Positions 1 through 64,000 of a stretch of 64,000 nucleotides of DNA are shown here, piece by piece. The notes beneath the pieces are model-generated. The model saw only the letters and a list, made by a program, of their open reading frames with translations. It made no database searches and was not told where the DNA came from. Positions within the stretch are counted from its first letter, which is position 1. Each line of letters begins with the position of its first letter. Source of the DNA: Candidatus Omnitrophota bacterium (GTDB lineage Bacteria; Omnitrophota; Gorgyraeia; Gygaellales; Profunditerraquicolaceae); contig JAPLLS010000035.1 of assembly GCA_026387435.1 (NCBI GenBank), positions 1,692-65,691 of the forward strand, in the 5' to 3' direction. A program made the translations under genes and the position numbers.

Positions 1-3000
1 TCTCTGTGCGCCAGTCGCTTTCCAAGCATCTATCGTTATTGTTTCCTCTTTGAACGCTCCTGTTATCTCTTGTGTTTTGATCGTTCTTGTTATCTCTTGC
101 GGAGCTAAATTGCTGTAACGTTCGGCCATATTCTTCATTTCATTAGTTACCCCGTGCGGACTTACGGCAAAAGCGGTAAGTTCTGCCCATAACGCTCCGG
201 TCAAAGCTCTGGCTCCCAATACTTGCAAATAATTATCGTCATTTATATTTACTCCGAAGCTTTTGAGTTGCTCGCTATAACCATTCTTCAAATCATCCTG
301 GCTATAATTCATAATAGCGGGCAATGCCGGCCGGGCCCAGCCCAAAGCTAACTCTTTTCCGGTAGTTATACCCGCGCCGATCGAAGTAATTATGGCGTGC
401 CTGACTAAGAAATTCTGCCAGGATTGGCTTGCGACTGGTTTTGAAAAATCAACCGGCGTCTTCCACCAAGCCTTAGCCGTAGCCCCACCAGCTTTAACTT
501 CAGGCGCTAAAGTACTGGCCCCAGCTTTAGCCTCAACTCCGCCTAAAGCCTCAACCGTAGCCCCGCCAGCTTTAACTTCAGGCGCTAACGTACTGGCCCC
601 AGCGTTAGCCTCAACTCCGCCTAAAGCACCGTTTCTTGCCGAAGCATATCTCATCAGATTGCTATCATCGGCAAACAACCTGGCCATGAGAGCATAGGAA
701 GCCCAATCAGCTGCGCCAGCTATATTGTTCGGGGAACCCAAGTTTTCATGAAAAAGAGCAACACCTGCGCCTGACCTGACTGCAGCCGCAGTCAACGGCC
801 AGGTCAAAAAAGATATTTTGTAAGCCGGGTTATATAAATTATTGAGGGTCTTGAGCATCTGCGGCTTATCTTCCAGCCAGTTCGCGCTAGTTCTTGCGGC
901 CAGAACCTTTGATGAGATCGTGCTCAAAGCGCCCATTGCTGCCCCATAAGCCAAACCTTGCGTAAAACCTTCGGAATAAGGAGTTATTACCAATGTATTC
1001 ATCCAGTTACGATCTGCTGTCGGATTATTCTTATAATAAACATCCAGACTGCCGGCCTGGGCATTTTTTACGTCGACAGTAATAGTCCCTACTGCCGGTG
1101 CAGTGGTAATGGCGCTAATTAGGGCATTCTTCCCCACATTACGCAAAAAAGTTGTAGCGGGAGTATTCGCAAAATTTGAATTTAAAATATGCGTAGAGAC
1201 CACTTTTGAAATTCCGGCTGTAACAAATATCGCCTCGTCCTGTTCCGGGGAAAGTAATTGGCCGTTATGAAGAATATACGAACCCGCGTTTGCAAAAGCG
1301 GTATGAATAGATCCGGAGACGGCAAACCGGCCTGCGGTGTTCAGAAGTGAAGCAATGCGGGGGTAATTTGTTAAAATCTCTGGGGTTTTGTTTACTCCTG
1401 CATACCAGTCAGTGAATTGAGCTAACTTCGCTAGTCTAGGGGAATTCTTTAACGCCTCGTTTGCCCAGGATAATCCTTGCGACGGAAGGGCCAAAGCAAA
1501 AGCTTCCCCAATTCCGTTAAAACTCGCTGAAGCTATATCATAACCGAGATTGATCTTTTCGCCGGAAGCATATTTCCCGCCTACATTAAAAAGTATGCTT
1601 GCGCCAACTGTCCAGGGAGCTAAACCTGCGGCTGTTGAGGCGATACCAGCTGCCCCGGAAACAAAACCAGTACCAAAACCAGCAGCAAAAGTTCCGGTCC
1701 CGGCACTTGTTGCAGCCGCACCTCCGGCTAATCCCCCGGCGACTCCTCCGGTTACCAAAGCTAACCCCGCTACGACAGTAGCTTCTGAAGCCGGCTTTAC
1801 AAGATAATTGTAGTTGTCGTCGCCTACGAATCCTTTCCAATAAGCCTCATTGCTCTTATCCATACCTTTCCAGGTAGTGGTAGCGCCTTTGAGGATCCCG
1901 GTATTTTCATTCCACAGTTTATCGCCTATTCCGGTATGGGTGACATTATCGTCAACCCACTCTAAACCTCCGCCTACGTGGTCACGCAGCCCCATGAAAC
2001 CCCTGAGTACAAATTTATTCGGCGCTGAGAAAATATCTCCGACCTCTTTATTTCCGGTTAGGTATGCCACATTCGCGATCGCCTCAGTAGGGCCGCCGAT
2101 TAATACCGGGTAAGTTATTGTTGAAAACTTCACGGTTGTCATTGCAGCGGTTTGCCATTTATTTGCGCCCTGCCAGAGGGGATTTATAAGAGATTTACCT
2201 GGGATTTTATTTACTATCGACGCAACCGTGCTGCTTTGGGATAAATAGCTTGATAGCGGCCCAAGCCCTAAAAGAGTGAAACCGCCAAAGCCACCGGAAG
2301 CCGCGGCCTCTAACATTTGATCATTACTCAGAGTTTTTCCGGTTGAAACGTAATGGGCCAGGCTGGAAATTCCCATGTTCAAAACCATCCCGCTTCCCAC
2401 TGTACCGGCATACAATCCTGCGGTGCTTAAACCAGTGGTTCCGAAAACAGTTACCGCCCCGGCGGCAGTAGTTGCTCCGGTCAAAGCCGCGGCTCCGTAT
2501 CCACCGGATATAGCGAACAACCCCACTTTGGCAAAAGCCAGGGGGTCGACTCTGTCCAGACCCGTAAGCTGTTTGCTGGGATCCTGAAGATCCCGGCCCA
2601 GGCCTAACTTTGTCCAGGCGCTCAACATCCCGCCGCCCGGTAGACCGCCGCCGGTGATTCTGTCGATCTTGGCCCCGAATGCTTTGGCTTCCGTACTTCC
2701 GGCTTGAATGCCTCCGGTCAAGTAAGTTATGGCATTATTGCTGCCATAGCCGGTACCCAAGCCGGTGCCGATCGCCCAAAGCCCAGCTCCCACCACGCCA
2801 AACTGGTTGGTATAATGAGTATATTCCGGGCCCAGTCTTGAAGTTATAGATTTAAGTCCATTGTCTTTGATATTGGCGGCAGAGCTTGCCAGGGACCCGA
2901 CTCCGCTCCTGAACGAATCTACTCCTGAGTTGGCCATGCTACTCGCTGTGCCTAGCGCTGATCCGGCCCTGGTCCTGAACGAATCTACTCCTGAGTTGGC

Positions 3001-3906
3001 CATCTTGCTCGCTGTGCCTAGCGCTGATCCAACTCTCTTGCTTATGTCGTCAAAAGCGCCAAAGATATCGCTTCCGCCTTTTACTTTCTGAGCTTCCTGC
3101 TTGCTGGCCGGGCTTAAGTTTAAACGGCGGGATTCTGTTTTGGATCTATCCACCAGGATATAACCGCTGAATTTTGCCGGGACTTCTTGTTTAGCGATAA
3201 ACTCTTCTTTTTCTTTTTCCAGGTAATAGATCTTCTCAGGAGTGACCCGGGTCACTAAAATGAAATGTTCCGCGTTGAGGTGGGCAATAAAAGGGGTGAG
3301 GCTGTTCAGCGATTCATCAATCAATTCCTGGGGTTTGACTTTGAAAGCTTCCAGCTCAAATCCAAATCCGCCGGCTACTTTCTGGATCGCATAAAGGCTG
3401 CTCCTGAGCTGGCCCTTGTAATCTTTGATGTTCCCGCTTAAAACATCGACCATGACCACCTGCAAGGTCAGCTCATACTGATTGGCGGTTTTCTGGCGGT
3501 ATTTTAAAAAGTTATTCAGGGCGTAGACCCCGCAATAATTGCTGACCTGGGTCTCGGAACTTCTTAACCAGTCATAAATCTTTTTAACTTCCCGGGCAGT
3601 GATTATCTTTGTATCTTTGGGGTTTTCTACCCCATCGACAACCAGGTTTTCGGAGATCTTGATCTTCTGTAAGGGTTTGTTGGCGAGGAAATCCAGGGAG
3701 CGCTTGATGTTCTCGGCTACGAAGTTGGAAACATATCCTTCCTGTCCGGCTCCCACCATTTGTTTCGGAGCCCAGAGGATGGTGGGGTCGTAGCCCATAG
3801 CCCAGGAAGCTTGCTCCGGTAAAAAGACCAGGACGACCAGCGCAGCGATCACTCTGATCCATCTGGGGTAGTTGGTCTTCATCACGGCTTTGTCCTGGGT
3901 ATTCAT
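1..3906 (-). CDS. Giant secreted/surface protein, partial (runs off the window start). It has an N-terminal TM anchor, a peptidase C39-like cysteine peptidase domain, and then long Gly/Ala/Ser/Thr-rich repetitive regions.
   Basis: Manual reverse-strand translation from the ATG at 3906 (MNTQDKAVMKTNYPRWIRVIAALVVLVFL...) is open down to base 1. This reading frame is truncated at the window edge, so the ORF track does not list it. A C39-like motif is seen around 3480-3600 (TQVSNYCGVYALNNFL ... AEHFILV). Tandem peptide repeats are seen (SALGTASKMANSGVDSFR x2; GGATVEALGGVEAKAGASTLAPEVKA x2). The plus-strand ORFs 392..697, 1550..1807 and 2861..3091 are antisense shadows of this gene. Confidence 0.6.
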   Translation of the reverse strand, partial: MNTQDKAVMKTNYPRWIRVIAALVVLVFLPEQASWAMGYDPTILWAPKQMVGAGQEGYVSNFVAENIKRSLDFLANKPLQKIKISENLVVDGVENPKDTKIITAREVKKIYDWLRSSETQVSNYCGVYALNNFLKYRQKTANQYELTLQVVMVDVLSGNIKDYKGQLRSSLYAIQKVAGGFGFELEAFKVKPQELIDESLNSLTPFIAHLNAEHFILVTRVTPEKIYYLEKEKEEFIAKQEVPAKFSGYILVDRSKTESRRLNLSPASKQEAQKVKGGSDIFGAFDDISKRVGSALGTASKMANSGVDSFRTRAGSALGTASSMANSGVDSFRSGVGSLASSAANIKDNGLKSITSRLGPEYTHYTNQFGVVGAGLWAIGTGLGTGYGSNNAITYLTGGIQAGSTEAKAFGAKIDRITGGGLPGGGMLSAWTKLGLGRDLQDPSKQLTGLDRVDPLAFAKVGLFAISGGYGAAALTGATTAAGAVTVFGTTGLSTAGLYAGTVGSGMVLNMGISSLAHYVSTGKTLSNDQMLEAAASGGFGGFTLLGLGPLSSYLSQSSTVASIVNKIPGKSLINPLWQGANKWQTAAMTTVKFSTITYPVLIGGPTEAIANVAYLTGNKEVGDIFSAPNKFVLRGFMGLRDHVGGGLEWVDDNVTHTGIGDKLWNENTGILKGATTTWKGMDKSNEAYWKGFVGDDNYNYLVKPASEATVVAGLALVTGGVAGGLAGGAAATSAGTGTFAAGFGTGFVSGAAGIASTAAGLAPWTVGASILFNVGGKYASGEKINLGYDIASASFNGIGEAFALALPSQGLSWANEALKNSPRLAKLAQFTDWYAGVNKTPEILTNYPRIASLLNTAGRFAVSGSIHTAFANAGSYILHNGQLLSPEQDEAIFVTAGISKVVSTHILNSNFANTPATTFLRNVGKNALISAITTAPAVGTITVDVKNAQAGSLDVYYKNNPTADRNWMNTLVITPYSEGFTQGLAYGAAMGALSTISSKVLAARTSANWLEDKPQMLKTLNNLYNPAYKISFLTWPLTAAAVRSGAGVALFHENLGSPNNIAGAADWASYALMARLFADDSNLMRYASARNGALGGVEANAGASTLAPEVKAGGATVEALGGVEAKAGASTLAPEVKAGGATAKAWWKTPVDFSKPVASQSWQNFLVRHAIITSIGAGITTGKELALGWARPALPAIMNYSQDDLKNGYSEQLKSFGVNINDDNYLQVLGARALTGALWAELTAFAVSPHGVTNEMKNMAERYSNLAPQEITRTIKTQEITGAFKEETITIDAWKATGAQR

Positions 3907-4384
3907 ATTATTATAATAATAATAATAATAAAAAATAAAAAAACTTTGGCTAAACTTTTTAAATCTAATTATTAAGCGTGAAAAAAAAATAACTAGTCAC
4001 CGTTTCGGCAGCCTAGTTATCGACGAGAATTCCGTGGCTTTGCTATCCCAAAAAGTTCTTTAAAGGGACAACCTTTTCGTTCGGCACTATAAATATAACA
4101 TATATATAAGTACTTGTCAATACTAAGTTTTAAGTTCAAAGAAAACCCTTTCAAAACAGTTAAAAAAGCCTCTTTGGGCGAAAATTTAAGCCCAAGATTT
4201 GAGCCGAAGAAATAAAATCATGCTCGTTTTCTTCAAACAAAACCGCCTAGCTAAAACCTGAAAACTCGCTTTTCCTGGCCCAAGAGCTTTGCTCCATTTC
4301 ATCCCCACCTACCCGCATGACCCCCAAAAACCACGTTCCCCTCAGCTAACTAACCACTCTAGGTCTGAGTTAAAATGAAACCAA

Positions 4385-4455
4385 TTTAGTAAATTGGACA
4401 TTTATAAATCAACAAACTATTGTCCAATTTCAAAAACAATGTCCAGATTTGTAAA
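4385..4455 (-). promoter_or_regulatory. Promoter/operator region of the giant-protein gene. It contains one direct and two inverted copies of TGGACA(TTTAT). The coding strand reads TTGATTTATAAATGTCCAA, the same motif as at the HTH-gene promoter.
   Basis: ttggacatttataaatcaa at 4394-4412, ttgtccaa at 4420-4427, atgtccag at 4439-4446. The coding-strand sequence TTGATT-N17-CTAAAT resembles a sigma70 promoter. Downstream is an AT-rich leader about 470 nt long containing an (AAT)n run. Confidence 0.4.
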
Positions 4456-4500
4456 TTAGTGATAGAAAGAAGAGCTAAACTGAAGAATTAAACTGAGGAA

Positions 4501-5367
4501 TTAGAATTTCAATTGTCCGCCCTGGGTAAACTTGATCAATATTGGGCCGGCAACAATGATTAAAACCACAGGCAGAATAAAGAAAAGCAGGGGGAATAAG
4601 AGTTTGATCGGCGCTTTTAAAGCCATTTCCTCGCCTTTTTGAAAGCGGATATCGCGCAATTCTTCAGCGTGCATTTTAAGCGCGGTAGTGATCGGAGTAC
4701 CCATTCTATCCGCTTGGAGCAAAGTGCGGACAAAAGAATTGATCTCCTGGCTTTTAATCCGGGCGGCCAGGTTTTTCAAAGAATCCCTGCGGGAAAGGCC
4801 CATCTGGATCTCCCGGACTAAAACTTTCAATTCCTCAACTAATACGCACGGCCGGAATTCTTTAATGACATGATTAACCGCAACCATAAAATCCAGGCCT
4901 GCGCCAACGCAGATATTCAAAAGGTCGATTACATACGGCAGGTCTTTTAAGACTTCTTTTTTTCTTTTCTTGATCTGGTTGGTAAGCCAAAGATCCGGGA
5001 GAAAATAGGCTATGACCATGGCCAAAACTAAGATCCACGGCTGAGGCTGGAAAAGGATATAGAGCCCTAAAGGCAAGCCAACCGTAGACAAAAACTTCAG
5101 GGCCATGAACTGGCTCATGTTCATAGGCCTGCCGGCAGCATATAATTTAAGTTTGATCTTTTCCGTAAATTTTGATTTTTTGACCAGCCGGTCGGTGAAT
5201 TGGGCGGTAAAACTCAAAACTTCTTTAGTGTCGAATTTCTTGGACTCTTCCTGGCCTTTCATCTCCTTAGGTAAAGTGACTTCTTCCAGCACGTGCTTGC
5301 TGGTCAATAAGAAGAAGGCCATGCTGATACAAAGAATCAATAACATCAAAGCCATAACTAAAAGCAT
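4501..5367 (-). CDS. tadC: TadC-like pilus assembly inner-membrane protein (T2SS-F/GspF domain)
   Basis: 288 aa polytopic protein. Its T2SSF-type cytoplasmic domain (…LKVLVREIQMGLSRRDSLKNLAARI…QADRMGTPITTALKMHAEELRD…) is followed by C-terminal TM helices. It lies directly after the TadB-like gene. Confidence 0.8.
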   Translation of the reverse strand: MLLVMALMLLILCISMAFFLLTSKHVLEEVTLPKEMKGQEESKKFDTKEVLSFTAQFTDRLVKKSKFTEKIKLKLYAAGRPMNMSQFMALKFLSTVGLPLGLYILFQPQPWILVLAMVIAYFLPDLWLTNQIKKRKKEVLKDLPYVIDLLNICVGAGLDFMVAVNHVIKEFRPCVLVEELKVLVREIQMGLSRRDSLKNLAARIKSQEINSFVRTLLQADRMGTPITTALKMHAEELRDIRFQKGEEMALKAPIKLLFPLLFFILPVVLIIVAGPILIKFTQGGQLKF

Positions 5368-5368
5368 A

Positions 5369-6220
5369 TTACACCTCTACCTTGCTTAATTTTCTGATCA
5401 GGATTATGCCGATTATTTCCGAACACGCCGCCCAGATCAAAAGCTTCCGGCCAATAGGGCTATTAAGCATTATATCGAAACTTTCAGGATTCACTTGTTT
5501 TACAAACAAAGCAAAAGCGATCGGCAGGATGCACATGATCAGTCCCTGGAGCCGGCCCTGCACGGTTAAAGCCCTGACTTTTCTCTCCAGCTTGATCTTG
5601 TCTCTGATGGTAATAACCAGCTGGGCGAAAATATCGGTTAAATTACCTCCGGTCTCGCGGGCTACGGAAACTGCGGAAGTTATCAGCCCCAAATCGTCGA
5701 TCGGCATTCTTTTCCTCAAATTATCCAAGCACTCATCCAGCGGCATTCCCATGCTGTTTTCCCTGACTACCAGGGCAAATTCTTCACGCATGGGGTCAGG
5801 CATTTCTTCGACCAATATTTCAAAAGCCTGGTTTAAACTCATCCCCGCTTTTAAAGCGCTGGAAAGGATCATTAAGGCATCAACCAGCTGCCCCTGGAAT
5901 TTCATCCTGCGCCGGAAAGCCAGGTTCTTCATTATAGCTGCGGGGATAATGAAACCGACGGCAAGGCCCGCGCCGATGCCGATAAGAGGGAATTTGCGCA
6001 ACAAAACATACCCCGCCAAGGCTAATACCACCGGGGATATGGTAAAGAACGGCAACATCTTGCGCCCCTGGTTGGCCATGAACAGGCGGTCAAGGCCGGA
6101 CGCGGTTGTATCCATTCTTTTTTTCTGAAGCTTGGAATATTTATCCGTGCCTACGGGAATGGACACATAGGCCAAGTATCCGATCGACCCTAAAAAAAGA
6201 ATGAGGATTATAAATACCAT
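5369..6220 (-). CDS. tadB: TadB-like pilus assembly inner-membrane protein (T2SS-F domain)
   Basis: 283 aa; T2SSF domain signature (…DALMILSSALKAGMSLNQAFEIL…SVARETGGNLTDIFAQL…) with flanking TM segments. Confidence 0.8.
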   Translation of the reverse strand: MVFIILILFLGSIGYLAYVSIPVGTDKYSKLQKKRMDTTASGLDRLFMANQGRKMLPFFTISPVVLALAGYVLLRKFPLIGIGAGLAVGFIIPAAIMKNLAFRRRMKFQGQLVDALMILSSALKAGMSLNQAFEILVEEMPDPMREEFALVVRENSMGMPLDECLDNLRKRMPIDDLGLITSAVSVARETGGNLTDIFAQLVITIRDKIKLERKVRALTVQGRLQGLIMCILPIAFALFVKQVNPESFDIMLNSPIGRKLLIWAACSEIIGIILIRKLSKVEV

Positions 6221-6244
6221 TTAACCTCTTGGTTGATTATCTGC

Positions 6245-6442
6245 TTAATTGCTGGTGTGAAGGGGATCATATTGCCTGCCGTGGCCGAATATATCCATCG
6301 ACTGTTTCCATTTCCCGGAAACAGCCCTTTTCAAGTAGGCAGACATGCCTAAAAGAGCTACGCCCACAACCGCTACAAGAACGGCGTATTCGATTAAGGA
6401 CATCCCTTTTAATGGTCTATATTTCATTTTACTGGCTTTCAT
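6245..6442 (-). CDS. flp: Flp-like (class III / type IVc) prepilin
   Basis: 65 aa; KG|MSLIEYAVLVAVVG leader/processing motif (Gly-1, Glu+5), a single hydrophobic helix, and the M-x-Y-x-KRAVSGKWK motif shared with its paralogs. Confidence 0.65.
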   Translation of the reverse strand: MKASKMKYRPLKGMSLIEYAVLVAVVGVALLGMSAYLKRAVSGKWKQSMDIFGHGRQYDPLHTSN

Positions 6443-6677
6443 GGAATATGTTCATCGGTGTGTTGCCGTTTCCCTGGTTAAAAAAATCGACCCCGGTTGC
6501 CGCGGTGCCCGTATTCATGTTACGGGTAGTTTCGTAAGCATTATGCCGGTTGACTATTCTGGCCCCAAACCAGACAAACATTTTGGTGGCCAGGACAACA
6601 AACAAAACCAGCATCACAAAGGTGATCACGAATTCCAGGCTGACCTGAGCTTTTAATCTCACTTTGGAGTTGTCCAT
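6429..6677 (-). CDS. Minor pilin / pseudopilin-like protein (TadE-like size class)
   Basis: 82 aa; KA|QVSLEFVITFVMLVLFVVL N-terminal prepilin-type segment followed by a short polar domain. Confidence 0.5.
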   Translation of the reverse strand: MDNSKVRLKAQVSLEFVITFVMLVLFVVLATKMFVWFGARIVNRHNAYETTRNMNTGTAATGVDFFNQGNGNTPMNIFHESQ

Positions 6678-7627
6678 GTTTTTGTGGGTTCCGCATCTCC
6701 GAAAGTAACGGTTACGTCATCACGGCCGCTTGATGTTATTATAACATGATTTAGAATTTCTGCACTATTTAATGATTCCGTGCTGGTATAACTATTGGCG
6801 TTTTCCACTAAGCCAAGGGTGCTGTCCCTTTTGATATCTTTATTCACCACTTGTTGTACTTCCAGAGTCGAATTCATTTGGCCGGCGTTTGGATTTAAAA
6901 AGTCGATCACTGCAGGAGGATCTCCCGCATTCCCGCTAACATCATAAACCCCATAATACTCTAGGCCGGACCTGGCGCTGTCATATTTCGTCGAGTCTAA
7001 AATACTTTTTTCACAATAATCCTCTAGGCAATCTGTATCATTCATTAAAACCATGACTTGTTTGGTGCCGTATCCCGGCTCCTGCTGATAAACCTTGGTT
7101 TGCGCCAGACTGCCAATATTGTAAATATCGTTGACTCCCTTAAGAATCGAGTCTGTATTCACTATTATGCTCCCGGGCTCGGGTTCCAAAGCTGCAGTAG
7201 TGTACTCCCGGATAACCGGAGCAACAAGATTGCTATCGGGATTAAAAACATATTGCACTGATTCTGAAGTGTCGAGAGTAGCATAATCTAATGGCGTGGA
7301 ATTATTGCTCCAATAAACTCCCTGTGCTCCCGTCCTTGCTTGGACCGTGCTCCTGCCTCCCAGACCAAACATATCCGTAGGATCGGGGGTTTCCACATCC
7401 TTGCGCACATCCACCACTTGAGCCTTAGGGACATTTGATGCGCTGGCCTTTTGCATAGCCCGGCGGAAAGCCTCCATTTTTGTTTCCTGCTCATAATTGA
7501 ACGACACGCCTTGCGAGACCATATAAGCTAAGACCATAAGAAGCAAAGAACCAAAAACCGCCACCTCGGCGAGGCTTTGGCCTTTATTACCCGGCCGGTT
7601 TTCTTTGATCCAACTGAAGTTTACCAT
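6659..7627 (-). CDS. Large minor pilin-like protein with a prepilin N-terminus (322 aa); candidate tip/adhesin subunit
   Basis: N-terminus …NKG|QSLAEVAVFGSLLLMVL carries the same G|QSxxE(+5) motif as the pilin array. A large polar C-terminal domain follows. Confidence 0.5.
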   Translation of the reverse strand: MVNFSWIKENRPGNKGQSLAEVAVFGSLLLMVLAYMVSQGVSFNYEQETKMEAFRRAMQKASASNVPKAQVVDVRKDVETPDPTDMFGLGGRSTVQARTGAQGVYWSNNSTPLDYATLDTSESVQYVFNPDSNLVAPVIREYTTAALEPEPGSIIVNTDSILKGVNDIYNIGSLAQTKVYQQEPGYGTKQVMVLMNDTDCLEDYCEKSILDSTKYDSARSGLEYYGVYDVSGNAGDPPAVIDFLNPNAGQMNSTLEVQQVVNKDIKRDSTLGLVENANSYTSTESLNSAEILNHVIITSSGRDDVTVTFGDAEPTKTWTTPK

Positions 7628-7953
7628 GGGTTTAAATGCTCGCTGCCTGTTCTGGTCTGTTCTACTTGCTGAGAATCTGTCTCGTCTACTGCGTATTCAT
7701 CACCGTTCGTGATAACCTGGTAATTTGAGATGGCCTCGGAGTTCACGTTGGTCTGGATCGACGATAATTCCATGCCCTCTGAATCATAGGGGTTTTCGCT
7801 TATTTGATCCGCAGCCTGCTTGGCCTTGCCCTCAACAGCCCTTTTCATATAGAACTGCATAGCGATAATTCCTGCGGCTATGATAGCCACCAGGAAAGCG
7901 TATTCCAGCGTAGATTGCCCTTTTAATCTAAATTTTTTCATTGGTTTTTTCAT
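7621..7953 (-). CDS. Flp-like prepilin paralog
   Basis: 110 aa; KG|QSTLEYAFLVAIIAAGIIAMQFYMKRAVEGKAKQ. Confidence 0.6.
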   Translation of the reverse strand: MKKPMKKFRLKGQSTLEYAFLVAIIAAGIIAMQFYMKRAVEGKAKQAADQISENPYDSEGMELSSIQTNVNSEAISNYQVITNGDEYAVDETDSQQVEQTRTGSEHLNPW

Positions 7954-7955
7954 CG

Positions 7956-8477
7956 CTATCTGCCTCCAGCACCGGAGTTAGTTACTCCGCTGCGCCCGGC
8001 AGCTCCGCCGCCGCCGAAACCGTTGCTGCCGCCGAAACCGCCGCCGAAACCGTTGCTGCTAGGTGTCGTATCTGCAAACGTTGGAAATGTTTGCGCATAG
8101 AAGACCGGGCTGTGGATAATGCCGTACTTAAGGTACTCTGCCGGCGGTATAATTACGCTAGAGGATGCGTCAGTAACGCTGCTGTCTTGATTGATTTGAA
8201 ACCTTCTGTCGCCCCTGGCGTATTCATTAGTGATAAATTCCTGGTTAGAAACTGTTACGGTGGGATCCGGCGCATAATCCCACCCTACTGTTCTGCCCCC
8301 CTCTGTTTGCGGGTCTATACCCATGGCCTGTAATACAGGAGACCCCAGGTCATCGCTAGTAGACTTGATAATCCCCTGGATCCCTCTTTTAAAATAGGCC
8401 TGCATCGCAAAAACGGTTATCGCGACGCAGCCTATGAGCAAAGAATATTCCAGGAAACTCTGGCCTTTTCTCATCAT
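7956..8477 (-). CDS. Flp-like prepilin paralog with a Gly-rich C-terminus
   Basis: 173 aa; KG|QSFLEYSLLIG…MQAYFKRGIQG… and a C-terminal GFGGGFGGSNGFGGGGAAG tail. Confidence 0.6.
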   Translation of the reverse strand: MMRKGQSFLEYSLLIGCVAITVFAMQAYFKRGIQGIIKSTSDDLGSPVLQAMGIDPQTEGGRTVGWDYAPDPTVTVSNQEFITNEYARGDRRFQINQDSSVTDASSSVIIPPAEYLKYGIIHSPVFYAQTFPTFADTTPSSNGFGGGFGGSNGFGGGGAAGRSGVTNSGAGGR

Positions 8478-8517
8478 TATCCTTAAATTTTTAGAATCCT
8501 ACCCCAGGCAGCGCCAC

Positions 8518-8847
8518 CTATGGTTCAAGTGAAACATAGGTTGTGCTTCCTTGCGAGGTAAAATTCGAGTCAAAATCGCTGATCCGCTCGCCTCTGTTGC
8601 GGATATCCAGATATGTATTTTGCGACGTCTGGAAATCAGAGCTGCTGGAATAATAGTACGGCTCGTATTGACCGGCTTCAGCGCTCACGGATGCAGCGTC
8701 AACAACGTTCCGATAACGGCCGGAAACCCCCCGCTTGACATAAGTAACCATAGCCACAGCCGCCAATAAAACTGCGGCCAGGCAAAAAGCGTATTCAAGC
8801 GCGCCTTGGGCTTTCCGGCTCCTGGCCGGTGATTTACTGGCCTTCAT
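8518..8847 (-). CDS. Flp-like prepilin paralog
   Basis: 109 aa; …KAQG|ALEYAFCLAAVLLAAVAMVTYVKRGVSGRYRN; Ser-rich C-terminus. Confidence 0.55.
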   Translation of the reverse strand: MKASKSPARSRKAQGALEYAFCLAAVLLAAVAMVTYVKRGVSGRYRNVVDAASVSAEAGQYEPYYYSSSSDFQTSQNTYLDIRNRGERISDFDSNFTSQGSTTYVSLEP

Positions 8848-9160
8848 ACAGATCTGCGCCTGCTCCGGTAGTCCACGTTGCCAAAGCTTCCTGACCCGTC
8901 TTAGAACTTACCGAGTCTGCGTTGAGAGTCGTCGTTGCTACCCCGCCAGCTTCCGATTGATGCGCATCTGAGTTTGAGGTAGACGTTAAAGTGGCGGTAT
9001 ATTTCGCCGGCTCAAACTGTTCTCCCATATTATCACCAGCGGCTTTTAATTTCCCTTCCCAACCGCGTTTGACATAAAACTGCATGGCCAAAAGCCCGCC
9101 GACAATAATTGCTACAACTATAGCGTACTCCAGTGTGCTTTGCCCTTTTCTGTTTAACAT
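8834..9160 (-). CDS. Flp-like prepilin paralog
   Basis: 108 aa; KG|QSTLEYAIVVAIIVGGLLAMQFYVKRGWEGKLK; Ser/Thr-rich C-terminus. Confidence 0.6.
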   Translation of the reverse strand: MLNRKGQSTLEYAIVVAIIVGGLLAMQFYVKRGWEGKLKAAGDNMGEQFEPAKYTATLTSTSNSDAHQSEAGGVATTTLNADSVSSKTGQEALATWTTGAGADLYEGQ

Positions 9161-9201
9161 TTTTTTGTCCCTCCTCGTCTAAATAATTTTTATTAAGCGC
9201 G

Positions 9202-9543
9202 TTATTGGGGTGCTAAAGTAGTATCCACAGCACCGCTTTTTTTCCTGGATTCCTCACTGATCCCGTTGTTGTTAAGTCCGCCGTTATTTGCCCAAACAGC
9301 CTGCTTTGTTGAAGAACTGGTCATGTCCGCTTCGGATTGGACATAATACGGTTCATACTGGGCGCCGTCAAAAGTTAAAACTTGGCCCCCGACATCCGAG
9401 CCAGTGCCGGTATGGTCAACGGCATTTCTCACTCTTCCCTGAAGACCTCTTTTAACGTAAGTCTGCATAGCTGCAGCTGCTCCGACAACCAAAGCAAGCA
9501 GTATCGCGTACTCCAAAATATTCTGCCCTTTGCGATTAAACAT
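9202..9543 (-). CDS. Flp-like prepilin paralog (start placed at the internal Met)
   Basis: ORF 9202..9642 carries an implausible N-terminal extension. The prepilin-type start MFNRKG|QNILEYAILLALVVGAAAAMQTYVKRGLQGRVRN begins at 9543. Confidence 0.55.
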   Translation of the reverse strand: MFNRKGQNILEYAILLALVVGAAAAMQTYVKRGLQGRVRNAVDHTGTGSDVGGQVLTFDGAQYEPYYVQSEADMTSSSTKQAVWANNGGLNNNGISEESRKKSGAVDTTLAPQ

Positions 9544-9586
9544 CTTTTCACCTCCCATTATTAGTTTTGCATTATTTTTACTAAAC

Positions 9587-9763
9587 TTATCCCCCCGCTC
9601 CCGGTAATCTGCCGGTGGCGTCAGAAACAGAACTAGCCGCATCGCTTACCCCAGTGTCCACTGCCGGTTTCAGATACTGGTTTGCCCCGTAGGCAATTGC
9701 CGCTACAACTACCGTCAGGACGATTACGTATTCCAAGATACTCTGTCCCCTTTTATTACGCAT
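9587..9763 (-). CDS. Short Flp-like prepilin (58 aa), not in the ORF track
   Basis: Manual translation: MRNKRG|QSILEYVIVLTVVVAAIAYGANQYLKPAVDTGVSDAASSVSDATGRLPGAGG*. Confidence 0.55.
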   Translation of the reverse strand: MRNKRGQSILEYVIVLTVVVAAIAYGANQYLKPAVDTGVSDAASSVSDATGRLPGAGG

Positions 9764-9802
9764 CTTTTACCTCCCTTTCTTCTGTTTACTGTTTTAGATA
9801 AA

Positions 9803-9946
9803 TTACGGACCCTCGTTCACTCTATCTTGAATGAGCTTGAAATTGGCCTTGACCGCCCGATTGCCGTAGAGATACATCGCCGAAAAAGCCATGGCTACTA
9901 CCGCGATCAACAGCGCATATTCAATTACGCTCTGAGCTTTTTTCAT
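9803..9946 (-). CDS. Short Flp-like prepilin (47 aa), not in the ORF track
   Basis: Manual translation: MKKA|QSVIEYALLIAVVAMAFSAMYLYGNRAVKANFKLIQDRVNEGP* (Ala at -1). Confidence 0.5.
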   Translation of the reverse strand: MKKAQSVIEYALLIAVVAMAFSAMYLYGNRAVKANFKLIQDRVNEGP

Positions 9947-9963
9947 ATACACTCCTGTGTTAC

Positions 9964-10377
9964 TCAGGCACTTGCCGCGTTTATCTCTGCCTGAATAATT
10001 CCCACTACTGCCCGCTGCGCATCTGTTAATGTCCCGTTTATCTCTATTGCCTTGTTCCCGGGATCATAGTTGCTTCTGCCGCTTATCAGTATTCCCGCGG
10101 CCACCAATCGCCTGATCTGCGACGGAGTCAAATAAACACTCGTCGGAATAGTTACCTGCGCATCATAACCGGGGACGATCGGGTCGTTAGGATCGACAAC
10201 GGGAACCGAGATCGGTTTTATGCTCGGGGTCAAGCCAAACGAATTGCCGATAGAAGCCGCAGCAAGATTCCTGCCCGTTTGTATTTTGGTCCCCATGCCG
10301 CTTGAGGCCAACAGAATCGCGGCAACGATCGCTGTAAGTATGATTAAATATTCTAAGATACTCTGGCCTTTTTTCAT
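9964..10377 (-). CDS. Flp-like prepilin paralog (137 aa)
   Basis: MKKG|QSILEYLIILTAIVAAILLASSG…. Confidence 0.6.
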   Translation of the reverse strand: MKKGQSILEYLIILTAIVAAILLASSGMGTKIQTGRNLAAASIGNSFGLTPSIKPISVPVVDPNDPIVPGYDAQVTIPTSVYLTPSQIRRLVAAGILISGRSNYDPGNKAIEINGTLTDAQRAVVGIIQAEINAASA

Positions 10378-10379
10378 CG

Positions 10380-10553
10380 CTAATTCCCCGTGCTTATACT
10401 CGGATCCGCATCCAGTAAACCGTTTATTGACCCTACGGCCGCTTGCGTTCCCTGTTGGACCTTGCTTCCAAAATTGCTTGACGCCGCCATGATCGCGGCA
10501 ATTATCACGGTAATGGTGATCACGTATTCCAGCGTGCTCTGAGCTTTTTTCAT
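10380..10553 (-). CDS. Short Flp-like prepilin (57 aa), not in the ORF track
   Basis: Manual translation: MKKA|QSTLEYVITITVIIAAIMAASSNFGSKVQQGTQAAVGSINGLLDADPSISTGN*. Confidence 0.5.
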   Translation of the reverse strand: MKKAQSTLEYVITITVIIAAIMAASSNFGSKVQQGTQAAVGSINGLLDADPSISTGN

Positions 10554-10555
10554 CT

Positions 10556-10735
10556 CTATGATCCTCCGCCCGAGGCTACGCCCAGCGAGTTCACTATCGA
10601 ATCCGCGGCTTTATCCATCCCGCCTTGTATGCTGCTGTGCATATAGCCCGAAGCTGCCATAATCGCGGCAACGATTACGGTAAGGACGATCACATATTCC
10701 AGTATGCTCTGGCCTTTTTTAATTTTAATCATCAT
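10556..10735 (-). CDS. Short Flp-like prepilin (59 aa), not in the ORF track
   Basis: Manual translation: MMIKIKKG|QSILEYVIVLTVIVAAIMAASGYMHSSIQGGMDKAADSIVNSLGVASGGGS*. Confidence 0.5.
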   Translation of the reverse strand: MMIKIKKGQSILEYVIVLTVIVAAIMAASGYMHSSIQGGMDKAADSIVNSLGVASGGGS

Positions 10736-10745
10736 ATGCCCTTCC

Positions 10746-10916
10746 TTATTTGACTATATTTGCGACCGCCTGAATAAAAGTATTGTTGGCGGCATTTTTA
10801 ATATCGACAAAATTATTATTATGTATAAAGCCTAAAGCAATCGCTACCACTATAATGGTAAGAATGAAGTATTCGAATATTGACTGTCCTCTTTCATTAT
10901 AAGTTTTGTCGGACAT
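10746..10916 (-). CDS. Short Flp-like prepilin (56 aa), first gene of the array, not in the ORF track
   Basis: Manual translation: MSDKTYNERG|QSIFEYFILTIIVVAIALGFIHNNNFVDIKNAANNTFIQAVANIVK*. An AGAGGG Shine-Dalgarno sequence lies upstream. Confidence 0.5.
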   Translation of the reverse strand: MSDKTYNERGQSIFEYFILTIIVVAIALGFIHNNNFVDIKNAANNTFIQAVANIVK

Positions 10917-10927
10917 CGCGCCCTCTC

Positions 10928-10962
10928 TAAAAAAAGGAACTGGTTACCAAATAACGGTAGCC
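10928..10962 (-). terminator. Terminator-like hairpin plus T-run in the 5' leader of the pilin array (possible attenuator)
   Basis: The minus strand reads GAACTGGCTACC-GTTATTTG-GGTAACCAGTTC followed by CTTTTTTT. This lies between the predicted promoter (11057-11085) and the first pilin start (10916). Confidence 0.35.
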
Positions 10963-11056
10963 AGTTCTTAGAGTAAACCCATTCAACGATTTTTGGCCGT
11001 GGCTACCATCTCCAAAATCGTACTTTTTATAAAATTACTTTCCTTTAGTCACTAGA

Positions 11057-11085
11057 AATATAACACACCATTGAGCCTTTGTCAA
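11057..11085 (-). promoter_or_regulatory. Sigma70-like promoter for the pilin array
   Basis: On the minus strand: TTGACA (11080-11085), a 17-nt spacer, and TATATT (11057-11062). Confidence 0.4.
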
Positions 11086-11195
11086 TCCGCGCAGGCCTTA
11101 AAAAGAAACCGTTTTCTTATTCAAAACCCCTGGTAATTGCAAAGAATGCGAGTTTCTAAGCATTTAACATGAAGATATTCCGGCGGGAAGAAGAA

Positions 11196-11243
11196 AAAAA
11201 ATACACTTTTTTGAGCCGGAAAAAGTGTATTTTTTCAAAACGC
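11196..11243 (-). terminator. Rho-independent terminator of the HTH gene
   Basis: The minus strand reads AAAATACACTTTTT-CCGGCTC-AAAAAGTGTATTTT followed by TTTTCTTC. Confidence 0.55.
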
Positions 11244-11269
11244 ATTTTAGCTAAATTTACAAGAAAGGT

Positions 11270-12325
11270 CTATTGATAGGCAGCCAAAGTTTCTTCAAAT
11301 TTGAATAATTGGCCTTCGGGAGTAAAAACTCTTTCCTTATTAATACTGCTGACCGCGAACTTAAAATCGTCCTGCCAGACAATATCGCAGATAGCGTTGA
11401 AACTGAGGGGATAAAGAAATTGCACATTAATCATTGAATCCTTTCTTTCAATTTTGGCGGCAAGGCTATAAAAACGATCGCGCATTGCCGAAAGATCCAG
11501 GAATTGGTACACTGAAGGGAAAAAGGACTGTTGCGCTTTCTTATTCAGGCATATGAGGATTTTTTGATATAAGTCATTGATTTCATTGATGTTCTGCGGT
11601 AAACCCAAGCTGATAAGATCCGCGTTTAGCTGATTAAAGGGCAATTTGGCTAACCGCTCATAAACGGAATCAAAATCTTTAATAGCCGGCTCTTTCCCCA
11701 ACATTCTCAAGATATTGGCTTCATCTTTAAGAAGTGGCTTATAAACTTTCAATTGTATCAGGACCCGAAGGGCATCTTCGCTAAGACCAGGCAGACAAAT
11801 TGAGATTTTTTGGGCCAGAAGTCCGGTCAAACCGAATTTATAGTCAACCATTAAGAGAAATATTGCCCCCCCGCTTTCTATGAGCACGCTTGGTTCGGAC
11901 GTCGACCTAAATTCAATTGATTTAATGCCTTCTGGCTCCAGGGCAATTTCTCTCTTTTCAAATTCCGGATTCGCCCGAGCAGGCGAATAAAAATCCGCGG
12001 CTTCGAAAACCGGCTCTTCCTTTGGGCTGACCCAGTTATCAGCTGATTTTTCCTGGGCTGCCGGTTCTTTGATTATGACCAGCGAAGGAACCTCCTGTCT
12101 CGGCAAAGGGGACAAAGCTGTTTTTTGCCTTATTCCTGGCCTTCCGATCCGATTGCTTAAACTATTTGCTTTAATTATCTTGTTTATTGAAGATTTAGAT
12201 ATTTCTACTTTAAATTCTTCTTTTATTAAGGAAACTAACTTGCGGCAGGAAAACTTGGGATTTTCCCTTTTTTTGCTCAAAATAAACTCTTCTATTTCGC
12301 TTTTTAATTTATACGGTTGGGTCAT
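11270..12325 (-). CDS. Hypothetical protein with an N-terminal helix-turn-helix-like domain; candidate regulator
   Basis: 351 aa. The first ~60 aa (…FSCRKLVSLIKEEFKVEISKSSINKIIKANSL…) resemble an HTH. No DDE or other catalytic motif was recognised. Its own promoter carries three TGGACATTTAT repeats. Confidence 0.35.
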   Translation of the reverse strand: MTQPYKLKSEIEEFILSKKRENPKFSCRKLVSLIKEEFKVEISKSSINKIIKANSLSNRIGRPGIRQKTALSPLPRQEVPSLVIIKEPAAQEKSADNWVSPKEEPVFEAADFYSPARANPEFEKREIALEPEGIKSIEFRSTSEPSVLIESGGAIFLLMVDYKFGLTGLLAQKISICLPGLSEDALRVLIQLKVYKPLLKDEANILRMLGKEPAIKDFDSVYERLAKLPFNQLNADLISLGLPQNINEINDLYQKILICLNKKAQQSFFPSVYQFLDLSAMRDRFYSLAAKIERKDSMINVQFLYPLSFNAICDIVWQDDFKFAVSSINKERVFTPEGQLFKFEETLAAYQ

Positions 12326-12333
12326 GTTCTAAT

Positions 12334-12402
12334 TTGGACATTTATTTCAGGTTTTGGACATTATTTATTTTAACTATACCATACTTCTGGACATTTATCA
12401 AT
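12334..12402 (-). promoter_or_regulatory. Promoter of the HTH gene containing three direct repeats of TTGGACATT(T)AT
   Basis: Repeat copies at 12334-12345, 12354-12366 and 12388-12402. The coding strand reads TTGATA-N17-TATAGT (-35 at 12396-12401, -10 at 12373-12378). One repeat overlaps the spacer and two lie between the -10 box and the ATG. Confidence 0.45.
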
Positions 12403-12433
12403 ATTAATAATAAAAGGGAGGGGAATAGCAGGC

Positions 12434-12778
12434 TTATTCTATAATTATAATTTCATCTTTTATTTGAGTTTTACTGGCTTGAATTGCCCCTTCGGGTAAT
12501 TCAATAGTAGTAATTGCCTTAAAGTAGATCGGGCTTACCCGAAACGGCTTGAACCCGGGAGTTAGGGCGATTACCTGCCTATTGCGGTCCAGGAATATGG
12601 CGTCAAAAGTAAAGCGCATGAAAAAAGAGTGGATGGAATTGGAAGGAGTAATAATTAGGCCTTCGCTTGGCTTAAGGCTGGGGCGATTCAATAGCCCGAC
12701 TAATCTCGAAAAGAATGTATCGGCGGTCTTGGCTTTATCCGCAAGAACCGTGTTGCGGGAACGGTTAATTATCCTCAT
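12434..12778 (-). CDS. DUF192 (COG1430) family protein
   Basis: 114 aa; …ADTFFSRLVGLLNRP…GLIITPSNSIHSFFMRFTFDAIFLDRN… matches the DUF192 pattern. Confidence 0.6.
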   Translation of the reverse strand: MRIINRSRNTVLADKAKTADTFFSRLVGLLNRPSLKPSEGLIITPSNSIHSFFMRFTFDAIFLDRNRQVIALTPGFKPFRVSPIYFKAITTIELPEGAIQASKTQIKDEIIIIE

Positions 12779-14958
12779 TATTTAGGTTTAAAGATATCTT
12801 CGGAAATAGAAATACCGCGTCTTTTGATCTCGTCAAAGAAGGTGGGAAGGTTTCCAGTAGGGGTAAAGTAGCCTTCGACTTTGCCCAGCTCGCCTACTCC
12901 GGTTTGCTTGAAGTCGAATAAATCCTGCATTCCAATATGCAGTTCATCGGTCATGCCGGTCAATTCGCTTATCTGGACGACTTTCCTGGAGCCGTCAGAA
13001 AGCCGGGCAGTATGCACGATCAAATCTATGGCCGAAGCGATCATTTCGCGGATAGCGCGCAAAGGTATTTCTATCCCGCCCATCAAGATCAAAGAGTCAA
13101 GCCTGGCCAGAACGTCCTGGGTGGAATTGGCGTGCAGGGTGGTCATTGAGCCGTCATGGCCGGTATTCATAGCCTGAAGCATGTCCAGGGCTTCCAGGCC
13201 GCGGCACTCTCCGATGATTATCCGGTCCGGGCGCATACGCATGGAGTTGCGGAACAAATCGCGCACGGTTATAGCGCCCTTACCTTCTATATTTTGCGGC
13301 CGGGACTCCAGCCTTACCCAGTGCTGATGATGAAGTTTTAATTCCGCGGCGTCTTCGATAGTGAGGATCCTTTCTCCGTCGGGGATAAATTCGGAAAGGA
13401 TGTTCAAGACCGTGGTTTTACCTGAGCCGGTTCCTCCAGAAACGATGATATTCTTGCGGGATATAACACAGATTCTTATAAATTCACCCATCACTTCATT
13501 AAGAGAATTGATGCGGCACAGGTCTGTTACAGTCATCCGTTCCTGGGGGAACTTACGGATAGTCAAAGTCGGGCCGGTCAGCGCCAAAGGCGGGATTATG
13601 GCGTTAACGCGGGAACCGTCGATTAATCTTCCGTCGACCATGGGCACGGATTCGTCTATCCTTCTGCCCAAAGGCGCAATGATCCTCTCGATTATCTGCC
13701 GGACTTGCCCGTTAGAAACGAACTTCTTGGCAGTCAGTTCCAATTTACCGTTTTTCTCCACATATATCTGGTTTTTATTGTTGACCATGATGTCGGTCAC
13801 CAGCGGATCGGCAACCAGATCCTCAAGCGGGCCGAGGCCGACGGCTTCATCGATCATTTCTTTAATAAACTGCTGCCGTTCGGTAAATGAAGGGACAAAA
13901 CTTTCCGTCTCTTCAGCCAGGGAATTGGATATCGATTTTTTGACCTTTTCTTTCAACTCCCGCAATTTCTTCGGGTCGCCGAGCACTACTTCCAGGCGGT
14001 GCAAATCCAGATCCTGGATGATCTTCAAGTGTATGCGCTGTTTCAACTGGTTGAGCTTGTCTTCTTTGGTTAACTGCTTGGGCTGGAGATTTTCCCGGGA
14101 GGAAAGGCTTAACCCTCCCTTGGTCTCGCTTTCCAGAGCCACTTCAAGGCTCTCGTCGGAAAGAGTCTCGATAATAGCGCCCTCAAGCTTCTTATGAACG
14201 GTAAAAAGCTCCTGGTCGGTAAGCAGATCGTCCGCAAGCTTATCGATCGCCAGCGAAGCCTTGGCCCGGGGATTATCCAGTACCAGCGGGTTTCTTCTGT
14301 TTAAAGCCAGGCATACGGCTTTGCCGTCGGAAGGGATGCGCGCAATTATCTCGCCGGGAATGGCGGATTTGACTTCCAGAAAAGATACGCCCCCCAGACT
14401 CTCTGCGCGGTTCAAAACTACTTTCATCATCCGCAAAGGGAAAGCAAAAGACTGCATGATATCTATGGCCTCTTTTACCTGCCCTACAGAAAGCACATCG
14501 GGATTGACGACAAATAAGATCAGGTTGGATTTCCCAAGGGTGGTAAGCAGGACTTTGGTAAAAACGCCGCCGCCTTCGATTACGATATAATCGTAAATTT
14601 TATCCAGCTGGTCGCATAGCGAGGCGATAAATTTCTCTTTTATTACCCCCCGCTGCCGGATATTCAGGGTTATTGGAAGGAAGTCCAGGCCGCTGAAGTT
14701 ATGGTGCAGGATATATTCCTGGATTTGAGTTAAATTGAACTGATCGTTGGTTTCCCATTCCGGGACAATATCGGCCAGGCTATGGACCGGTTTTAAATCC
14801 ATCAGCTTTGCGATATCTCCGGGGAGTTGCAAATCCAGGTCGACCAGAAGAACTTTGCCGTTGCCTATTTTGCGGGCGAGGCTGGTAGCGATATTAACGG
14901 CCAGGAAGGTTCTTCCTACTCCCCCTTTAGGGCTGAAAATGGCTATTGTTTTGGCCAT
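12778..14958 (-). CDS. Fusion protein: ParA/MinD-like TadZ/CpaE ATPase domain (N) + TadA/CpaF type II/IV secretion ATPase (C)
   Basis: 726 aa. The N-terminal half shows [19 protein letters not shown] (deviant Walker A) and [13 protein letters not shown]. The C-terminal half shows Walker [10 protein letters not shown], an Asp box and a His box [13 protein letters not shown], typical of CpaF/T2SS-E. Confidence 0.75.
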
Positions 14959-14959
14959 A

Positions 14960-16864
14960 TTATCTTTTTTGTTCTAGATTATACACGATAGGAATTTGCA
15001 CCCAGAGATCCTGCTCGCTTATATCCCGCGGGAAAGACGGGTAAGGAGCAATCCGCCTGGCAATGCTCATAGTATTCTCGTCAAGCACGCTATAACCCGA
15101 TGAATCGCTGATATTAGAATCAAGCAAATCCCCGGCTTTGGCCAGGTGCAGATTTAAAACAACTGTCCCTTGCAGCTCAGCCTGCTTGGCTGCCCAGGGA
15201 TAGAAAATATTATTGCTGAGGTATTCGCTGACTAGCTGGACGTATTCTTCGGCCGGTCCACCGAAAAGAACCTCCTGTTGCCCTTCGGCAAAAGGTTTTC
15301 TAGGGGAAACCGTTGCTCCTTTGTTTTGGACAGGGGCATTGCTCTTGGCAAGAACCGGCTGTTGTCTGCCGCCGGCAAAAGATTTTCCCTGCGAAACGAC
15401 CACTCCTCTATTTTGTTTATTGGCAGGGCCGGTTGCAGCAGCTCCTTGTTGCCCTCCGGCAAAGGGTTTTGTTTGTGAAACTACCACTCCCTTATTGTTT
15501 GCCGAAGAATATATCTTGGGAGCTATCGCTTCTTTACCCTCTTCCGGCCGGGAATCAGCTATTTTATCTCCACCGGGCTTAATTTGATTTTTTTTTTCCG
15601 CTTCCCGCTTTTCCGGGCCTTTATCCTCGACCACTGAGGGGGTAACCATGATGACTAACTCGGTGTCCCCCATCTCATCTTCTCCACCGCCCCTTATGGT
15701 AGTCCGGTGGCGGAAAAATACTCCCAAAATCGGGACTTCACCCAGCCAGGGGAACTTCTTCAGGTCTTCTTCGGTCTTTTGTTTGATCAAACCGCTGATC
15801 GCCAAAGTCTGGCCATTGTTAAGATAAAGCTGGGTAGAGGTTGAGCGTTTGCTTATAGGCCAGGCTTTGGCCGTTGGGGCAGTGACTAAGCCCAATACTT
15901 CCGCAGTCCCGACATCGCTGACTTCCACATTAAGCCCGAGCTTTATTTTTCCGTCGGAATTTAAAGAAGGAGACATTTTCAACTTGATCCCATACTCCTT
16001 ATACTCTACGGTATTGGAAGTGTTCGAACTACCGCTTACGCTTTGAGTGGTCATGACCGGCTTTTCCCCTCCGACCAAAAGCTCAGCTTCCTTGCCGCTC
16101 TGGCAAGACAATTTTGGCCGGGAAAGTATCTTAGCCTTGTTGTCTTTGACCATTAAATTCAAGGTCGCTTCCAATTGCTGATGCGTCCATTCACTCACTC
16201 TGAACAATGAGTTCGGAACATCGGCAAGCCTATCCCAACGCGGGGGCTCAGTAAGCAGCACAGACCCGCCGCTTAAAATCCAATCCATGCCCATTTGTTT
16301 AGTATAGCCTTTGTCTACCTCTATGATTTCGACTTCCAGTTCGATGATCGCTTTTTCTTCTTCGATCTGGATCAAATTGGTGGTCCTGGCAAAAAGGCCG
16401 CCCAGCGCGGTTTTGACCCGTTCCATGTCTTCCTTGGTTTTTACGCTGCCTAACAATAAAACTTTGCCTTCGCTGTCAGAGGGTTCGGTAGAAATCTGAG
16501 ACAAATTCAATTCCTTGAGCAGATCTTTAATCCGAGCATTGACATAAGCCATGGCTTCGGTAAGGACCTTTAAACTTGTATGGTGTTCGCCTTTTTCGTC
16601 CCACCAGATCAAGTTCGTAGATCCGGCCCCTTTGCCGACAACCACGATCTCTTTGGTGCTGACCGAAAGGATATCAGCTATCTCGGGCTTGCCGATGACC
16701 ACGCGAGTAGGAGTATTTACGCTGATCGACTTTAACTCGCCCTGATATAAAGTTTCTTCCGAGGAAGAAATTGCCGCCTTTTTTGTCTCCTGAGAAAAAA
16801 CAAGCTCCCTGCCCGGCAATAAAAACAGAGATAGAATTATTAAAAATGCCCGCGCTTTTCTCAT
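14960..16864 (-). CDS. cpaC: CpaC/RcpA-type secretin with a C-terminal repeat linker and TonB C-terminal-like domain
   Basis: 634 aa. It has a signal peptide and a pilus-formation N-terminal region (VNTPTRVVIGKPEIADILSV…). The secretin core reads …NGQTLAISGLIKQ…FPWLGEVPILGVFF…TELVIMVTPSVV. Three repeats of about 25 aa follow (NKGVVVSQTKPFAGGQQ…). The TonB_C-like end reads …QGTVVLNLHLAKAGDLLDSNISDSSGYSVLDENTMSIARRIAPYPSFP. Confidence 0.7.
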   Translation of the reverse strand: MRKARAFLIILSLFLLPGRELVFSQETKKAAISSSEETLYQGELKSISVNTPTRVVIGKPEIADILSVSTKEIVVVGKGAGSTNLIWWDEKGEHHTSLKVLTEAMAYVNARIKDLLKELNLSQISTEPSDSEGKVLLLGSVKTKEDMERVKTALGGLFARTTNLIQIEEEKAIIELEVEIIEVDKGYTKQMGMDWILSGGSVLLTEPPRWDRLADVPNSLFRVSEWTHQQLEATLNLMVKDNKAKILSRPKLSCQSGKEAELLVGGEKPVMTTQSVSGSSNTSNTVEYKEYGIKLKMSPSLNSDGKIKLGLNVEVSDVGTAEVLGLVTAPTAKAWPISKRSTSTQLYLNNGQTLAISGLIKQKTEEDLKKFPWLGEVPILGVFFRHRTTIRGGGEDEMGDTELVIMVTPSVVEDKGPEKREAEKKNQIKPGGDKIADSRPEEGKEAIAPKIYSSANNKGVVVSQTKPFAGGQQGAAATGPANKQNRGVVVSQGKSFAGGRQQPVLAKSNAPVQNKGATVSPRKPFAEGQQEVLFGGPAEEYVQLVSEYLSNNIFYPWAAKQAELQGTVVLNLHLAKAGDLLDSNISDSSGYSVLDENTMSIARRIAPYPSFPRDISEQDLWVQIPIVYNLEQKR

Positions 16865-17814
16865 TTTTTCTTCCCTTCGGATATTAGAGGAATCACTTCT
16901 TTTTGCAGTCCGCGGTAGACTTCTACGGTAACCGGCATTTTCCCCTCTTCCCTGGCCTTGGGGTATAAATATTCGAATAGATTATCCCAGTTAACCGGGT
17001 CGACCTCGGTCTGGGACAGATCAGAATTGGAACGCGTAACCAGCTTGATCTTTCCCTGTTCCTGAATAAAAGAGGCTAAAGCCGCTTCTTGAGGAGTAAG
17101 CGACAAGGTAACTGCATTTGCCGCGGCACTTGTCCCTTTCCCTTTAGGCTGCTCGATGTGCGCTCCGCCCGTATCTGAACCGATGGCCAGCACCAGGACA
17201 TTTTGAAAAAGCGGCACAGTAACTGACTTTTTTTCCTGTTTTTCCGTCTGTCCTCTGGGAGTTCTATTGACAATAGCATCAATAGTAGACCCCGGCGGAG
17301 GGCTGATTATTGCCAAAGCGTCCACATAATCCCCCGGCTGCAGCAATCCCTGAAGGCTGGCGATATTATCGACCAGCACAGAAACCGCCCTTTTGCCGCG
17401 GGGGGTGATTTCCGAGATGATTTTGGGTTTTTCCGGCGGAGCCCCAAGCTTATTCCTGAGTATCTGCTCGCCTTCGAGGATCTGTGACTGGGCGTACACT
17501 CCGACGATGTTAATAGTTGAGGCTATCGCCCCTGGCTGGATATAATCTTCCGGGACTTCCCGGCTGGCAATATCTTCGGCCACGATCGGCACTCCGGGAG
17601 AAATGGTGCGCGCTGCCACCAGAATAGCAACTTTCTTAACCTGCCTGGCCAGCCTTTCAGCTTCCTCGCGCTTCTTGACCGCTTCTATCTCTGTTTTTAA
17701 CTTCAACTCTTTTTCCGCAATATACATGCGGGCCAACACCGCTGCCAGAATACCACAAGCAATAGCAATTACGATCAACAACTTCTTTTTAAATTCCGGA
17801 TTAGGCTGAAACAT
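16861..17814 (-). CDS. cpaB: CpaB/RcpC-like Flp pilus assembly protein
   Basis: 317 aa. It has an N-terminal TM and a SAF-like segment (VAARTISPGVPIVAEDI). It lies immediately upstream of the secretin. Confidence 0.55.
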   Translation of the reverse strand: MFQPNPEFKKKLLIVIAIACGILAAVLARMYIAEKELKLKTEIEAVKKREEAERLARQVKKVAILVAARTISPGVPIVAEDIASREVPEDYIQPGAIASTINIVGVYAQSQILEGEQILRNKLGAPPEKPKIISEITPRGKRAVSVLVDNIASLQGLLQPGDYVDALAIISPPPGSTIDAIVNRTPRGQTEKQEKKSVTVPLFQNVLVLAIGSDTGGAHIEQPKGKGTSAAANAVTLSLTPQEAALASFIQEQGKIKLVTRSNSDLSQTEVDPVNWDNLFEYLYPKAREEGKMPVTVEVYRGLQKEVIPLISEGKKK

Positions 17815-17817
17815 AGG

Positions 17818-18708
17818 CTATTTCACCTTTTCTTGGTAATACGTAACGCTGGTTTTTTTGGCTAATTTGCCATTGAGCTCCTGCATTTTCTGCCGTTGTT
17901 TTATAGACACATAGGTACTCTTAACCTCGTCCCAAACATCATTTAAAGAAGGCACCTGGCCTCCGCGGCTGGCATCAAGCCTGATGATGTAATAGCCCCG
18001 CTTGTCTTTAAACACCGAGCTGATCTGCCCGTTTTCCAAAGAAGGCGAGAAGGCAATTTCGTCAAATTTCTTAAAGTCTGCCCCCCGCTGGCCTTTGGCG
18101 ATAAAACCCAGATCCCCGCCCTTAGAAGCGCTTTCCGCCTTGGAGCGCTCCTGAGCTAATGAAGCAAAATCCGTGCCTTTCAGCAATTCAATGAGGACCT
18201 CTTTAGCCTCGGCTTCGGTAGGCACCATAATTTCGCGGATCCTCCGTTCTTCGGCGGGGCGGAACTGGTCCTTATACTGCGCGTAGAAAGCCTCTATTTC
18301 CTTGGCCGGAGGGTTGGAATCTATGGTTTCTTTACTCAAAAATTCCCCGGCAACCAGGCTTACTTCCACATTTAAAAGCTGCTCTCTGATCTTGGGCTCC
18401 TTGTCAATGCCGTTGGCCTTAGCCTCGATATAGAAAAGATACCGGGGGACCAATACTTCTTTTAAGTAAGCGGTCTTTTCTTCCGGAGTCAATTTCTTAG
18501 GCTCAGCGTCCTTATTGAAGCGGGCATTCATCTCCGCGATCTCCTGGTCCAGCTGTTCCAGGGTAATATACATATTTCCTACTTGGGCAATGATCGTTCC
18601 TTCGGGTTTGACGGAGGGGGTAAGCGCGGTTGCGCCTATTTTCAGTTTTTCACAGCCGGTTAACGAAAAGGCGAGCAGGATCAAAAAAAAGAAAAACGAG
18701 TTTTTCAT
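17818..18708 (-). CDS. Lipoprotein parvulin-type peptidyl-prolyl isomerase (PpiC/PrsA/SurA-like)
   Basis: 296 aa. It has a lipobox LTGC and a rotamase domain …RRIREIMVPT…GGDLGFIAKGQ…FDEIAFS…GQISSVFKDKRGYYIIRL. It lies 4 bp upstream of cpaB. Confidence 0.6.
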   Translation of the reverse strand: MKNSFFFFLILLAFSLTGCEKLKIGATALTPSVKPEGTIIAQVGNMYITLEQLDQEIAEMNARFNKDAEPKKLTPEEKTAYLKEVLVPRYLFYIEAKANGIDKEPKIREQLLNVEVSLVAGEFLSKETIDSNPPAKEIEAFYAQYKDQFRPAEERRIREIMVPTEAEAKEVLIELLKGTDFASLAQERSKAESASKGGDLGFIAKGQRGADFKKFDEIAFSPSLENGQISSVFKDKRGYYIIRLDASRGGQVPSLNDVWDEVKSTYVSIKQRQKMQELNGKLAKKTSVTYYQEKVK

Positions 18709-18852
18709 TTCTTCTCCTTAAATTATGTTAAGCTGTGAACAAAAACATTACCTAAGATCCGCTCTAAGCGGCCTGGCAAAGCCATTATGACTTATTATCC
18801 ATATATATCATAATAAATTTTTAAAGTCAAACTTTTTTTATAAGTGAATAAC

Positions 18853-18866
18853 CGGGAATATTCCCG
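18853..18866. promoter_or_regulatory. Perfect 14-bp palindrome CGGGAATATTCCCG in the divergent promoter region
   Basis: Read directly from the sequence. It lies between the parvulin gene start (18708) and the GT2 start (18925). A TGTCCAA motif copy is nearby at 18905-18917, overlapping a GATATAAT -10-like box. Confidence 0.3.
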
Positions 18867-18924
18867 AGATTTATTTATTGGCTTTTAAAGTTTCCATGAT
18901 ATAATTTGTCCAACAATAAAACCT

Positions 18925-19641
18925 ATGCAAAAAACCCCGGAAAAACTCAGCCTGTCAGTAATCTTGCCCATATATAACGAAGAGGCGAATGTTGAACTTA
19001 CCTTAAAAACGATCCTGGCTTATTTGGAAAAGCTGACCGATGATTTCGAGATCATCGCGGTCAATGACGGCAGCACGGACCAAAGCCCAAAAATCCTTGC
19101 GGAATTAGCCCGCAAACATCCCCGGATCAGTTTAATAAACAGCCCTAAAAACACCGGCTATGGCTGGGCCCTCAGAAAGGGGATAATCTCGGCCGCGAAA
19201 GATTGGATTTTGCTTTTCGATGCGGACGGCCAGTTCGACATAGCTGATCTGGAGAGGCTGTGGGAAGCAAAAGCCGGGATTGATTTTATCCTGGGCTGGC
19301 GCAGAAGAAGAAATGACAATCCCTACCGGAGGTTGCTGGGCTCAAGCGGGAATTTCCTGGCTAATCTTATTTTAAGGATCCAGCCCTTTATCAAGGATAT
19401 TAATTGCGGATTTAAGTTATTTAAAGCCGGATTAATAAAACCTCTGGCTTTAATGTCCGCGGGAGCAACAATAAACTTTGAAATCCTGTATAATTTGAAA
19501 AATTACCGCCCTGTATTCATTCAACTTCCGGTCAGCCATTACCCGAGAAAAGCCGGACGCGCTACCGGAGGAGACCTTAAGAACGTAGCGATACTTATAA
19601 AGGAATCTTTTAAAATAATATTTAAAAATGCACCTACTTAA
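18925..19641 (+). CDS. Family-2 glycosyltransferase (polyprenyl-phosphate sugar synthase / DPM1-like)
   Basis: 238 aa; …LSVILPIYNEEAN…IIAVNDGSTDQS… and a DAD motif (…LFDADGQFD…). Confidence 0.7.
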   Translation: MQKTPEKLSLSVILPIYNEEANVELTLKTILAYLEKLTDDFEIIAVNDGSTDQSPKILAELARKHPRISLINSPKNTGYGWALRKGIISAAKDWILLFDADGQFDIADLERLWEAKAGIDFILGWRRRRNDNPYRRLLGSSGNFLANLILRIQPFIKDINCGFKLFKAGLIKPLALMSAGATINFEILYNLKNYRPVFIQLPVSHYPRKAGRATGGDLKNVAILIKESFKIIFKNAPT

Positions 19642-21235
19642 ATTCAGAAAAACCGGCCCGGCCATATTGTTCATCTTGGGAGCATTGATTTTGCTGCTTT
19701 TGCTGAACGCCGCAATGAAAAATACCTTTGAGTTCGACCCTGACGAAGGCACTTACCTTGTTATAGCCAAGCTTTCCCTTCAGGGGTTCAAACTTTACAG
19801 CCAGATCTGGAACGACCAGCCGCCGCTTTTTACCGAACTTCTTTCTTCGTGGTTTAGAATATTCGGCGCCAGCGCGTATTCCGGAAGGTTTTTTAATTTA
19901 ATCTTTTCCCTGTTTCTGCTCTGGGGGCTTTACCGGATTATAAAACTCCGGAGTGGCAGTTCGGCCGCTTTGGCCGCGGGTATTTTTCTGATCTTATCGC
20001 AGGGATTCCTCCGTTTGGGCATTTCGATCATGCCCGGGCTGCCCAGCCTGACCCTGGCCGTGCTTTCCCTTTACAGCGCGACCATTTATTCGGGATCAAA
20101 AAGCAAACCGGCGCTCTTTATCTCGTCGGCTTTTATGGCTTTCGCGCTGGCGACTAAATTTTCCTCAATTATTTTAGCCCCTTCCGTCTTCCTGGAAATC
20201 GGCCGGGCCGAAGAAAAAACCGATAGACCTTTTCCCGCCCGCCCAAAAAATTTTATTTTGCCGTTTTTCTGGCTGATAAGCAGCCTGGTTTTTTACATTT
20301 GCTTTATGTGGCCGTATTTTTATTTGAATTTAAACTTATTTGCCGAACAGCTCTTCAGCCCTCATTTGGCAAAACTAAATATCCCCGGCGCTGATTTTAA
20401 TGTGATCTTTGCGCAGCTTTTACTGGATTATGACCTGGTTTTGCTGGGAGCTGTTGCCGTATTTACAAATCTTCGTTCTGGCGCCAGGCGCAACATCCTT
20501 CTGCCCGCTGTCTGGCTGGGGCTGGCCATTACCTGTTTTGTCATCCACCGGCCGATCTGGTATCATTATTATTTGCTGGTCTCTATCCCGCTTTGCTGGC
20601 TGGCGGCAGTCGCCCTGGGGCAATTCCTTGAAAGGAAAAACGGCAAGAATCCCAAAAGATTCCTTTATTATTTAAGCTTCGCCCTGGTTGTTTTGGCCAT
20701 GGCGCGGATACCGTTTAAATTTATCGATGGCTGCCTTATCTTGAAAGAACCGCCTATAGGAGAGGAAAAAAGAATCCTGGATCTAATATCGAAGTTTAAA
20801 AAAGACGGCCAATGGATGTTCACCGACCTGTCTATTTTCGCCTTCTCGAGCAATATTCTCGTACCACCGGAAACAGCGGTCTTAACCCAAAAAAACCCGC
20901 CCACAACAAAACTCGCGGCATCGGTCTTAAAAAAATACAAACCCGAACTGATATTATTGGGGAGGTTCACGGATTATGACCGGCAAATGATATCCGAGAT
21001 CCAGAAGGATTACCGCAAAGAAAGCGAAATAACGATTTTTCGGCCGGGATCTTTCCCGGTAAGCTCCTGGCTGCCTATCGCAGTATTTTTGACTCCCAGG
21101 ATACAATACCCCGTCAACAAGTGGCTGCGCCGCTTGAACTGGCAGCCTAAGATCCTGATAACGGAGCGGATCGGTTTTTTCTATACTCAAAACCTGACCT
21201 TATTTATCCGCAAAAATAACGCTGATCAATTTTAA
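19628..21235 (+). CDS. GT-C fold glycosyltransferase (PMT/ArnT family-like, GT39/83-type)
   Basis: 535 aa polytopic membrane protein with the first-loop DE motif (…FDPDEGTYLVIAKL…). Confidence 0.55.
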   Translation: MHLLKFRKTGPAILFILGALILLLLLNAAMKNTFEFDPDEGTYLVIAKLSLQGFKLYSQIWNDQPPLFTELLSSWFRIFGASAYSGRFFNLIFSLFLLWGLYRIIKLRSGSSAALAAGIFLILSQGFLRLGISIMPGLPSLTLAVLSLYSATIYSGSKSKPALFISSAFMAFALATKFSSIILAPSVFLEIGRAEEKTDRPFPARPKNFILPFFWLISSLVFYICFMWPYFYLNLNLFAEQLFSPHLAKLNIPGADFNVIFAQLLLDYDLVLLGAVAVFTNLRSGARRNILLPAVWLGLAITCFVIHRPIWYHYYLLVSIPLCWLAAVALGQFLERKNGKNPKRFLYYLSFALVVLAMARIPFKFIDGCLILKEPPIGEEKRILDLISKFKKDGQWMFTDLSIFAFSSNILVPPETAVLTQKNPPTTKLAASVLKKYKPELILLGRFTDYDRQMISEIQKDYRKESEITIFRPGSFPVSSWLPIAVFLTPRIQYPVNKWLRRLNWQPKILITERIGFFYTQNLTLFIRKNNADQF

Positions 21236-22795
21236 ATCGCTTCCCGGCTTAAAATAAAAAAAACTTCTCAGTTCTTTACTGACCTTATCCGCCAAGACCA
21301 AGACTGGCCGGATAACAAATTCTCCGGCGCTGGTCTTTAATTTCAAAGAGGCCTCCTTGTTCTTGAGCACAAATACTGCCTCCTGGCCACCTTCAAGAAA
21401 AATCTGCTTATCAGCACCGTTTTTAAGGCCGCGCGGGGCATATAATGTTAATCCTTCGAAAAATTTAAAACTATACAGAGGCAAATTCTCTACGGCATTT
21501 ACTTCTAATCCGGCATATCTCAGCGGCATTGTACAGCCATGGGCAGCAAGCCCATCGACGTTTTTGCCTCTCCAGGAACTTTTATGCCAGTTATTTAAAT
21601 TAAGCGAATTAACCAGGACCTGCGAGCTGACTAAAACCGCAGGCAGGAAAAATAAAAAGATCAATAGGGGTTTTTTAATTCCTTTAAAAGCTGCCGGCAA
21701 AAGCAGCGCCGGATAAATAAAAAAATACCGGTTGCCGAAAAACCCTATTCCTCCGAAATAATTCAAAGGCCGAAAAACTAACAATACAACTGCCAGAATA
21801 ACCGCCGTAAGCAGAATGCTGTCGCCTTGCGACGTTTGTTCCCGCGGGACACTTTTCCTGCGCCACAGATAAATCAAGATACAGACCGCAGCGGGAAAAC
21901 CGTACCAGAGAATGCCGCTAAACCTCCCGGTAAAAAAATTAACGATGTTGCTTGAAAAAAGCTGTGGAGAGTTAAATCTCATATCCGCTAGTTCAGAAGG
22001 AGCCAGCACCAAGCGGAGCCGTAATTCCTCCAGGCTCTGCGGGATGGCCCCGCCGAACAAAATATATTTAGGATCGCTGTAGGCGAAAAAGGTCTTAAGA
22101 CAATATCTTGTCAGAAGAATAGTAAGGATCAGGCCGAAAGAACAAAAACCAAGCGCCTTTAATAGCTGTTTAATCTTGTTTTTAGCCGCCAAATCCCCGG
22201 CCAGGGGTATCAACATAAGCAGAAATGTTATTTTCTCGCCGGCTATTAAACCGATGATAAAAGCGCAGGCCATTGGCTTATTAACGCTTAACAGAAAAAT
22301 ACACAAACTGCAGGAAAAGAACAAAAAGATATCCGGGGTGACCCAGCTTATATAGGCCGGGACAAAACTGAATAAAAAAAATCCGGCGGCTATTAATAAA
22401 GAAACGCGCCTGCCCAGATAGCGGCGCAAACCAAGATAAGAAAAAACTATGCATAATCCCAAAAGCAGGCCATTTAACCCGGCTAACCCAAGCCGGCCGA
22501 AGATCAAGAAGAAAAAAGCGGCGACCACCGGATAAATTACCGGTTTGGCATAACGCATATTGCCTGCGGCGTCCATCCTTACATATACCCCCACAGGGAC
22601 GGCCTCAAATTTTTCTTTATCCCACCTCTGGGCTTCTTTGTGGTCCAGCACAAGGTCGCCGTCTTTTGCCAGAGAACTGATCATCATATAATAAGAAACG
22701 CTATCGCCATGGATATGCGGACCGGCCCAGGCTGCGAATAAAATTACCAGCAGTAAAACAATGCCAATAATCCTGGTTTCAATTGCCATCTTCAT
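21200..22795 (-). CDS. Polytopic membrane protein, putative GT-C-like glycosyltransferase
   Basis: 531 aa with more than 10 predicted TM helices. The N-terminal loop reads HGDSVSYYMMISSLAKDGD. It is convergent with the preceding GT-C gene. Confidence 0.35.
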   Translation of the reverse strand: MKMAIETRIIGIVLLLVILFAAWAGPHIHGDSVSYYMMISSLAKDGDLVLDHKEAQRWDKEKFEAVPVGVYVRMDAAGNMRYAKPVIYPVVAAFFFLIFGRLGLAGLNGLLLGLCIVFSYLGLRRYLGRRVSLLIAAGFFLFSFVPAYISWVTPDIFLFFSCSLCIFLLSVNKPMACAFIIGLIAGEKITFLLMLIPLAGDLAAKNKIKQLLKALGFCSFGLILTILLTRYCLKTFFAYSDPKYILFGGAIPQSLEELRLRLVLAPSELADMRFNSPQLFSSNIVNFFTGRFSGILWYGFPAAVCILIYLWRRKSVPREQTSQGDSILLTAVILAVVLLVFRPLNYFGGIGFFGNRYFFIYPALLLPAAFKGIKKPLLIFLFFLPAVLVSSQVLVNSLNLNNWHKSSWRGKNVDGLAAHGCTMPLRYAGLEVNAVENLPLYSFKFFEGLTLYAPRGLKNGADKQIFLEGGQEAVFVLKNKEASLKLKTSAGEFVIRPVLVLADKVSKELRSFFYFKPGSDLKLISVIFADK

Positions 22796-25700
22796 TATTT
22801 TTATGGCGGGTTTCTTTTAAGGGATAAGAAATCATGTTGGCAAGGTTCTTCAATGCGCCCGGATGGAATTCCCGGAGTTGGCGGTTCCAGGAAAAAGTGC
22901 TGAAAATCAGGCTTCCCCGGCCGTAATCAGAAACAAGATAGCCGCTTTTTACAGCCTGACATTGAAAATCCGGACAGCTGGTCAATTCTTTAAAACGGCG
23001 ATCGTATTTTTCGGGGAAAAACAGCCCTCTTTCCTGGCGCCAGCCGGAAAAATCTCCTGCGGAAACTTTATTGGGCCAGTTAAAAAGCGGATGTTCAGGA
23101 ACAAGAAAGGTGACCGGGCTGGCAGGGTCGACTATCCCGTCAAAAATCATTTGGAACTGCCCGGAGACAATGCTAACCGTCTCCGGCTTTCTGGGCTGAA
23201 ACAAAACTACCAGGTTACCTCCCTTAGCCGTAAAATCTTCCAATTGTTTGCGGATATTTTCATCGGAAAACAGCTTATCAGCGCCCTTGCCGATCAAAAT
23301 AGTGTCCAGCCCGGATAAATCATTTTCCCGGATGTTTTTTTCATCCAGGTTCTTCAAGTCGCAACCCAGGATCTTAAGGCTGGCAAATAAAATATTGTCA
23401 TCCCGTTCGATCAAACCAATCCTCAATTTAGCTGCTATCTTTATCCCGGGGAACCCGGAATAAGCGGCTTTTGAGTTCTCCCCGGGATTAATCCCGCCTG
23501 CTTTATATTTGTCATCATCGGCTTTCTTAACCAGCCCATATACGATTTTTCCGGGATAGGAAAAAAGATCGGCCATCTCCCCCTGGCTTTTGTGCTCACT
23601 CAAAGATTCCTCGGCCAGTTTACGATAAGTCTTGTTGACCGAAGGTATCAGCTCATCAGGATCGATTGCGATCTCATCCAGCGGCCCCCCTTCTTTTTGA
23701 GCGAATTTTCTTTGATAAACTCTGTCCGCTTGCCAGGCCGGCAACCCGTCCTTGATCATCTCGGGCAGAGTTTTAGGATCGCCGGAAAGGTCAAAGGCCT
23801 CCTGACCGAGAATATTCAGCGCCTGATGAGCGCAATGGTCAACCGAAGCGGTGTACTCAGTGATCACGATATCCGGGCGGATCAGCCGGAAAAAATAAAC
23901 CAGCTGCAATAATGTCTCTTGTTTCCCCCAGTTTTGAAAGGCTTCCTGCGGGTCAAAACAATACCCGAAATCCTTCTTGTTCAAGTAATAGACCCGGTCA
24001 ACTCCTAAAACCTGCGCAGCCCGCTCCATCTCTTCGGTGCGCAAAAAACCCAAATCATCATACAATACCGGGCTGATCTGATTCTCTCCGGCCTCTCCCC
24101 GAGTAGCTAATAGAATGTAAGTTTTGGCATTAAACCTTTTTTTGAAATAGGCCAGGCTTTCGGCTTCTTCGTCGTCCGGATGAGCCGCCAGACAGAGCAC
24201 ACGAAGCTCTCCGGAGGGAAGAACCGGCCTAATCCGGCTAAGCATTTCTTGAAGCCGGGTTAATTTAAGGATCATCCGATCAGCCAGAAGCTCCGGATGG
24301 GATCGATCATGGATATTCCCGAATTTCTGCTCTTCTAAATCCCAGCGCAGGAAGGTTTCCTTAAAAAGCTTGTAAGCGCAGATTGCCGTGTTACGATCGG
24401 GAAAATTCCTCAGCCATTTTATTGGCAGGTCCCTAAAGTCTTTAAGGATTACAGCGGGAGCATCGCTTACCATGTCTATATACAAGGGCGAAAGGAAATC
24501 CGGGTTGGGAGGGGCTAAAATTTTTCTTTGCTTAATTTCCGTGTACTCTTTGATATATCCGTCAACCGAGCCGGCAAGGATATTTATTATCCTCTCCTGC
24601 TCTTCCCGGGAAAGCAGGCTGAAATCAAAAAATGATCTTTCGGTTGCGCAAGACGTTTTTCGTTCATCCTGAGCCTTGGTGCCGGGCGGAAACTTTTCCC
24701 CCTGGGGATTAAAGATTCTTTCAAATTCTCTGCCGGTTAAATATGCGCTCTGCGTGTCAAGATCGAGCTTAACTTCGATCACCCCGCCTCCTTCATGCTG
24801 TCCGGCGATAAAAAAAGGCGTTTTTGCCCTAGCTTGGACTTGCGGGATAATTTTATACTCGCGGACATGTATGCCGCCCAGGTTATATTTAATCGCCACC
24901 TCGGCGTCGCCGTAGGTATCAATGATGATTTTTTGGCATATTTTGTCCTCAAAGGACATGGCTTTTAATAAGTATGCCAGCGGCTTGCCAAAAACCTTCT
25001 CTTTTTCTTTCAATATCCTGGATACCGAATCGTCGATTTCCCGCTCGGTAAGTTTGCCGTCTTTGACGGCTTTCTTAACTGATCGCAGTACGGTAAGGAT
25101 GACTTCCTCGGCTTTTTCCGGATCAGGATAGATTATGACCATATCCGTCCCCGCGGAAAAAGACATGGCCGCGATTTCTCCAATAAAAGGCCCGGCGATC
25201 CCTTGCTGCAAAGCGTATTCTCCCATCGCCTGCATGTTCAGCAATTCATCGGAAATGATCAGCCCCTTAAATCCCAGTTTTTTCCTAAGAAGCTGGCTTT
25301 GGATCTTATAAGACAGCGAAGCGGGTTTATTATCGAGGGCCGGATAGATGGCATGGCTGGTCATGATCATAAAGGGCCGGTTTTTTCTGATCAATTTTTT
25401 ATAGGGGGCTAAATCTTTCTCCTCAAGGCTGGATTTGGAGGAATCGACTTTAGGCAGCCATTTATGGGTGTCGTTGAACGCTGACCCCAGCCCGGGAAAA
25501 TGCTTTACCACCGGTATCACGTCTTGAGAATTATGCGCTTGAACGATCCGGTCGACCAATTGAAAAACCAATTCCGGATTATCGGAGAATATCTTTTCTT
25601 TTTTTACCAGGACTATGCCGGAATCGTTAATATCTCCGGCTACATCGGCGACTACGCCAAGATTAAGATTATAACCGTAGCTTTTCATCCGGGCCGCCAC

Positions 25701-26606
25701 CCCGGACCATTCATCCCCCAGCCGGGCAAGATATCCCTCTTTTGAATCCGGGACATGATAAAAAGATTCGTCTTTTTGAATGAAATAATCGGCCAATTTT
25801 TTCATTTCCTCCAGAACTAATTGGGTGCGGTATTCTTTTATGGCCTCAGCCTTAGCCAGCTTTAAAGAGGAAGCGACGCCCTGACCATTAGAACATAAGT
25901 CAACAGCCGGAACTCTCGAATTGGAAGTTGTATGGATTATATAGTAAAAAACTTCGGGGTTAATGAATTTATCTTTTTGCTCGTTTTTGAGCTCATCCAG
26001 CGCTTTATTCAAAAAATTAGCGCCGGCAACGTGATCTTTGTGTTTGTCTAGGGGGGAAGGCGAGTAAATTATCTTGGGCTGGTATTTTTTGAGAATATCT
26101 TTGATGTCCTGGGTCAGGTTTTCCCGGCTGTATCCGGATTTCGCCCTGCCCCAGGTTTTCTTATAAATCGAAGAGGATTGATTGGTATGCTCTGATCTAT
26201 ACCTGACATGTTCTTCCTGGCCCCACAAGAAAATCAGCCCGTCATCGGGGTAGCCTAAAAAAATCAGGTCTTCTTGAGGCAAGCCCATCTGAATTGCTGC
26301 CCGCAGCGCTTCTTCCTGGCGCTCTTGACCCAAGGCAATATAATCCTGCGCCGCGACCCCGGATTCGGGTTTATTTGCAAAAGCGGCTGCGCCGGACTCC
26401 GAACCATCACCATTGGTCAAAAAAACCACTTTTATTTTCTTGTGCTCTTTCACCCCCTGGATTATTGTTTGGCCGCAGGCCAGGGCTTCATCGTCCGGAT
26501 GAGGAGCAAATACCACCAGATCGACCGGTGGATCTTGGGCTTCCAAAAAAGAAGCGGCAAAAAAAATCGAAAGACAAGAAAATAAAAAGAGTTTTAAAAA
26601 TCTCAC
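22779..26606 (-). CDS. Secreted multidomain enzyme: LmbE/PIG-L deacetylase + GH3 (NagZ-like beta-N-acetylhexosaminidase) + second LmbE/PIG-L domain + C-terminal GATase1-like domain
   Basis: 1275 aa with a signal peptide. LmbE motif 1: VVFAPHPDDEALACG…HKDHVAGANF. GH3: VVKHFPGLGS…GFKGLIISDEL. LmbE motif 2: VLCLAAHPDDEEAESLAYF…DHCAHQALN. Confidence 0.6.
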   Translation of the reverse strand: MRFLKLFLFSCLSIFFAASFLEAQDPPVDLVVFAPHPDDEALACGQTIIQGVKEHKKIKVVFLTNGDGSESGAAAFANKPESGVAAQDYIALGQERQEEALRAAIQMGLPQEDLIFLGYPDDGLIFLWGQEEHVRYRSEHTNQSSSIYKKTWGRAKSGYSRENLTQDIKDILKKYQPKIIYSPSPLDKHKDHVAGANFLNKALDELKNEQKDKFINPEVFYYIIHTTSNSRVPAVDLCSNGQGVASSLKLAKAEAIKEYRTQLVLEEMKKLADYFIQKDESFYHVPDSKEGYLARLGDEWSGVAARMKSYGYNLNLGVVADVAGDINDSGIVLVKKEKIFSDNPELVFQLVDRIVQAHNSQDVIPVVKHFPGLGSAFNDTHKWLPKVDSSKSSLEEKDLAPYKKLIRKNRPFMIMTSHAIYPALDNKPASLSYKIQSQLLRKKLGFKGLIISDELLNMQAMGEYALQQGIAGPFIGEIAAMSFSAGTDMVIIYPDPEKAEEVILTVLRSVKKAVKDGKLTEREIDDSVSRILKEKEKVFGKPLAYLLKAMSFEDKICQKIIIDTYGDAEVAIKYNLGGIHVREYKIIPQVQARAKTPFFIAGQHEGGGVIEVKLDLDTQSAYLTGREFERIFNPQGEKFPPGTKAQDERKTSCATERSFFDFSLLSREEQERIINILAGSVDGYIKEYTEIKQRKILAPPNPDFLSPLYIDMVSDAPAVILKDFRDLPIKWLRNFPDRNTAICAYKLFKETFLRWDLEEQKFGNIHDRSHPELLADRMILKLTRLQEMLSRIRPVLPSGELRVLCLAAHPDDEEAESLAYFKKRFNAKTYILLATRGEAGENQISPVLYDDLGFLRTEEMERAAQVLGVDRVYYLNKKDFGYCFDPQEAFQNWGKQETLLQLVYFFRLIRPDIVITEYTASVDHCAHQALNILGQEAFDLSGDPKTLPEMIKDGLPAWQADRVYQRKFAQKEGGPLDEIAIDPDELIPSVNKTYRKLAEESLSEHKSQGEMADLFSYPGKIVYGLVKKADDDKYKAGGINPGENSKAAYSGFPGIKIAAKLRIGLIERDDNILFASLKILGCDLKNLDEKNIRENDLSGLDTILIGKGADKLFSDENIRKQLEDFTAKGGNLVVLFQPRKPETVSIVSGQFQMIFDGIVDPASPVTFLVPEHPLFNWPNKVSAGDFSGWRQERGLFFPEKYDRRFKELTSCPDFQCQAVKSGYLVSDYGRGSLIFSTFSWNRQLREFHPGALKNLANMISYPLKETRHKNNEDGN

Positions 26607-28807
26607 TGCTCTCTTTGGATGTAAATATCGTCTTTGCTCATGCCGTAGTGCCCCTTGGTTCGGCTGGTAATGCCGTAAGTTGTCAAGCCGGAGGCTGCAC
26701 TGCCGGGGGCTCCTGTTCGCTGAATGCCATCAATGATCCCGCTTAAATCATTTATGGGCCATTCCGGACCTGCGGGATTCCTGCGGTACCTGAACGTCCA
26801 CCAGGGGCCAACGGCAATATCATTGGTATAGCGCGAGACCGTAATATCGCCTATCGAGCCGCTAAGCTGGCCCTTAATAGTCCAGGTTTTCAAAAGGCCG
26901 CCCCAATCATATCCTTCTTTTATATACGGGAATTTATCTCTTGAGGGATAATTGTCCAGCAGCACTTGGGCAATATGATAGTTATGGTTTTTCTCGTCTA
27001 CCCAGCCGTAGATCGCTTCTTTTTGCAAATCCTCCGTAGTAGTATCGGGATACAATATCTTATTGGCCGCATTAGCGAAGGTCTCAATGGCGTCCATAAC
27101 ACCTCGCAGAGAGGTTTCTAAATTAACTAAAAGCTCAATGGCCTGGGCTATTTCTGAAGGCCCTGAAGTGGTGGCCCAGTTCAGTTCTCCTTGAAAACGG
27201 CAAGCCTGTATCGCGTGCGAACTGGGAGTGTGCGGTCCTCCGCAATCGTTACAAGGGCAATACACTGACCGGGTACGAAGAGGGCAAGGCGGGCTAATAG
27301 TGCTGTACAAATCCCCGTGGCCGCATAATCCTAATGAATATAATTCCGGATTGCAAGAGCAATAATTCCCAAACCAGGTGCAAGTATGGAAGGGGCAGCA
27401 ATAACATATGCATTGCCCGGAATCGTTGTATTTACAACAATACGTGCTGGCGCACTCATACGCGTCCGTACCTGTACCATTAAGGCAATCGCCATTAGGC
27501 AGGGGAACAATATTGCTGACATCAGCATTGATCATCTCCAATTGAGTGCGCCAAGCCAGGATCCCATTTGTTGTGGGGTTTCCATACACTACTTCATACA
27601 ACCTTCCATAGATGGTGTCAGGGTCATGGGGATTATCCTTATTATACCAAATTGGCAACCAGTCACCAAGAGTGGGGATCCGGCCAGAGACCGGGAGGTT
27701 GAGTAACTCCATGTCCCTGAGCAGGAATCCGCGCAACACCTCACTAACTTGCCCAATCTCTTGGTTGGTCCAAGTTACATAGCCGGCATATACCGGAGCA
27801 GCGAGCAGCCTAGTAGTCAATTCAGTGAATTTCTGGGGCAAGAATCCTGTGTTGGCGTTGCCGGTTATAAGCTGCCAAAACCATTGCCAAATATCCGTAG
27901 GCTCATTTGCGGTGACATGCGAAATTATTCTTACTATCTGTTTATCTGGAACAGCCCAGTCAGGGCAAGCGCCGTCGTCACAAGTTATATGCAAGGCGTC
28001 TACTTTTAAAGAAACCTCGGTATACATCCATGTTGTAGTGTCCCATTTATTGAACTCAGTGACCTTTACCAGGTTGTTGATAAGCAGCGCGATCTCCGGG
28101 CCTAAACCCGCTTCCGTTACCTTGCGATGGCGATCAGCCCAATACCAGCAAACATAACGGGGCACCTCTTGCTTCCCCTTCAAAATAGGGGCTTCGGGCG
28201 TATTGGTTAAATCGTATATATATGCATCGTCTACTATCAACACCCCATTTTTATCATAGTGGGATGCCAGTATGTACTGGTATACGTCTTCGGATTTTAG
28301 TGTCGCACGTTCTTGATCCGTCTGGGCCTGCTCAAGCATGGAGCCTATAGCACCCTCCCTGAGGGAGGAATATTCGGTCATTTGCGCGGCCGCATTCGAG
28401 AATCCGGCTTTCATAAGAAAATTAATTTCGCCCCAAAGTGGATTGGCGACCAGTATTAGTATTCCTAAGCTCAACGGCCGGCTCCAAAACGCAAGAACAA
28501 GAGCTAACAATACTCCAAATAGAGGGAGGATCAACCCCCAATTAAAACATACGAGTTGTGTGTCACCGATCATACCGCAACCAAACCCGGTAGCGAGTTT
28601 TCGTCTCAAAGTATCCCGTAACTCATTGATATACTGCGACCACTGCGAAGCCAGTTGCAAAGTGCCGCTGTCCGCGATCTGGGAGGTGGAAGTTTTGATA
28701 TCGCTGACTTTGCTGATATTGATGAGGACTATGGTTAAAAGGATTATGACCGCGATAAAGATGGTGATGATTACCACTACCTGGCCGGGAGTCTTTTTGG
28801 TTTTCAA
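26603..28807 (-). CDS. Cys-rich membrane-anchored protein of unknown function
   Basis: 734 aa. It has an N-terminal TM (VVVIITIFIAVIILLTIVLINI) and a dense Cys cluster (…CASTYCCKYNDSGQCICYCCPFHTCTWFGNYCSCNPE…CPCNDCGG…). It overlaps the downstream LmbE-GH3 gene by 4 bp. Confidence 0.5.
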   Translation of the reverse strand: MKTKKTPGQVVVIITIFIAVIILLTIVLINISKVSDIKTSTSQIADSGTLQLASQWSQYINELRDTLRRKLATGFGCGMIGDTQLVCFNWGLILPLFGVLLALVLAFWSRPLSLGILILVANPLWGEINFLMKAGFSNAAAQMTEYSSLREGAIGSMLEQAQTDQERATLKSEDVYQYILASHYDKNGVLIVDDAYIYDLTNTPEAPILKGKQEVPRYVCWYWADRHRKVTEAGLGPEIALLINNLVKVTEFNKWDTTTWMYTEVSLKVDALHITCDDGACPDWAVPDKQIVRIISHVTANEPTDIWQWFWQLITGNANTGFLPQKFTELTTRLLAAPVYAGYVTWTNQEIGQVSEVLRGFLLRDMELLNLPVSGRIPTLGDWLPIWYNKDNPHDPDTIYGRLYEVVYGNPTTNGILAWRTQLEMINADVSNIVPLPNGDCLNGTGTDAYECASTYCCKYNDSGQCICYCCPFHTCTWFGNYCSCNPELYSLGLCGHGDLYSTISPPCPLRTRSVYCPCNDCGGPHTPSSHAIQACRFQGELNWATTSGPSEIAQAIELLVNLETSLRGVMDAIETFANAANKILYPDTTTEDLQKEAIYGWVDEKNHNYHIAQVLLDNYPSRDKFPYIKEGYDWGGLLKTWTIKGQLSGSIGDITVSRYTNDIAVGPWWTFRYRRNPAGPEWPINDLSGIIDGIQRTGAPGSAASGLTTYGITSRTKGHYGMSKDDIYIQREQ

Positions 28808-28860
28808 GGTGAACTCCTTTTGTTTGGATGCATCAAGATCTTTTTTAAACGATATAATAA

Positions 28861-28935
28861 TAGCCCCAACCGGATTTGAACCGGTGTTTAGTGGCTGAGA
28901 ACCACGCGTCCTGGACCAGGCTAGACGATGGGGCC
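28861..28935 (-). tRNA. tRNA-Glu (anticodon CUC), 75 nt, no encoded CCA
   Basis: Manual fold. Acceptor GGCCCCA/TGGGGCT. U8 and A14 are present. The D-arm TCTAGCCTGGTCCAGGAC resembles tRNA-Glu. Anticodon loop TTCTCAG; T-arm ACCGG-TTCAAAT-CCGGT. Confidence 0.65.
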
Positions 28936-28994
28936 CAATCTTCAGGTAATAATTTAATTTTTCTAAGTTATTGTACTATCAGGGGTATCCTTAG

Positions 28995-29010
28995 TCAATA
29001 AATTTATTGA
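28995..29010. promoter_or_regulatory. Perfect 16-bp palindrome TCAATAAATTTATTGA upstream of the FIST sensor gene (candidate operator)
   Basis: Read directly from the sequence. It lies about 80 bp upstream of the start at 29091. Confidence 0.35.
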
Positions 29011-29090
29011 CCTTGGGCCCCGGGTATTATATACTCAGTATGAATACGCAGTTAAACTAATAGATTTTAAACCAACATCTTTGCAAAATA

Positions 29091-30302
29091 ATGCTGGATA
29101 TAGGAATCGGCTTCAGCCTCGAAGATAATTCTTTCCTGGCTGCAGAAGAAGCGATCAAGCAGGCTAAAAATCAGCTGAATAACAGCGAAAAAATAGATCT
29201 TTGCCTGGTATTCAATTCCTACGATTTTTCGGCGGCCGGAGCGATCAGGGGTTTCAACGCCCTGCTCAGGGATGTCCCGATAATCGGCGCTTCGGGTCCG
29301 GCGATCATTTCCGATAAGGGAATATTCAAACACGGCATAGCGGTGATGTTATTGGGCTTCCCCGACGGCGCTTACTGCCGGGTCGCCGCTACCCGGGATA
29401 TTAGCGAAAAAAATCCTTTTAACTGCGGCAAAGAGCTGGCTGAAAAACTGCTTTTGGGTTTTAAAAACATCCCCCGCAACCTGGGGCTGCTTTTTTTTGA
29501 CCAGCAGATAGAAGGCGGGCCTAATTTTATCGCCGGCCTTCAGGATAACCTCGGCAGAGGCTTCCCCTGCATCGGAACATCCCTCTCCAACCAGTACGAC
29601 CCCTCCCACTCCTGCCTTTATCTCAACAATGAGGCGATCAACAACAGCTGCGCGGGTATCCTTTGGGGAGGAAAAACCACTTTCGGAGTCGGGATCAAAC
29701 ACGGCTGGAAACCGCTGGGTAAACCCCATACCGTATCCAGCGCCGTAGGCAACATCATCAACGCCATCGACGGCAAACCGGCAATCGAGATTTATGAAAA
29801 CTACCTGGGCTACGACGCGGCCAAATTGACAAAAGACCTCAGGAAACTCTCGATCTCTTACCCCATAGGCGTTTTTATCCCCGGAGAAAAAGAATACCTT
29901 TTAAGAAGCGTGGTTTCCATAGAACAACGAGGGGCTTTGGTCTGCCAGGGCAGTATCTTGGAAGGCAGCACCATCAGGCTGATGATCTCTACCCCGGAAA
30001 CCTGCTTGGCCGCAACCACTCAGGCCATCGCAGAAGCCAAGAAAAATTTGTCCGGATCGTTGTTCAAACAGGGCATTGTAAGAAATTCCAGATTTGCTAT
30101 TGTATTTAGCTCGATTTCAAGATACAATTTGCTCAGAAGGGACATTAAGAAAGAGCTTAATCTTATCAAGGCCGGGCTCAAAGATACCCGCTTCCTGGGG
30201 ATCTACACCAGCGGGGAACTGGCGCCTATAACCGCCGGCAGTTACCGCGGCCAGATTTATTTTCATAATCAGGATTTCTCTGTTCTAATTATCGAGGGCT
30301 AA
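29091..30302 (+). CDS. FIST-domain sensor protein (FIST-N + FIST-C)
   Basis: 403 aa. Pattern …DLCLVFNSYDFSAAGAIRGF…VPIIGASGPAIIS… then …FLGIYTSGELAPI… is typical of FIST. It is followed by HK and RR genes. Confidence 0.5.
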   Translation: MLDIGIGFSLEDNSFLAAEEAIKQAKNQLNNSEKIDLCLVFNSYDFSAAGAIRGFNALLRDVPIIGASGPAIISDKGIFKHGIAVMLLGFPDGAYCRVAATRDISEKNPFNCGKELAEKLLLGFKNIPRNLGLLFFDQQIEGGPNFIAGLQDNLGRGFPCIGTSLSNQYDPSHSCLYLNNEAINNSCAGILWGGKTTFGVGIKHGWKPLGKPHTVSSAVGNIINAIDGKPAIEIYENYLGYDAAKLTKDLRKLSISYPIGVFIPGEKEYLLRSVVSIEQRGALVCQGSILEGSTIRLMISTPETCLAATTQAIAEAKKNLSGSLFKQGIVRNSRFAIVFSSISRYNLLRRDIKKELNLIKAGLKDTRFLGIYTSGELAPITAGSYRGQIYFHNQDFSVLIIEG

Positions 30303-30305
30303 TCG

Positions 30306-31790
30306 ATGTTCGAAGTTAACACGGTGCTTGCATTTATCGGATTGCTGGTCGTCATCGCTTTGACTTTTTTGCTTCTGTCCAAGGATTCAAAAATGAATTC
30401 CCTTCAGGCCGCGGTGGACAACCTGCAGAGGGCGCTGGACGAAATGGACGAGCAGGCCAAGCTGGTTGTGCGCACCGACATCGAGCTGAATAAGGCCCAG
30501 GAGGAACTGGACCGGAAAATTACCTCCCTCTATACCCTGCAAAAACTTTCCCGGACGATCAGCTCTACTCTCGAAGAAAATCAGATTTTTAAAAAAGTGG
30601 AGCTTAGCTACCTCGCCGACCTGGGCTTCCAAAAGGCCCTGGCATTTCTCTTTGATGAGAAAGAAAATAAATTCTCGCTGCGCTTAAGCCTCGGCTATGA
30701 GGAGGAAGAAGCCGCAAAGATCAAAACATTCATCGACGCGCATAAGGAAACCTACAACGGACTTATCCATAACGAAAAGGCGGTTTCTTCGATAGCCTCC
30801 AGGGAAAACCCCGCCGACACCAAGAGCACCAAAGAAACATTCGGGGTGGTCTCTTTTGTCTTTGCCCCGATCCTGGCCAAAGAAGGCAATCCCGGCCTGC
30901 TTTTTGTGGGCGCGGAAAAAACGGATACGATCATAACCGAAGGCGACGAAGAATTGATCACCATCCTGGCCAATCAGATCGGCCAGGCGCTGGAAAACGC
31001 CCGCCTGTTCGAAAAAACCTGGCAGGCCCACCAGGACCTGGAAAACCGGGTCGAAGAAAGGACCCGCGAGTTATCCCGGGCCCTGGAAGAAGTCAAAAAA
31101 TTAAGCCAGCGCAAGAATGATTTCGTTTCCAACGTCTCCCACGAATTAAGAACGCCGCTGACCTCGATAAAAGGCTACGCCTCGATCCTCTTATCCGGGA
31201 AACTCGGGGTGCTGCCCGAAGAAGTCGGCAAGCGCCTGGCTAAAATAAACAAGCACTCCGATGAGCTGGTCTCGTTCGTCAACGACCTGCTGGACCTTTC
31301 GCGCATCGAAAGCGGCAAGGTCGAACTTAAACTTGCCCCTCTTAACCTGAAGTCTATCGTCGATGAGGTAGCGGATCTGCTGGCCGTGCAATTTAAAGAG
31401 AAACAAATAGAATTTTCCTCTGAATCTCCGGCCGACCTGCCCGAAGTCATGGCTGATTACAGCCAGATAAAAAGGACCTTCATTAACCTGATCAATAATT
31501 CCGTCAAATACACCCCCCAGGGCAAGATCAAAGTCAGCTTGACCCGGCTGGATAAAGAGGTCCAGGTCGATGTCTCAGACACCGGCTGCGGCATGCCCGA
31601 ATCGGCGATGGATAAATTATTCACCGAATTTTATCGGGTGGATTCGGTAATGAACCAGGAGATCAAAGGCACCGGCCTGGGGTTGGCCATGGTAAAAAAT
31701 ATCGTTACCGCGCACAAAGGGAAGATCTGGGTAAAAAGCAAGGTCGGCTCAGGAACGACTTTCAGCTTCACCCTGCCTCAGGCTTATTAA
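30306..31790 (+). CDS. Sensor histidine kinase (TM, coiled coil, GAF, HisKA, HATPase_c)
   Basis: 494 aa; H-box SHELRTPLTSIKGYASILL; G-boxes …DTGCGMPE… and GTGLGLAMVKNIV. Confidence 0.8.
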   Translation: MFEVNTVLAFIGLLVVIALTFLLLSKDSKMNSLQAAVDNLQRALDEMDEQAKLVVRTDIELNKAQEELDRKITSLYTLQKLSRTISSTLEENQIFKKVELSYLADLGFQKALAFLFDEKENKFSLRLSLGYEEEEAAKIKTFIDAHKETYNGLIHNEKAVSSIASRENPADTKSTKETFGVVSFVFAPILAKEGNPGLLFVGAEKTDTIITEGDEELITILANQIGQALENARLFEKTWQAHQDLENRVEERTRELSRALEEVKKLSQRKNDFVSNVSHELRTPLTSIKGYASILLSGKLGVLPEEVGKRLAKINKHSDELVSFVNDLLDLSRIESGKVELKLAPLNLKSIVDEVADLLAVQFKEKQIEFSSESPADLPEVMADYSQIKRTFINLINNSVKYTPQGKIKVSLTRLDKEVQVDVSDTGCGMPESAMDKLFTEFYRVDSVMNQEIKGTGLGLAMVKNIVTAHKGKIWVKSKVGSGTTFSFTLPQAY

Positions 31791-31803
31791 AAAGAAGGTA
31801 TTT

Positions 31804-32730
31804 ATGCCACTAAGAGTTTTGGTAGTAGACGACGAACCGGATATCCGGGATGTTCTCAAGATCACCCTGGAAGCGGAGAAATACGAAGTTATCGAGGCGG
31901 AAAACGGCGAAGAGGCGATAAAGATAATCACTCAGAAAACTCCGGATCTGGTATTGCTGGATTACAAAATGCCTAAAATGGACGGCCGGGAGGTCTGCCG
32001 CCGGATCAAAAAAGACATCCTTCTGCGTCATCTGCCGATAATCATGGTCACCGGAAAGGGTGAAATAACCGATAAGGTCGACGGGATCGATGCCGGCGCC
32101 GACGATTATATCGTCAAACCCTTTGAACCGGAAGAGCTTTTGGCCCATATCAAAATGATCCTGCGCCGCACGGAGATCGATCTGGAAGCCAACCCCCTGA
32201 CCCGGCTTCCCGGCAACATTTCCATATTAAACGAACTCAATCAGCGATTGAGCAGCCAGAAACTTTTTGCGGTCTGCTACGTGGACCTGGACAAATTCAA
32301 GGCCTATAACGACACTTACGGGTTTGAACGGGGGGATAACGTCATCAAAGAAACCGCGCGCATCCTTTTACGGACGACCCAGGAACTTGGCAATCCCGAC
32401 GATTTTGTCGGCCATATCGGCGGCGACGATTTTGTGGTGGTTACTTCCATTCCCACCGCGGATGTGCTCTGCCCGGGGATCATCGATAATTTCGACAAGG
32501 CGCTCAAAGAATTCTACAATGAGATCGACTGGAAAAACGGTTATATCACCGCCCATGACCGCCAGGGCGCGGAAATAAAAAACCCCCTCTTGTCGATCTC
32601 CATCGGTGTGGTCACTAATGAATCCCGAAAGATCGAGCACGTGGCCCAGATCGGCGAGATCGGAGCGGAATTAAAAGCTTACGCCAAAAGCCAGAAAAAA
32701 AGCAATTACGTGGTGGATAAGCGTAAATAA
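31804..32730 (+). CDS. Response regulator with REC + GGDEF domain (variant GGDDF motif)
   Basis: 308 aa. REC domain: VLVVDDEPDIRD…LLDYKMPKMDG…DDYIVKPF. GGDEF region: …YVDLDKFKAYNDTYGFERGD…GHIGGDDFVVV. Confidence 0.75.
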   Translation: MPLRVLVVDDEPDIRDVLKITLEAEKYEVIEAENGEEAIKIITQKTPDLVLLDYKMPKMDGREVCRRIKKDILLRHLPIIMVTGKGEITDKVDGIDAGADDYIVKPFEPEELLAHIKMILRRTEIDLEANPLTRLPGNISILNELNQRLSSQKLFAVCYVDLDKFKAYNDTYGFERGDNVIKETARILLRTTQELGNPDDFVGHIGGDDFVVVTSIPTADVLCPGIIDNFDKALKEFYNEIDWKNGYITAHDRQGAEIKNPLLSISIGVVTNESRKIEHVAQIGEIGAELKAYAKSQKKSNYVVDKRK

Positions 32731-32736
32731 AAATAG

Positions 32737-32798
32737 GGGACGGTTCTCATTTATTTAAACGGCTCATTCCCGCTTAAAAATAAATAAGAACCGTCCCC
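32737..32798. terminator. Bidirectional rho-independent terminator (22-bp stem, 1 mismatch) between the RR gene and tRNA-Leu
   Basis: GGGGACGGTTCTCATTTATTTA…TAAATAAATAAGAACCGTCCCC. A T-run follows on the plus strand and an A-run precedes it. Confidence 0.6.
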
Positions 32799-32812
32799 GA
32801 GTTTTTATTTAG

Positions 32813-32897
32813 TGCGAGGAGAGGGAGTTGAACCCTCACAGCTTATACAGCCAACAGCCCCTCAAACTGTCGCGTCTGCCAATTCCGCCATCCTCGC
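32813..32897 (-). tRNA. tRNA-Leu (anticodon GAG), 85 nt with a long variable arm
   Basis: Manual fold. Acceptor GCGAGGA/TCCTCGC. D-arm with a 3-bp stem. Anticodon stem ACAGT/GCTGT with loop TTGAGGG. T-arm GAGGG-TTCAACT-CCCTC. Confidence 0.7.
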
Positions 32898-33133
32898 AAA
32901 TTGTTCAAGGAATATATTCTATTACGTATCAAATCTCCTGGCAAGGGAATTAATTGGTGTAAAAAAATAAGTTTGCAAATTTACCAACAATAAGGCATAC
33001 TTTAATTAGAAATAAGCGTTAAATTACAATCTGGTGTTCCTACTGATAAAGGCAAACTAGCAGTAATGCTGGGACGCAAAGCCAAAGGGTCCTAAGAAAT
33101 TTAGGACAGCCTGGCCGCCAAAAGGAAAGACTT

Positions 33134-33172
33134 AAAAGACCCTGAATATTCCTTTTTAGGGTCTTTTTTTTG
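33134..33172 (+). terminator. Rho-independent terminator on the plus strand with no annotated upstream ORF (end of a candidate sRNA)
   Basis: AAGACCCT-GAATATTCCTTTTT-AGGGTCTT followed by TTTTTTTT. Confidence 0.45.
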
Positions 33173-33185
33173 CGCCCGGTATAGT

Positions 33186-33800
33186 TTGCCAGAGTTTTGG
33201 CAGGTTATACCGGGTTTCTTATTTTCGAGGACTAAAATGGCTAGAAAAAGTCTAAAATCCAGAATAATGATCTTAATGCTGACAGCCAGCCTGGTATTTG
33301 CTTATAAACCTCTTTCCGCGGAAATCACACTCCCCTTACCGACTGCTGGCCTGGGCTACAGCGGGATAACCTTTAGCTCGGCTTCAGCGGACCTTTGGCA
33401 ATACCTCAGGATCGGGCTGAACTATCTGGAAAGCCCAAAGCCGCTACAGCCGCCGGAAGCCGTACCCCCTACTTATATCCACCCTGACTCCCAAGGTTTT
33501 GGAGCATACGGGTTTAGCCCCGGAGCTTACCAGGACGTGCAACGGCTTTATCCTTTTTTTCAAAAATACTCCTGGCAGGAAATAATGAACTCCCCGAAGT
33601 TATACGATCTGGCCAACCAGGCTTTTGCGGACTGGCTTTTAAAGAATCTTAAAGATTATATCCCGGAGGGAGCTTCCAAAGAGGAGATCTTTGATGTTTT
33701 ACATCAAGCCTGGAACCTGGGTTTGAGCGGATTTAAAAACGGAAGGCAAGTAGTTGCTTCGAGGGCCAAAAGAGCGCAAGAATTCAAAGGCCGGCTTTAA
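33186..33800 (+). CDS. Secreted hypothetical protein
   Basis: 204 aa. It has a signal peptide (…MILMLTASLVFAYKPLSA). No recognised domain. Confidence 0.4.
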   Translation: MPEFWQVIPGFLFSRTKMARKSLKSRIMILMLTASLVFAYKPLSAEITLPLPTAGLGYSGITFSSASADLWQYLRIGLNYLESPKPLQPPEAVPPTYIHPDSQGFGAYGFSPGAYQDVQRLYPFFQKYSWQEIMNSPKLYDLANQAFADWLLKNLKDYIPEGASKEEIFDVLHQAWNLGLSGFKNGRQVVASRAKRAQEFKGRL

Positions 33801-33802
33801 AC

Positions 33803-35488
33803 TTATAACTTCTTCTCGATCTTGGCCCAGGTATCCCGCAAAGTAACCGTGCGCACAAAAACCAATTTTCCCGCAGCGCTGTCCTTGGGATCCAGCGCAA
33901 AATACCCTAATCTTTCGAACTGAAATCTGCTTCCCGGCCGGGCATCTTTAAGGCCGGGCTCCACCGGACACGCAGCTAAAATCTCCAGAGATTTAGGATT
34001 AAGGTTGGCCGTGAATTCCTGGCCCTGCGCTGTTTCGTTAGGGTCACGTTTGGTAAAAAGGGTATCGTACAAACGCACCTCGGCCAAAATCGCGTGGCGA
34101 CAGGATACCCAGTGCAGGGTAGCTTTGACCTTGCGGCCATCCGAAGAATCTCCGCCCCGGGTATTAGGGTCATAAGTGCAGTGGATCTCTTTAATCTTCC
34201 CGGTCGATGCGTCCTTAATTACTCCCACGCATTTGATAAAATAAGCGCAGCGCAAGCGCACCTCGCGGCCGGGAGATAAACGGAAGAATTGTTTCGGCGG
34301 ATCCTCGCGGAAATCATCTTCTTCAATATAAAGTTCCCGGCCAAAGGGAACCTTACGGCTTCCGGCTGACGGATCTTCAGGATTATTGATCACATCCACT
34401 TCTTCGCTTTTACCTTCGGGGTAATTATCGATGATCACCTTGACCGGCCGCAGCACGGCCATGGCCCGGGGCGCGGTTTTATTCAATTCCTCGCGGATGG
34501 AGTTTTCCAGAACATTCAACTCGATAATACTGCCGGCTTTAGCCACCCCGATCTGTTCGCAAAACTTCCTTATCGATTCCGGGCTATAACCGCGGCGCCG
34601 GAACCCGGAGATGGTCGGCATCCGGGGATCATCCCAGCCGCTGACGTATTTTTTCTCCACCAGTTCCAGGAGCTTGCGTTTACTTAAAAGGGTGTGGCTG
34701 ACGTTCAAACGGGCAAACTCGATCTGCTGAGGATGGTGAACTCCCAGCTGGTCAAGGATCCAATCGTACAAAGGGCGGTGCACTTCGAATTCCAAAGTGC
34801 AAATGGAATGAGTGATCCCCTCGAGAGAATCGCAGATGCCGTGGGTAAAATCGTATGTAGGGTAAATACTCCACTTCCCGCCGGTGCGATGATGCGCAAC
34901 TTTCCTGATCCGGTAAAATACCGGGTCGCGCATCAGTAAATTGGGGCTAGTCATATCGATCTTGCCCCGCAGGACTTTGGAGCCATCGGCAAACTCACCG
35001 GCCTTCATCCGGGCAAATAGGTCCAGGTTCTCCTCGACGCTGCGGTTGCGGTACGGGCTTTCCGTGCAGGTTTCGGTAATCGTTCCCCGGGACTTGCGCA
35101 TTTCTTCCAAAGTCTGATCGCAGACAAAAGCTTTGCCCTTTTTGATCAGTTCGATTGCATAGCCGTAGATCTTATCAAAATAGTCCGAAGCGTAATAAAG
35201 ACGATCCTGCCAATCAAAGCCCAGCCAGCGCACGTCTTCCTTGATGGAATTCACATATTCCACTTCCTCGGTCTCGGGATTGGTATCGTCAAAACGCAAA
35301 TTGCAAAGCCCTTTGTAGTCGCGGGCCAGCCCGAAATTCAGGCAGATGCTCTTGGCGTGCCCGATATGCAGATAGCCGTTCGGCTCCGGAGGGAAGCGGG
35401 TATGGACCCGGCCATCGTTTTTCCCCTTAGCCAGGTCTGCGTCGATTATTTCTCGGATAAAATTTCCAGCCGGTTTAGAAATTTCCAT
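33803..35488 (-). CDS. glnS: Glutamine--tRNA ligase
   Basis: 561 aa. The stretch …[15 protein letters not shown]…[45 protein letters not shown]… is near-identical in pattern to the E. coli GlnRS N-terminus and HIGH region. Confidence 0.9.
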
Positions 35489-35560
35489 TATTGTTTTTAA
35501 AGTTTGTCTAAAAGCGTTTTATTATTATACAACGGTTTTTTGTCTGTCCAACAACAAATA

Positions 35561-36340
35561 TCATCGCTTTTTTAACGCTACAGCCATGCCCACGGCCACA
35601 GTAGCGCCGCTGGTGTCGTCTATAGACTCGACATCGCCGGCATTAACTTCCCCCCACCAGTTAGGAGAATCTTCATAAGGGCGGGAATTAACGAAAAACT
35701 TCTGCTCCAGTATGGAATTCCCCTGAAACAGCTTATTAAAAGAAGCGATATCATAGACTCGCTGATATTTGGTCATCTGTTTTTTCCCGACCGGAGCGGA
35801 TAAAATAAGCCTGCCTCCATATTTAAGGACGCGTAACGCCTCTTTTACCCCCCGGATATCCGCGCCTTCAATCATCTTGGGATCTTTGTAAAATCCGATC
35901 CCCAAATGCTCAATGGTCGACAGGCATACCATTGCGTCAAAAGTTTCATCCGGGAAAGGCATGGTGCAAATATCCCCCTGCTTGAACGTCAGATTCGGAT
36001 GAACATAGGGATATTCCCGAAAATCATATCCGGTTACCCTGAAGCCTAATCCTGCACCCATCAAAGGCATTGGGCTCTCCACGCAGCCAATATCTAAAAT
36101 ACTGACGGCAACGGGTAGAACGCTGAGGTGTTTTATCGCGAAGGGGATCTCCACCACTCTTTCGTTGATAAAAATTTTATTTAATCTTTCCTGCCCTCTT
36201 AAGGCCTTCCAGTTAAATATTCTTTTAAAAGCGAAATAAAAACCAGTGTTCAAAAAATAATTATTGTCCGGGAATTTAAAAGGGCTTTTCAAAGGCTTAG
36301 CCGGAAATGCAACTTTCGTCAGTTTAGGATTTTTATTCAT
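35561..36340 (-). CDS. Class I SAM-dependent methyltransferase
   Basis: Motif …VSILDIGCVESPMPLMGAGLGFRVTGYDF…AMVCLSTIEHLG. The start is placed at the internal MNKNPK, which resolves the overlap with the upstream gene. Confidence 0.55.
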   Translation of the reverse strand: MNKNPKLTKVAFPAKPLKSPFKFPDNNYFLNTGFYFAFKRIFNWKALRGQERLNKIFINERVVEIPFAIKHLSVLPVAVSILDIGCVESPMPLMGAGLGFRVTGYDFREYPYVHPNLTFKQGDICTMPFPDETFDAMVCLSTIEHLGIGFYKDPKMIEGADIRGVKEALRVLKYGGRLILSAPVGKKQMTKYQRVYDIASFNKLFQGNSILEQKFFVNSRPYEDSPNWWGEVNAGDVESIDDTSGATVAVGMAVALKKR

Positions 36341-36851
36341 AGGGATTGCTGAGAAATTCCAATAGGCAATTAATAATAGTAAGCGGCCCGGGAGGACAAC
36401 CCGGAATATGCAAAACAACCGGCAGAATATCTTTGATCGGTTTTTCAATGTAGTAAGAACCTTTAAAAATACCTCCGTCTAAGGCACAATCGCCGAGAGT
36501 GATCACAAATTTCGGTTCAGCCATAGCCTCATAAGTCTTGTTCAAAGCGATAAGCATGTTCTTGGATAACGGCCCGGTAACCAGCAGAGCGTCCGCGTGG
36601 CGGGGCGAAGCCACAAAATTTACGCCGAAGCGCTGCAAGTCATAGATGGGGTTGGTCGCGGAAATGATCTCCGATTCGCAGCCTCCGCAGGAACCGGTGT
36701 CGACTTCGCGGATATTCAAGGAGCGGCTGAATTTTTTAAATATAGCGGTCCTCAACTCGCCCCCGACGGATTCGATCTCGCGGGATATCTTCCTATCGAT
36801 ATGCCTGGTCACCACGCCTTTTAATATTCTGCTTTTTAATATATTTATCAT
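36333..36851 (-). CDS. NuoB-like small subunit of a group-4 hydrogenase-related (Ehr/Ech-like) complex; all four [4Fe-4S] cysteines present
   Basis: 172 aa; GSCGGCE, GDCALDGG and PGCPP motifs. Confidence 0.75.
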   Translation of the reverse strand: MINILKSRILKGVVTRHIDRKISREIESVGGELRTAIFKKFSRSLNIREVDTGSCGGCESEIISATNPIYDLQRFGVNFVASPRHADALLVTGPLSKNMLIALNKTYEAMAEPKFVITLGDCALDGGIFKGSYYIEKPIKDILPVVLHIPGCPPGPLTIINCLLEFLSNPYE

Positions 36852-36854
36852 GGT

Positions 36855-38432
36855 TTAGAGGTCGTTTCCTGAATACGACAGATCAAAACTTTTATTGCAC
36901 AGCGGAAAATCAGGAATAATATTACCTAAAACCGCATAAGCAAGCCCCTGCCAATTACGAAAAGAAGGATCTACTATCTTGCACCTGGCGATCATTCCCG
37001 CGGGATCAGTTTTAAGCCAGTAGAGAATCGGCCCTCTCCAGCCCTCGACGTAGCCTAAAGCGCAGCCTTCTTTTAATATTGGGCCAACTTTATTTTTATC
37101 GCAGCTGGATAGCTTACCCCCAAATTCCTCGATCAAGCGGCAGGATTCGACGAACTCAAAAATCCTCACTCTCAATCGGGCTAAAACATCCCCGGATTCC
37201 TCCAGCGCCATTTTGAATTTAGCTTCCTTATATACCCCGGGGAAACATTTTCTTAAATCAATGGCTACGCCTGAAGCCCGGCCGGCCAGGCCGAGCACTC
37301 CCAGGTCTTCGGCGGTTTTTTTGATCAAAACTCCGGCTGTATCCACCCTGTCCATAAAAGAACCGCTGGAATATAAAATTTCAACCAACTCATTGAAATC
37401 CCGCTTTATCTGTTCAAGAGATCCCAGAAGCAGCGTTTTCTTGCTTTCATTTATCTCGACGGAAACACCCCCCAGCGCATTAACATTTTTTAGATAACGG
37501 CTGGCAGTAAGCTTTTCGTTCAATTGCAGGATAGCTTCTTTGATGATCGAAGCATATGCGCTGGGATAACTAAAGCCCACATCTAAAGCTATGCCTCCGA
37601 TATCGTTGACGTGATTATACAGCCGCTCCAGCTCTAAAAATATCGCCCTTAAATAAGCTGCCTGAGAAATGATTGATATCCCGGAAATCTTCTCGGCCGC
37701 CCGGGTAAAAGCCAGGCTATGGCTAAAAACCGAATCCCCGCAAACGCATTCCGACAACTTCAGCGCTTCCAGATAAGACTTGCCTTCAAAAAGCTTTTCT
37801 GCTCCCCGATGGGTAAATCCCAGCCTGGGTTCCAGATTTATGATCGGTTCTCCAGCCACGCTAAAGCGGAAATGGCCCGGCCCGATGATCCCGGCATGCA
37901 CCGGCCCGACCGGGACTTCGAATATACCTTCCCCATCCACCCTGCCAAATTTATATTCCCCTAAATTTCCCGGCTGAACTTTCTGGAAATCCTTGCGCAG
38001 GGGGAAATTAGCCTGCGGCCAAACCTCATCATGCAGTTTTAACCGCCTTAAGTCCGGATTTCCCCTGGGCTCGATCCCGAACATCTCCTGGATCTCCCGT
38101 TCAAAGAGGCTGGCCGAATGCATGCTTTTGGCCAAGGTTTCAAAACCAGGGTTATCCTGCGGGATATCCATACTGACCATAACCCACTGGGAACTCCTGA
38201 AACCGCAGAACACGCCATTGACCACGAATACGCCTCTTTCCCGGCGCTCATCGAGGGCAAAAAGCATCATCACCGGCGAAGAAAGAATTTTATGCAGGGC
38301 CAGGGCCGTATCCTTGAAAATCCGCGGATCCACCTTAAGCCTAAGCTCATCCGGATGATCCTGAGAGCTCGCCAGCGCAACAAAATCCGGGAATTTGCTT
38401 TTTAGAGCTGAAATAATTTCTGAACAATCCAT
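36855..38432 (-). CDS. Fused NuoC/NuoD-like (HycE-like) large subunit lacking the NiFe-ligating cysteine pairs
   Basis: 525 aa. N-terminal L1 region reads ECVCGDSVFSH (not RxCGxCxxxH). The C-terminal reads …IVDPSFRNWQG in place of DPCxxC. The NuoD-like core (…ERLYNHVNDIGGIALDVGF…) is retained. Confidence 0.65.
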   Translation of the reverse strand: MDCSEIISALKSKFPDFVALASSQDHPDELRLKVDPRIFKDTALALHKILSSPVMMLFALDERRERGVFVVNGVFCGFRSSQWVMVSMDIPQDNPGFETLAKSMHSASLFEREIQEMFGIEPRGNPDLRRLKLHDEVWPQANFPLRKDFQKVQPGNLGEYKFGRVDGEGIFEVPVGPVHAGIIGPGHFRFSVAGEPIINLEPRLGFTHRGAEKLFEGKSYLEALKLSECVCGDSVFSHSLAFTRAAEKISGISIISQAAYLRAIFLELERLYNHVNDIGGIALDVGFSYPSAYASIIKEAILQLNEKLTASRYLKNVNALGGVSVEINESKKTLLLGSLEQIKRDFNELVEILYSSGSFMDRVDTAGVLIKKTAEDLGVLGLAGRASGVAIDLRKCFPGVYKEAKFKMALEESGDVLARLRVRIFEFVESCRLIEEFGGKLSSCDKNKVGPILKEGCALGYVEGWRGPILYWLKTDPAGMIARCKIVDPSFRNWQGLAYAVLGNIIPDFPLCNKSFDLSYSGNDL

Positions 38433-39856
38433 AACAGGTCCTTTTTAATGAATACCAGCACAAAACCTACCGCGCACATCTGAAAGAATAAAAACAAAAA
38501 AGCCAGCTTAGCGCTTAAAGGAGTACCGGCTGCTTTCATCCCCTTAGGAAGATTGCCAAAAAGCATTTCTCCGAAATGATAAATGAAAGCCCCGAAAATA
38601 ATCGCCAGAAAGAATAACAATAACCCGGCGATCAAATATGAGCCGTTAGTGAAAGCCGCGATTATGATCAGGATCTCGCTGATAAATATGGAAAAAGGCG
38701 GAAATCCGGTCAGCGCGAATACTCCCAAAAGGAGCATGATCCCCGTAAACGGCAGCGCTTTAATTACCCCCCGGATAGCGTTCATATTATGTTTCTGGTA
38801 AGCGCTGACAATATCGCCGGCGCCGAAGAACATGAAAGACTTGACCACCGCGTGATTAAGAACGTGTAAGAGTGCTCCGGCCATGGCTAAAGGAGCGCCT
38901 AAACCTAAACCCACGGAAATTATGCCGACGTGCTCGATACTGCTGTAAGCGAGCAGCCGCTTTAAATCTTTCTGGACCAGAATGAAACACGCGGATAACC
39001 CCAGAGAGATCAAGCCCAGGAGGATCATCAGGTTGCCGAAATAGGAAAACCCAACCCCCTTGATCACGATAATCCCAAATCTCAAAATGGCATAAAGAGC
39101 GGTCTTTAAGAGCACCCCGGAAAGAAGCGCGCTTATGGGAGCCACAGCCTGGCTGTGCGCATCAGGCAGCCAGGTGTGCATGGGAGCTAAGCCGGCTTTG
39201 GTCCCGTAGCCGACCAGGATGAAAATAAAAGCGACTTTGAGGATGTTCTTATCCATTTTTCCGGCTGAAGCAGCCAAAAGCGACCAATTCAAACTTTTCA
39301 CTCCTCCAGAAAGTGAGTATGCATAGGAAAAAAGGATCGTCCCTAAAAGCGCGAAAATTATGCCTACCGAACAAATGATAATGTATTTCCAGGCCGCCTC
39401 TACTGATTCCTTGGTGTTATAAAACCCGACCAAAAACGCCGAAATAAGAGTGGTCATTTCAATGGCCACCCAAAGCATGCCCAGATTATTCATTGCCGGG
39501 ACAAAAAACATCGAGAAACAGAATAGATTAAAAAGAGCATAATAGATCCGGGCTTTTTTCTTGGTCATTAGGCCCTTTTCCATGTCTTTTTTAATATACC
39601 CGATGGAATAAAGCGCGGCCGCGAAAGAAACTATGGAAATAACAAAGATAAAAAACGCGCTCAGCGCGTCCAGGTAGATGAAGCCAAAATACGTACAAGC
39701 GCTGTCGGCCAAAAGCGTTTCTTTTAAAAGCACGGCGCTGGCCGTTAACACAGCCAGGTATCCCAAACTGTTGATTATCCCGAAAACTTTTTTGTTAATA
39801 ACCAGCGCCCCCGCTGCAAGCAGAGCCGGGATGGCCAGGATCAAGACTATCAGCAT
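38402..39856 (-). CDS. NuoM/NuoN/MrpD-like antiporter-type membrane subunit (HyfF-like)
   Basis: 484 aa polytopic protein; complex I subunit 2/4/5 family features. Confidence 0.65.
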   Translation of the reverse strand: MLIVLILAIPALLAAGALVINKKVFGIINSLGYLAVLTASAVLLKETLLADSACTYFGFIYLDALSAFFIFVISIVSFAAALYSIGYIKKDMEKGLMTKKKARIYYALFNLFCFSMFFVPAMNNLGMLWVAIEMTTLISAFLVGFYNTKESVEAAWKYIIICSVGIIFALLGTILFSYAYSLSGGVKSLNWSLLAASAGKMDKNILKVAFIFILVGYGTKAGLAPMHTWLPDAHSQAVAPISALLSGVLLKTALYAILRFGIIVIKGVGFSYFGNLMILLGLISLGLSACFILVQKDLKRLLAYSSIEHVGIISVGLGLGAPLAMAGALLHVLNHAVVKSFMFFGAGDIVSAYQKHNMNAIRGVIKALPFTGIMLLLGVFALTGFPPFSIFISEILIIIAAFTNGSYLIAGLLLFFLAIIFGAFIYHFGEMLFGNLPKGMKAAGTPLSAKLAFLFLFFQMCAVGFVLVFIKKDLLWIVQKLFQL

Positions 39857-39861
39857 AAATT

Positions 39862-40497
39862 TTATCCTTTTAAACGCGAAAGCTTATTAACATCGATATG
39901 GGTAAAGAGTTTGTTGATCCGGTAAACAAAAAAACCCATGATCAAAACGCTCACAAACACGTCAAAAAATATAGCGATCTCCACAAAAAAAGGCATGCCC
40001 CCGGAAACCGCGGAGGCCACCAGAAATAAACCGTTTTCCATTATCAGAAGGCCGATGATCTGGGCCAAAGCGGTCATCCTGAAGATCATCAGGAATATCC
40101 CGGCAAAAACCACAAAAAAAGCTATGGCCAATATGCTGCCCCCCGCCAGCTGGGCCGCGGCGAGAAAATGCCTGGTAAAAACCCAGGATAAATAAGTAAA
40201 CCCCAAAGCCCACAGTAATGATAGCTGGGGATTAATCAATAATCCCAGGTTTTCGTTGGCCTTGATCCGTTTTATGATCCGATTTAAAAAATAAGGGATA
40301 AGAACCACCTTGAGAACAAAAAGCAACCCGGCAATTATATACAAATCCAACTCGTGCTCTTGCAGGGCAATAATCAAAGTTGCCAGGAACAAACAGAATG
40401 ATTGATAACGAAAACTGCGGATCAAAGCCGGGGTCCTTTTGGCAATAACCATAAGGTATGTTGAAACCAGAACCCCGAATAAAATCATAGCCTGCAT
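39862..40497 (-). CDS. Small hydrophobic membrane subunit (HyfE-like)
   Basis: 211 aa with about 6 TM helices. It sits between the antiporter-like and NuoH-like subunits. Confidence 0.5.
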   Translation of the reverse strand: MQAMILFGVLVSTYLMVIAKRTPALIRSFRYQSFCLFLATLIIALQEHELDLYIIAGLLFVLKVVLIPYFLNRIIKRIKANENLGLLINPQLSLLWALGFTYLSWVFTRHFLAAAQLAGGSILAIAFFVVFAGIFLMIFRMTALAQIIGLLIMENGLFLVASAVSGGMPFFVEIAIFFDVFVSVLIMGFFVYRINKLFTHIDVNKLSRLKG

Positions 40498-40498
40498 A

Positions 40499-41419
40499 TT
40501 AAACTCCTAAGATCGCGCAGACGACCGCGATAATTCCCAAGACAAAAGCAAAACCCAGGAAATCCGCCACTCTGAACAAGCGCATCTTGGCCACGGAAAC
40601 CTCGACCAGGGCCACAGAAATGGCAATGATGATTATCCTGGCCAAATACCATAAAAGCCAGAAAATTGTTTGCGCCGGTTCAACTGTTTCCAGGGCCGCG
40701 ATCGGAAAAATGATCTGGGCGATCAGGAAAAACAAGATCATCTGTTTGATGTAAGCGGCCATCTCGATTATCGCCAGCGATCTTCCGGAATATTCCAGGA
40801 TCATTGCTTCGTGGACCATGGTCAATTCCAAATGGGTCTCCTGATTGTCAACCGGGACACGTGAAGTCTCGGCAATGGTTATAAGAAACAGGGCGATCGC
40901 GCTGACTATACAAGATACAGATAGAGCGTGCATACCGCTGAATGCCGAAATATCCGTCGAGTTAAATTGCAGAGATATTGAAAACACCACCAGGCACAAC
41001 GCCGGCTCAACCAGGCTGGAAATAAACATCTCTCTGGACGAGCCCATGCCGCCGAAAGAACTACCCGTATCCAAAGCCGCCAGGGCCAGGAAAAAGCGGC
41101 CCAGGGAAAAAATAAATACCAGGGCCAGGAAATCTCCCATCTGATGCATCGGGCTGGCCAGGATCAATACCGGGATCAGTACTGCCGCGGCTAAAGTCGA
41201 AGAAATCAACACAAAAGGAGCGACCCAGAATATCCAGGATGCGGTTTGCGAGACCACCTCCCCTTTGGAAAAAAGTTTAGCCAGGTTGTAATACGGCTGA
41301 AAAATACTCGGCCCCTGGCGCAGCCGGATATTATTTTTTATCTTGGCGATCAGTCCGCTTAAAAACGGGGCGGCCGCGATAAATAAGATCAATTGCAGAA
41401 TAATCATCAATATTTTCAT
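40499..41419 (-). CDS. NuoH/HycD-like membrane subunit
   Basis: 306 aa; …RLRQGPSIFQPYYNLAKLFSKGEV… is typical of the complex I subunit 1 family. Confidence 0.7.
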   Translation of the reverse strand: MKILMIILQLILFIAAAPFLSGLIAKIKNNIRLRQGPSIFQPYYNLAKLFSKGEVVSQTASWIFWVAPFVLISSTLAAAVLIPVLILASPMHQMGDFLALVFIFSLGRFFLALAALDTGSSFGGMGSSREMFISSLVEPALCLVVFSISLQFNSTDISAFSGMHALSVSCIVSAIALFLITIAETSRVPVDNQETHLELTMVHEAMILEYSGRSLAIIEMAAYIKQMILFFLIAQIIFPIAALETVEPAQTIFWLLWYLARIIIIAISVALVEVSVAKMRLFRVADFLGFAFVLGIIAVVCAILGV

Positions 41420-41423
41420 AGTT

Positions 41424-43250
41424 TTAAAACCGTTGCATAAATACGATTAACAACAATAATGCCACAAAAATATAGGAAATGTACAGATGTATGCTGCCCG
41501 GCTGGATCTTTCTCATGAATTTTGCCGATTTAAAGACCCAATCCAGCGTCGGATCATAAATATATTTTTTGAATATCGGGGTGGTATGGGTTTCATAAGC
41601 GAAGGATTTGACGTGATAGAACGATTCCCGGATCTTCTGCGTTTTGCGGTAAGGCAGGAGAAAAAAACTAAAGGCTATCCGGAAGGGTTTAGAAAAAGCG
41701 GTAGCCGTGTATTCGTTGCGGCCGCCCAGTTTGTAATATCCGCAATCCCAGGTATTATAAATGGTTGCTTTCCTGTTAAAAATACGGTAGAGGACGAAGC
41801 CCGCGCCACCCAGGACAACTAAGGTCAAGGTCAGCATCAGCGGGGAAAGGTAAGCACTTGTTCCCGGCTGCGGGTTGAGGATAAAATTGTTGAGAGAAAA
41901 ACTCATACCATTAAGGTCGATACCCGTCGCGCAGCCGCAGACTTTAGCCAGCAATCTAACCACAAAAACAGCGGCTAAACCGAAAACTACGGTCAAAGTC
42001 GATAAAATAAACATTCCTAACCTCATGGAAAATCCCACCTCTTTCGCATTCAAAGCAAAAGAGCTTCTGGGCTGCGCCAGGAAAGTTATCCCGAAAGCTT
42101 TGACAAAACAGGCCGCGGCCAGTCCGCTGGTCAAAGCGAGCATAGCCGCGCACACAGCCAGGAAAAGCTTGGCTGCTCCGGATACTTTAATGGCGCCCAG
42201 AAAAAACGCCTGCAAAGTGAGCCACTCGCTCACAAAGCCGTTCAAGGGCGGCAACGCCGAGATGGCCATTGCTCCGATGAGGAAAAAAAGCGCGGTCTGC
42301 GGCATCTTTTTGATCAACCCTCCCAGTTTTTCCATATCCCGGGTCCCGGTTGCTTTATAGACGCTTCCGGCGCACAGGAATAAAAGCCCTTTAAAGATGG
42401 CGTGGTTCACCAGGTGATACAGTCCGGCGATCAGCGAGAATATTGACAGATAAGGCATATTCAGGCTCAAAAAGAACATCGCCAGCCCTACTCCTAACAA
42501 GATGATCCCGATATTCTCCACGCTGTGATAAGCCAGCAGCCTCTTAAGATCGTGTTCCATGAGGGCATAGACCACCCCGACCAAACAGGAAATCACGGCC
42601 AGGATCAGGACCAGGATCCCCCACCACGCAGAATGCACTCCCAGAATAAAGATCACGAACCGGATTATTCCATATATCGCGGTTTTGATCATCACCCCGG
42701 ACATGATACTGGAAATATGGCTGGGGGCCTGCGGATGAGCAGCGGGCAGCCAGATATGTAAAGGCACGATGCCGGCCTTGGTCCCGAAACCGACCAAGAG
42801 CAGCAAAAAGACTATATTTTTAGTTTGCCCGTCCATTAGCTGACAGGCATTTTTTATGGATAGGAAATCAAATGAATTGGCGGATTTATACATGATCATA
42901 AAAGCGGCGATCAAAAATGCGGTCCCGATATGGGTCATTACTATATAAATCAACCCCGCCTGGATGGATTTTTCGTTCTTATCATCGAATACGACCAGAA
43001 AATAGGAAACCAAAGACATGATCTCCCAGAAGACCAGGAAAACTAAAACATTGCTGACAACAACCACCAGCCCCATGGATAAAACAAAAATAAGCAGCAA
43101 TATCCAAGCCAGGGCTATTTTGGCCCGGGAGTACTCTCCTTTTAAATAGCCGATGGAATAAATTGCTGACGGCAAACAGACAATAAAGATCACACCCAGA
43201 AAAAATAAAGAAAGCGGATCGAATAATAGGTTAAAATTAATCTTTTCCAT
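41424..43250 (-). CDS. NuoL/HyfB/MrpA-like antiporter-type membrane subunit
   Basis: 608 aa polytopic protein; it is the first gene of the operon. Confidence 0.7.
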   Translation of the reverse strand: MEKINFNLLFDPLSLFFLGVIFIVCLPSAIYSIGYLKGEYSRAKIALAWILLLIFVLSMGLVVVVSNVLVFLVFWEIMSLVSYFLVVFDDKNEKSIQAGLIYIVMTHIGTAFLIAAFMIMYKSANSFDFLSIKNACQLMDGQTKNIVFLLLLVGFGTKAGIVPLHIWLPAAHPQAPSHISSIMSGVMIKTAIYGIIRFVIFILGVHSAWWGILVLILAVISCLVGVVYALMEHDLKRLLAYHSVENIGIILLGVGLAMFFLSLNMPYLSIFSLIAGLYHLVNHAIFKGLLFLCAGSVYKATGTRDMEKLGGLIKKMPQTALFFLIGAMAISALPPLNGFVSEWLTLQAFFLGAIKVSGAAKLFLAVCAAMLALTSGLAAACFVKAFGITFLAQPRSSFALNAKEVGFSMRLGMFILSTLTVVFGLAAVFVVRLLAKVCGCATGIDLNGMSFSLNNFILNPQPGTSAYLSPLMLTLTLVVLGGAGFVLYRIFNRKATIYNTWDCGYYKLGGRNEYTATAFSKPFRIAFSFFLLPYRKTQKIRESFYHVKSFAYETHTTPIFKKYIYDPTLDWVFKSAKFMRKIQPGSIHLYISYIFVALLLLIVFMQRF

Positions 43251-43453
43251 CGTTTTTATGGGATTATTTTAAAAAGGCCGGCCGCAACAATTAAAACCAG
43301 ACGATTTAATTGTTTGCACTGGGCAGTATACCTTAAAACTATATCTCTCCTTACGCATGAGCTTATTATACTACATTTTGCCATATACCCAAGAAAATAC
43401 CATCCAAAAGAGATAGATTTTATGTCCCTTTTGTCCCCTTTCTTGAGGGCAAT

Positions 43454-43744
43454 TTATCTCTTTTCCCTCTTTAACGAATCCAGGATAAATCCATCGATCC
43501 GCTTCCATAGGTACGAAGAAAATCTCACCGGGTGAGGATTTCCTTGCTTATCACAATACTCAAGATCGTAGCTATTAATCTTATTATAGACGATCAGAAT
43601 AGCTTCTGCGAGCAGATCCTCTCCAAACCGGGCAATTAAGTATGGAAATACTTTCTTGTAAATTCTAAAGATTAATAAACCAATATGGCGCAGAACAAGC
43701 TCATCCTTGCTTTTCTTGGAGCCGTTTTGAGCCTTGAAGATCAA
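43454..43744 (-). CDS. Small protein consisting only of a sigma-70 region-2-like domain
   Basis: 96 aa; …ELVLRHIGLLIFRIYKK…GEDLLAEAILIVYNKINSYD…VRFSSYLWKRIDGFILDSL parallels sigma70_r2. No region 4 is present. Confidence 0.4.
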   Translation of the reverse strand: MIFKAQNGSKKSKDELVLRHIGLLIFRIYKKVFPYLIARFGEDLLAEAILIVYNKINSYDLEYCDKQGNPHPVRFSSYLWKRIDGFILDSLKREKR

Positions 43745-43818
43745 TCTCCTTTCTATTTAGCTACTAAAAATAAAAATCCCCTATGCCGCGCATAAGGGAT
43801 TCATTGTTCGATTCCTCC

Positions 43819-44964
43819 CTACGCTGGCATTATCCAGATCAGGTTATTAGGGTAATCCGGATTTAGTTCTTCATGATTGGTCAAAAAGCGGGCTTTTAAT
43901 ATTCCTTCATCCCACTCGCCCTCCGCGGTAGAATCCCAGACTATCCCGCCGCCGATTCCCATTTCGCCTTTTTTGCCTTCAAGCAGTAGAGTCCTTATAG
44001 GAACATTAAAAAACAGATCCCGGCTGGGAGTGATGTAGCCGATAGCGCCGGTATAAATTTTTCGCTTTTCATCCTCCAGCGAGCGGATGATCTGCATAGC
44101 CCGGATTTTCGGGGCGCCGGTTACTGATCCTGAAGGAAAAAGTGACCCAAACAAATCATAAAGGGAGATTTGTTTGTCAACGGTGGCAGTTACCGTAGAA
44201 GTCATCTGGTAGAGCGTGGCGTAACGCTTAACTTCAAACAACTGTGGCACCTTGATATTACTACCGATTCTGCCCAGATCGTTACGCAATAAATCCGCGA
44301 TCATCACATTTTCAGCCCGGTTTTTCTCATCATATTTAAGACGCCAACCGGAAAATAAATCCGAGAATACAGTGCTACCTCTCGGCCAGGTACCTTTCAT
44401 CGGTTTAGTTGTAATGAACATGCCGCGCTTTTTCATGAACATTTCCGGCGAAAAAGAAAGAATCTTAAATGTTTCGGTTTCCAGGTAAGCCGGATAGGGA
44501 ACCGGCTGTTCCCGGAGGAGTTTGCGATACAACGAGAAGGCGTCTCCGTTAAAATAAAATTTCATTTTCAAGCAATAGGTGACCTGGTAAACATCGCCGT
44601 TACGGATATAATCACGAATGTACCCGATATCCTTGCGGTAATCAGGAATGCTGATTGCAGACCGGATATTGCGCAGAAGGAAATCCTTTATTGGTTTTTT
44701 AATAAAGGCTTTCCCGTGGCTTGGGGCTTCATAACAACCCAGATAAAGAAGCGGAAAATCGTATTCATTCTTGCTACGAAGCGTATCCTCAAAACCATAG
44801 CCAGCTTCATACGAAAAAAACCCGGCAACATAGTATCCTTTACTCAGAAAATGTTCTATAGTGGCGAATGATTCTGGAAGACCTTCGGGCTTGTAGCAGG
44901 AAATGATTGTTTTAGGGCGTGAAAAAAGTAGCGGTTTTTTTTCGAATCCGATAAGTATATTCAT
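43819..44964 (-). CDS. Chorismate-binding enzyme (aminodeoxychorismate synthase PabB / anthranilate synthase component I-like, short form)
   Basis: 381 aa; …GSVTGAPKIRAMQIIRSLE…RKIYTGAIGYI…MGIGGGIVWDSTAEGEWDE…. Confidence 0.7.
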   Translation of the reverse strand: MNILIGFEKKPLLFSRPKTIISCYKPEGLPESFATIEHFLSKGYYVAGFFSYEAGYGFEDTLRSKNEYDFPLLYLGCYEAPSHGKAFIKKPIKDFLLRNIRSAISIPDYRKDIGYIRDYIRNGDVYQVTYCLKMKFYFNGDAFSLYRKLLREQPVPYPAYLETETFKILSFSPEMFMKKRGMFITTKPMKGTWPRGSTVFSDLFSGWRLKYDEKNRAENVMIADLLRNDLGRIGSNIKVPQLFEVKRYATLYQMTSTVTATVDKQISLYDLFGSLFPSGSVTGAPKIRAMQIIRSLEDEKRKIYTGAIGYITPSRDLFFNVPIRTLLLEGKKGEMGIGGGIVWDSTAEGEWDEGILKARFLTNHEELNPDYPNNLIWIMPA

Positions 44965-45100
44965 GGAACACCTTATGCGTAAAGCCTGGGTGCCCCATGA
45001 AATAAAAGGCTAAATTATACATGGCTTTAATAAAAATCTTGATGAGCACAACCATCAGGGCATTCTTTATCTCTATGGTCTAAAATTCAAGAGATTTATA

Positions 45101-45174
45101 TGGTTGCCCCCTAAGGATTCGAACCTTAATTAACTGATCCAGAGTCAGTCGTGCTGCCATTGCACTAGAGGGCA
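45101..45174 (-). tRNA. tRNA-Gln (anticodon CUG) with encoded CCA
   Basis: Manual fold. Acceptor TGCCCTC/GGGGGCA. U8. D-stem GTGC/GCAC. Anticodon stem ACTGA/TCAGT with loop CTCTGGA. T-arm TAAGG-TTCGAAT-CCTTA; A-CCA 3' end. Confidence 0.7.
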
Positions 45175-45179
45175 GTAAT

Positions 45180-45356
45180 TTACCAGAGATTCTTCTTCAT
45201 CCAGGTATTGGCGTTCTGGGCGTCTGTCCAATCCTGTTTTGCTCCTGATGTCGCGCCTTCAGCCGCGCCCTTGGATGCGCGGTAAACAGTATTGCAACCG
45301 CTTACGGAAATCGCAAAGATCACTAAACCAAAAAGCAAAACGATTTTCTTGCTCAT
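45180..45356 (-). CDS. Small lipoprotein (entericidin-like size, 58 aa)
   Basis: The internal start MSKKIVLLFGLVIFAISVSGC has a lipobox. The ATG overlaps the gltX TGA stop (ATGA-type overlap). Confidence 0.4.
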   Translation of the reverse strand: MSKKIVLLFGLVIFAISVSGCNTVYRASKGAAEGATSGAKQDWTDAQNANTWMKKNLW

Positions 45357-46711
45357 CAGCTCTCCTTTTTTATCCATTTCGCTAAACGCTTTTTGGTACG
45401 AATTTTCCCCAGGCAGCATATCAGCTCAAAAAGACCCGGCCCTACGGTTTTTCCGGTCAACGCCACCCGAATCGGATGGATCAGCGCTTTGGCTTCGATG
45501 GCTAACTCAGCGACCAGCTGGCGAAAAGTTTCTTCAATCTCCGGGACTTCGAACTTTTCCAGTTTTTCCAGCCGTTCGGAAAACAGTAAAAATTCTCTAG
45601 ACAGATCCCGGCTCAAAAATTTCTCCACAGCCTTGGGGTCTACCGGAAAATCATCGAGAAAGAAAAAATCAGCCCGCTCAAAAAAGTCGCTTAATACCGT
45701 CAACCGTGCTTGTAACAATTTTACCAAAGAAAGCAGATAATTCCTATCAAAATTATCTTTAGCGATCCAATTCCTGGCGGCCAGTTCCGGAACAAGCGCA
45801 TCCACGAGTTTCTGAGGGTCTTCGTTCTTGAGATACTGATTATTCAACCAACTGAGCTTATCCATGTCCAGGATTGCCGCGGTCTTATTGATGTGATGGA
45901 TATCGAAAAGCTTGACCGCCTCATTAATATCCAGGATCTCCCGGTTCTCTCCGGGCGACCAGCCCAAAAGCATCAGAAAATTAACCAGGGATTTAGCCAG
46001 ATACCCCATATCCCGGTATTCGGAAATAGCGGTAGCGCCTTTTCTCTTGGAAAGCCGGCCGCCCTCTTTAGCCAGGATCAGAGGTAAGTGCGCGAATTTC
46101 GGAATTGCCAGACCCAAAGCCCGGTATAAGAGTATTTGTTTCGGGGTATTGGAAATATGGTCGTCGCCCCGGATGATATGGGTCAGGTTCATCAGCGAAT
46201 CGTCGACAACGCAGGCGAAATTATAGGTCGGAGAGCCGTCGGATTTTATGAGCACCTGGTCCTTGATCACCGAGGTATCGAACTCGATTCCGCCGCGGAT
46301 CATATCTTCGATCTGGACTTTGCCCGGCAAAACTTTGAGGATGATCGCCTGGCCTTCGCCCTTAGGATGAGCTTCTCCGGGGGCCGAAACCTGTTCTTCG
46401 CCTGTTTCCGCAGTTAGTTTATCCGCCTTATAAGCCTTACCTTGCGAAAGCAGCTTCTCGGCGTATTCCTTATATATATTGAAGCGCTCGCTCTGATAAT
46501 AGATCTCATCCCAGTCCAACCCCAGCCACTTCAGGCTGAAAAGGATCTCCTCCAGGTATTCCTTCTTGGAGCGTAAAGTATCCGTATCCTCGATCCTCAA
46601 AATAAATTTTCCGCCCTGCGATTTAGCGTAAAGCCAGTTGAACAAGGCTGTACGGGCCCCCCCGATATGCAGATTACCCGTAGGGCTGGGAGCGAAACGG
46701 ACTCTGACCAT
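45356..46711 (-). CDS. gltX: Glutamate--tRNA ligase
   Basis: 451 aa; MVRVRFAPSPTGNLHIGGARTALFNWLYAK…ILRIEDTD… and KLSKRKG (KMSKS). Confidence 0.9.
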   Translation of the reverse strand: MVRVRFAPSPTGNLHIGGARTALFNWLYAKSQGGKFILRIEDTDTLRSKKEYLEEILFSLKWLGLDWDEIYYQSERFNIYKEYAEKLLSQGKAYKADKLTAETGEEQVSAPGEAHPKGEGQAIILKVLPGKVQIEDMIRGGIEFDTSVIKDQVLIKSDGSPTYNFACVVDDSLMNLTHIIRGDDHISNTPKQILLYRALGLAIPKFAHLPLILAKEGGRLSKRKGATAISEYRDMGYLAKSLVNFLMLLGWSPGENREILDINEAVKLFDIHHINKTAAILDMDKLSWLNNQYLKNEDPQKLVDALVPELAARNWIAKDNFDRNYLLSLVKLLQARLTVLSDFFERADFFFLDDFPVDPKAVEKFLSRDLSREFLLFSERLEKLEKFEVPEIEETFRQLVAELAIEAKALIHPIRVALTGKTVGPGLFELICCLGKIRTKKRLAKWIKKES

Positions 46712-47269
46712 TTAAAGCACCTCAATCTTCCCGGGCTGTTTTACCAGCCCCATACCTTCTTTTAAAGCCGCGATGTTTTGCCGGAGCAATTCTGGTTTAT
46801 CTTTAGGGACCGTAGCCTCGATCACTTCTAAAACCGTCTTATCTCTGACCAGGCCGGTTTTGGCCACAAAAGCGCCCAGGGCGACCATGTTCGCGACCTT
46901 GATGCTGCCCAGCTTGAACGCGGTGTCGGTAAAAGGGATCTTCTCAATTGCCGCTTTAGCCTGCGAAGTATCGCCTGCCAGAGAACCGTTGACCAGGATT
47001 ATCCCTTTAGCCTTGACCTGGTTCTTAAACCGCACAAAGGAAGGCTCATTGAAAATTATTAAAGTGTCCGCCTCGGTAATAAGCGGAGACCCTATTTCCT
47101 CGTCGGAAACTATAACCATGCAATTAGCGGTCCCTCCCCTGACTTCCGCGCCGTATGCCGGCAGCCAGGTCACGAATTTCTTCTCAAGCATGGCCGCTTC
47201 GGCAATGATCTTGCCCAGAAGCATAACCCCTTGCCCGCCGTAGCCGGCTATTATGATCTTATTTGTCAT
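46712..47269 (-). CDS. 2-oxoacid:ferredoxin oxidoreductase gamma subunit
   Basis: 185 aa; IIIAGYGGQGVMLLGKIIAEAA. Confidence 0.8.
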   Translation of the reverse strand: MTNKIIIAGYGGQGVMLLGKIIAEAAMLEKKFVTWLPAYGAEVRGGTANCMVIVSDEEIGSPLITEADTLIIFNEPSFVRFKNQVKAKGIILVNGSLAGDTSQAKAAIEKIPFTDTAFKLGSIKVANMVALGAFVAKTGLVRDKTVLEVIEATVPKDKPELLRQNIAALKEGMGLVKQPGKIEVL

Positions 47270-47994
47270 TTTATTCTTCCTAAGGGGAACTCTTTAGACA
47301 TCACATCCTTAATCCAGGCCATCGATTTTACCGGAGATAATCCCCAATAAGTAGGACAGGGAGATAAAACCTCCACCAGGGAAAAACCAGCCTTATTTAT
47401 CTGGTTCTCGAATGCCAGCTTGATCGCTTTTTTCGCTTTGATAATTTCGGTGGGCGATTGCAAAGATACCCGTTCTACATAACAAACCCCGGGCAATTGA
47501 GTTAACAGCTCGGAGATCTTCAAAGGATACCCTTGAATTTTCACGTCCCGGCCTAAGGGGGTAGTCGCGGTCTTCTGGCCGGCAAGGGTAGTAGGCGCCA
47601 TCTGCCCTCCGGTCATGCCGTAAACGGCGTTGTTGATAAATATTACCGTAAGATTCTCCCCGCGGTTGGCGGCATGGATAGTTTCATTGGTGCCGATCGC
47701 CGCCAGATCGCCGTCGCCCTGATAGGTAAAGACTATATTTTGCGGCCGTACTCTTTTGATGGCGGTAGCCACGGCCAAAGCTCTTCCGTGCGCGGCCTCC
47801 GTGCAGTCAAAATCCCAGTAATCATAGGCCAGCACCGCGCAGCCGACAGGAGCAATGGCGATTACGCTCTCCCGGATAGCCAGCTCGTCTATAACCTGGC
47901 AGACAAGCTTATGGGCGATGCCGTGGCCGCAGCCCGGGCAGTAATGCGTTGTTGTATTGCGCAGAGATCCAGGATGTGCGTAAATTTTATCCAT
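47266..47994 (-). CDS. 2-oxoacid:ferredoxin oxidoreductase beta subunit (TPP-binding)
   Basis: 242 aa; CPGCGHGIA…YQGDGD…GMTGGQ. Confidence 0.85.
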   Translation of the reverse strand: MDKIYAHPGSLRNTTTHYCPGCGHGIAHKLVCQVIDELAIRESVIAIAPVGCAVLAYDYWDFDCTEAAHGRALAVATAIKRVRPQNIVFTYQGDGDLAAIGTNETIHAANRGENLTVIFINNAVYGMTGGQMAPTTLAGQKTATTPLGRDVKIQGYPLKISELLTQLPGVCYVERVSLQSPTEIIKAKKAIKLAFENQINKAGFSLVEVLSPCPTYWGLSPVKSMAWIKDVMSKEFPLGRIK

Positions 47995-47997
47995 ATT

Positions 47998-49053
47998 TTA
48001 TTTCTCTAGTTTTTTTATCGCGGCGATTATCTCGCCCTCCGCAGGTATTGCCCCGCCGGCCCGGCCAAAGAATTCCACCGGCCTCGAGCAATTTACGGCG
48101 AGCTTCACATCTTCCACCATTTGCCCGTAGGACATCTCCACGACCAGATATTTTACTTTTTTCCTTGTCTGTTTCGCAAAAGCTTTCACTGGAAAAGGCC
48201 AGAGGCTAATCGGACGGATCAACCCGACTTTTTTGTTTTTTTGCCGGAACTGCCGGATAACACTCTTAATGATCCTGGCCATCCCGCCGTAGGCCACGAC
48301 AATAATTTCAGCGTCGTCTGTAAATTGCTCTTCCCAGCGCTGCTCTTTTTCCTGGGCGGCTTTATATTTTTTTTGTAATTTCAGATTCAATTCTTCAAGC
48401 GCCCCGTCTTTAAGCAACAATGACCGGATTATATTCGCCGGCCTTCCCTGGCAACCAATCAAAGCCCAGGGCTTGGGGTAATGGATGACTTTGCCGGGCT
48501 TAAGCGAAAGCGGCTCCATCATCTGCCCGAGCATGCCGTCTCCTAAGATCATCACCGGGTTGCGGTATTTATCCGCCAGATCAAAAGCGTCGAACATTAA
48601 ACCATACGCTTCTTCTACCGACGAAGGACTTAAAACGATGGAATGATAATCCCCGTGGCCCCCGCCTTTGGTAGCTTGAAAATAATCTGATTGCGAAGGG
48701 GCGATATTGCCCAGCCCCGGGCCGCCGCGCATAATATTCACGATTACCGCCGGCAATTCCGCCCCGGCCAGATATGATATTCCTTCCTGCTTTAAGCTTA
48801 TACCCGGGCTGGAAGAAGAAGTCATTGCCCGCACTCCCGCAGCGCTGGCACCGAAAACCATGTTTATCGCCGCTAACTCCGATTCCGCCTGGATGAAAAC
48901 CCGGTTGTTTTCCGGCATGTTTTTAGCCATGTACGCGGTCAGCTCGTTCTGGGGAGTTATGGGATACCCGGCATAAAAACCGCAGCCGGCCCGGATCGCC
49001 GCTTCGGCGATCGCTTCGTTTCCCGTCATTAAGATTCTGCTTTTATCAGCCAT
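47998..49053 (-). CDS. 2-oxoacid:ferredoxin oxidoreductase alpha subunit
   Basis: 351 aa; family features and position between the delta and beta subunits. Confidence 0.8.
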   Translation of the reverse strand: MADKSRILMTGNEAIAEAAIRAGCGFYAGYPITPQNELTAYMAKNMPENNRVFIQAESELAAINMVFGASAAGVRAMTSSSSPGISLKQEGISYLAGAELPAVIVNIMRGGPGLGNIAPSQSDYFQATKGGGHGDYHSIVLSPSSVEEAYGLMFDAFDLADKYRNPVMILGDGMLGQMMEPLSLKPGKVIHYPKPWALIGCQGRPANIIRSLLLKDGALEELNLKLQKKYKAAQEKEQRWEEQFTDDAEIIVVAYGGMARIIKSVIRQFRQKNKKVGLIRPISLWPFPVKAFAKQTRKKVKYLVVEMSYGQMVEDVKLAVNCSRPVEFFGRAGGAIPAEGEIIAAIKKLEK

Positions 49054-49057
49054 ATTT

Positions 49058-49306
49058 TTATTTATAAACCTCGATGCAGCAATCCGGACAAATAATCGCG
49101 CAAAAACTGCATCCTAAACAATCACCTTTGTCTTCAAAGGTAACGGGATTAACGCCTTTTTTATTCAATGTTTTCTCGGCCTTGATCCTGGCCTTGGGGC
49201 AAACCCCGACACAAAGAAAACACCCTTTACATTTTTCTTTATCTATGGTTATCTTAGCCATTTTTAAGCAACTCTTTCTTGGCCCGGTTGGCAATGCCCT
49301 GGGCAT
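49058..49306 (-). CDS. 2-oxoacid:ferredoxin oxidoreductase delta subunit (2x[4Fe-4S] ferredoxin); the true start is probably the internal MAKITIDKEKC at ~49261
   Basis: CKGCFLCVGVCP and CLGCSFCAIICP. Gene order delta-alpha-beta-gamma. Confidence 0.75.
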   Translation of the reverse strand: MPRALPTGPRKSCLKMAKITIDKEKCKGCFLCVGVCPKARIKAEKTLNKKGVNPVTFEDKGDCLGCSFCAIICPDCCIEVYK

Positions 49307-51116
49307 CCAGGCCGTAAAGCGAGAGCAATAATTCCCGCTTACCGTGGGGAATAAACTGGTCGGGCAATCCGATCTTGGCTACCTCGACATCCAGGATCTC
49401 AGCCAAGGCGCTGCCAAAGCCTCCGCTGGCAATGCCGTCTTCCACGGTAAGGACCAGCTGGCAATTTTTAGTTGCCGCCTTAAACGCCCGATCATCCAGG
49501 GGCTTGACAAAACGCGCGTTAATTATTGTTGGAAAAATATTTTCTTTGGCCAGAATATCCGCCGCATCTATTGCGGCCTGGACCTGAGATCCCAAGGCAA
49601 ATATTGCCAGACCTCTGCCCTCTCTTAAAACTTCGGGCTTGCCCATTTCGAGCTTAGTTTTCGATATCTGCGAAACCGGCACTTGAGAACGAGGATATCT
49701 TATGGCCACCGGCTTATCCAGACTCAAAGCCAATTCCAGCATCCGTTTCAGATCTTCTTCGTCGGCCGGAGCCATGATCGTTAAATTCGGCAGGCCGCGC
49801 AAAAAATTAATATCGAACCCGCCCTGATGGGTCTTTCCGTCTTCTCCGACGATTCCGGCCCGGTCCACGCACAAAACCACCGGCAAATTCTGCAAACAAA
49901 CCTCTTCGATGACCTGGTCATACGCCCTCTGCAGGAAAGTCGAATAGAGCGCCACCACCGGCTTAAACCCTCCGGCAGCCAAACCGGCCGCGAAACAAAC
50001 CGCATGCGCCTCGGCGATCCCGACATCAAAAAACCTGGCCGGATATAAATCCCGGAATTTATCCAAACCCGTGCCTTCGGGCATGGCTGCGGTGATTGAG
50101 ACTATTTTTTTATCTTTGGCCGCCAGCTCGACCAGCTTTTCGCTGAAAACCCGGGTATAAGATTTTCTTGCCGGCTGATCCGGACAAACCGGGCTGCCGT
50201 CTTTGATATTAAAAGATCCCACGCCATGGAACCTGACCGGATCGATTTCCGCCGGCGGATAACCTTTGCCTTTTTTAGTAATAATATGAAGGAACCGCGG
50301 CCCCTTGAAGCTGAGAATATTTTTTAGGGTCGGGATCAAAACGTTCAGATTGTGTCCGTCCAACGGCCCGAAATAACGAAAACCCAGCTCTTCAAAAAGC
50401 ATGCCCGGAATAAAAAGCCCTTTAAGCCCTTCTTCAAATCTATTGGCCAGTTTGATGATCCGGCCCCCTTTAGGTACCCGGGAATTGATAAAACTTTCCA
50501 GATTGCCGCGGAAACGGTTATAGATCGGCAAAGAAATTATCTTATTAAGATAAACGCTTATCGCTCCCACGTTGGGAGCGATACTCAATTCATTGGTGTT
50601 GAGGATGACCAAAATATCTTTTTTCAGATGGCCGACATTATTAAGTCCTTCGAAACACAAGCCCCCGCTTAACGACCCGTCGCCGATCACTGCCACGACC
50701 CGGAAATAATCCTGGACGGGTAACATATCCCTGGCGCAAGCCAGCCCCAAGGCCTGGGATACCGCGTTGGAACTATGGCCGGAAGTAAAAACGTCGAATT
50801 CCGATTCCTCGCGGCAGGGAAAACCGCTTAATCCCTGATACTGCCTTAAGGTATTAAACCTATTGTTGCGGCCGGTAAGGATCTTATGGGCGTAAGCTTG
50901 GTGGCCGACGTCAAAAATGATCTTATCCCTGGGCGTGTTTAAACAAAAATGCAAAGCGATGATCAACTCCACCGCGCCGAGGCTGGAAGCAAGATGTCCT
51001 CCGTTATGAGAAACCACCTCGACCATGCGCTGCCTGACTTCTTCAGCCAGCAAAGCCAGCGACTCGGGGCTCAGTTTTTTAATATCCTCAATGGAATTTA
51101 TTTTCTCCAGGATCAT
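49254..51116 (-). CDS. dxs: 1-deoxy-D-xylulose-5-phosphate synthase
   Basis: 620 aa; …GGHLASSLGAVELIIALHFCLNTPRDKIIFDVGHQAYAHKILTGR…. Confidence 0.9.
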   Translation of the reverse strand: MILEKINSIEDIKKLSPESLALLAEEVRQRMVEVVSHNGGHLASSLGAVELIIALHFCLNTPRDKIIFDVGHQAYAHKILTGRNNRFNTLRQYQGLSGFPCREESEFDVFTSGHSSNAVSQALGLACARDMLPVQDYFRVVAVIGDGSLSGGLCFEGLNNVGHLKKDILVILNTNELSIAPNVGAISVYLNKIISLPIYNRFRGNLESFINSRVPKGGRIIKLANRFEEGLKGLFIPGMLFEELGFRYFGPLDGHNLNVLIPTLKNILSFKGPRFLHIITKKGKGYPPAEIDPVRFHGVGSFNIKDGSPVCPDQPARKSYTRVFSEKLVELAAKDKKIVSITAAMPEGTGLDKFRDLYPARFFDVGIAEAHAVCFAAGLAAGGFKPVVALYSTFLQRAYDQVIEEVCLQNLPVVLCVDRAGIVGEDGKTHQGGFDINFLRGLPNLTIMAPADEEDLKRMLELALSLDKPVAIRYPRSQVPVSQISKTKLEMGKPEVLREGRGLAIFALGSQVQAAIDAADILAKENIFPTIINARFVKPLDDRAFKAATKNCQLVLTVEDGIASGGFGSALAEILDVEVAKIGLPDQFIPHGKRELLLSLYGLDAQGIANRAKKELLKNG

Positions 51117-51119
51117 ATT

Positions 51120-51356
51120 TTATTCTTCCGTCTTGACAGAATCTAAAGGCTTGAATTCGAACTCGCCTTTTTTATTCTTGACCAAAACATCGATTTTCTT
51201 TTTGGCGCTGTCGAGCTTTGACGAACAGGTTCGGGAAAGCTCAATGCCCTCCTGATATTTTTTCAGCGCTTCATCCAGGGATAAATCGCCGTTTTCCAAG
51301 TCCTCCACGATCTTCTCCAGTTTCTTCAATGCTTCCTCGAACTTTATCTCTGCCAT
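51120..51356 (-). CDS. xseB: Exodeoxyribonuclease VII small subunit
   Basis: 78 aa; FEEALKKLEKIVEDLENGDLSLDEALKKYQEGIEL. Confidence 0.85.
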   Translation of the reverse strand: MAEIKFEEALKKLEKIVEDLENGDLSLDEALKKYQEGIELSRTCSSKLDSAKKKIDVLVKNKKGEFEFKPLDSVKTEE

Positions 51357-51357
51357 C

Positions 51358-52701
51358 TCAACTGACCTCCGTCACTTTGCTGGTTATTTCTCCCTGATAA
51401 ACCTTAGTCCTGATTTCTTGCCCAGTCGATACGCTCTTAGAGTCTTTAATGATCTTCCCGTCGGAAAGCCTGAAAGTAACGCTGTAGCCGCGGGAAAGGA
51501 TATTCAAAGGATTCAGGCTGGAAAGATTCTCGATTATCCCCTTAAACACGCTGTCTTTCAAATTTACTAAATGCTGCGCGCGCACATAGATCTGGCGGGC
51601 CAGATCCGCAAGCTTGGCCTGATAAAGCTCCAGCTTAACCACCGGGTTAAGTAAAGACAGCTTCTTTACATTGGCATCCAGCCGGTTGGTGTTTATTTCC
51701 CAGGCATGCTCCGCAGCAATTTTCAAACGATGAGCCAGATCCAGGACTTGGTTCCGCGAAGCTGTTATTGCGTCGCTAAAATCCTGTTTCAGGCTGGCAA
51801 TCAACTCTTCGAGTTTCCGGCGCAGGTCTTCCTGGCGAGGGATAACCAACTCCGCGGCTACCGAAGGGGTCGCGGCGCGCAGATCCGCCACCAGATCGGC
51901 GATGGTTACGTCGCGCTCATGGCCGACAGCCGAGATTACCGGTATGGTTGAATTGTAGATCGAGCGGGCCACGATTTCTTCGTTAAAAGCCCAGAGATCC
52001 TCGATACTGCCGCCGCCCCGGCCGACGATCAAAACCTCCACTTTTTCCCCTTCAGGAAGCTGATCATTAAGCCGGTTAAAATCTTCGACGGCCTGGGCTA
52101 TTTCTTCTTTGGCGCCCTCTCCCTGGACTTTGACCGGATTGATAATAATATGCACGTCTTTAAACCGGCGGTCTAGGACCTTAAGAATGTCTTTGATGGC
52201 CGCGCCGGTCAGAGAAGTCACCACCCCGATTTTCGCCGGCAAATAAGGAATAGGCTTTTTGTGCTCAAGGGCGAAAAATCCCTCTTTCTCAAGCTTGGCT
52301 TTAAGTTGCTCCAAGGCCAGTTGAAGCCCGCCGATGCCCTTGGGCTCGACCTTTTCGATGATCAAGCTGTATTTACCGTGCGGCGGATAAACGCTGATCC
52401 GGCCTAAACAAATAACCTTAAGGCCGTTTTCCAGCTTGAACTTTACATCTTTTGTCGACCGGCTGAATATGGCTGCGGAAAGAACTGCCTCCTGATCGTT
52501 TTCCCGGTCTTTCAAAGAAAAATACCAGTGGCCTGCGCTCGAGGCGGTAAAATTAGAAACCTCGCCTTCCACCCAGACAGAGCCAAAAGCGCCTTCCAGC
52601 AAAACCTTGATTTCCCGGGTGACTTCGCTTACCGTAAAAACATGGCGGCTGTTTTTGAACTCGGCGCTTGAGCTGAATAAATCCGTAATTTCTTCGGTCA
52701 T
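51358..52701 (-). CDS. xseA: Exodeoxyribonuclease VII large subunit
   Basis: 447 aa; N-terminal OB-fold (…VWVEGEVSNF…) and a catalytic core. Confidence 0.85.
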   Translation of the reverse strand: MTEEITDLFSSSAEFKNSRHVFTVSEVTREIKVLLEGAFGSVWVEGEVSNFTASSAGHWYFSLKDRENDQEAVLSAAIFSRSTKDVKFKLENGLKVICLGRISVYPPHGKYSLIIEKVEPKGIGGLQLALEQLKAKLEKEGFFALEHKKPIPYLPAKIGVVTSLTGAAIKDILKVLDRRFKDVHIIINPVKVQGEGAKEEIAQAVEDFNRLNDQLPEGEKVEVLIVGRGGGSIEDLWAFNEEIVARSIYNSTIPVISAVGHERDVTIADLVADLRAATPSVAAELVIPRQEDLRRKLEELIASLKQDFSDAITASRNQVLDLAHRLKIAAEHAWEINTNRLDANVKKLSLLNPVVKLELYQAKLADLARQIYVRAQHLVNLKDSVFKGIIENLSSLNPLNILSRGYSVTFRLSDGKIIKDSKSVSTGQEIRTKVYQGEITSKVTEVS

Positions 52702-52713
52702 CTTTCCAATCCA

Positions 52714-54558
52714 CTATTTAGCGGAAGTCGCGGTTGCATTCTGCAAGGCTTGCGAAACGGTCGTGTTAGTTGTCTCAATTACAGCTTCTTTTTTCTCCGG
52801 CGCGGCTATCGGCATTGGAGAAACTTCCAGCTCTTCGGGCTTCGGCGTTGGGGCAACTTTCAACTCAACGGGTTTAGGCTTTAAGATTATCAAATGCACC
52901 GAATAAGGCTTCAGGGTCAGCTTCTCCCCGTAAGCCCCTTCGCTAAAAGTAATGCTTTTTTCCTCTACCGGGGCAAATTCACAGTTAAATCCGCAAGCGG
53001 AATCTATTGAGTACCGGGTATACAAATAATCGTTTTTTAGATTCTTGATCTCTAGTTTCAACTGCCGCGGTAGATCGATTAAGCGCTGCGAGGATTCAAA
53101 AACATCCAGAGATCTCTTCAGCAGGTTTTTGGTTTTTCCCGGGGTCCGGAGAGAATTGATATCTACCTCCTTGCGCTTGATTTTTTCCAGAACGTCCGAT
53201 TTAACTATATCCAAGAGCGCCTTTCTTTCCCCGTCCCCCAGAGTGGCGATGTTGCGGGAAAGAAAACTCCTGAGGATATCCGGGTCGATATAATTATAAA
53301 TCAGGATCGCGAAGTTATCTTCCGAGCGCGTGGCAACCATGCCCACGAACTCATCGTTTATCTTGGAAGGCGAAATGTACATGGCCGAGCCGAGCTTTGC
53401 GAGCATTCTGAAAACGTTATAGATAACCTTGCTGCCGCCGGCATACCCGGCCTCGGAGGGCTCGAACCAGAAAGCGCCGACATTCCTGGCTACCCCTTCC
53501 AAATTGTCCTGAAAATCTTCCAGCGAGAAAAATAACTGATAATTAATATCGGCTTCGTACATGCGGCGAAGCCGGGCGGGAATAAAGCTCGCCCCGACAT
53601 AAGCCTTTTCTTTTCTTTCGGCCAAAACGTTCTGCCCGCTATCGTAGTTCCATTCATCAACGATCAAAGGCATATCCTTGGGAAAACTAAAATAAGACAG
53701 CCAGTCCCGCAAAAGCGCAACGGAAGTCTTATTGTAAATGGTCATTTCTTTTTCCGTCCGGGGGTCGGTGGAATATGCATGCCAGGAGATAAAATCCAGC
53801 GGAAGCTTATAATGATAACAGAACTTGATCAGTTCATAGATCAAACTTTTTTCCGGTGTGATCACGGTGTTGCCTTCGCTGTTTCGAAACCACCAGCTTG
53901 AAGACGGACCGCCCAAAGGGATATGGATCCTGTATTCCGATTCCAATTCCCGGACAGCCTCTGCCACCGCCTTGTAAAGGCCGAGGTATTCCTGCTGCCG
54001 GCCCAAAAAGAAAATATCCAGATCCGGCGCGGTCCAAACCTCATACCAGATATTATATTTTTTTTCGCAGCTTAAATGGCGGATGTAATTTTTTACCAGC
54101 GCCTTGAAGGCTTTCGGGTCAACCGGAGAGCTCTTCTTGTCCAAAACCTTACCCTGGCCCTGAGGAGTACTGAAAATATCCAGAATCACAATTTGCCCGG
54201 CGTCGCTTATTTTTTTGATAATCGATTCGTAGTTGGCGAGCAATTTCCTCTGCAGCTGAAGGTTTTTCTTCAACTGGCCGATCTCCCAGAGGTTATACTG
54301 CAGCCGGTACATCCCTTTAAACCCGATGTCTGAATTCCAGCGCTCGATCACCTCGCGGCTAGCCAATTCCTGGGGCCAGGTCAACTCGCTATTAAAACCA
54401 CGGCCGCTTAAATCCATAGCCGGAGAAAAAATAGCCGGCAGCGCTATCGTGCTGGATGACGTATCCAGAGTAAACTCCAGATCAACATCTTCAGCCTTAG
54501 CGTACCCGAAAAATAAGAGTATTACTCCGAGGATTATAAAATATTTTTTTAGATCCAT
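52714..54558 (-). CDS. Secreted protein, putative TIM-barrel glycoside hydrolase-like, with a Pro/Lys/Glu-rich C-terminal linker
   Basis: 614 aa with a signal peptide. It contains …DEWNYDSGQNV… and a C-terminal PKPVELKVAPTPKPEELEV. The family could not be resolved by eye. Confidence 0.3.
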   Translation of the reverse strand: MDLKKYFIILGVILLFFGYAKAEDVDLEFTLDTSSSTIALPAIFSPAMDLSGRGFNSELTWPQELASREVIERWNSDIGFKGMYRLQYNLWEIGQLKKNLQLQRKLLANYESIIKKISDAGQIVILDIFSTPQGQGKVLDKKSSPVDPKAFKALVKNYIRHLSCEKKYNIWYEVWTAPDLDIFFLGRQQEYLGLYKAVAEAVRELESEYRIHIPLGGPSSSWWFRNSEGNTVITPEKSLIYELIKFCYHYKLPLDFISWHAYSTDPRTEKEMTIYNKTSVALLRDWLSYFSFPKDMPLIVDEWNYDSGQNVLAERKEKAYVGASFIPARLRRMYEADINYQLFFSLEDFQDNLEGVARNVGAFWFEPSEAGYAGGSKVIYNVFRMLAKLGSAMYISPSKINDEFVGMVATRSEDNFAILIYNYIDPDILRSFLSRNIATLGDGERKALLDIVKSDVLEKIKRKEVDINSLRTPGKTKNLLKRSLDVFESSQRLIDLPRQLKLEIKNLKNDYLYTRYSIDSACGFNCEFAPVEEKSITFSEGAYGEKLTLKPYSVHLIILKPKPVELKVAPTPKPEELEVSPMPIAAPEKKEAVIETTNTTVSQALQNATATSAK

Positions 54559-55346
54559 GGCGTATTTGCGAGTTTTCTCTGGATCCTGGTGATCTTTTGG
54601 GCATGGCCGGTCCGTTCATCGATCTCCACCACCGCGCCGCAAAGCTGGATATTGCCTTCGGCGACCTCGAAGCGCACCGGCACGTGGGTAAGAAACCGCT
54701 CCATCACATCTTCCACCCTGCGGCCGATCACCGAATCATACGGCCCGGTCATCCCGGCGTCAGTCAGATACGCGGTTCCTTCCGGCAAAATCCGCTCATC
54801 CGCGGTCTGGATATGAGTATGCGTACCCAGGACCGCCGAAACCTTACCCTGCAGGTACCAGCCCAGAGCGACTTTCTCCGAAGTGGCCTCAGCGTGTATA
54901 TCGACAAGAATCACATTGGTTTCTTTAGTTATGGCCTCAACCGCGGCCATTGTAGTCCGGAAAGGGCATTCGAGAGCGTCCATAAAAACTCTGCCCAATA
55001 CACAGATCACTCCTACCTTCCGGCCTTTTTGCGTCGTGAAAACGCCGTATCCCGCCCCCGCAGCCGTAGAAGGAAAATTGTTCGGCCGCAATATCCGACG
55101 CTCTGTCTTAATCAGTTCGAATATTTCTTTTTTCTTCCAGATATGGTCGCCGGATGTCAGAACGTCCACCGAGCTGTCGAAGAGCTCCTGGGCGATCTTG
55201 GCGGTAATCCCAGAGCCGCCGGCGGCATTCTCGGCATTGACCACCACGAAATCCAGGTCGAATTCTTTCCTCAGCCCGGGCAGCAATGATTTGATCGCCT
55301 CCCGGCCGGGATTACCCACAACATCGCCGATAAATAGTATATTCAT
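54549..55346 (-). CDS. ymdB: YmdB-family metallophosphoesterase (TIGR00282; 2',3'-cyclic nucleotide phosphodiesterase)
   Basis: 265 aa; MNILFIGDVVGNPGR…VVVNAENAAGG…. It is adjacent to rny. Confidence 0.8.
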   Translation of the reverse strand: MNILFIGDVVGNPGREAIKSLLPGLRKEFDLDFVVVNAENAAGGSGITAKIAQELFDSSVDVLTSGDHIWKKKEIFELIKTERRILRPNNFPSTAAGAGYGVFTTQKGRKVGVICVLGRVFMDALECPFRTTMAAVEAITKETNVILVDIHAEATSEKVALGWYLQGKVSAVLGTHTHIQTADERILPEGTAYLTDAGMTGPYDSVIGRRVEDVMERFLTHVPVRFEVAEGNIQLCGAVVEIDERTGHAQKITRIQRKLANTPWI

Positions 55347-55382
55347 CCTATTCCTTGAAACCCACCCCAGGGGTGGGGCTGG

Positions 55383-56945
55383 TTATTTCGCGTACTCGAT
55401 CGCCCTGGTTTCCCGGATGACCGTTACCTTGATCTGCCCGGGGTATTCCATGCCTTCTTCGATTTTCTTTCTAATATCCCGCGCCAGAGTGGTGGCGTCG
55501 CCATCATTAATTTTCTCCGGCTGAACGATTACCCGGATCTCTCTTCCGGCCTGAATGGCATAAGATTTATCCACGCCCTTAAAAAGATTGGCGATGGACT
55601 CCAACTTCTCCAGCCTCTTGATATACGTTTCCAGAGTTTCTCTTCTGGCTCCCGGACGGGCGGCGCTGATGGCATCCGCCGCTACTGTAAGCACGGCATA
55701 GAAAGTCTTGGCCTCGATTTCTTCATGATGAGCTTCAATAGCGTGGATGACTTCCTGCGACTCGTTGAACTTCTTGGCGGTATCCGCTCCGATCTTGGCG
55801 TGCGTTCCCTCGATCTGATGGTCCAGGGCTTTGCCGATATCATGCAAGAGGCCTACCCGCTTGGCAAGCTTAAAATCCAAACCCAGTTCCGAAGCCATGA
55901 CCCCTACCAGATACGATACTTCTTTGGAGTGCTGCAGCGCATTCTGACCGAAGCTGGTGCGGTATTTCAAACGCCCCAAAAGCCTGACCAATTCCGGGTG
56001 AAGGTTGTCAACCCCGGCATCAAAAGCCGCGCGCTCGCCCTCTTCTTTGATCTTCTCATCCATATCTTTCTTGGTCTTCTCCACGACTTCCTCGATCCGG
56101 CCGGGATGGATCCTCCCGTCGGAAATAAGTTTTTCCAGGCTTAAACGGGCGATCTCCCTGCGCACAGGGTCAAAGCAAGAAAGGGTCACCGCTTCCGGAG
56201 TGTCATCGATGATGACATCCACTCCTGTAGCCATTTCCAGGGCCCGGATGTTCCGGCCTTCTCTTCCGATAACCCTGCCCTTCATTTCATCGCTGGGCAG
56301 ATTGACGACACTTACCGTGGATTCCACGGTGTGCTCTACCGAGCAGCGCTGAATGGCCAGGCTTATAACTTCCGCGGCTTTCTTCTCCGCGGAATTACGC
56401 AGATCTTCTTCCTGCCTTTTGATCAAAACTGCTTTCTCGGAATTTAATTCCTCGTTCAAACGGCTTAAAAGTATCTGGCGCGCTTCTTCCAGGGACAGAT
56501 TGGCTATTTTTTGCAGCCTTTCCTTTTCCTCGGCGATCAAAGACTGAAGCTGGGCTTCTTTTCCCTTAAGCGCTTCTTCCTGTTTCTTCAGGGATTCCAG
56601 CTTGGTCTCGGTATCCTTTTCTTTCTTCTCCAGAAGATCAAGCCTGCGGTCGATGTTTTCTTCTTTCTGGGAGAGCCTTTTTTCCAGATTAGAGATCTCC
56701 TGCCGGCGGTCTTTGGTCTGCTGCTCAAAATCCTGGCGCAACTTGTATAAAAGATCTTTGCCTTCCAGCTCCGCGCTGCGCTTGCGGTCTTCAGCTTCTT
56801 TCTTGGCTTGGTCAACGATGAACTTGGCCTTGGTTTCAGCATCCTGGGTCTTTTTCTCGGCATGGTATCTTCGCACGAAATAACCCAGATATAAAGAAAC
56901 TGCGGCCACTGCGATAAGAATTAACAGGTTTACAAGATTTATCAT
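55383..56945 (-). CDS. rny: Ribonuclease Y
   Basis: 520 aa; N-terminal TM, coiled coil, KH domain and HD domain (…LHDIGKALDHQIEGTHAKIGAD…). Confidence 0.9.
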   Translation of the reverse strand: MINLVNLLILIAVAAVSLYLGYFVRRYHAEKKTQDAETKAKFIVDQAKKEAEDRKRSAELEGKDLLYKLRQDFEQQTKDRRQEISNLEKRLSQKEENIDRRLDLLEKKEKDTETKLESLKKQEEALKGKEAQLQSLIAEEKERLQKIANLSLEEARQILLSRLNEELNSEKAVLIKRQEEDLRNSAEKKAAEVISLAIQRCSVEHTVESTVSVVNLPSDEMKGRVIGREGRNIRALEMATGVDVIIDDTPEAVTLSCFDPVRREIARLSLEKLISDGRIHPGRIEEVVEKTKKDMDEKIKEEGERAAFDAGVDNLHPELVRLLGRLKYRTSFGQNALQHSKEVSYLVGVMASELGLDFKLAKRVGLLHDIGKALDHQIEGTHAKIGADTAKKFNESQEVIHAIEAHHEEIEAKTFYAVLTVAADAISAARPGARRETLETYIKRLEKLESIANLFKGVDKSYAIQAGREIRVIVQPEKINDGDATTLARDIRKKIEEGMEYPGQIKVTVIRETRAIEYAK

Positions 56946-57036
56946 TATTGCTCAACCTCCTCTTTGGATGTTTGGACACAATAATACTGTGCCGGTAAGC
57001 ATCATTGCTGTAGTGGTTATTGTAATTGTTTAAGAA

Positions 57037-57591
57037 TTAAGCAAAGATAACTTTGTCGACGTTTACGTCGTATTCGGTGGTGGGGATAAAAGGTAAGATC
57101 TGAAAGTCGTAGGCCAGGCCGATAGAGACAGAGTGCTTGGTAAGTCTGGATAAAAAACGGTCATAGTAACCCTTGCCTCTTCCCAGCCGCCGGCCCTTCT
57201 TGTCAAAGGCCAGGCCGGGAACAACCACAAGCTCCAGGCTTTTTAAATTGACCGGTTTTTTTAGCGCCGGCTCCCGTATACCATAAGGGCCCCGCAAAAG
57301 CGTTCCCCTGTCTTTTAGCACGCATGGGCTCATTAACCCATTTTTGCCACATACTGGAACAACGACTGTTTTACCTATTTTTTGAGCAGCTTTTATCATA
57401 CCCACGGTATCGACTTCTCCACCAAATGACATATAAAACATCACAGTCTTTGCTTTCTTAAAAACGCGGTTTCGGAAAAGCTTAATCTTGACTTGAAAGC
57501 TTTTCTTATTCCGATTTTCCTCCTTCTGTGTTTTTAGCCTCATTAAAATTGTATTACGAATCTTTTGCTTTGTCAACTTCATGTCCACCAC
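57037..57591 (-). CDS. 5-formyltetrahydrofolate cyclo-ligase
   Basis: 184 aa; …VVVPVC…GLAFDKKGRRLGRGKGYYDRFL. Confidence 0.75.
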   Translation of the reverse strand: MVDMKLTKQKIRNTILMRLKTQKEENRNKKSFQVKIKLFRNRVFKKAKTVMFYMSFGGEVDTVGMIKAAQKIGKTVVVPVCGKNGLMSPCVLKDRGTLLRGPYGIREPALKKPVNLKSLELVVVPGLAFDKKGRRLGRGKGYYDRFLSRLTKHSVSIGLAYDFQILPFIPTTEYDVNVDKVIFA

Positions 57592-57613
57592 CGATTACTT
57601 TTGACCTTAAGAC

Positions 57614-58276
57614 TTACTGCTGTTTAGCGGCCGCCAGCAATTTGTGCGGCTTAAGCACCTTCTGGAAATCGCGGGGAGGCCGGTTTTGCCGGATCTTGTC
57701 CAGCTGACCAAGCTTCTCCAGTTCGCGGTAGATCAAAACCCAGGCGCAATCCCGCTCTTTATCCAGCTCGCATTTACCTTTATCCATCCCCCCGCACGGG
57801 CCGTTCAAAAGCCCTTTGGGGCACAAGGTAACCGGGCAGATCCCGGCAGTAGAATCCAGGACGCAGTTGCAGCAAAGGGAACATTTCTCGAAAAAATTGC
57901 CCTGGCTATCCATGACCGCGCCGAAAACCGTGTTATTCGCCGGGATGACCTTTAATCCGAACCGGTCGTTATCCTTGACCGATTGACAGGCCAAGCCGCA
58001 GGCCAAAACTAAAATTGCCTGAGCTTCCCGGATATTTTTAAGGTTCTTGGCGGTTTCCGCTTTAAGCTTGGCGGCAATGCAGCAGGACTCCGGAATACAC
58101 ATTCCCAAAACCGTTTTTCCGGCGGCTTCTAGCTTTTCTTTCATCGCCTTAAGTTCTTCTTCGCCACCCGACTTACAAAGGGTAGCGCAATCCCCGCAGC
58201 CGAAGAGAAATATTTTCTGGTAATTTTTTAAGCTATCTATAACTTCCTGAAAGGGTTTTGCCTCAGAAATAATCAT
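57614..58276 (-). CDS. Methylenetetrahydrofolate reductase C-terminal-domain-like (MetV-like) Cys-rich protein
   Basis: 220 aa; CPK…LNGPCGG signature plus additional Cys pairs. Confidence 0.5.
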   Translation of the reverse strand: MIISEAKPFQEVIDSLKNYQKIFLFGCGDCATLCKSGGEEELKAMKEKLEAAGKTVLGMCIPESCCIAAKLKAETAKNLKNIREAQAILVLACGLACQSVKDNDRFGLKVIPANNTVFGAVMDSQGNFFEKCSLCCNCVLDSTAGICPVTLCPKGLLNGPCGGMDKGKCELDKERDCAWVLIYRELEKLGQLDKIRQNRPPRDFQKVLKPHKLLAAAKQQ

Positions 58277-58540
58277 TCGTTTTCTCCGTTAAATATTTTA
58301 ACTCTATATTATTCTATCACGGTTTGGTCGAAGCCTCAAGTAAAAATAAATGAGGCCATAACTTAAATTCGCGCATAAGTTGTGGAGCCGGCAATCAAAT
58401 ACTCTAAGCGACATCAACTTATAAGCGCGAATTTACTCCGAGCGTGTAAGCAAATTCCCAGAGGAATTTGCGAACGTTACGCGAGGAGGAGATACTCAAA
58501 ATCTGCGAGTGTTAGCCGAGGGCGGAGGTAAAAATAAAAG

Positions 58541-58568
58541 GGGGGCGCTTCATAGAAACGCCCCCTAA
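58541..58568 (-). terminator. Rho-independent terminator for a minus-strand transcript inside the 500-bp structured intergenic region
   Basis: GGGGGCG-CTTCATAGAAA-CGCCCCC with TTTTATTTTT following on the minus strand. Confidence 0.45.
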
Positions 58569-58787
58569 TATATCCCCGCCTGTGCCGTTGATACCTGAAA
58601 CGCTGAACCTTTCGGTTTCAGGTGGGTGCCTTGTCCGGATACCAAGGTATCCTGGAAGTCAGGCTCCCATAATTATACTGTTGGTTCAACAATTCTCAGG
58701 CAATAGCCAACGAACACTGCAGGGATTTATCTTTCGCAATTAAAGTATAACACAAAAAGCCGGTACGTCAATATCACCGTAATACCT

Positions 58788-59660
58788 TTATCCGATTCTC
58801 TTTTGAGTTTCTTTTTCTTTCAGGTAATTATGCCGGGACACTATCGGCCGTTTCAACCGTCTTTCCAGTTCCTTTCGAGCATTCCCGGCAATACGCCCGC
58901 CTGCGCGCGCATCCGTTTTAAGCTTCTTTACTCCTTTAGAATCTTCATTACGATGAATCTCGGTACTAGACCGTTCTCCGAGCATGGTAAATATCAATTC
59001 AAGGTCATCCATATGATCACGTAAATTTTCCCGTTTTAGCCCTTTTATTTCTTTGTATTCGGAAGGCGTAACGCCAAATGTTGCTCTTGATATTTCCGAG
59101 GTCAAAATTTCATAATCTTTTTCTTCTTGGGCCCCGCGTTTCTGCCATTCATCGGTCAACTCTTCCCTAATGGCGATACCGCGCATCCGTTTCTCGATCC
59201 AGTCATCGCTGTAACCTTTAAGTTTATATAACATTCTTGTTCTTTTTGTAGCAAGCTCCGGGTTCTCGATTTCCTGGACTCGCTCATAACCAACTTTTGC
59301 CAACCAGCGCTTGAACGGTTCGGCTTTAGGTGAGGAGATAGATTGAATGATACGAAACATGGTCTCCGTATCAGCACAATCCGTCATATACAATTTACCG
59401 TCAGACGAAGGAAGCTTCAGTTGTACGATTTTTTCGTACAACTCAGAATAACCCTCATCAGTAAGCTTTTTCTTAAGATCACTCCAATACCTACGCGGGA
59501 TACTGCTACCCGAAAGAATTTCTACGACATCAACGACTGAAAAATACCACTCGTTTTGATTCAAAATCTTCCTTACTCTCCGGCCTTTAAATATCGCGAT
59601 CTTTGTCTCCGGCTGCATACAATACTCCTCTCGCTGCTGTGTTTTCTTTCCCATAAACAA
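58788..59660 (-). CDS. Bro-N domain protein (DinD / phage antirepressor-like)
   Basis: N-terminal …KIAIFKGRRVRKILNQNEWYFSVVDVVEIL… matches the Bro-N pattern. The C-terminal half resembles DNA-damage-inducible protein D-like proteins. The start may be the internal MQPETK. Confidence 0.5.
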   Translation of the reverse strand: MFMGKKTQQREEYCMQPETKIAIFKGRRVRKILNQNEWYFSVVDVVEILSGSSIPRRYWSDLKKKLTDEGYSELYEKIVQLKLPSSDGKLYMTDCADTETMFRIIQSISSPKAEPFKRWLAKVGYERVQEIENPELATKRTRMLYKLKGYSDDWIEKRMRGIAIREELTDEWQKRGAQEEKDYEILTSEISRATFGVTPSEYKEIKGLKRENLRDHMDDLELIFTMLGERSSTEIHRNEDSKGVKKLKTDARAGGRIAGNARKELERRLKRPIVSRHNYLKEKETQKRIG

Positions 59661-59778
59661 AAAACCTCCGCCCGTTTCCGAACGAAGGTTTTCGTTATTT
59701 TTAAGTGGCAGTTCCCCCTTCTAACGATACCACTGATTGTTCCTCTCTACTGATTATCTTTTACCACAATTTCTTGCT

Positions 59779-61827
59779 TTAGTCAACCGTTTTAATCTGA
59801 AATTTTTCCTGGAGGGCTTTTACTATCCGCTCGTGGGCCGGGGCGACTTCGTCTTCGGTAAGAGTCCGGGAATCCGAACAATATTTGCAGGAAATAGTAA
59901 TCCTTTTGAATCCAACGGGAACATTTTCGCCTTCATAGCTGTCTTTGAATCCCGCTTCAGCCAACAGGCTTTCTTCCAAGCCATAAATAGCTTGGGTTAT
60001 ATCGTCAAGAGAAATTTCGCTTTTAATCGGCAGGGTTATGTCCCGGGTAATTCCCGGATAGCGCGGCACCAGCGATAACTGGAATTTTTTCCCGAGATTG
60101 ACTTTCGGCAGGATCTTTTCCTCCAGATCCAGTTCGGCGACAAACACGTCTTTATGCTTAATGTCCAATGCCTCCAGGATCTTCCCGGGCAACTTTCGAA
60201 ATATGCCGACTCTTTCTTTATCTAAAATAACCTCTACCTGCTCATTGTCGATAAAACGGTAGTTGCTTTTTTTGATATCCAGCCCCAGACGGATAAAAAG
60301 TGTTTCGATTATTCCTTTTAAATGCAAAAATCCGGGCTCATCCGCGACATGGCCAATTTTCGGGCCGAACCACCGGGAATTAGTACCGCACAACGCCAGA
60401 GCCAGAGAATATTTTTCTTTGATTTTCCCCGAAGCCAGTTGATAAGTTTTGGCGATCTCAAAAATGCTGGTGCAGGGGTTCTGTTGACGCAGGTTGTAAG
60501 CGACTCGCGAAGCCAGGCTGAATGATAGCATCGGCCTCATCAATTCCTGCTCCAGGCTCAAGGGGTTGGAAACTTCGATTAAAGCCTCTTGACGATCCCA
60601 GAACCCTTCCAGGCTTTTGCGCTCGATAAGACTATGGGTAATCACCTCGTTCAACCCCAGGCCGACAAGTATATCTTTGATCAAGCCCAGATGATCCCGG
60701 GATTTTTCTTTCTGACTGTTCAAGACCACGGAAGCCAGCGTCGAGGGGATATTTTCAAAGCCGTAAATCCTGGCCAGCTCTTCCACCAGATCTATTTCCG
60801 CCTTAACATCCAGGCGCCAGGACGGCACGTCAAGGATAAGCATAGTTTTGGTCTTGGCTTGAATTTTGAAGCCCAGGCTGGTTAAAATATCTTTTACTCG
60901 GGCTACAGGAATATCTATGCCCAGGTATTTTTTAACGCTCCCCAAGGAAAAATCGACCTTGAGAGTTTTCTCCGGGAAGCTTCCGGAAATTTCCGCGCAA
61001 ACCTCTTGTCCGCCGCAACACTCGGCGATCAATTGGCTGGCCCTTAAAGACGCCGCTTCCACGGCTTGCGGGTCGATCCCCCGCTCAAATCTATAGGAAG
61101 CGTCGCTGTTCATCCCTAATTTCTGCCGGCCTCTGCGGACTATTACCGGATTGAATATCGCGGCCTCTAAAAGGACGCTCTTGGTAGCTTCCGTTACTTC
61201 CGTATCTTTTCCGCCCATTACTCCGGCAATGGCCACGGGCTTATCTTTATCGGCGATCACCAGTATATCCGGGCTGAGTTTGCGAACTTGCGCGTCTATG
61301 CTAACCAGGCTTTCGTTATCCTTCGCCCGGCGGACAATGATTTTTCCGCCGTTTAATTTATCCAGATCAAAAGCGTGCAGCGGCTCGCCCACCTCGAATA
61401 AAACATAATTGGTGATATCCACCACGTTGTTTACGCTGCGTAGTCCGATCAGCTCCAGCCGCTCCTTGAGCCATTTCGGAGAAGAACCGACTTTTACGTT
61501 ACGAATTACCCTGGCAGTATAAACCGAGCAGTCTTTCTTGTCCTCTATCTGAATACCAAATTTATCTTTTCCCTGTGACTTTGTGACCTTGTGACTTTGT
61601 GACCTTTTAAGCTCCCTGCCCGTAAGCGCCGCGGCTTCTCTGGCCACTCCGACAACGCTTAACCAGTCCGGCCGGTTGGAAGTGATCTCGATCTCCAAGA
61701 CGAAATCACCGGCTTTTTCCTCAATGGACTTGACTTCCAGCCCAGCCATGGTCAATTTCTCAGCCAGCGCTGCAGCTGGAATTTTTATATCCGCGAAGTC
61801 TTTTAACCAGTTATAGGTAACTTTCAT
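59779..61827 (-). CDS. pheT: Phenylalanine--tRNA ligase beta subunit (short form)
   Basis: 682 aa; MKVTYNWLKDFADIKIPAAALAEKLTMAGLEVKSIEE…NRPDWLSVVGVAREAAALTG. Confidence 0.85.
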   Translation of the reverse strand: MKVTYNWLKDFADIKIPAAALAEKLTMAGLEVKSIEEKAGDFVLEIEITSNRPDWLSVVGVAREAAALTGRELKRSQSHKVTKSQGKDKFGIQIEDKKDCSVYTARVIRNVKVGSSPKWLKERLELIGLRSVNNVVDITNYVLFEVGEPLHAFDLDKLNGGKIIVRRAKDNESLVSIDAQVRKLSPDILVIADKDKPVAIAGVMGGKDTEVTEATKSVLLEAAIFNPVIVRRGRQKLGMNSDASYRFERGIDPQAVEAASLRASQLIAECCGGQEVCAEISGSFPEKTLKVDFSLGSVKKYLGIDIPVARVKDILTSLGFKIQAKTKTMLILDVPSWRLDVKAEIDLVEELARIYGFENIPSTLASVVLNSQKEKSRDHLGLIKDILVGLGLNEVITHSLIERKSLEGFWDRQEALIEVSNPLSLEQELMRPMLSFSLASRVAYNLRQQNPCTSIFEIAKTYQLASGKIKEKYSLALALCGTNSRWFGPKIGHVADEPGFLHLKGIIETLFIRLGLDIKKSNYRFIDNEQVEVILDKERVGIFRKLPGKILEALDIKHKDVFVAELDLEEKILPKVNLGKKFQLSLVPRYPGITRDITLPIKSEISLDDITQAIYGLEESLLAEAGFKDSYEGENVPVGFKRITISCKYCSDSRTLTEDEVAPAHERIVKALQEKFQIKTVD
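61575..61606. repeat. Tandem repeat (GTGACTTTGTGACCTT)x2, containing four GTCACA units at 8-bp period, inside pheT
   Basis: Read directly from the sequence. It encodes SHKVTKSQ-type peptide repeats. Confidence 0.6.
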
Positions 61828-61830
61828 TTT

Positions 61831-62831
61831 TTAGAATTGATTTAGGAAACGCAGATCGTTCTCAAAAAACAGCCGGATGTCATTTATCCCGTATTTAAGC
61901 ATGGCGATCCGCTCCACCCCCATGCCGAAAGCGAAGCCGGTGTATTTCTTGGGGTCATACCCCACATTTTTAAAAACATTGGGATGGATCATCCCCGAGC
62001 CGAGGACCTCCAGCCAGCCCTTTCGGCCGCAGACCGAACAGCCTTTGCCCTTGCAAATGATGCAGGAAATATCCACTTCCGCGGAAGGTTCGGTAAAAGG
62101 GAAAAAATGCGGCCGGAAACGCATCTTGATATCCTGGCCGAAAATCCCTTTGGCGAAAAACTCCAGAACTCCCTTAAGATCCCCCAGGGTAATGTTCTCG
62201 CCGACCATGAACCCTTCGATCTGGTGAAACATGAAAGAATGCGATGCGTCCACCGCATCCGGCCGGTACACTCTACCGGGAACCACAATCGCAAGCGGAG
62301 GCTTGCGCGATTTCATCGCCCGTATCTGCACCGGCGAAGTGTGGCTGCGCAAAAGCAGCTTGGAGTAATCCTTTAAATAGAAGGTGTCAAAGGCATCGCG
62401 GGAAGGATGATCTAAGGGGATATTTAACCCGGTGAAATTATTAAACTCTGTCTCAATCTCCGGGCCCTCAACGATAGAAAAACCCATTTGGGTGAATATG
62501 ACACAGATCTCATCGATTACCTGTTGCGGCCGAGCTCCTGGCAAACCCCCGGCAAACTTATATCTATGCGCGGAGTTTTTTCTTGCGGACCGGCGGTCTT
62601 AAGCTGTGATTCTTTATCGTTAAAAAGCCCGGTCAGCCGGTTCTTAAGTTCATTGACCTGCTTGCCGAAAGCCCCCCGCTCAACAACCGGAAGTGTAGGG
62701 ATCGAACCGGTAAGCCCGGCCAGAATACCTTTTCTTCCCAGGTATTTTACCTTTAGTTCCTCTAATGCCAAGGCAGATTCGCAGTCTTTTATTTCCGCTT
62801 CCGCGGCTTGATTAATACTGTTGATATCCAT
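61831..62831 (-). pseudogene. pheS: Phenylalanine--tRNA ligase alpha subunit split by a frameshift (N-terminal part 62517..62831, catalytic part 61831..62544). An apparent 11-nt near-duplicate insertion is responsible. This is an authentic frameshift/pseudogene or an assembly error.
   Basis: ORF1 ends …[21 protein letters not shown]2 begins (TTG) [22 protein letters not shown]… and continues through class II motifs (…[16 protein letters not shown]…[14 protein letters not shown]). Removing GGGGGTTTGCC restores a continuous …[16 protein letters not shown]… frame. Confidence 0.6.
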
Positions 62832-63328
62832 AAGATTATTAATATTGTCCCCAGGCCAAAAGCGAGCTTCTGCCTATGGCTGCTTAAATGTTGTTTAACC
62901 CTGTTCCCGCTTTTTAGTACCTGCAGGCTTTCCGCGTGGATATCCAGATCGCCGCCGTGGACTAAGCAGGAGCGGTGGAATGCGCCGCTAACCTCAACTA
63001 AATCTCCGATAACCTTGTATGATCCGGTATTGGCGATCTTGCCAACCAGATCTTTCTTGATCCAGATCCCCAGCGCGTTTTTTCCGTCGTTAAGATTGAC
63101 CCAGGCGTATTCCCCCCTGGCCATGACCTCCCCGATAACCTCGCCCTGAAAGACCACGGTTTGGCCGTCGTAATCCTTGGCTTTGTTGATCAATTCCGTG
63201 CTGGAAATTGTCTGGGCAAAACTTTTCCCCAGGGCCAGAAAAACAACACCCAAAAGTATTGCGCCCTGAATCGAGCGTATTGCGTTTCGAAGAATCACGT
63301 GTGACGTGTGACATGTGACGTGTGACAT
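62789..63328 (-). CDS. Secreted hypothetical protein with a C-terminal TM. The start is probably the GTG at 63298, giving the signal peptide (M)ILRNAIRSIQGAILLGVVFLALGKSFA|Q.
   Basis: ORF-track ATG at 63328 lies inside the GTCACA tandem repeat; signal-peptide logic favours the downstream GTG. Confidence 0.4.
   Translation of the reverse strand: MSHVTCHTSHVILRNAIRSIQGAILLGVVFLALGKSFAQTISSTELINKAKDYDGQTVVFQGEVIGEVMARGEYAWVNLNDGKNALGIWIKKDLVGKIANTGSYKVIGDLVEVSGAFHRSCLVHGGDLDIHAESLQVLKSGNRVKQHLSSHRQKLAFGLGTILIILWISTVLIKPRKRK
63301..63328. repeat. Tandem repeat (GTGACGTGTGACAT)x2, containing four GTCAC(A) units at 7-bp period, between the trkH stop and the next gene
   Basis: Read directly from the sequence. 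Confidence 0.6.
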
Positions 63329-63331
63329 GCT

Positions 63332-64000
63332 TTATTTCCCCTTAAAAGCAGCGTAAATAAAACCTAACAAGGTTAGCACTGACATAAACTCCAGCCTACC
63401 CGCCCACATTTGAATTATATAGGTAACTTTTATGGCTGAGGGCATTCCCACATCGGTGATCCCGCAGGACAAGCCCACATTGGCCGCGGCGGAAGTCGAT
63501 TCAAAAAGAGAATTAAGAAATGGATACCCGTAAAACATTCCCACGATCGCGCCCAGGCCGTAAAGAAGAAGGTAGCCCAGAGTTATGATCAGCGCCGGCC
63601 TGACCTGCTTATCTTCCAGGAAAACTTCTTTAATATGGTGGAATTTCTGGACCACGATCGCCCGTTCCGGCAAGATTATCTTTTTAATATCCTGGGCCAA
63701 GGCTTTAAAAATTATCCCGATACGGATCATTTTTATGGCTCCGGTCGTAGAACAAACAGCCCCTCCTAAAGCCATGGCGCAAATCACTCCTACCAGGGCG
63801 AGATCGTTCCAATCGGTAAGAAACTGGCGGGCATAAATAGTTTGAAAACCGGTACCAGTGTGGCCGGAGATCAGCTGATAAAAACCTTTGCGGAACAAGA
63901 CCATAGCCTTGGGGTAGGCTCCGGCCTCATAAAGCCCGAACGCAGTGATCAAAAAAGTCAGCAGTATGGTCGCGAAAAATGTCCGGGTCTCGATATTCTT
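63332..64000 (-). CDS. trkH: TrkH/KtrB-family K+ transporter, C-terminal part (gene continues beyond the window end)
   Basis: …SAAANVGLSCGIT… and …GRLEFMSVLTLLG… are typical of the TrkH family. Confidence 0.65.
   Translation of the reverse strand, partial: KNIETRTFFATILLTFLITAFGLYEAGAYPKAMVLFRKGFYQLISGHTGTGFQTIYARQFLTDWNDLALVGVICAMALGGAVCSTTGAIKMIRIGIIFKALAQDIKKIILPERAIVVQKFHHIKEVFLEDKQVRPALIITLGYLLLYGLGAIVGMFYGYPFLNSLFESTSAAANVGLSCGITDVGMPSAIKVTYIIQMWAGRLEFMSVLTLLGFIYAAFKGK

Follow-up and report, generated by a model that had tools for sequence, protein, structure and literature searches.

Six open reading frames, tightly packed or overlapping, occupy positions 36333-43250 on the minus strand of the window, which is the whole 64-kb stretch of DNA analysed here and comes from an uncultured Omnitrophota bacterium. 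They are named with the subunit names used for Geobacter. The gene ehrA (41424..43250; 608 aa) encodes a NuoL/HyfB/HycC-like antiporter-type subunit (PF00361, Proton_antipo_M, 1.6e-60) and is followed by ehrB (40499..41419; 306 aa), encoding a NuoH/HycD-like membrane subunit (PF00146, NADHdh, 8.7e-34), and by ehrC (39862..40497; 211 aa), encoding a HyfE-like, NuoK-related membrane subunit (NCBIfam "hydrogenase 4 membrane subunit", 1.1e-24; PF00420, weak). A second antiporter-type subunit, NuoN/HyfF-like, is encoded by ehrD (38402..39856; 484 aa; PF00361, 9.4e-48; HyfF model, 2.4e-134), which overlaps ehrL by 31 nt. The product of ehrL (36855..38432; 525 aa) is a fused NuoC/NuoD-like, HycE-like large subunit without the NiFe site and matches PF00329 (Complex1_30kDa) and PF00346 (Complex1_49kDa), and that of ehrS (36333..36851; 172 aa) is a NuoB/HycG/MbhJ-like small subunit (PF01058, Oxidored_q6, 9.3e-28). 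The initial annotation had spoken of a five-subunit complex; six genes were found, and the Pfam and NCBIfam matches agree with the subunit families and order that it had given. The dN/dS ratios were 0.05-0.14 across all six genes (ehrL, 0.12; ehrS, 0.14), indicating that they are under purifying selection.

Surroundings of the operon

A terminator-like hairpin on the minus strand (43774..43802; 13-bp stem followed by a T-run) lies after the upstream pabB gene and bounds the ehr transcription unit on its upstream side. A consensus scan of the stretch from this hairpin to ehrA reported no promoter-like site. The adjacent chorismate-binding enzyme is PabB rather than MenF. No quinone biosynthesis genes were found in the 64-kb window.

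The genes for a 2-oxoacid:ferredoxin oxidoreductase of four subunits, an enzyme that reduces ferredoxin, lie at 46712-49306, 3.5 kb upstream of ehr. The 82-aa delta subunit of this enzyme (49058-49306) is the sole ORF with CxxCxxCxxxC motifs when all six frames of the window are considered. The same six-frame scan found no NuoI/HycF-like gene within the operon, as had been noted initially, and no NuoI-like ORF across the window. No hyp family match was obtained among the part of the window ORFs that was scanned, some of which match no family at all. Among the Omnitrophota loci, the neighbour genes around ehr are not conserved and the linkage to the 2-oxoacid:ferredoxin oxidoreductase was not seen elsewhere. 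The six-gene module is conserved while its neighbours change, and it is therefore self-contained.

The subunits and the former NiFe site

The closest solved relative of EhrL by sequence is E. coli HycE (7z0s_E, 5.4e-61). HycE was also the top fold match of the AF2 model of EhrL (pLDDT 90.6), being almost superposable (TM 0.94), and E. coli NuoCD ranked second (TM 0.88). Chains of 6u8y were among the structure matches of both EhrL and EhrD. No Ehr structure was found among the PDB matches to EhrL by sequence or fold, and none of the Ehr complexes is known to have been purified or structurally determined.

In the alignment with HycE, the L1 equivalent of EhrL is E228-C229-V230-C231-G232-D233-S234 (37731..37751, minus strand), which is opposite D-R-V-C-G-I-C. 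The first NiFe cysteine is kept as C231, the second is replaced by Ser234, and the Arg of the motif is replaced by Cys229. The initial annotation, which had read ECVCGDS as the loss of L1, was thus right about the second cysteine but not about the first, even though position 231 is Ser or Ala in most homologues (of 119 close ones, 89 have Ser, 21 Cys, and 8 Ala). C229 is Cys in 105 of these 119 and Arg in 13, and Arg is found in nearly all other Ehr sequences. The sequence DPSFRN (aa 488-493; 36954..36971, minus strand), which had been taken for L2, proved to be mis-registered. It belongs to a conserved xPSFxN strand common to NuoD and HycE and aligns with APSFVN of Nqo4 and AATYAN of HycE. 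The true L2 equivalent is D517-L-S519-Y-S-G522-N-D524 (aa 517-524; 36861..36884, minus strand), aligned with D-P-C-Y-S-C-T-D of HycE, and both of its cysteines are gone (Ser519 and Gly522). EhrL ends one residue after D524 and therefore has no cleavable C-terminal extension.

A further replacement is found at Gly184 (37881..37883, minus strand). At this position HycE and MbhL, like at least 90% of the large subunits of Ehr, have the Glu of GPxHxxxxEP, which lies in a loop adjoining the metal site; the close homologues have Gly in 117 of 119 cases and Pro in one. EhrL thus does not show the full set of residues expected of a group 4 [NiFe] hydrogenase (HydDB 4a-4i), namely the four NiFe cysteines and this Glu. 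With three of the four cysteines lost and the fourth, C231, variable, EhrL cannot ligate a NiFe centre, and on this point the earlier conclusion stands.

The residues that now occupy the former metal site are well conserved. E228, G232, and D233 are each kept in at least 90% of 37 Ehr sequences (alignment A1), and S519, Y520, G522, and D524 vary little or not at all across the Ehr family. The family-wide motifs at this site, ER[IV]SGD and NKSxxLSYSGxD, are likewise invariant or nearly so, which speaks for a pocket that is both conserved and functional; this former active site ranks with the most strongly conserved regions of EhrL. His38 and Tyr87 of Thermus Nqo4, the quinone head-group ligands, align with Ile183 and Gly232 of EhrL, and the quinone ligands are accordingly absent.

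EhrS has all four cluster cysteines, C55, C58, C122, and C152 (nt 36396-36689), in agreement with the initial annotation. They align with the ligands of MbhJ (6cfw_J), HycG (7z0s_G), and NDUFS7, and EhrS is therefore predicted to carry the proximal [4Fe-4S] site; it has no ferredoxin-like extension. The four cysteines are present in all Omnitrophota-clade loci with a complete EhrS and in about 70 of 77 EhrS sequences. In five related loci (L012 Daviesbacteria, L030 Saccharibacteria, L053 Patescibacteria, L022, and L048) they are replaced by TCDD, DCGD, SEGD, or TEGD, although the EhrL motifs and the whole operon are retained there.

The N-terminus of EhrA is shorter by about 65 residues, or two TM helices, than that of most family members: the match to the NCBIfam HyfB model begins at profile position 70, and EhrA aligns with HycC residues 67-485. 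The same short N-terminus was found in the Omnitrophota loci L002, L006, and L023, partly in L004, and in the archaeal-labelled L039. Of 64 EhrA orthologues, 57-64 share each of the residues E76, K158, K189, and K287. In EhrB, none of the loop glutamates E184, E198, and E204 varies among 67 orthologues, and E209 is Glu in 65 and Asp in two. E154 of EhrC is Glu in 64 and Asp in 7 of 71 orthologues. EhrD, which aligns with MbsH and MbhH, has E133 and K339 invariant in 76 orthologues and K220 as Lys in 75 (one gap); in place of K251, 48 of the 76 have Asn. Judged by these alignments, the membrane subunits have kept their predicted ion-channel residues.

Relationship to the Ehr family and to known complexes

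Ehr complexes were first named for Geobacter sulfurreducens (ehrA-B-C-D-L-S, GSU0739-45), were surveyed by Marreiros et al. (2013), and were later reported from Margulisbacteria, Saganbacteria, Melainabacteria, Elusimicrobia, and Nitrospira. The operon described here very probably encodes a member of this energy-converting-hydrogenase-related family, a membrane complex of six subunits that resembles complex I and derives from group-4 [NiFe] hydrogenases by loss of the NiFe site. The nearest EhrL relatives (50%-identity cluster representatives, 58-40% identity) are Cys-less and have ER[IV]SGD and NLSY[SA]G.D[LR] in place of the CxxC motifs, whereas the first Cys-bearing group-4 representative appeared at 40% identity and such sequences were found only at 40% or below. 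In a crude NJ tree, EhrL fell inside the Cys-less clade, and the Cys-bearing group-4 sequences formed a separate clade. Among 80 related loci, kept as species representatives from many phyla, most had the order A-B-C-D-L-S or S-A-B-C-D-L, and the L2 cysteines were absent in 73. Geobacter sequences are not among these loci, and the link to published Ehr rests on two of them: L008, the Nitrospira MAG QZM_B4_2_Bin429 from the study reporting Ehr in hot-spring comammox Nitrospira, and L007, a MAG of Saganbacteria, a lineage in which Ehr has been described. These findings bear out the Ehr assignment made initially; because the family had already been named, the observation is sound but not new. No description of Ehr in Omnitrophota was found in the literature searched. 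The Omnitrophota clade is marked by Gly in place of EhrL Glu184, usually Cys in place of Arg229, the short EhrA, and Lys rather than Asn at EhrD 251.

The complex shares with published Ehr the subunit set, the loss of the NiFe CxxC motifs, and the retained small-subunit cluster. The Margulisbacteria/Firmicutes type differs in that NuoI is fused to NuoB, whereas no NuoI-like domain is present here. Ehr subfamilies other than the present one can have a NuoI-like part: a 2x[4Fe-4S] domain is fused to EhrS, or a ferredoxin gene of its own stands between L and S. The absence of a ferredoxin subunit, regarded initially as an Ehr trait, therefore holds for this operon but not for the family as a whole. 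In published trees Ehr adjoins group 4f (Ehf-type). In our crude NJ tree the nearest Cys-bearing sequences form a putative group 4f sister clade, the 4f label being taken from the literature; they have the same operon order, keep all four cysteines (ERICGxC ... ELCYxCxDR), and carry a 2x[4Fe-4S] domain on the small subunit or a ferredoxin gene beside it.

By sequence and fold, the best match, HycE, belongs to the group 4a enzymes of E. coli, formate hydrogenlyase and hydrogenase 4 (HycCDEFG; HyfBCEFGHI). The fused NuoC/D large subunit is shared with these enzymes, as is the gene order (HyfB, HyfC, HyfE, HyfF, HyfG, HyfI). Compared with group 4a, ehr lacks the NiFe cysteines, the proton-relay Glu, the HycF/HyfH ferredoxin subunit, formate dehydrogenase, HyfA, and the C-terminal maturation peptide. 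Complex I/NDH-1/Fpo and Pyrococcus MBH and MBS have homologous NuoB, C, D, H, and L/M/N modules with conserved antiporter-type Glu and Lys. In contrast to these, ehr has a single predicted Fe-S cluster and no NuoI, NuoA, NuoJ, input module, or quinone ligands; its six genes compare with the 11 or more core subunits of complex I, including NuoA, NuoI, NuoJ, and NuoK. All equivalog NCBIfam Nuo models scored below their cut-offs, for example NuoD with 194 versus 360 bits, and the general NuoB subfamily model NF005012 was the only Nuo model to reach its cut-off, barely (117.1 versus 116 bits). The two MBS-type cysteines are not conserved in the ehr relatives.

Possible mechanisms

The function of Ehr was described initially as unknown, and the literature agrees that it is unsolved. 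The leading proposal, although its mechanism is given somewhat below even probability, is a single-cluster, ferredoxin-fed, ion-translocating oxidoreductase; the explanation as a whole is about as likely as not. The single [4Fe-4S] cluster of EhrS, uncovered because no NuoI/HycF-like relay subunit lies above it, would accept electrons straight from a soluble carrier of low potential, for which reduced ferredoxin is the most plausible candidate. The electrons would pass to a putative acceptor in the EhrL/EhrS/EhrB junction pocket, the position of NiFe in hydrogenases and of quinone in complex I, and their transfer would drive H+ or Na+ through EhrB/EhrC and the antiporter-like EhrA and EhrD; the whole process could also run in reverse. 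A redox role is supported by the 2x[4Fe-4S] domain or ferredoxin gene added in other Ehr subfamilies and by the 2-oxoacid:ferredoxin oxidoreductase encoded upstream. The greater abundance of Ehr subunits of Geobacter sulfurreducens on formate was also counted for it. The lack of conservation of the oxidoreductase linkage and of the neighbours in Omnitrophota, the replaced Nqo4 quinone residues, and the Gly of the Omnitrophota clade in place of the conserved Glu beside the site speak against a redox mechanism.

A serious, if rather unlikely, rival is an ion translocator independent of redox chemistry, like an Mrp-type cation/proton antiporter or an ion channel, in which EhrL and EhrS would serve as a cap with a structural or regulatory role, and the [4Fe-4S] cluster would stabilise the structure or sense redox state instead of conducting electrons. 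The canonical antiporter residues are all retained, an electron-input module, NuoI, NiFe site, and quinone ligands are all missing, and in the five loci with replaced EhrS cysteines the EhrL motifs and operon persist; this Patescibacteria-type branch suggests that the core function may not need electron transfer. On the other hand, the EhrS cysteines are kept under purifying selection in the Omnitrophota clade and most other EhrS, the two extra [4Fe-4S] clusters of other subfamilies are sensible only for electron transfer, and the EhrL pocket is strongly conserved. A complex-I-type ferredoxin:quinone oxidoreductase, analogous to photosynthetic NDH-1 or Fpo, would fit the public annotation "NADH-quinone oxidoreductase subunit C" (the NCBI name for P0001 is NuoC), the complex I Pfam families, and the NuoCD fold match. 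It is quite improbable, given the sub-threshold equivalog Nuo models, the missing NuoA, NuoJ, NuoI, and NuoEFG, the absent equivalents of His38 and Tyr87, the closer resemblance of EhrL to HycE than to NuoD in sequence and fold, and a window with PabB rather than MenF and no quinone biosynthesis genes.

Pyrococcus MBS, a sulfane sulfur reductase, shows that a relative without NiFe can take on new chemistry. A similar thiol or sulfur reductase using Cys229 and Cys231 beside the EhrS cluster would account for the C-x-C pair at the former L1 site and for the frequency of C229 among close homologues, but we consider it very improbable: position 231 is Ser or Ala in 97 of the 119, C229 gives way to Arg as described above, and the MbsL match (1.1e-22) is much weaker than that of HycE. 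Because of this variability, the pair is not a conserved catalytic feature. The weak PF00374 (NiFeSe_Hases) match over EhrL aa 209-275 and the one remaining L1 cysteine could be read as a working [NiFe] hydrogenase with unusual ligands or as a decaying pseudogene cluster, both hardly credible. Three ligands are missing, the fourth varies, and the C-terminal extension is absent; decay is excluded by the intact ORFs, the low dN/dS ratios, and more than 120 homologues at 70% identity or above.

A further, unlikely reading draws on the Patescibacteria relatives with a cluster-less EhrS, in which the EhrL motifs are fully kept. The NuoI-less, single-cluster Ehr may be a minimal coupling machine, in which the ligand of the conserved EhrL pocket (E228, G232, D233, S519, Y520, D524) would not be an electron acceptor but, for example, a cation, a small-molecule effector, or a proton relay. 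The core activity throughout the family would then be ion translocation, which electron transfer would gate and not drive. If this were true, Ehr would stand as a living link between Mrp antiporters and pumps driven by redox chemistry.

Gene organization and metal sites of the ehr operon

Six open reading frames (ORFs), all on the minus strand, occupied positions 36333-43250 and were abutting or overlapping; ehrD and ehrL overlapped by 31 nt, and the other junctions were gaps of 1-5 nt. Pfam and NCBIfam assigned the 608-aa product of ehrA (41424-43250) to Proton_antipo_M/hydrogenase-4 subunit B, EhrB (40499-41419, 306 aa) to NADHdh (NuoH), EhrC (39862-40497, 211 aa) to the hydrogenase-4 membrane subunit HyfE, EhrD (38402-39856, 484 aa) to Proton_antipo_M/hydrogenase-4 subunit F, EhrL (36855-38432, 525 aa) to Complex1_30kDa and Complex1_49kDa as a fused NuoC/D, and EhrS (36333-36851, 172 aa) to Oxidored_q6 (NuoB). 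The gene list of the initial annotation was thereby confirmed, its title of a "five-subunit" complex being a slip for six. The equivalog-type NCBIfam Nuo and Hyf models all stayed under their curated cut-offs, indicating that the operon proteins are relatives of the Nuo and Hyf enzymes, not members; the sole NCBIfam cut-off reached was that of the general NuoB subfamily model NF005012, barely (117.1 vs 116 bits).

On the 5' side of the operon, Rfam detected no riboswitch or other RNA, and the hits of a promoter consensus scan were no commoner than after shuffling, with none falling in the interval from the pabB terminator to ehrA. That interval held a 96-aa ORF with a TTG start (43454-43744, minus strand), which showed a weak sigma-70 region-2 match (E 3.6e-4, under the cut-off) and which related loci do not conserve upstream of ehr.

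The top match of EhrL in a phmmer search of PDB sequences was E. coli HycE (7z0s_E, 5.4e-61), aligned over nearly the full length. At L1, one of the two CxxC motifs that ligate NiFe in group-4 hydrogenases, EhrL "LSECVCGDSVFSH" lay opposite HycE "LSDRVCGICGFAH"; the Arg was replaced by C229, the first Ni/Fe cysteine position was occupied by C231, and the second cysteine was replaced by S234. At the other motif, L2, "SFDLSYSGND" lay opposite "SLDPCYSCTD", so that both cysteines were gone (S519 and G522), and EhrL ended one residue past this motif. The loss of L2 had been deduced earlier from "DPSFRN"; the conclusion stood but the register did not, as DPSFRN (aa 488-493) is a separate conserved strand pairing with "AATYAN" of HycE and "APSFVN" of Thermus Nqo4. 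Furthermore, Gly184 replaced the Glu of GPxHxxxxEP that is present in HycE and MbhL, and the quinone ligands His38 and Tyr87 of Nqo4 aligned to EhrL Ile183 and Gly232. Since the NiFe motifs, this Glu, and the quinone ligands are all replaced, the EhrL site is neither hydrogenase-like nor complex-I-like.

Built with 37 family sequences as input, the AlphaFold2 model of EhrL was confident (pLDDT 90.6), and its superposition gave a TM of 0.94 for HycE and 0.88 for E. coli NuoCD. Of 119 close homologues, 105 had Cys and 13 had Arg at position 229; Gly184 was practically fixed (117/119), and position 231 was occupied by Ser in 89 homologues, by Cys in 21, and by Ala in 8. C231, the "retained" cysteine, thus sits at a variable position and is no ligand; an ancestral leftover ligand was likewise rejected, because Cys occurs sporadically within a Ser/Ala background of the tree. 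When 37 Ehr-type sequences were aligned, Y520, G522, and D524 were invariant and E228, G232, D233, and S519 were found in at least 90%, and thus the old metal pocket is strongly conserved in a new form.

As proposed initially, the small subunit keeps all four cluster cysteines: C55, C58, C122, and C152 of EhrS fell on the four [4Fe-4S] ligands of MbhJ, HycG, and NDUFS7. The protein, at only 172 aa, carried no further cluster motif. When all six frames of the entire 64 kb were searched for CxxCxxCxxxC, one ORF was returned (49058-49306), the delta subunit of a four-gene 2-oxoacid:ferredoxin oxidoreductase; hence the NuoI/HycF-like gene said to be missing from the operon is missing from the window too. 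This absence is a subfamily trait. The small subunit is about 170 aa in the Omnitrophota and Nitrospira types and 260-350 aa in the Acidobacteria and Bacillota types, several of which have two extra CxxCxxCxxxC motifs, and in a few loci a stand-alone ferredoxin gene lies between L and S. Supplementary Note 4 to the Margulisbacteria paper agrees with this pattern.

Membrane arm

EhrA and EhrD aligned to HycC, MbhH, MbsH, and NuoL/M/N. E76, K158, K189, and K287 of EhrA were conserved in 57-64 of 64 orthologues, and E133, K220, and K339 of EhrD in 75-76 of 76. In EhrB, E184, E198, and E204 were invariant across 67 orthologues and E209 was present in 65, while position 154 of EhrC was Glu in 64 and Asp in 7 of 71. 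Two features were clade-specific: EhrD K251, which is Asn in most other Ehr, and the start of EhrA at HycC residue 67, with about 65 residues of most relatives missing. The short N-terminus was common to three related loci (L002, L006, and L023) and partial in two more (L004 and L039), and the three frames upstream of ehrA contained no TM-like ORF and no sign of a frameshift. Loss by frameshift was therefore rejected, and the short EhrA is a clade trait, not an artefact.

Family, distribution, and neighbours

The Ehr family name is about twenty years old, and these complexes have been seen as connecting Mrp antiporters with energy-converting hydrogenases and complex I; we know of no Ehr substrate, structure, or phenotype. 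EhrL was 100% identical to a Candidatus Omnitrophica MAG protein that NCBI names "NADH-quinone oxidoreductase subunit C". The best 120 of its 7,921 homologues (E <= 1e-10) were all at least 70% identical, and their taxon-bearing source names were all Omnitrophota or Omnitrophica. Purifying selection acts on the ehr genes: in comparison with a homologue of 88% identity, dN/dS was 0.12 for EhrL and 0.14 for EhrS, and against a 76%-identical operon it was 0.05-0.12 for all six genes, with dS at or near saturation there.

Of the 1.84 billion cluster representatives covered by a full HMMER scan, 847 matched below 1e-30. The closest carried ER[IV]SGD at L1 and NLSY[SA]G.D[LR] at L2; cysteine-bearing relatives (ERICGxC ... 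ELCYxCxDR) began at 40% identity and formed a separate clade in a crude neighbour-joining tree, with EhrL within the Cys-less clade. Among GTDB species representatives, at least 594 ehr-type loci were found. The best 80 had the order A-B-C-D-L-S or S-A-B-C-D-L, 73 of them lacked the L2 cysteines, and their labels included Omnitrophota, Saganbacteria, Nitrospirota, Acidobacteriota, Rokubacteria, Bacillota, Actinomycetota, Chloroflexota, Patescibacteria, and several archaeal groups; the Ehr loci found here span about 15 labelled bacterial and archaeal lineages. One, L008, is the Nitrospira MAG QZM_B4_2_Bin429 of the hot-spring comammox study that reported Ehr and placed it beside group 4f. The name Ehr was introduced for Geobacter sulfurreducens, where the subunits bear the names used here, and descriptions of Ehr also exist for Saganbacteria, Margulisbacteria, Melainabacteria, and Elusimicrobia; all these sources state its function as unknown. 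Our search for literature on Ehr in Omnitrophota, or on Ehr structure or biochemistry, yielded only genomic mentions. The Cys-less clade, the gene order, and the loci from Ehr-reporting lineages bear out the original assignment to Ehr. The closest non-Omnitrophota relative was a Saganbacteria locus (L007, 6757-10054; 58% identity, also with Gly184), in which just ehrD, ehrL, and ehrS were recognisable, with SNF2 helicases and an unassigned ORF of 247 aa ahead of them; ehrA, ehrB, and ehrC were not detected there.

The operon is flanked by housekeeping or unrelated genes (GlnRS, SAM methyltransferase, PabB, GluRS, DXS, XseA, and a Tad pilus cluster). When 15 window neighbours (GlnRS, methyltransferase, PabB, GluRS, oxidoreductase subunits, DXS, and others) were compared with seven Omnitrophota/Saganbacteria loci, none was conserved beside ehr, so that synteny pointed to no partner enzyme; the 76%-identical operon was flanked by acyltransferase and pyruvate kinase. 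A SAM-dependent methyltransferase (35561-36340, minus strand; Methyltransf_11/DUF268-like) is probably co-transcribed with ehrS, since its start codon and the ehrS stop share an 8-nt overlap; it was rejected as part of the Ehr system, being missing next to ehr in all related loci. The FDH-Ehr association suggested in the literature was also rejected here, as neither the window nor the Saganbacteria locus contained a formate dehydrogenase or NuoE/F. No hyp family matched among the window ORFs scanned, a set that left out several smaller ORFs and included some with no family match.

Elsewhere in the window, a c-di-GMP-I (GGC-type) riboswitch (33042-33123, plus strand) lay directly upstream of a 204-aa ORF (33186-33800) with no family match, adjoining genes for FIST, a histidine kinase, and a response-regulator-GGDEF protein (29091-32730); the whole (29091-33800) looks like a local c-di-GMP circuit. 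A 6S RNA (Rfam RF00013, 76 bits) was located at 58569-58728 on the minus strand. The Tad/Flp-type cluster (4501-17814, minus strand) encodes two TadB/C-like T2SSF proteins, RcpC, a 726-aa CpaF-like ATPase with an N-terminal ParA/MinD-like domain, and a secretin with a TonB_C domain. The Omnitrophota survey links Tad pili to host attachment and also notes "big ORFs", one of which may be a minus-strand reading frame, at least 1332 codons long, that extends from about position 4400 to 1 and beyond the left end.

Possible function and implications for annotation

The operon encodes an intact, selected complex-I-like module with complete ion-channel residues, one predicted [4Fe-4S] site, and a conserved non-metal, non-quinone pocket. 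A soluble carrier would reach the EhrS cluster directly, without a relay subunit, and electrons would pass to an acceptor in the EhrL pocket, driving H+/Na+ translocation, or the process would run backwards. As carrier, ferredoxin is the natural candidate because the bacterium encodes a 2-oxoacid:ferredoxin oxidoreductase, whose delta, alpha, beta, and gamma genes (46712-49306, minus strand) lie on the ehr strand 3.5 kb upstream; this enzyme is a possible source of reduced ferredoxin, and its linkage to ehr is not conserved. We hold this ferredoxin-fed scheme tentatively, at somewhat under an even chance.

For each of three other readings (a quinone reductase, an MBS-like sulfur reductase, and a true hydrogenase), there are specific residues that contradict it. 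The main rival, which we regard as rather unlikely, is that Ehr is a redox-independent ion translocator. It draws on five loci with a Patescibacteria-type operon in the order S-A-B-C-D-L (L012, 4182-11425; L030, 4361-11560; L053, 4283-11419; L022; and L048), labelled Daviesbacteria, Saccharibacteria, Patescibacteria, and two others. Their EhrS is without three or four of the [4Fe-4S] cysteines (TCDD, DCGD, SEGD, TEGD), and their large subunits keep ER[IV]SGD, NLSYSG.D, and Glu184, so that, judged by sequence, this operon would be a complex-I-like module without any Fe-S cluster.

The feature first noticed is real and was read correctly apart from details: the operon is a new, Omnitrophota-specific member of the already named Ehr family. 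This is unsurprising to a specialist and, the host being uncultured, leaves the question of Ehr function no easier to test. A practical value lies in annotation. EhrL also matches PF00346 (Complex1_49kDa), the marker used to score "respiratory complex I" in a large survey of Omnitrophota; since NCBI names EhrL NuoC and this marker matches it, Ehr operons may have been counted as complex I in that survey and the respiratory capacity of such genomes may be over-called, which calls for caution. The window also adds a well-conserved Omnitrophota clade to the family, with at least 120 homologues at 70% identity or more, in the barest form of Ehr, with one predicted Fe-S cluster and no relay ferredoxin, a variant worth including in comparative and structural studies of Ehr.
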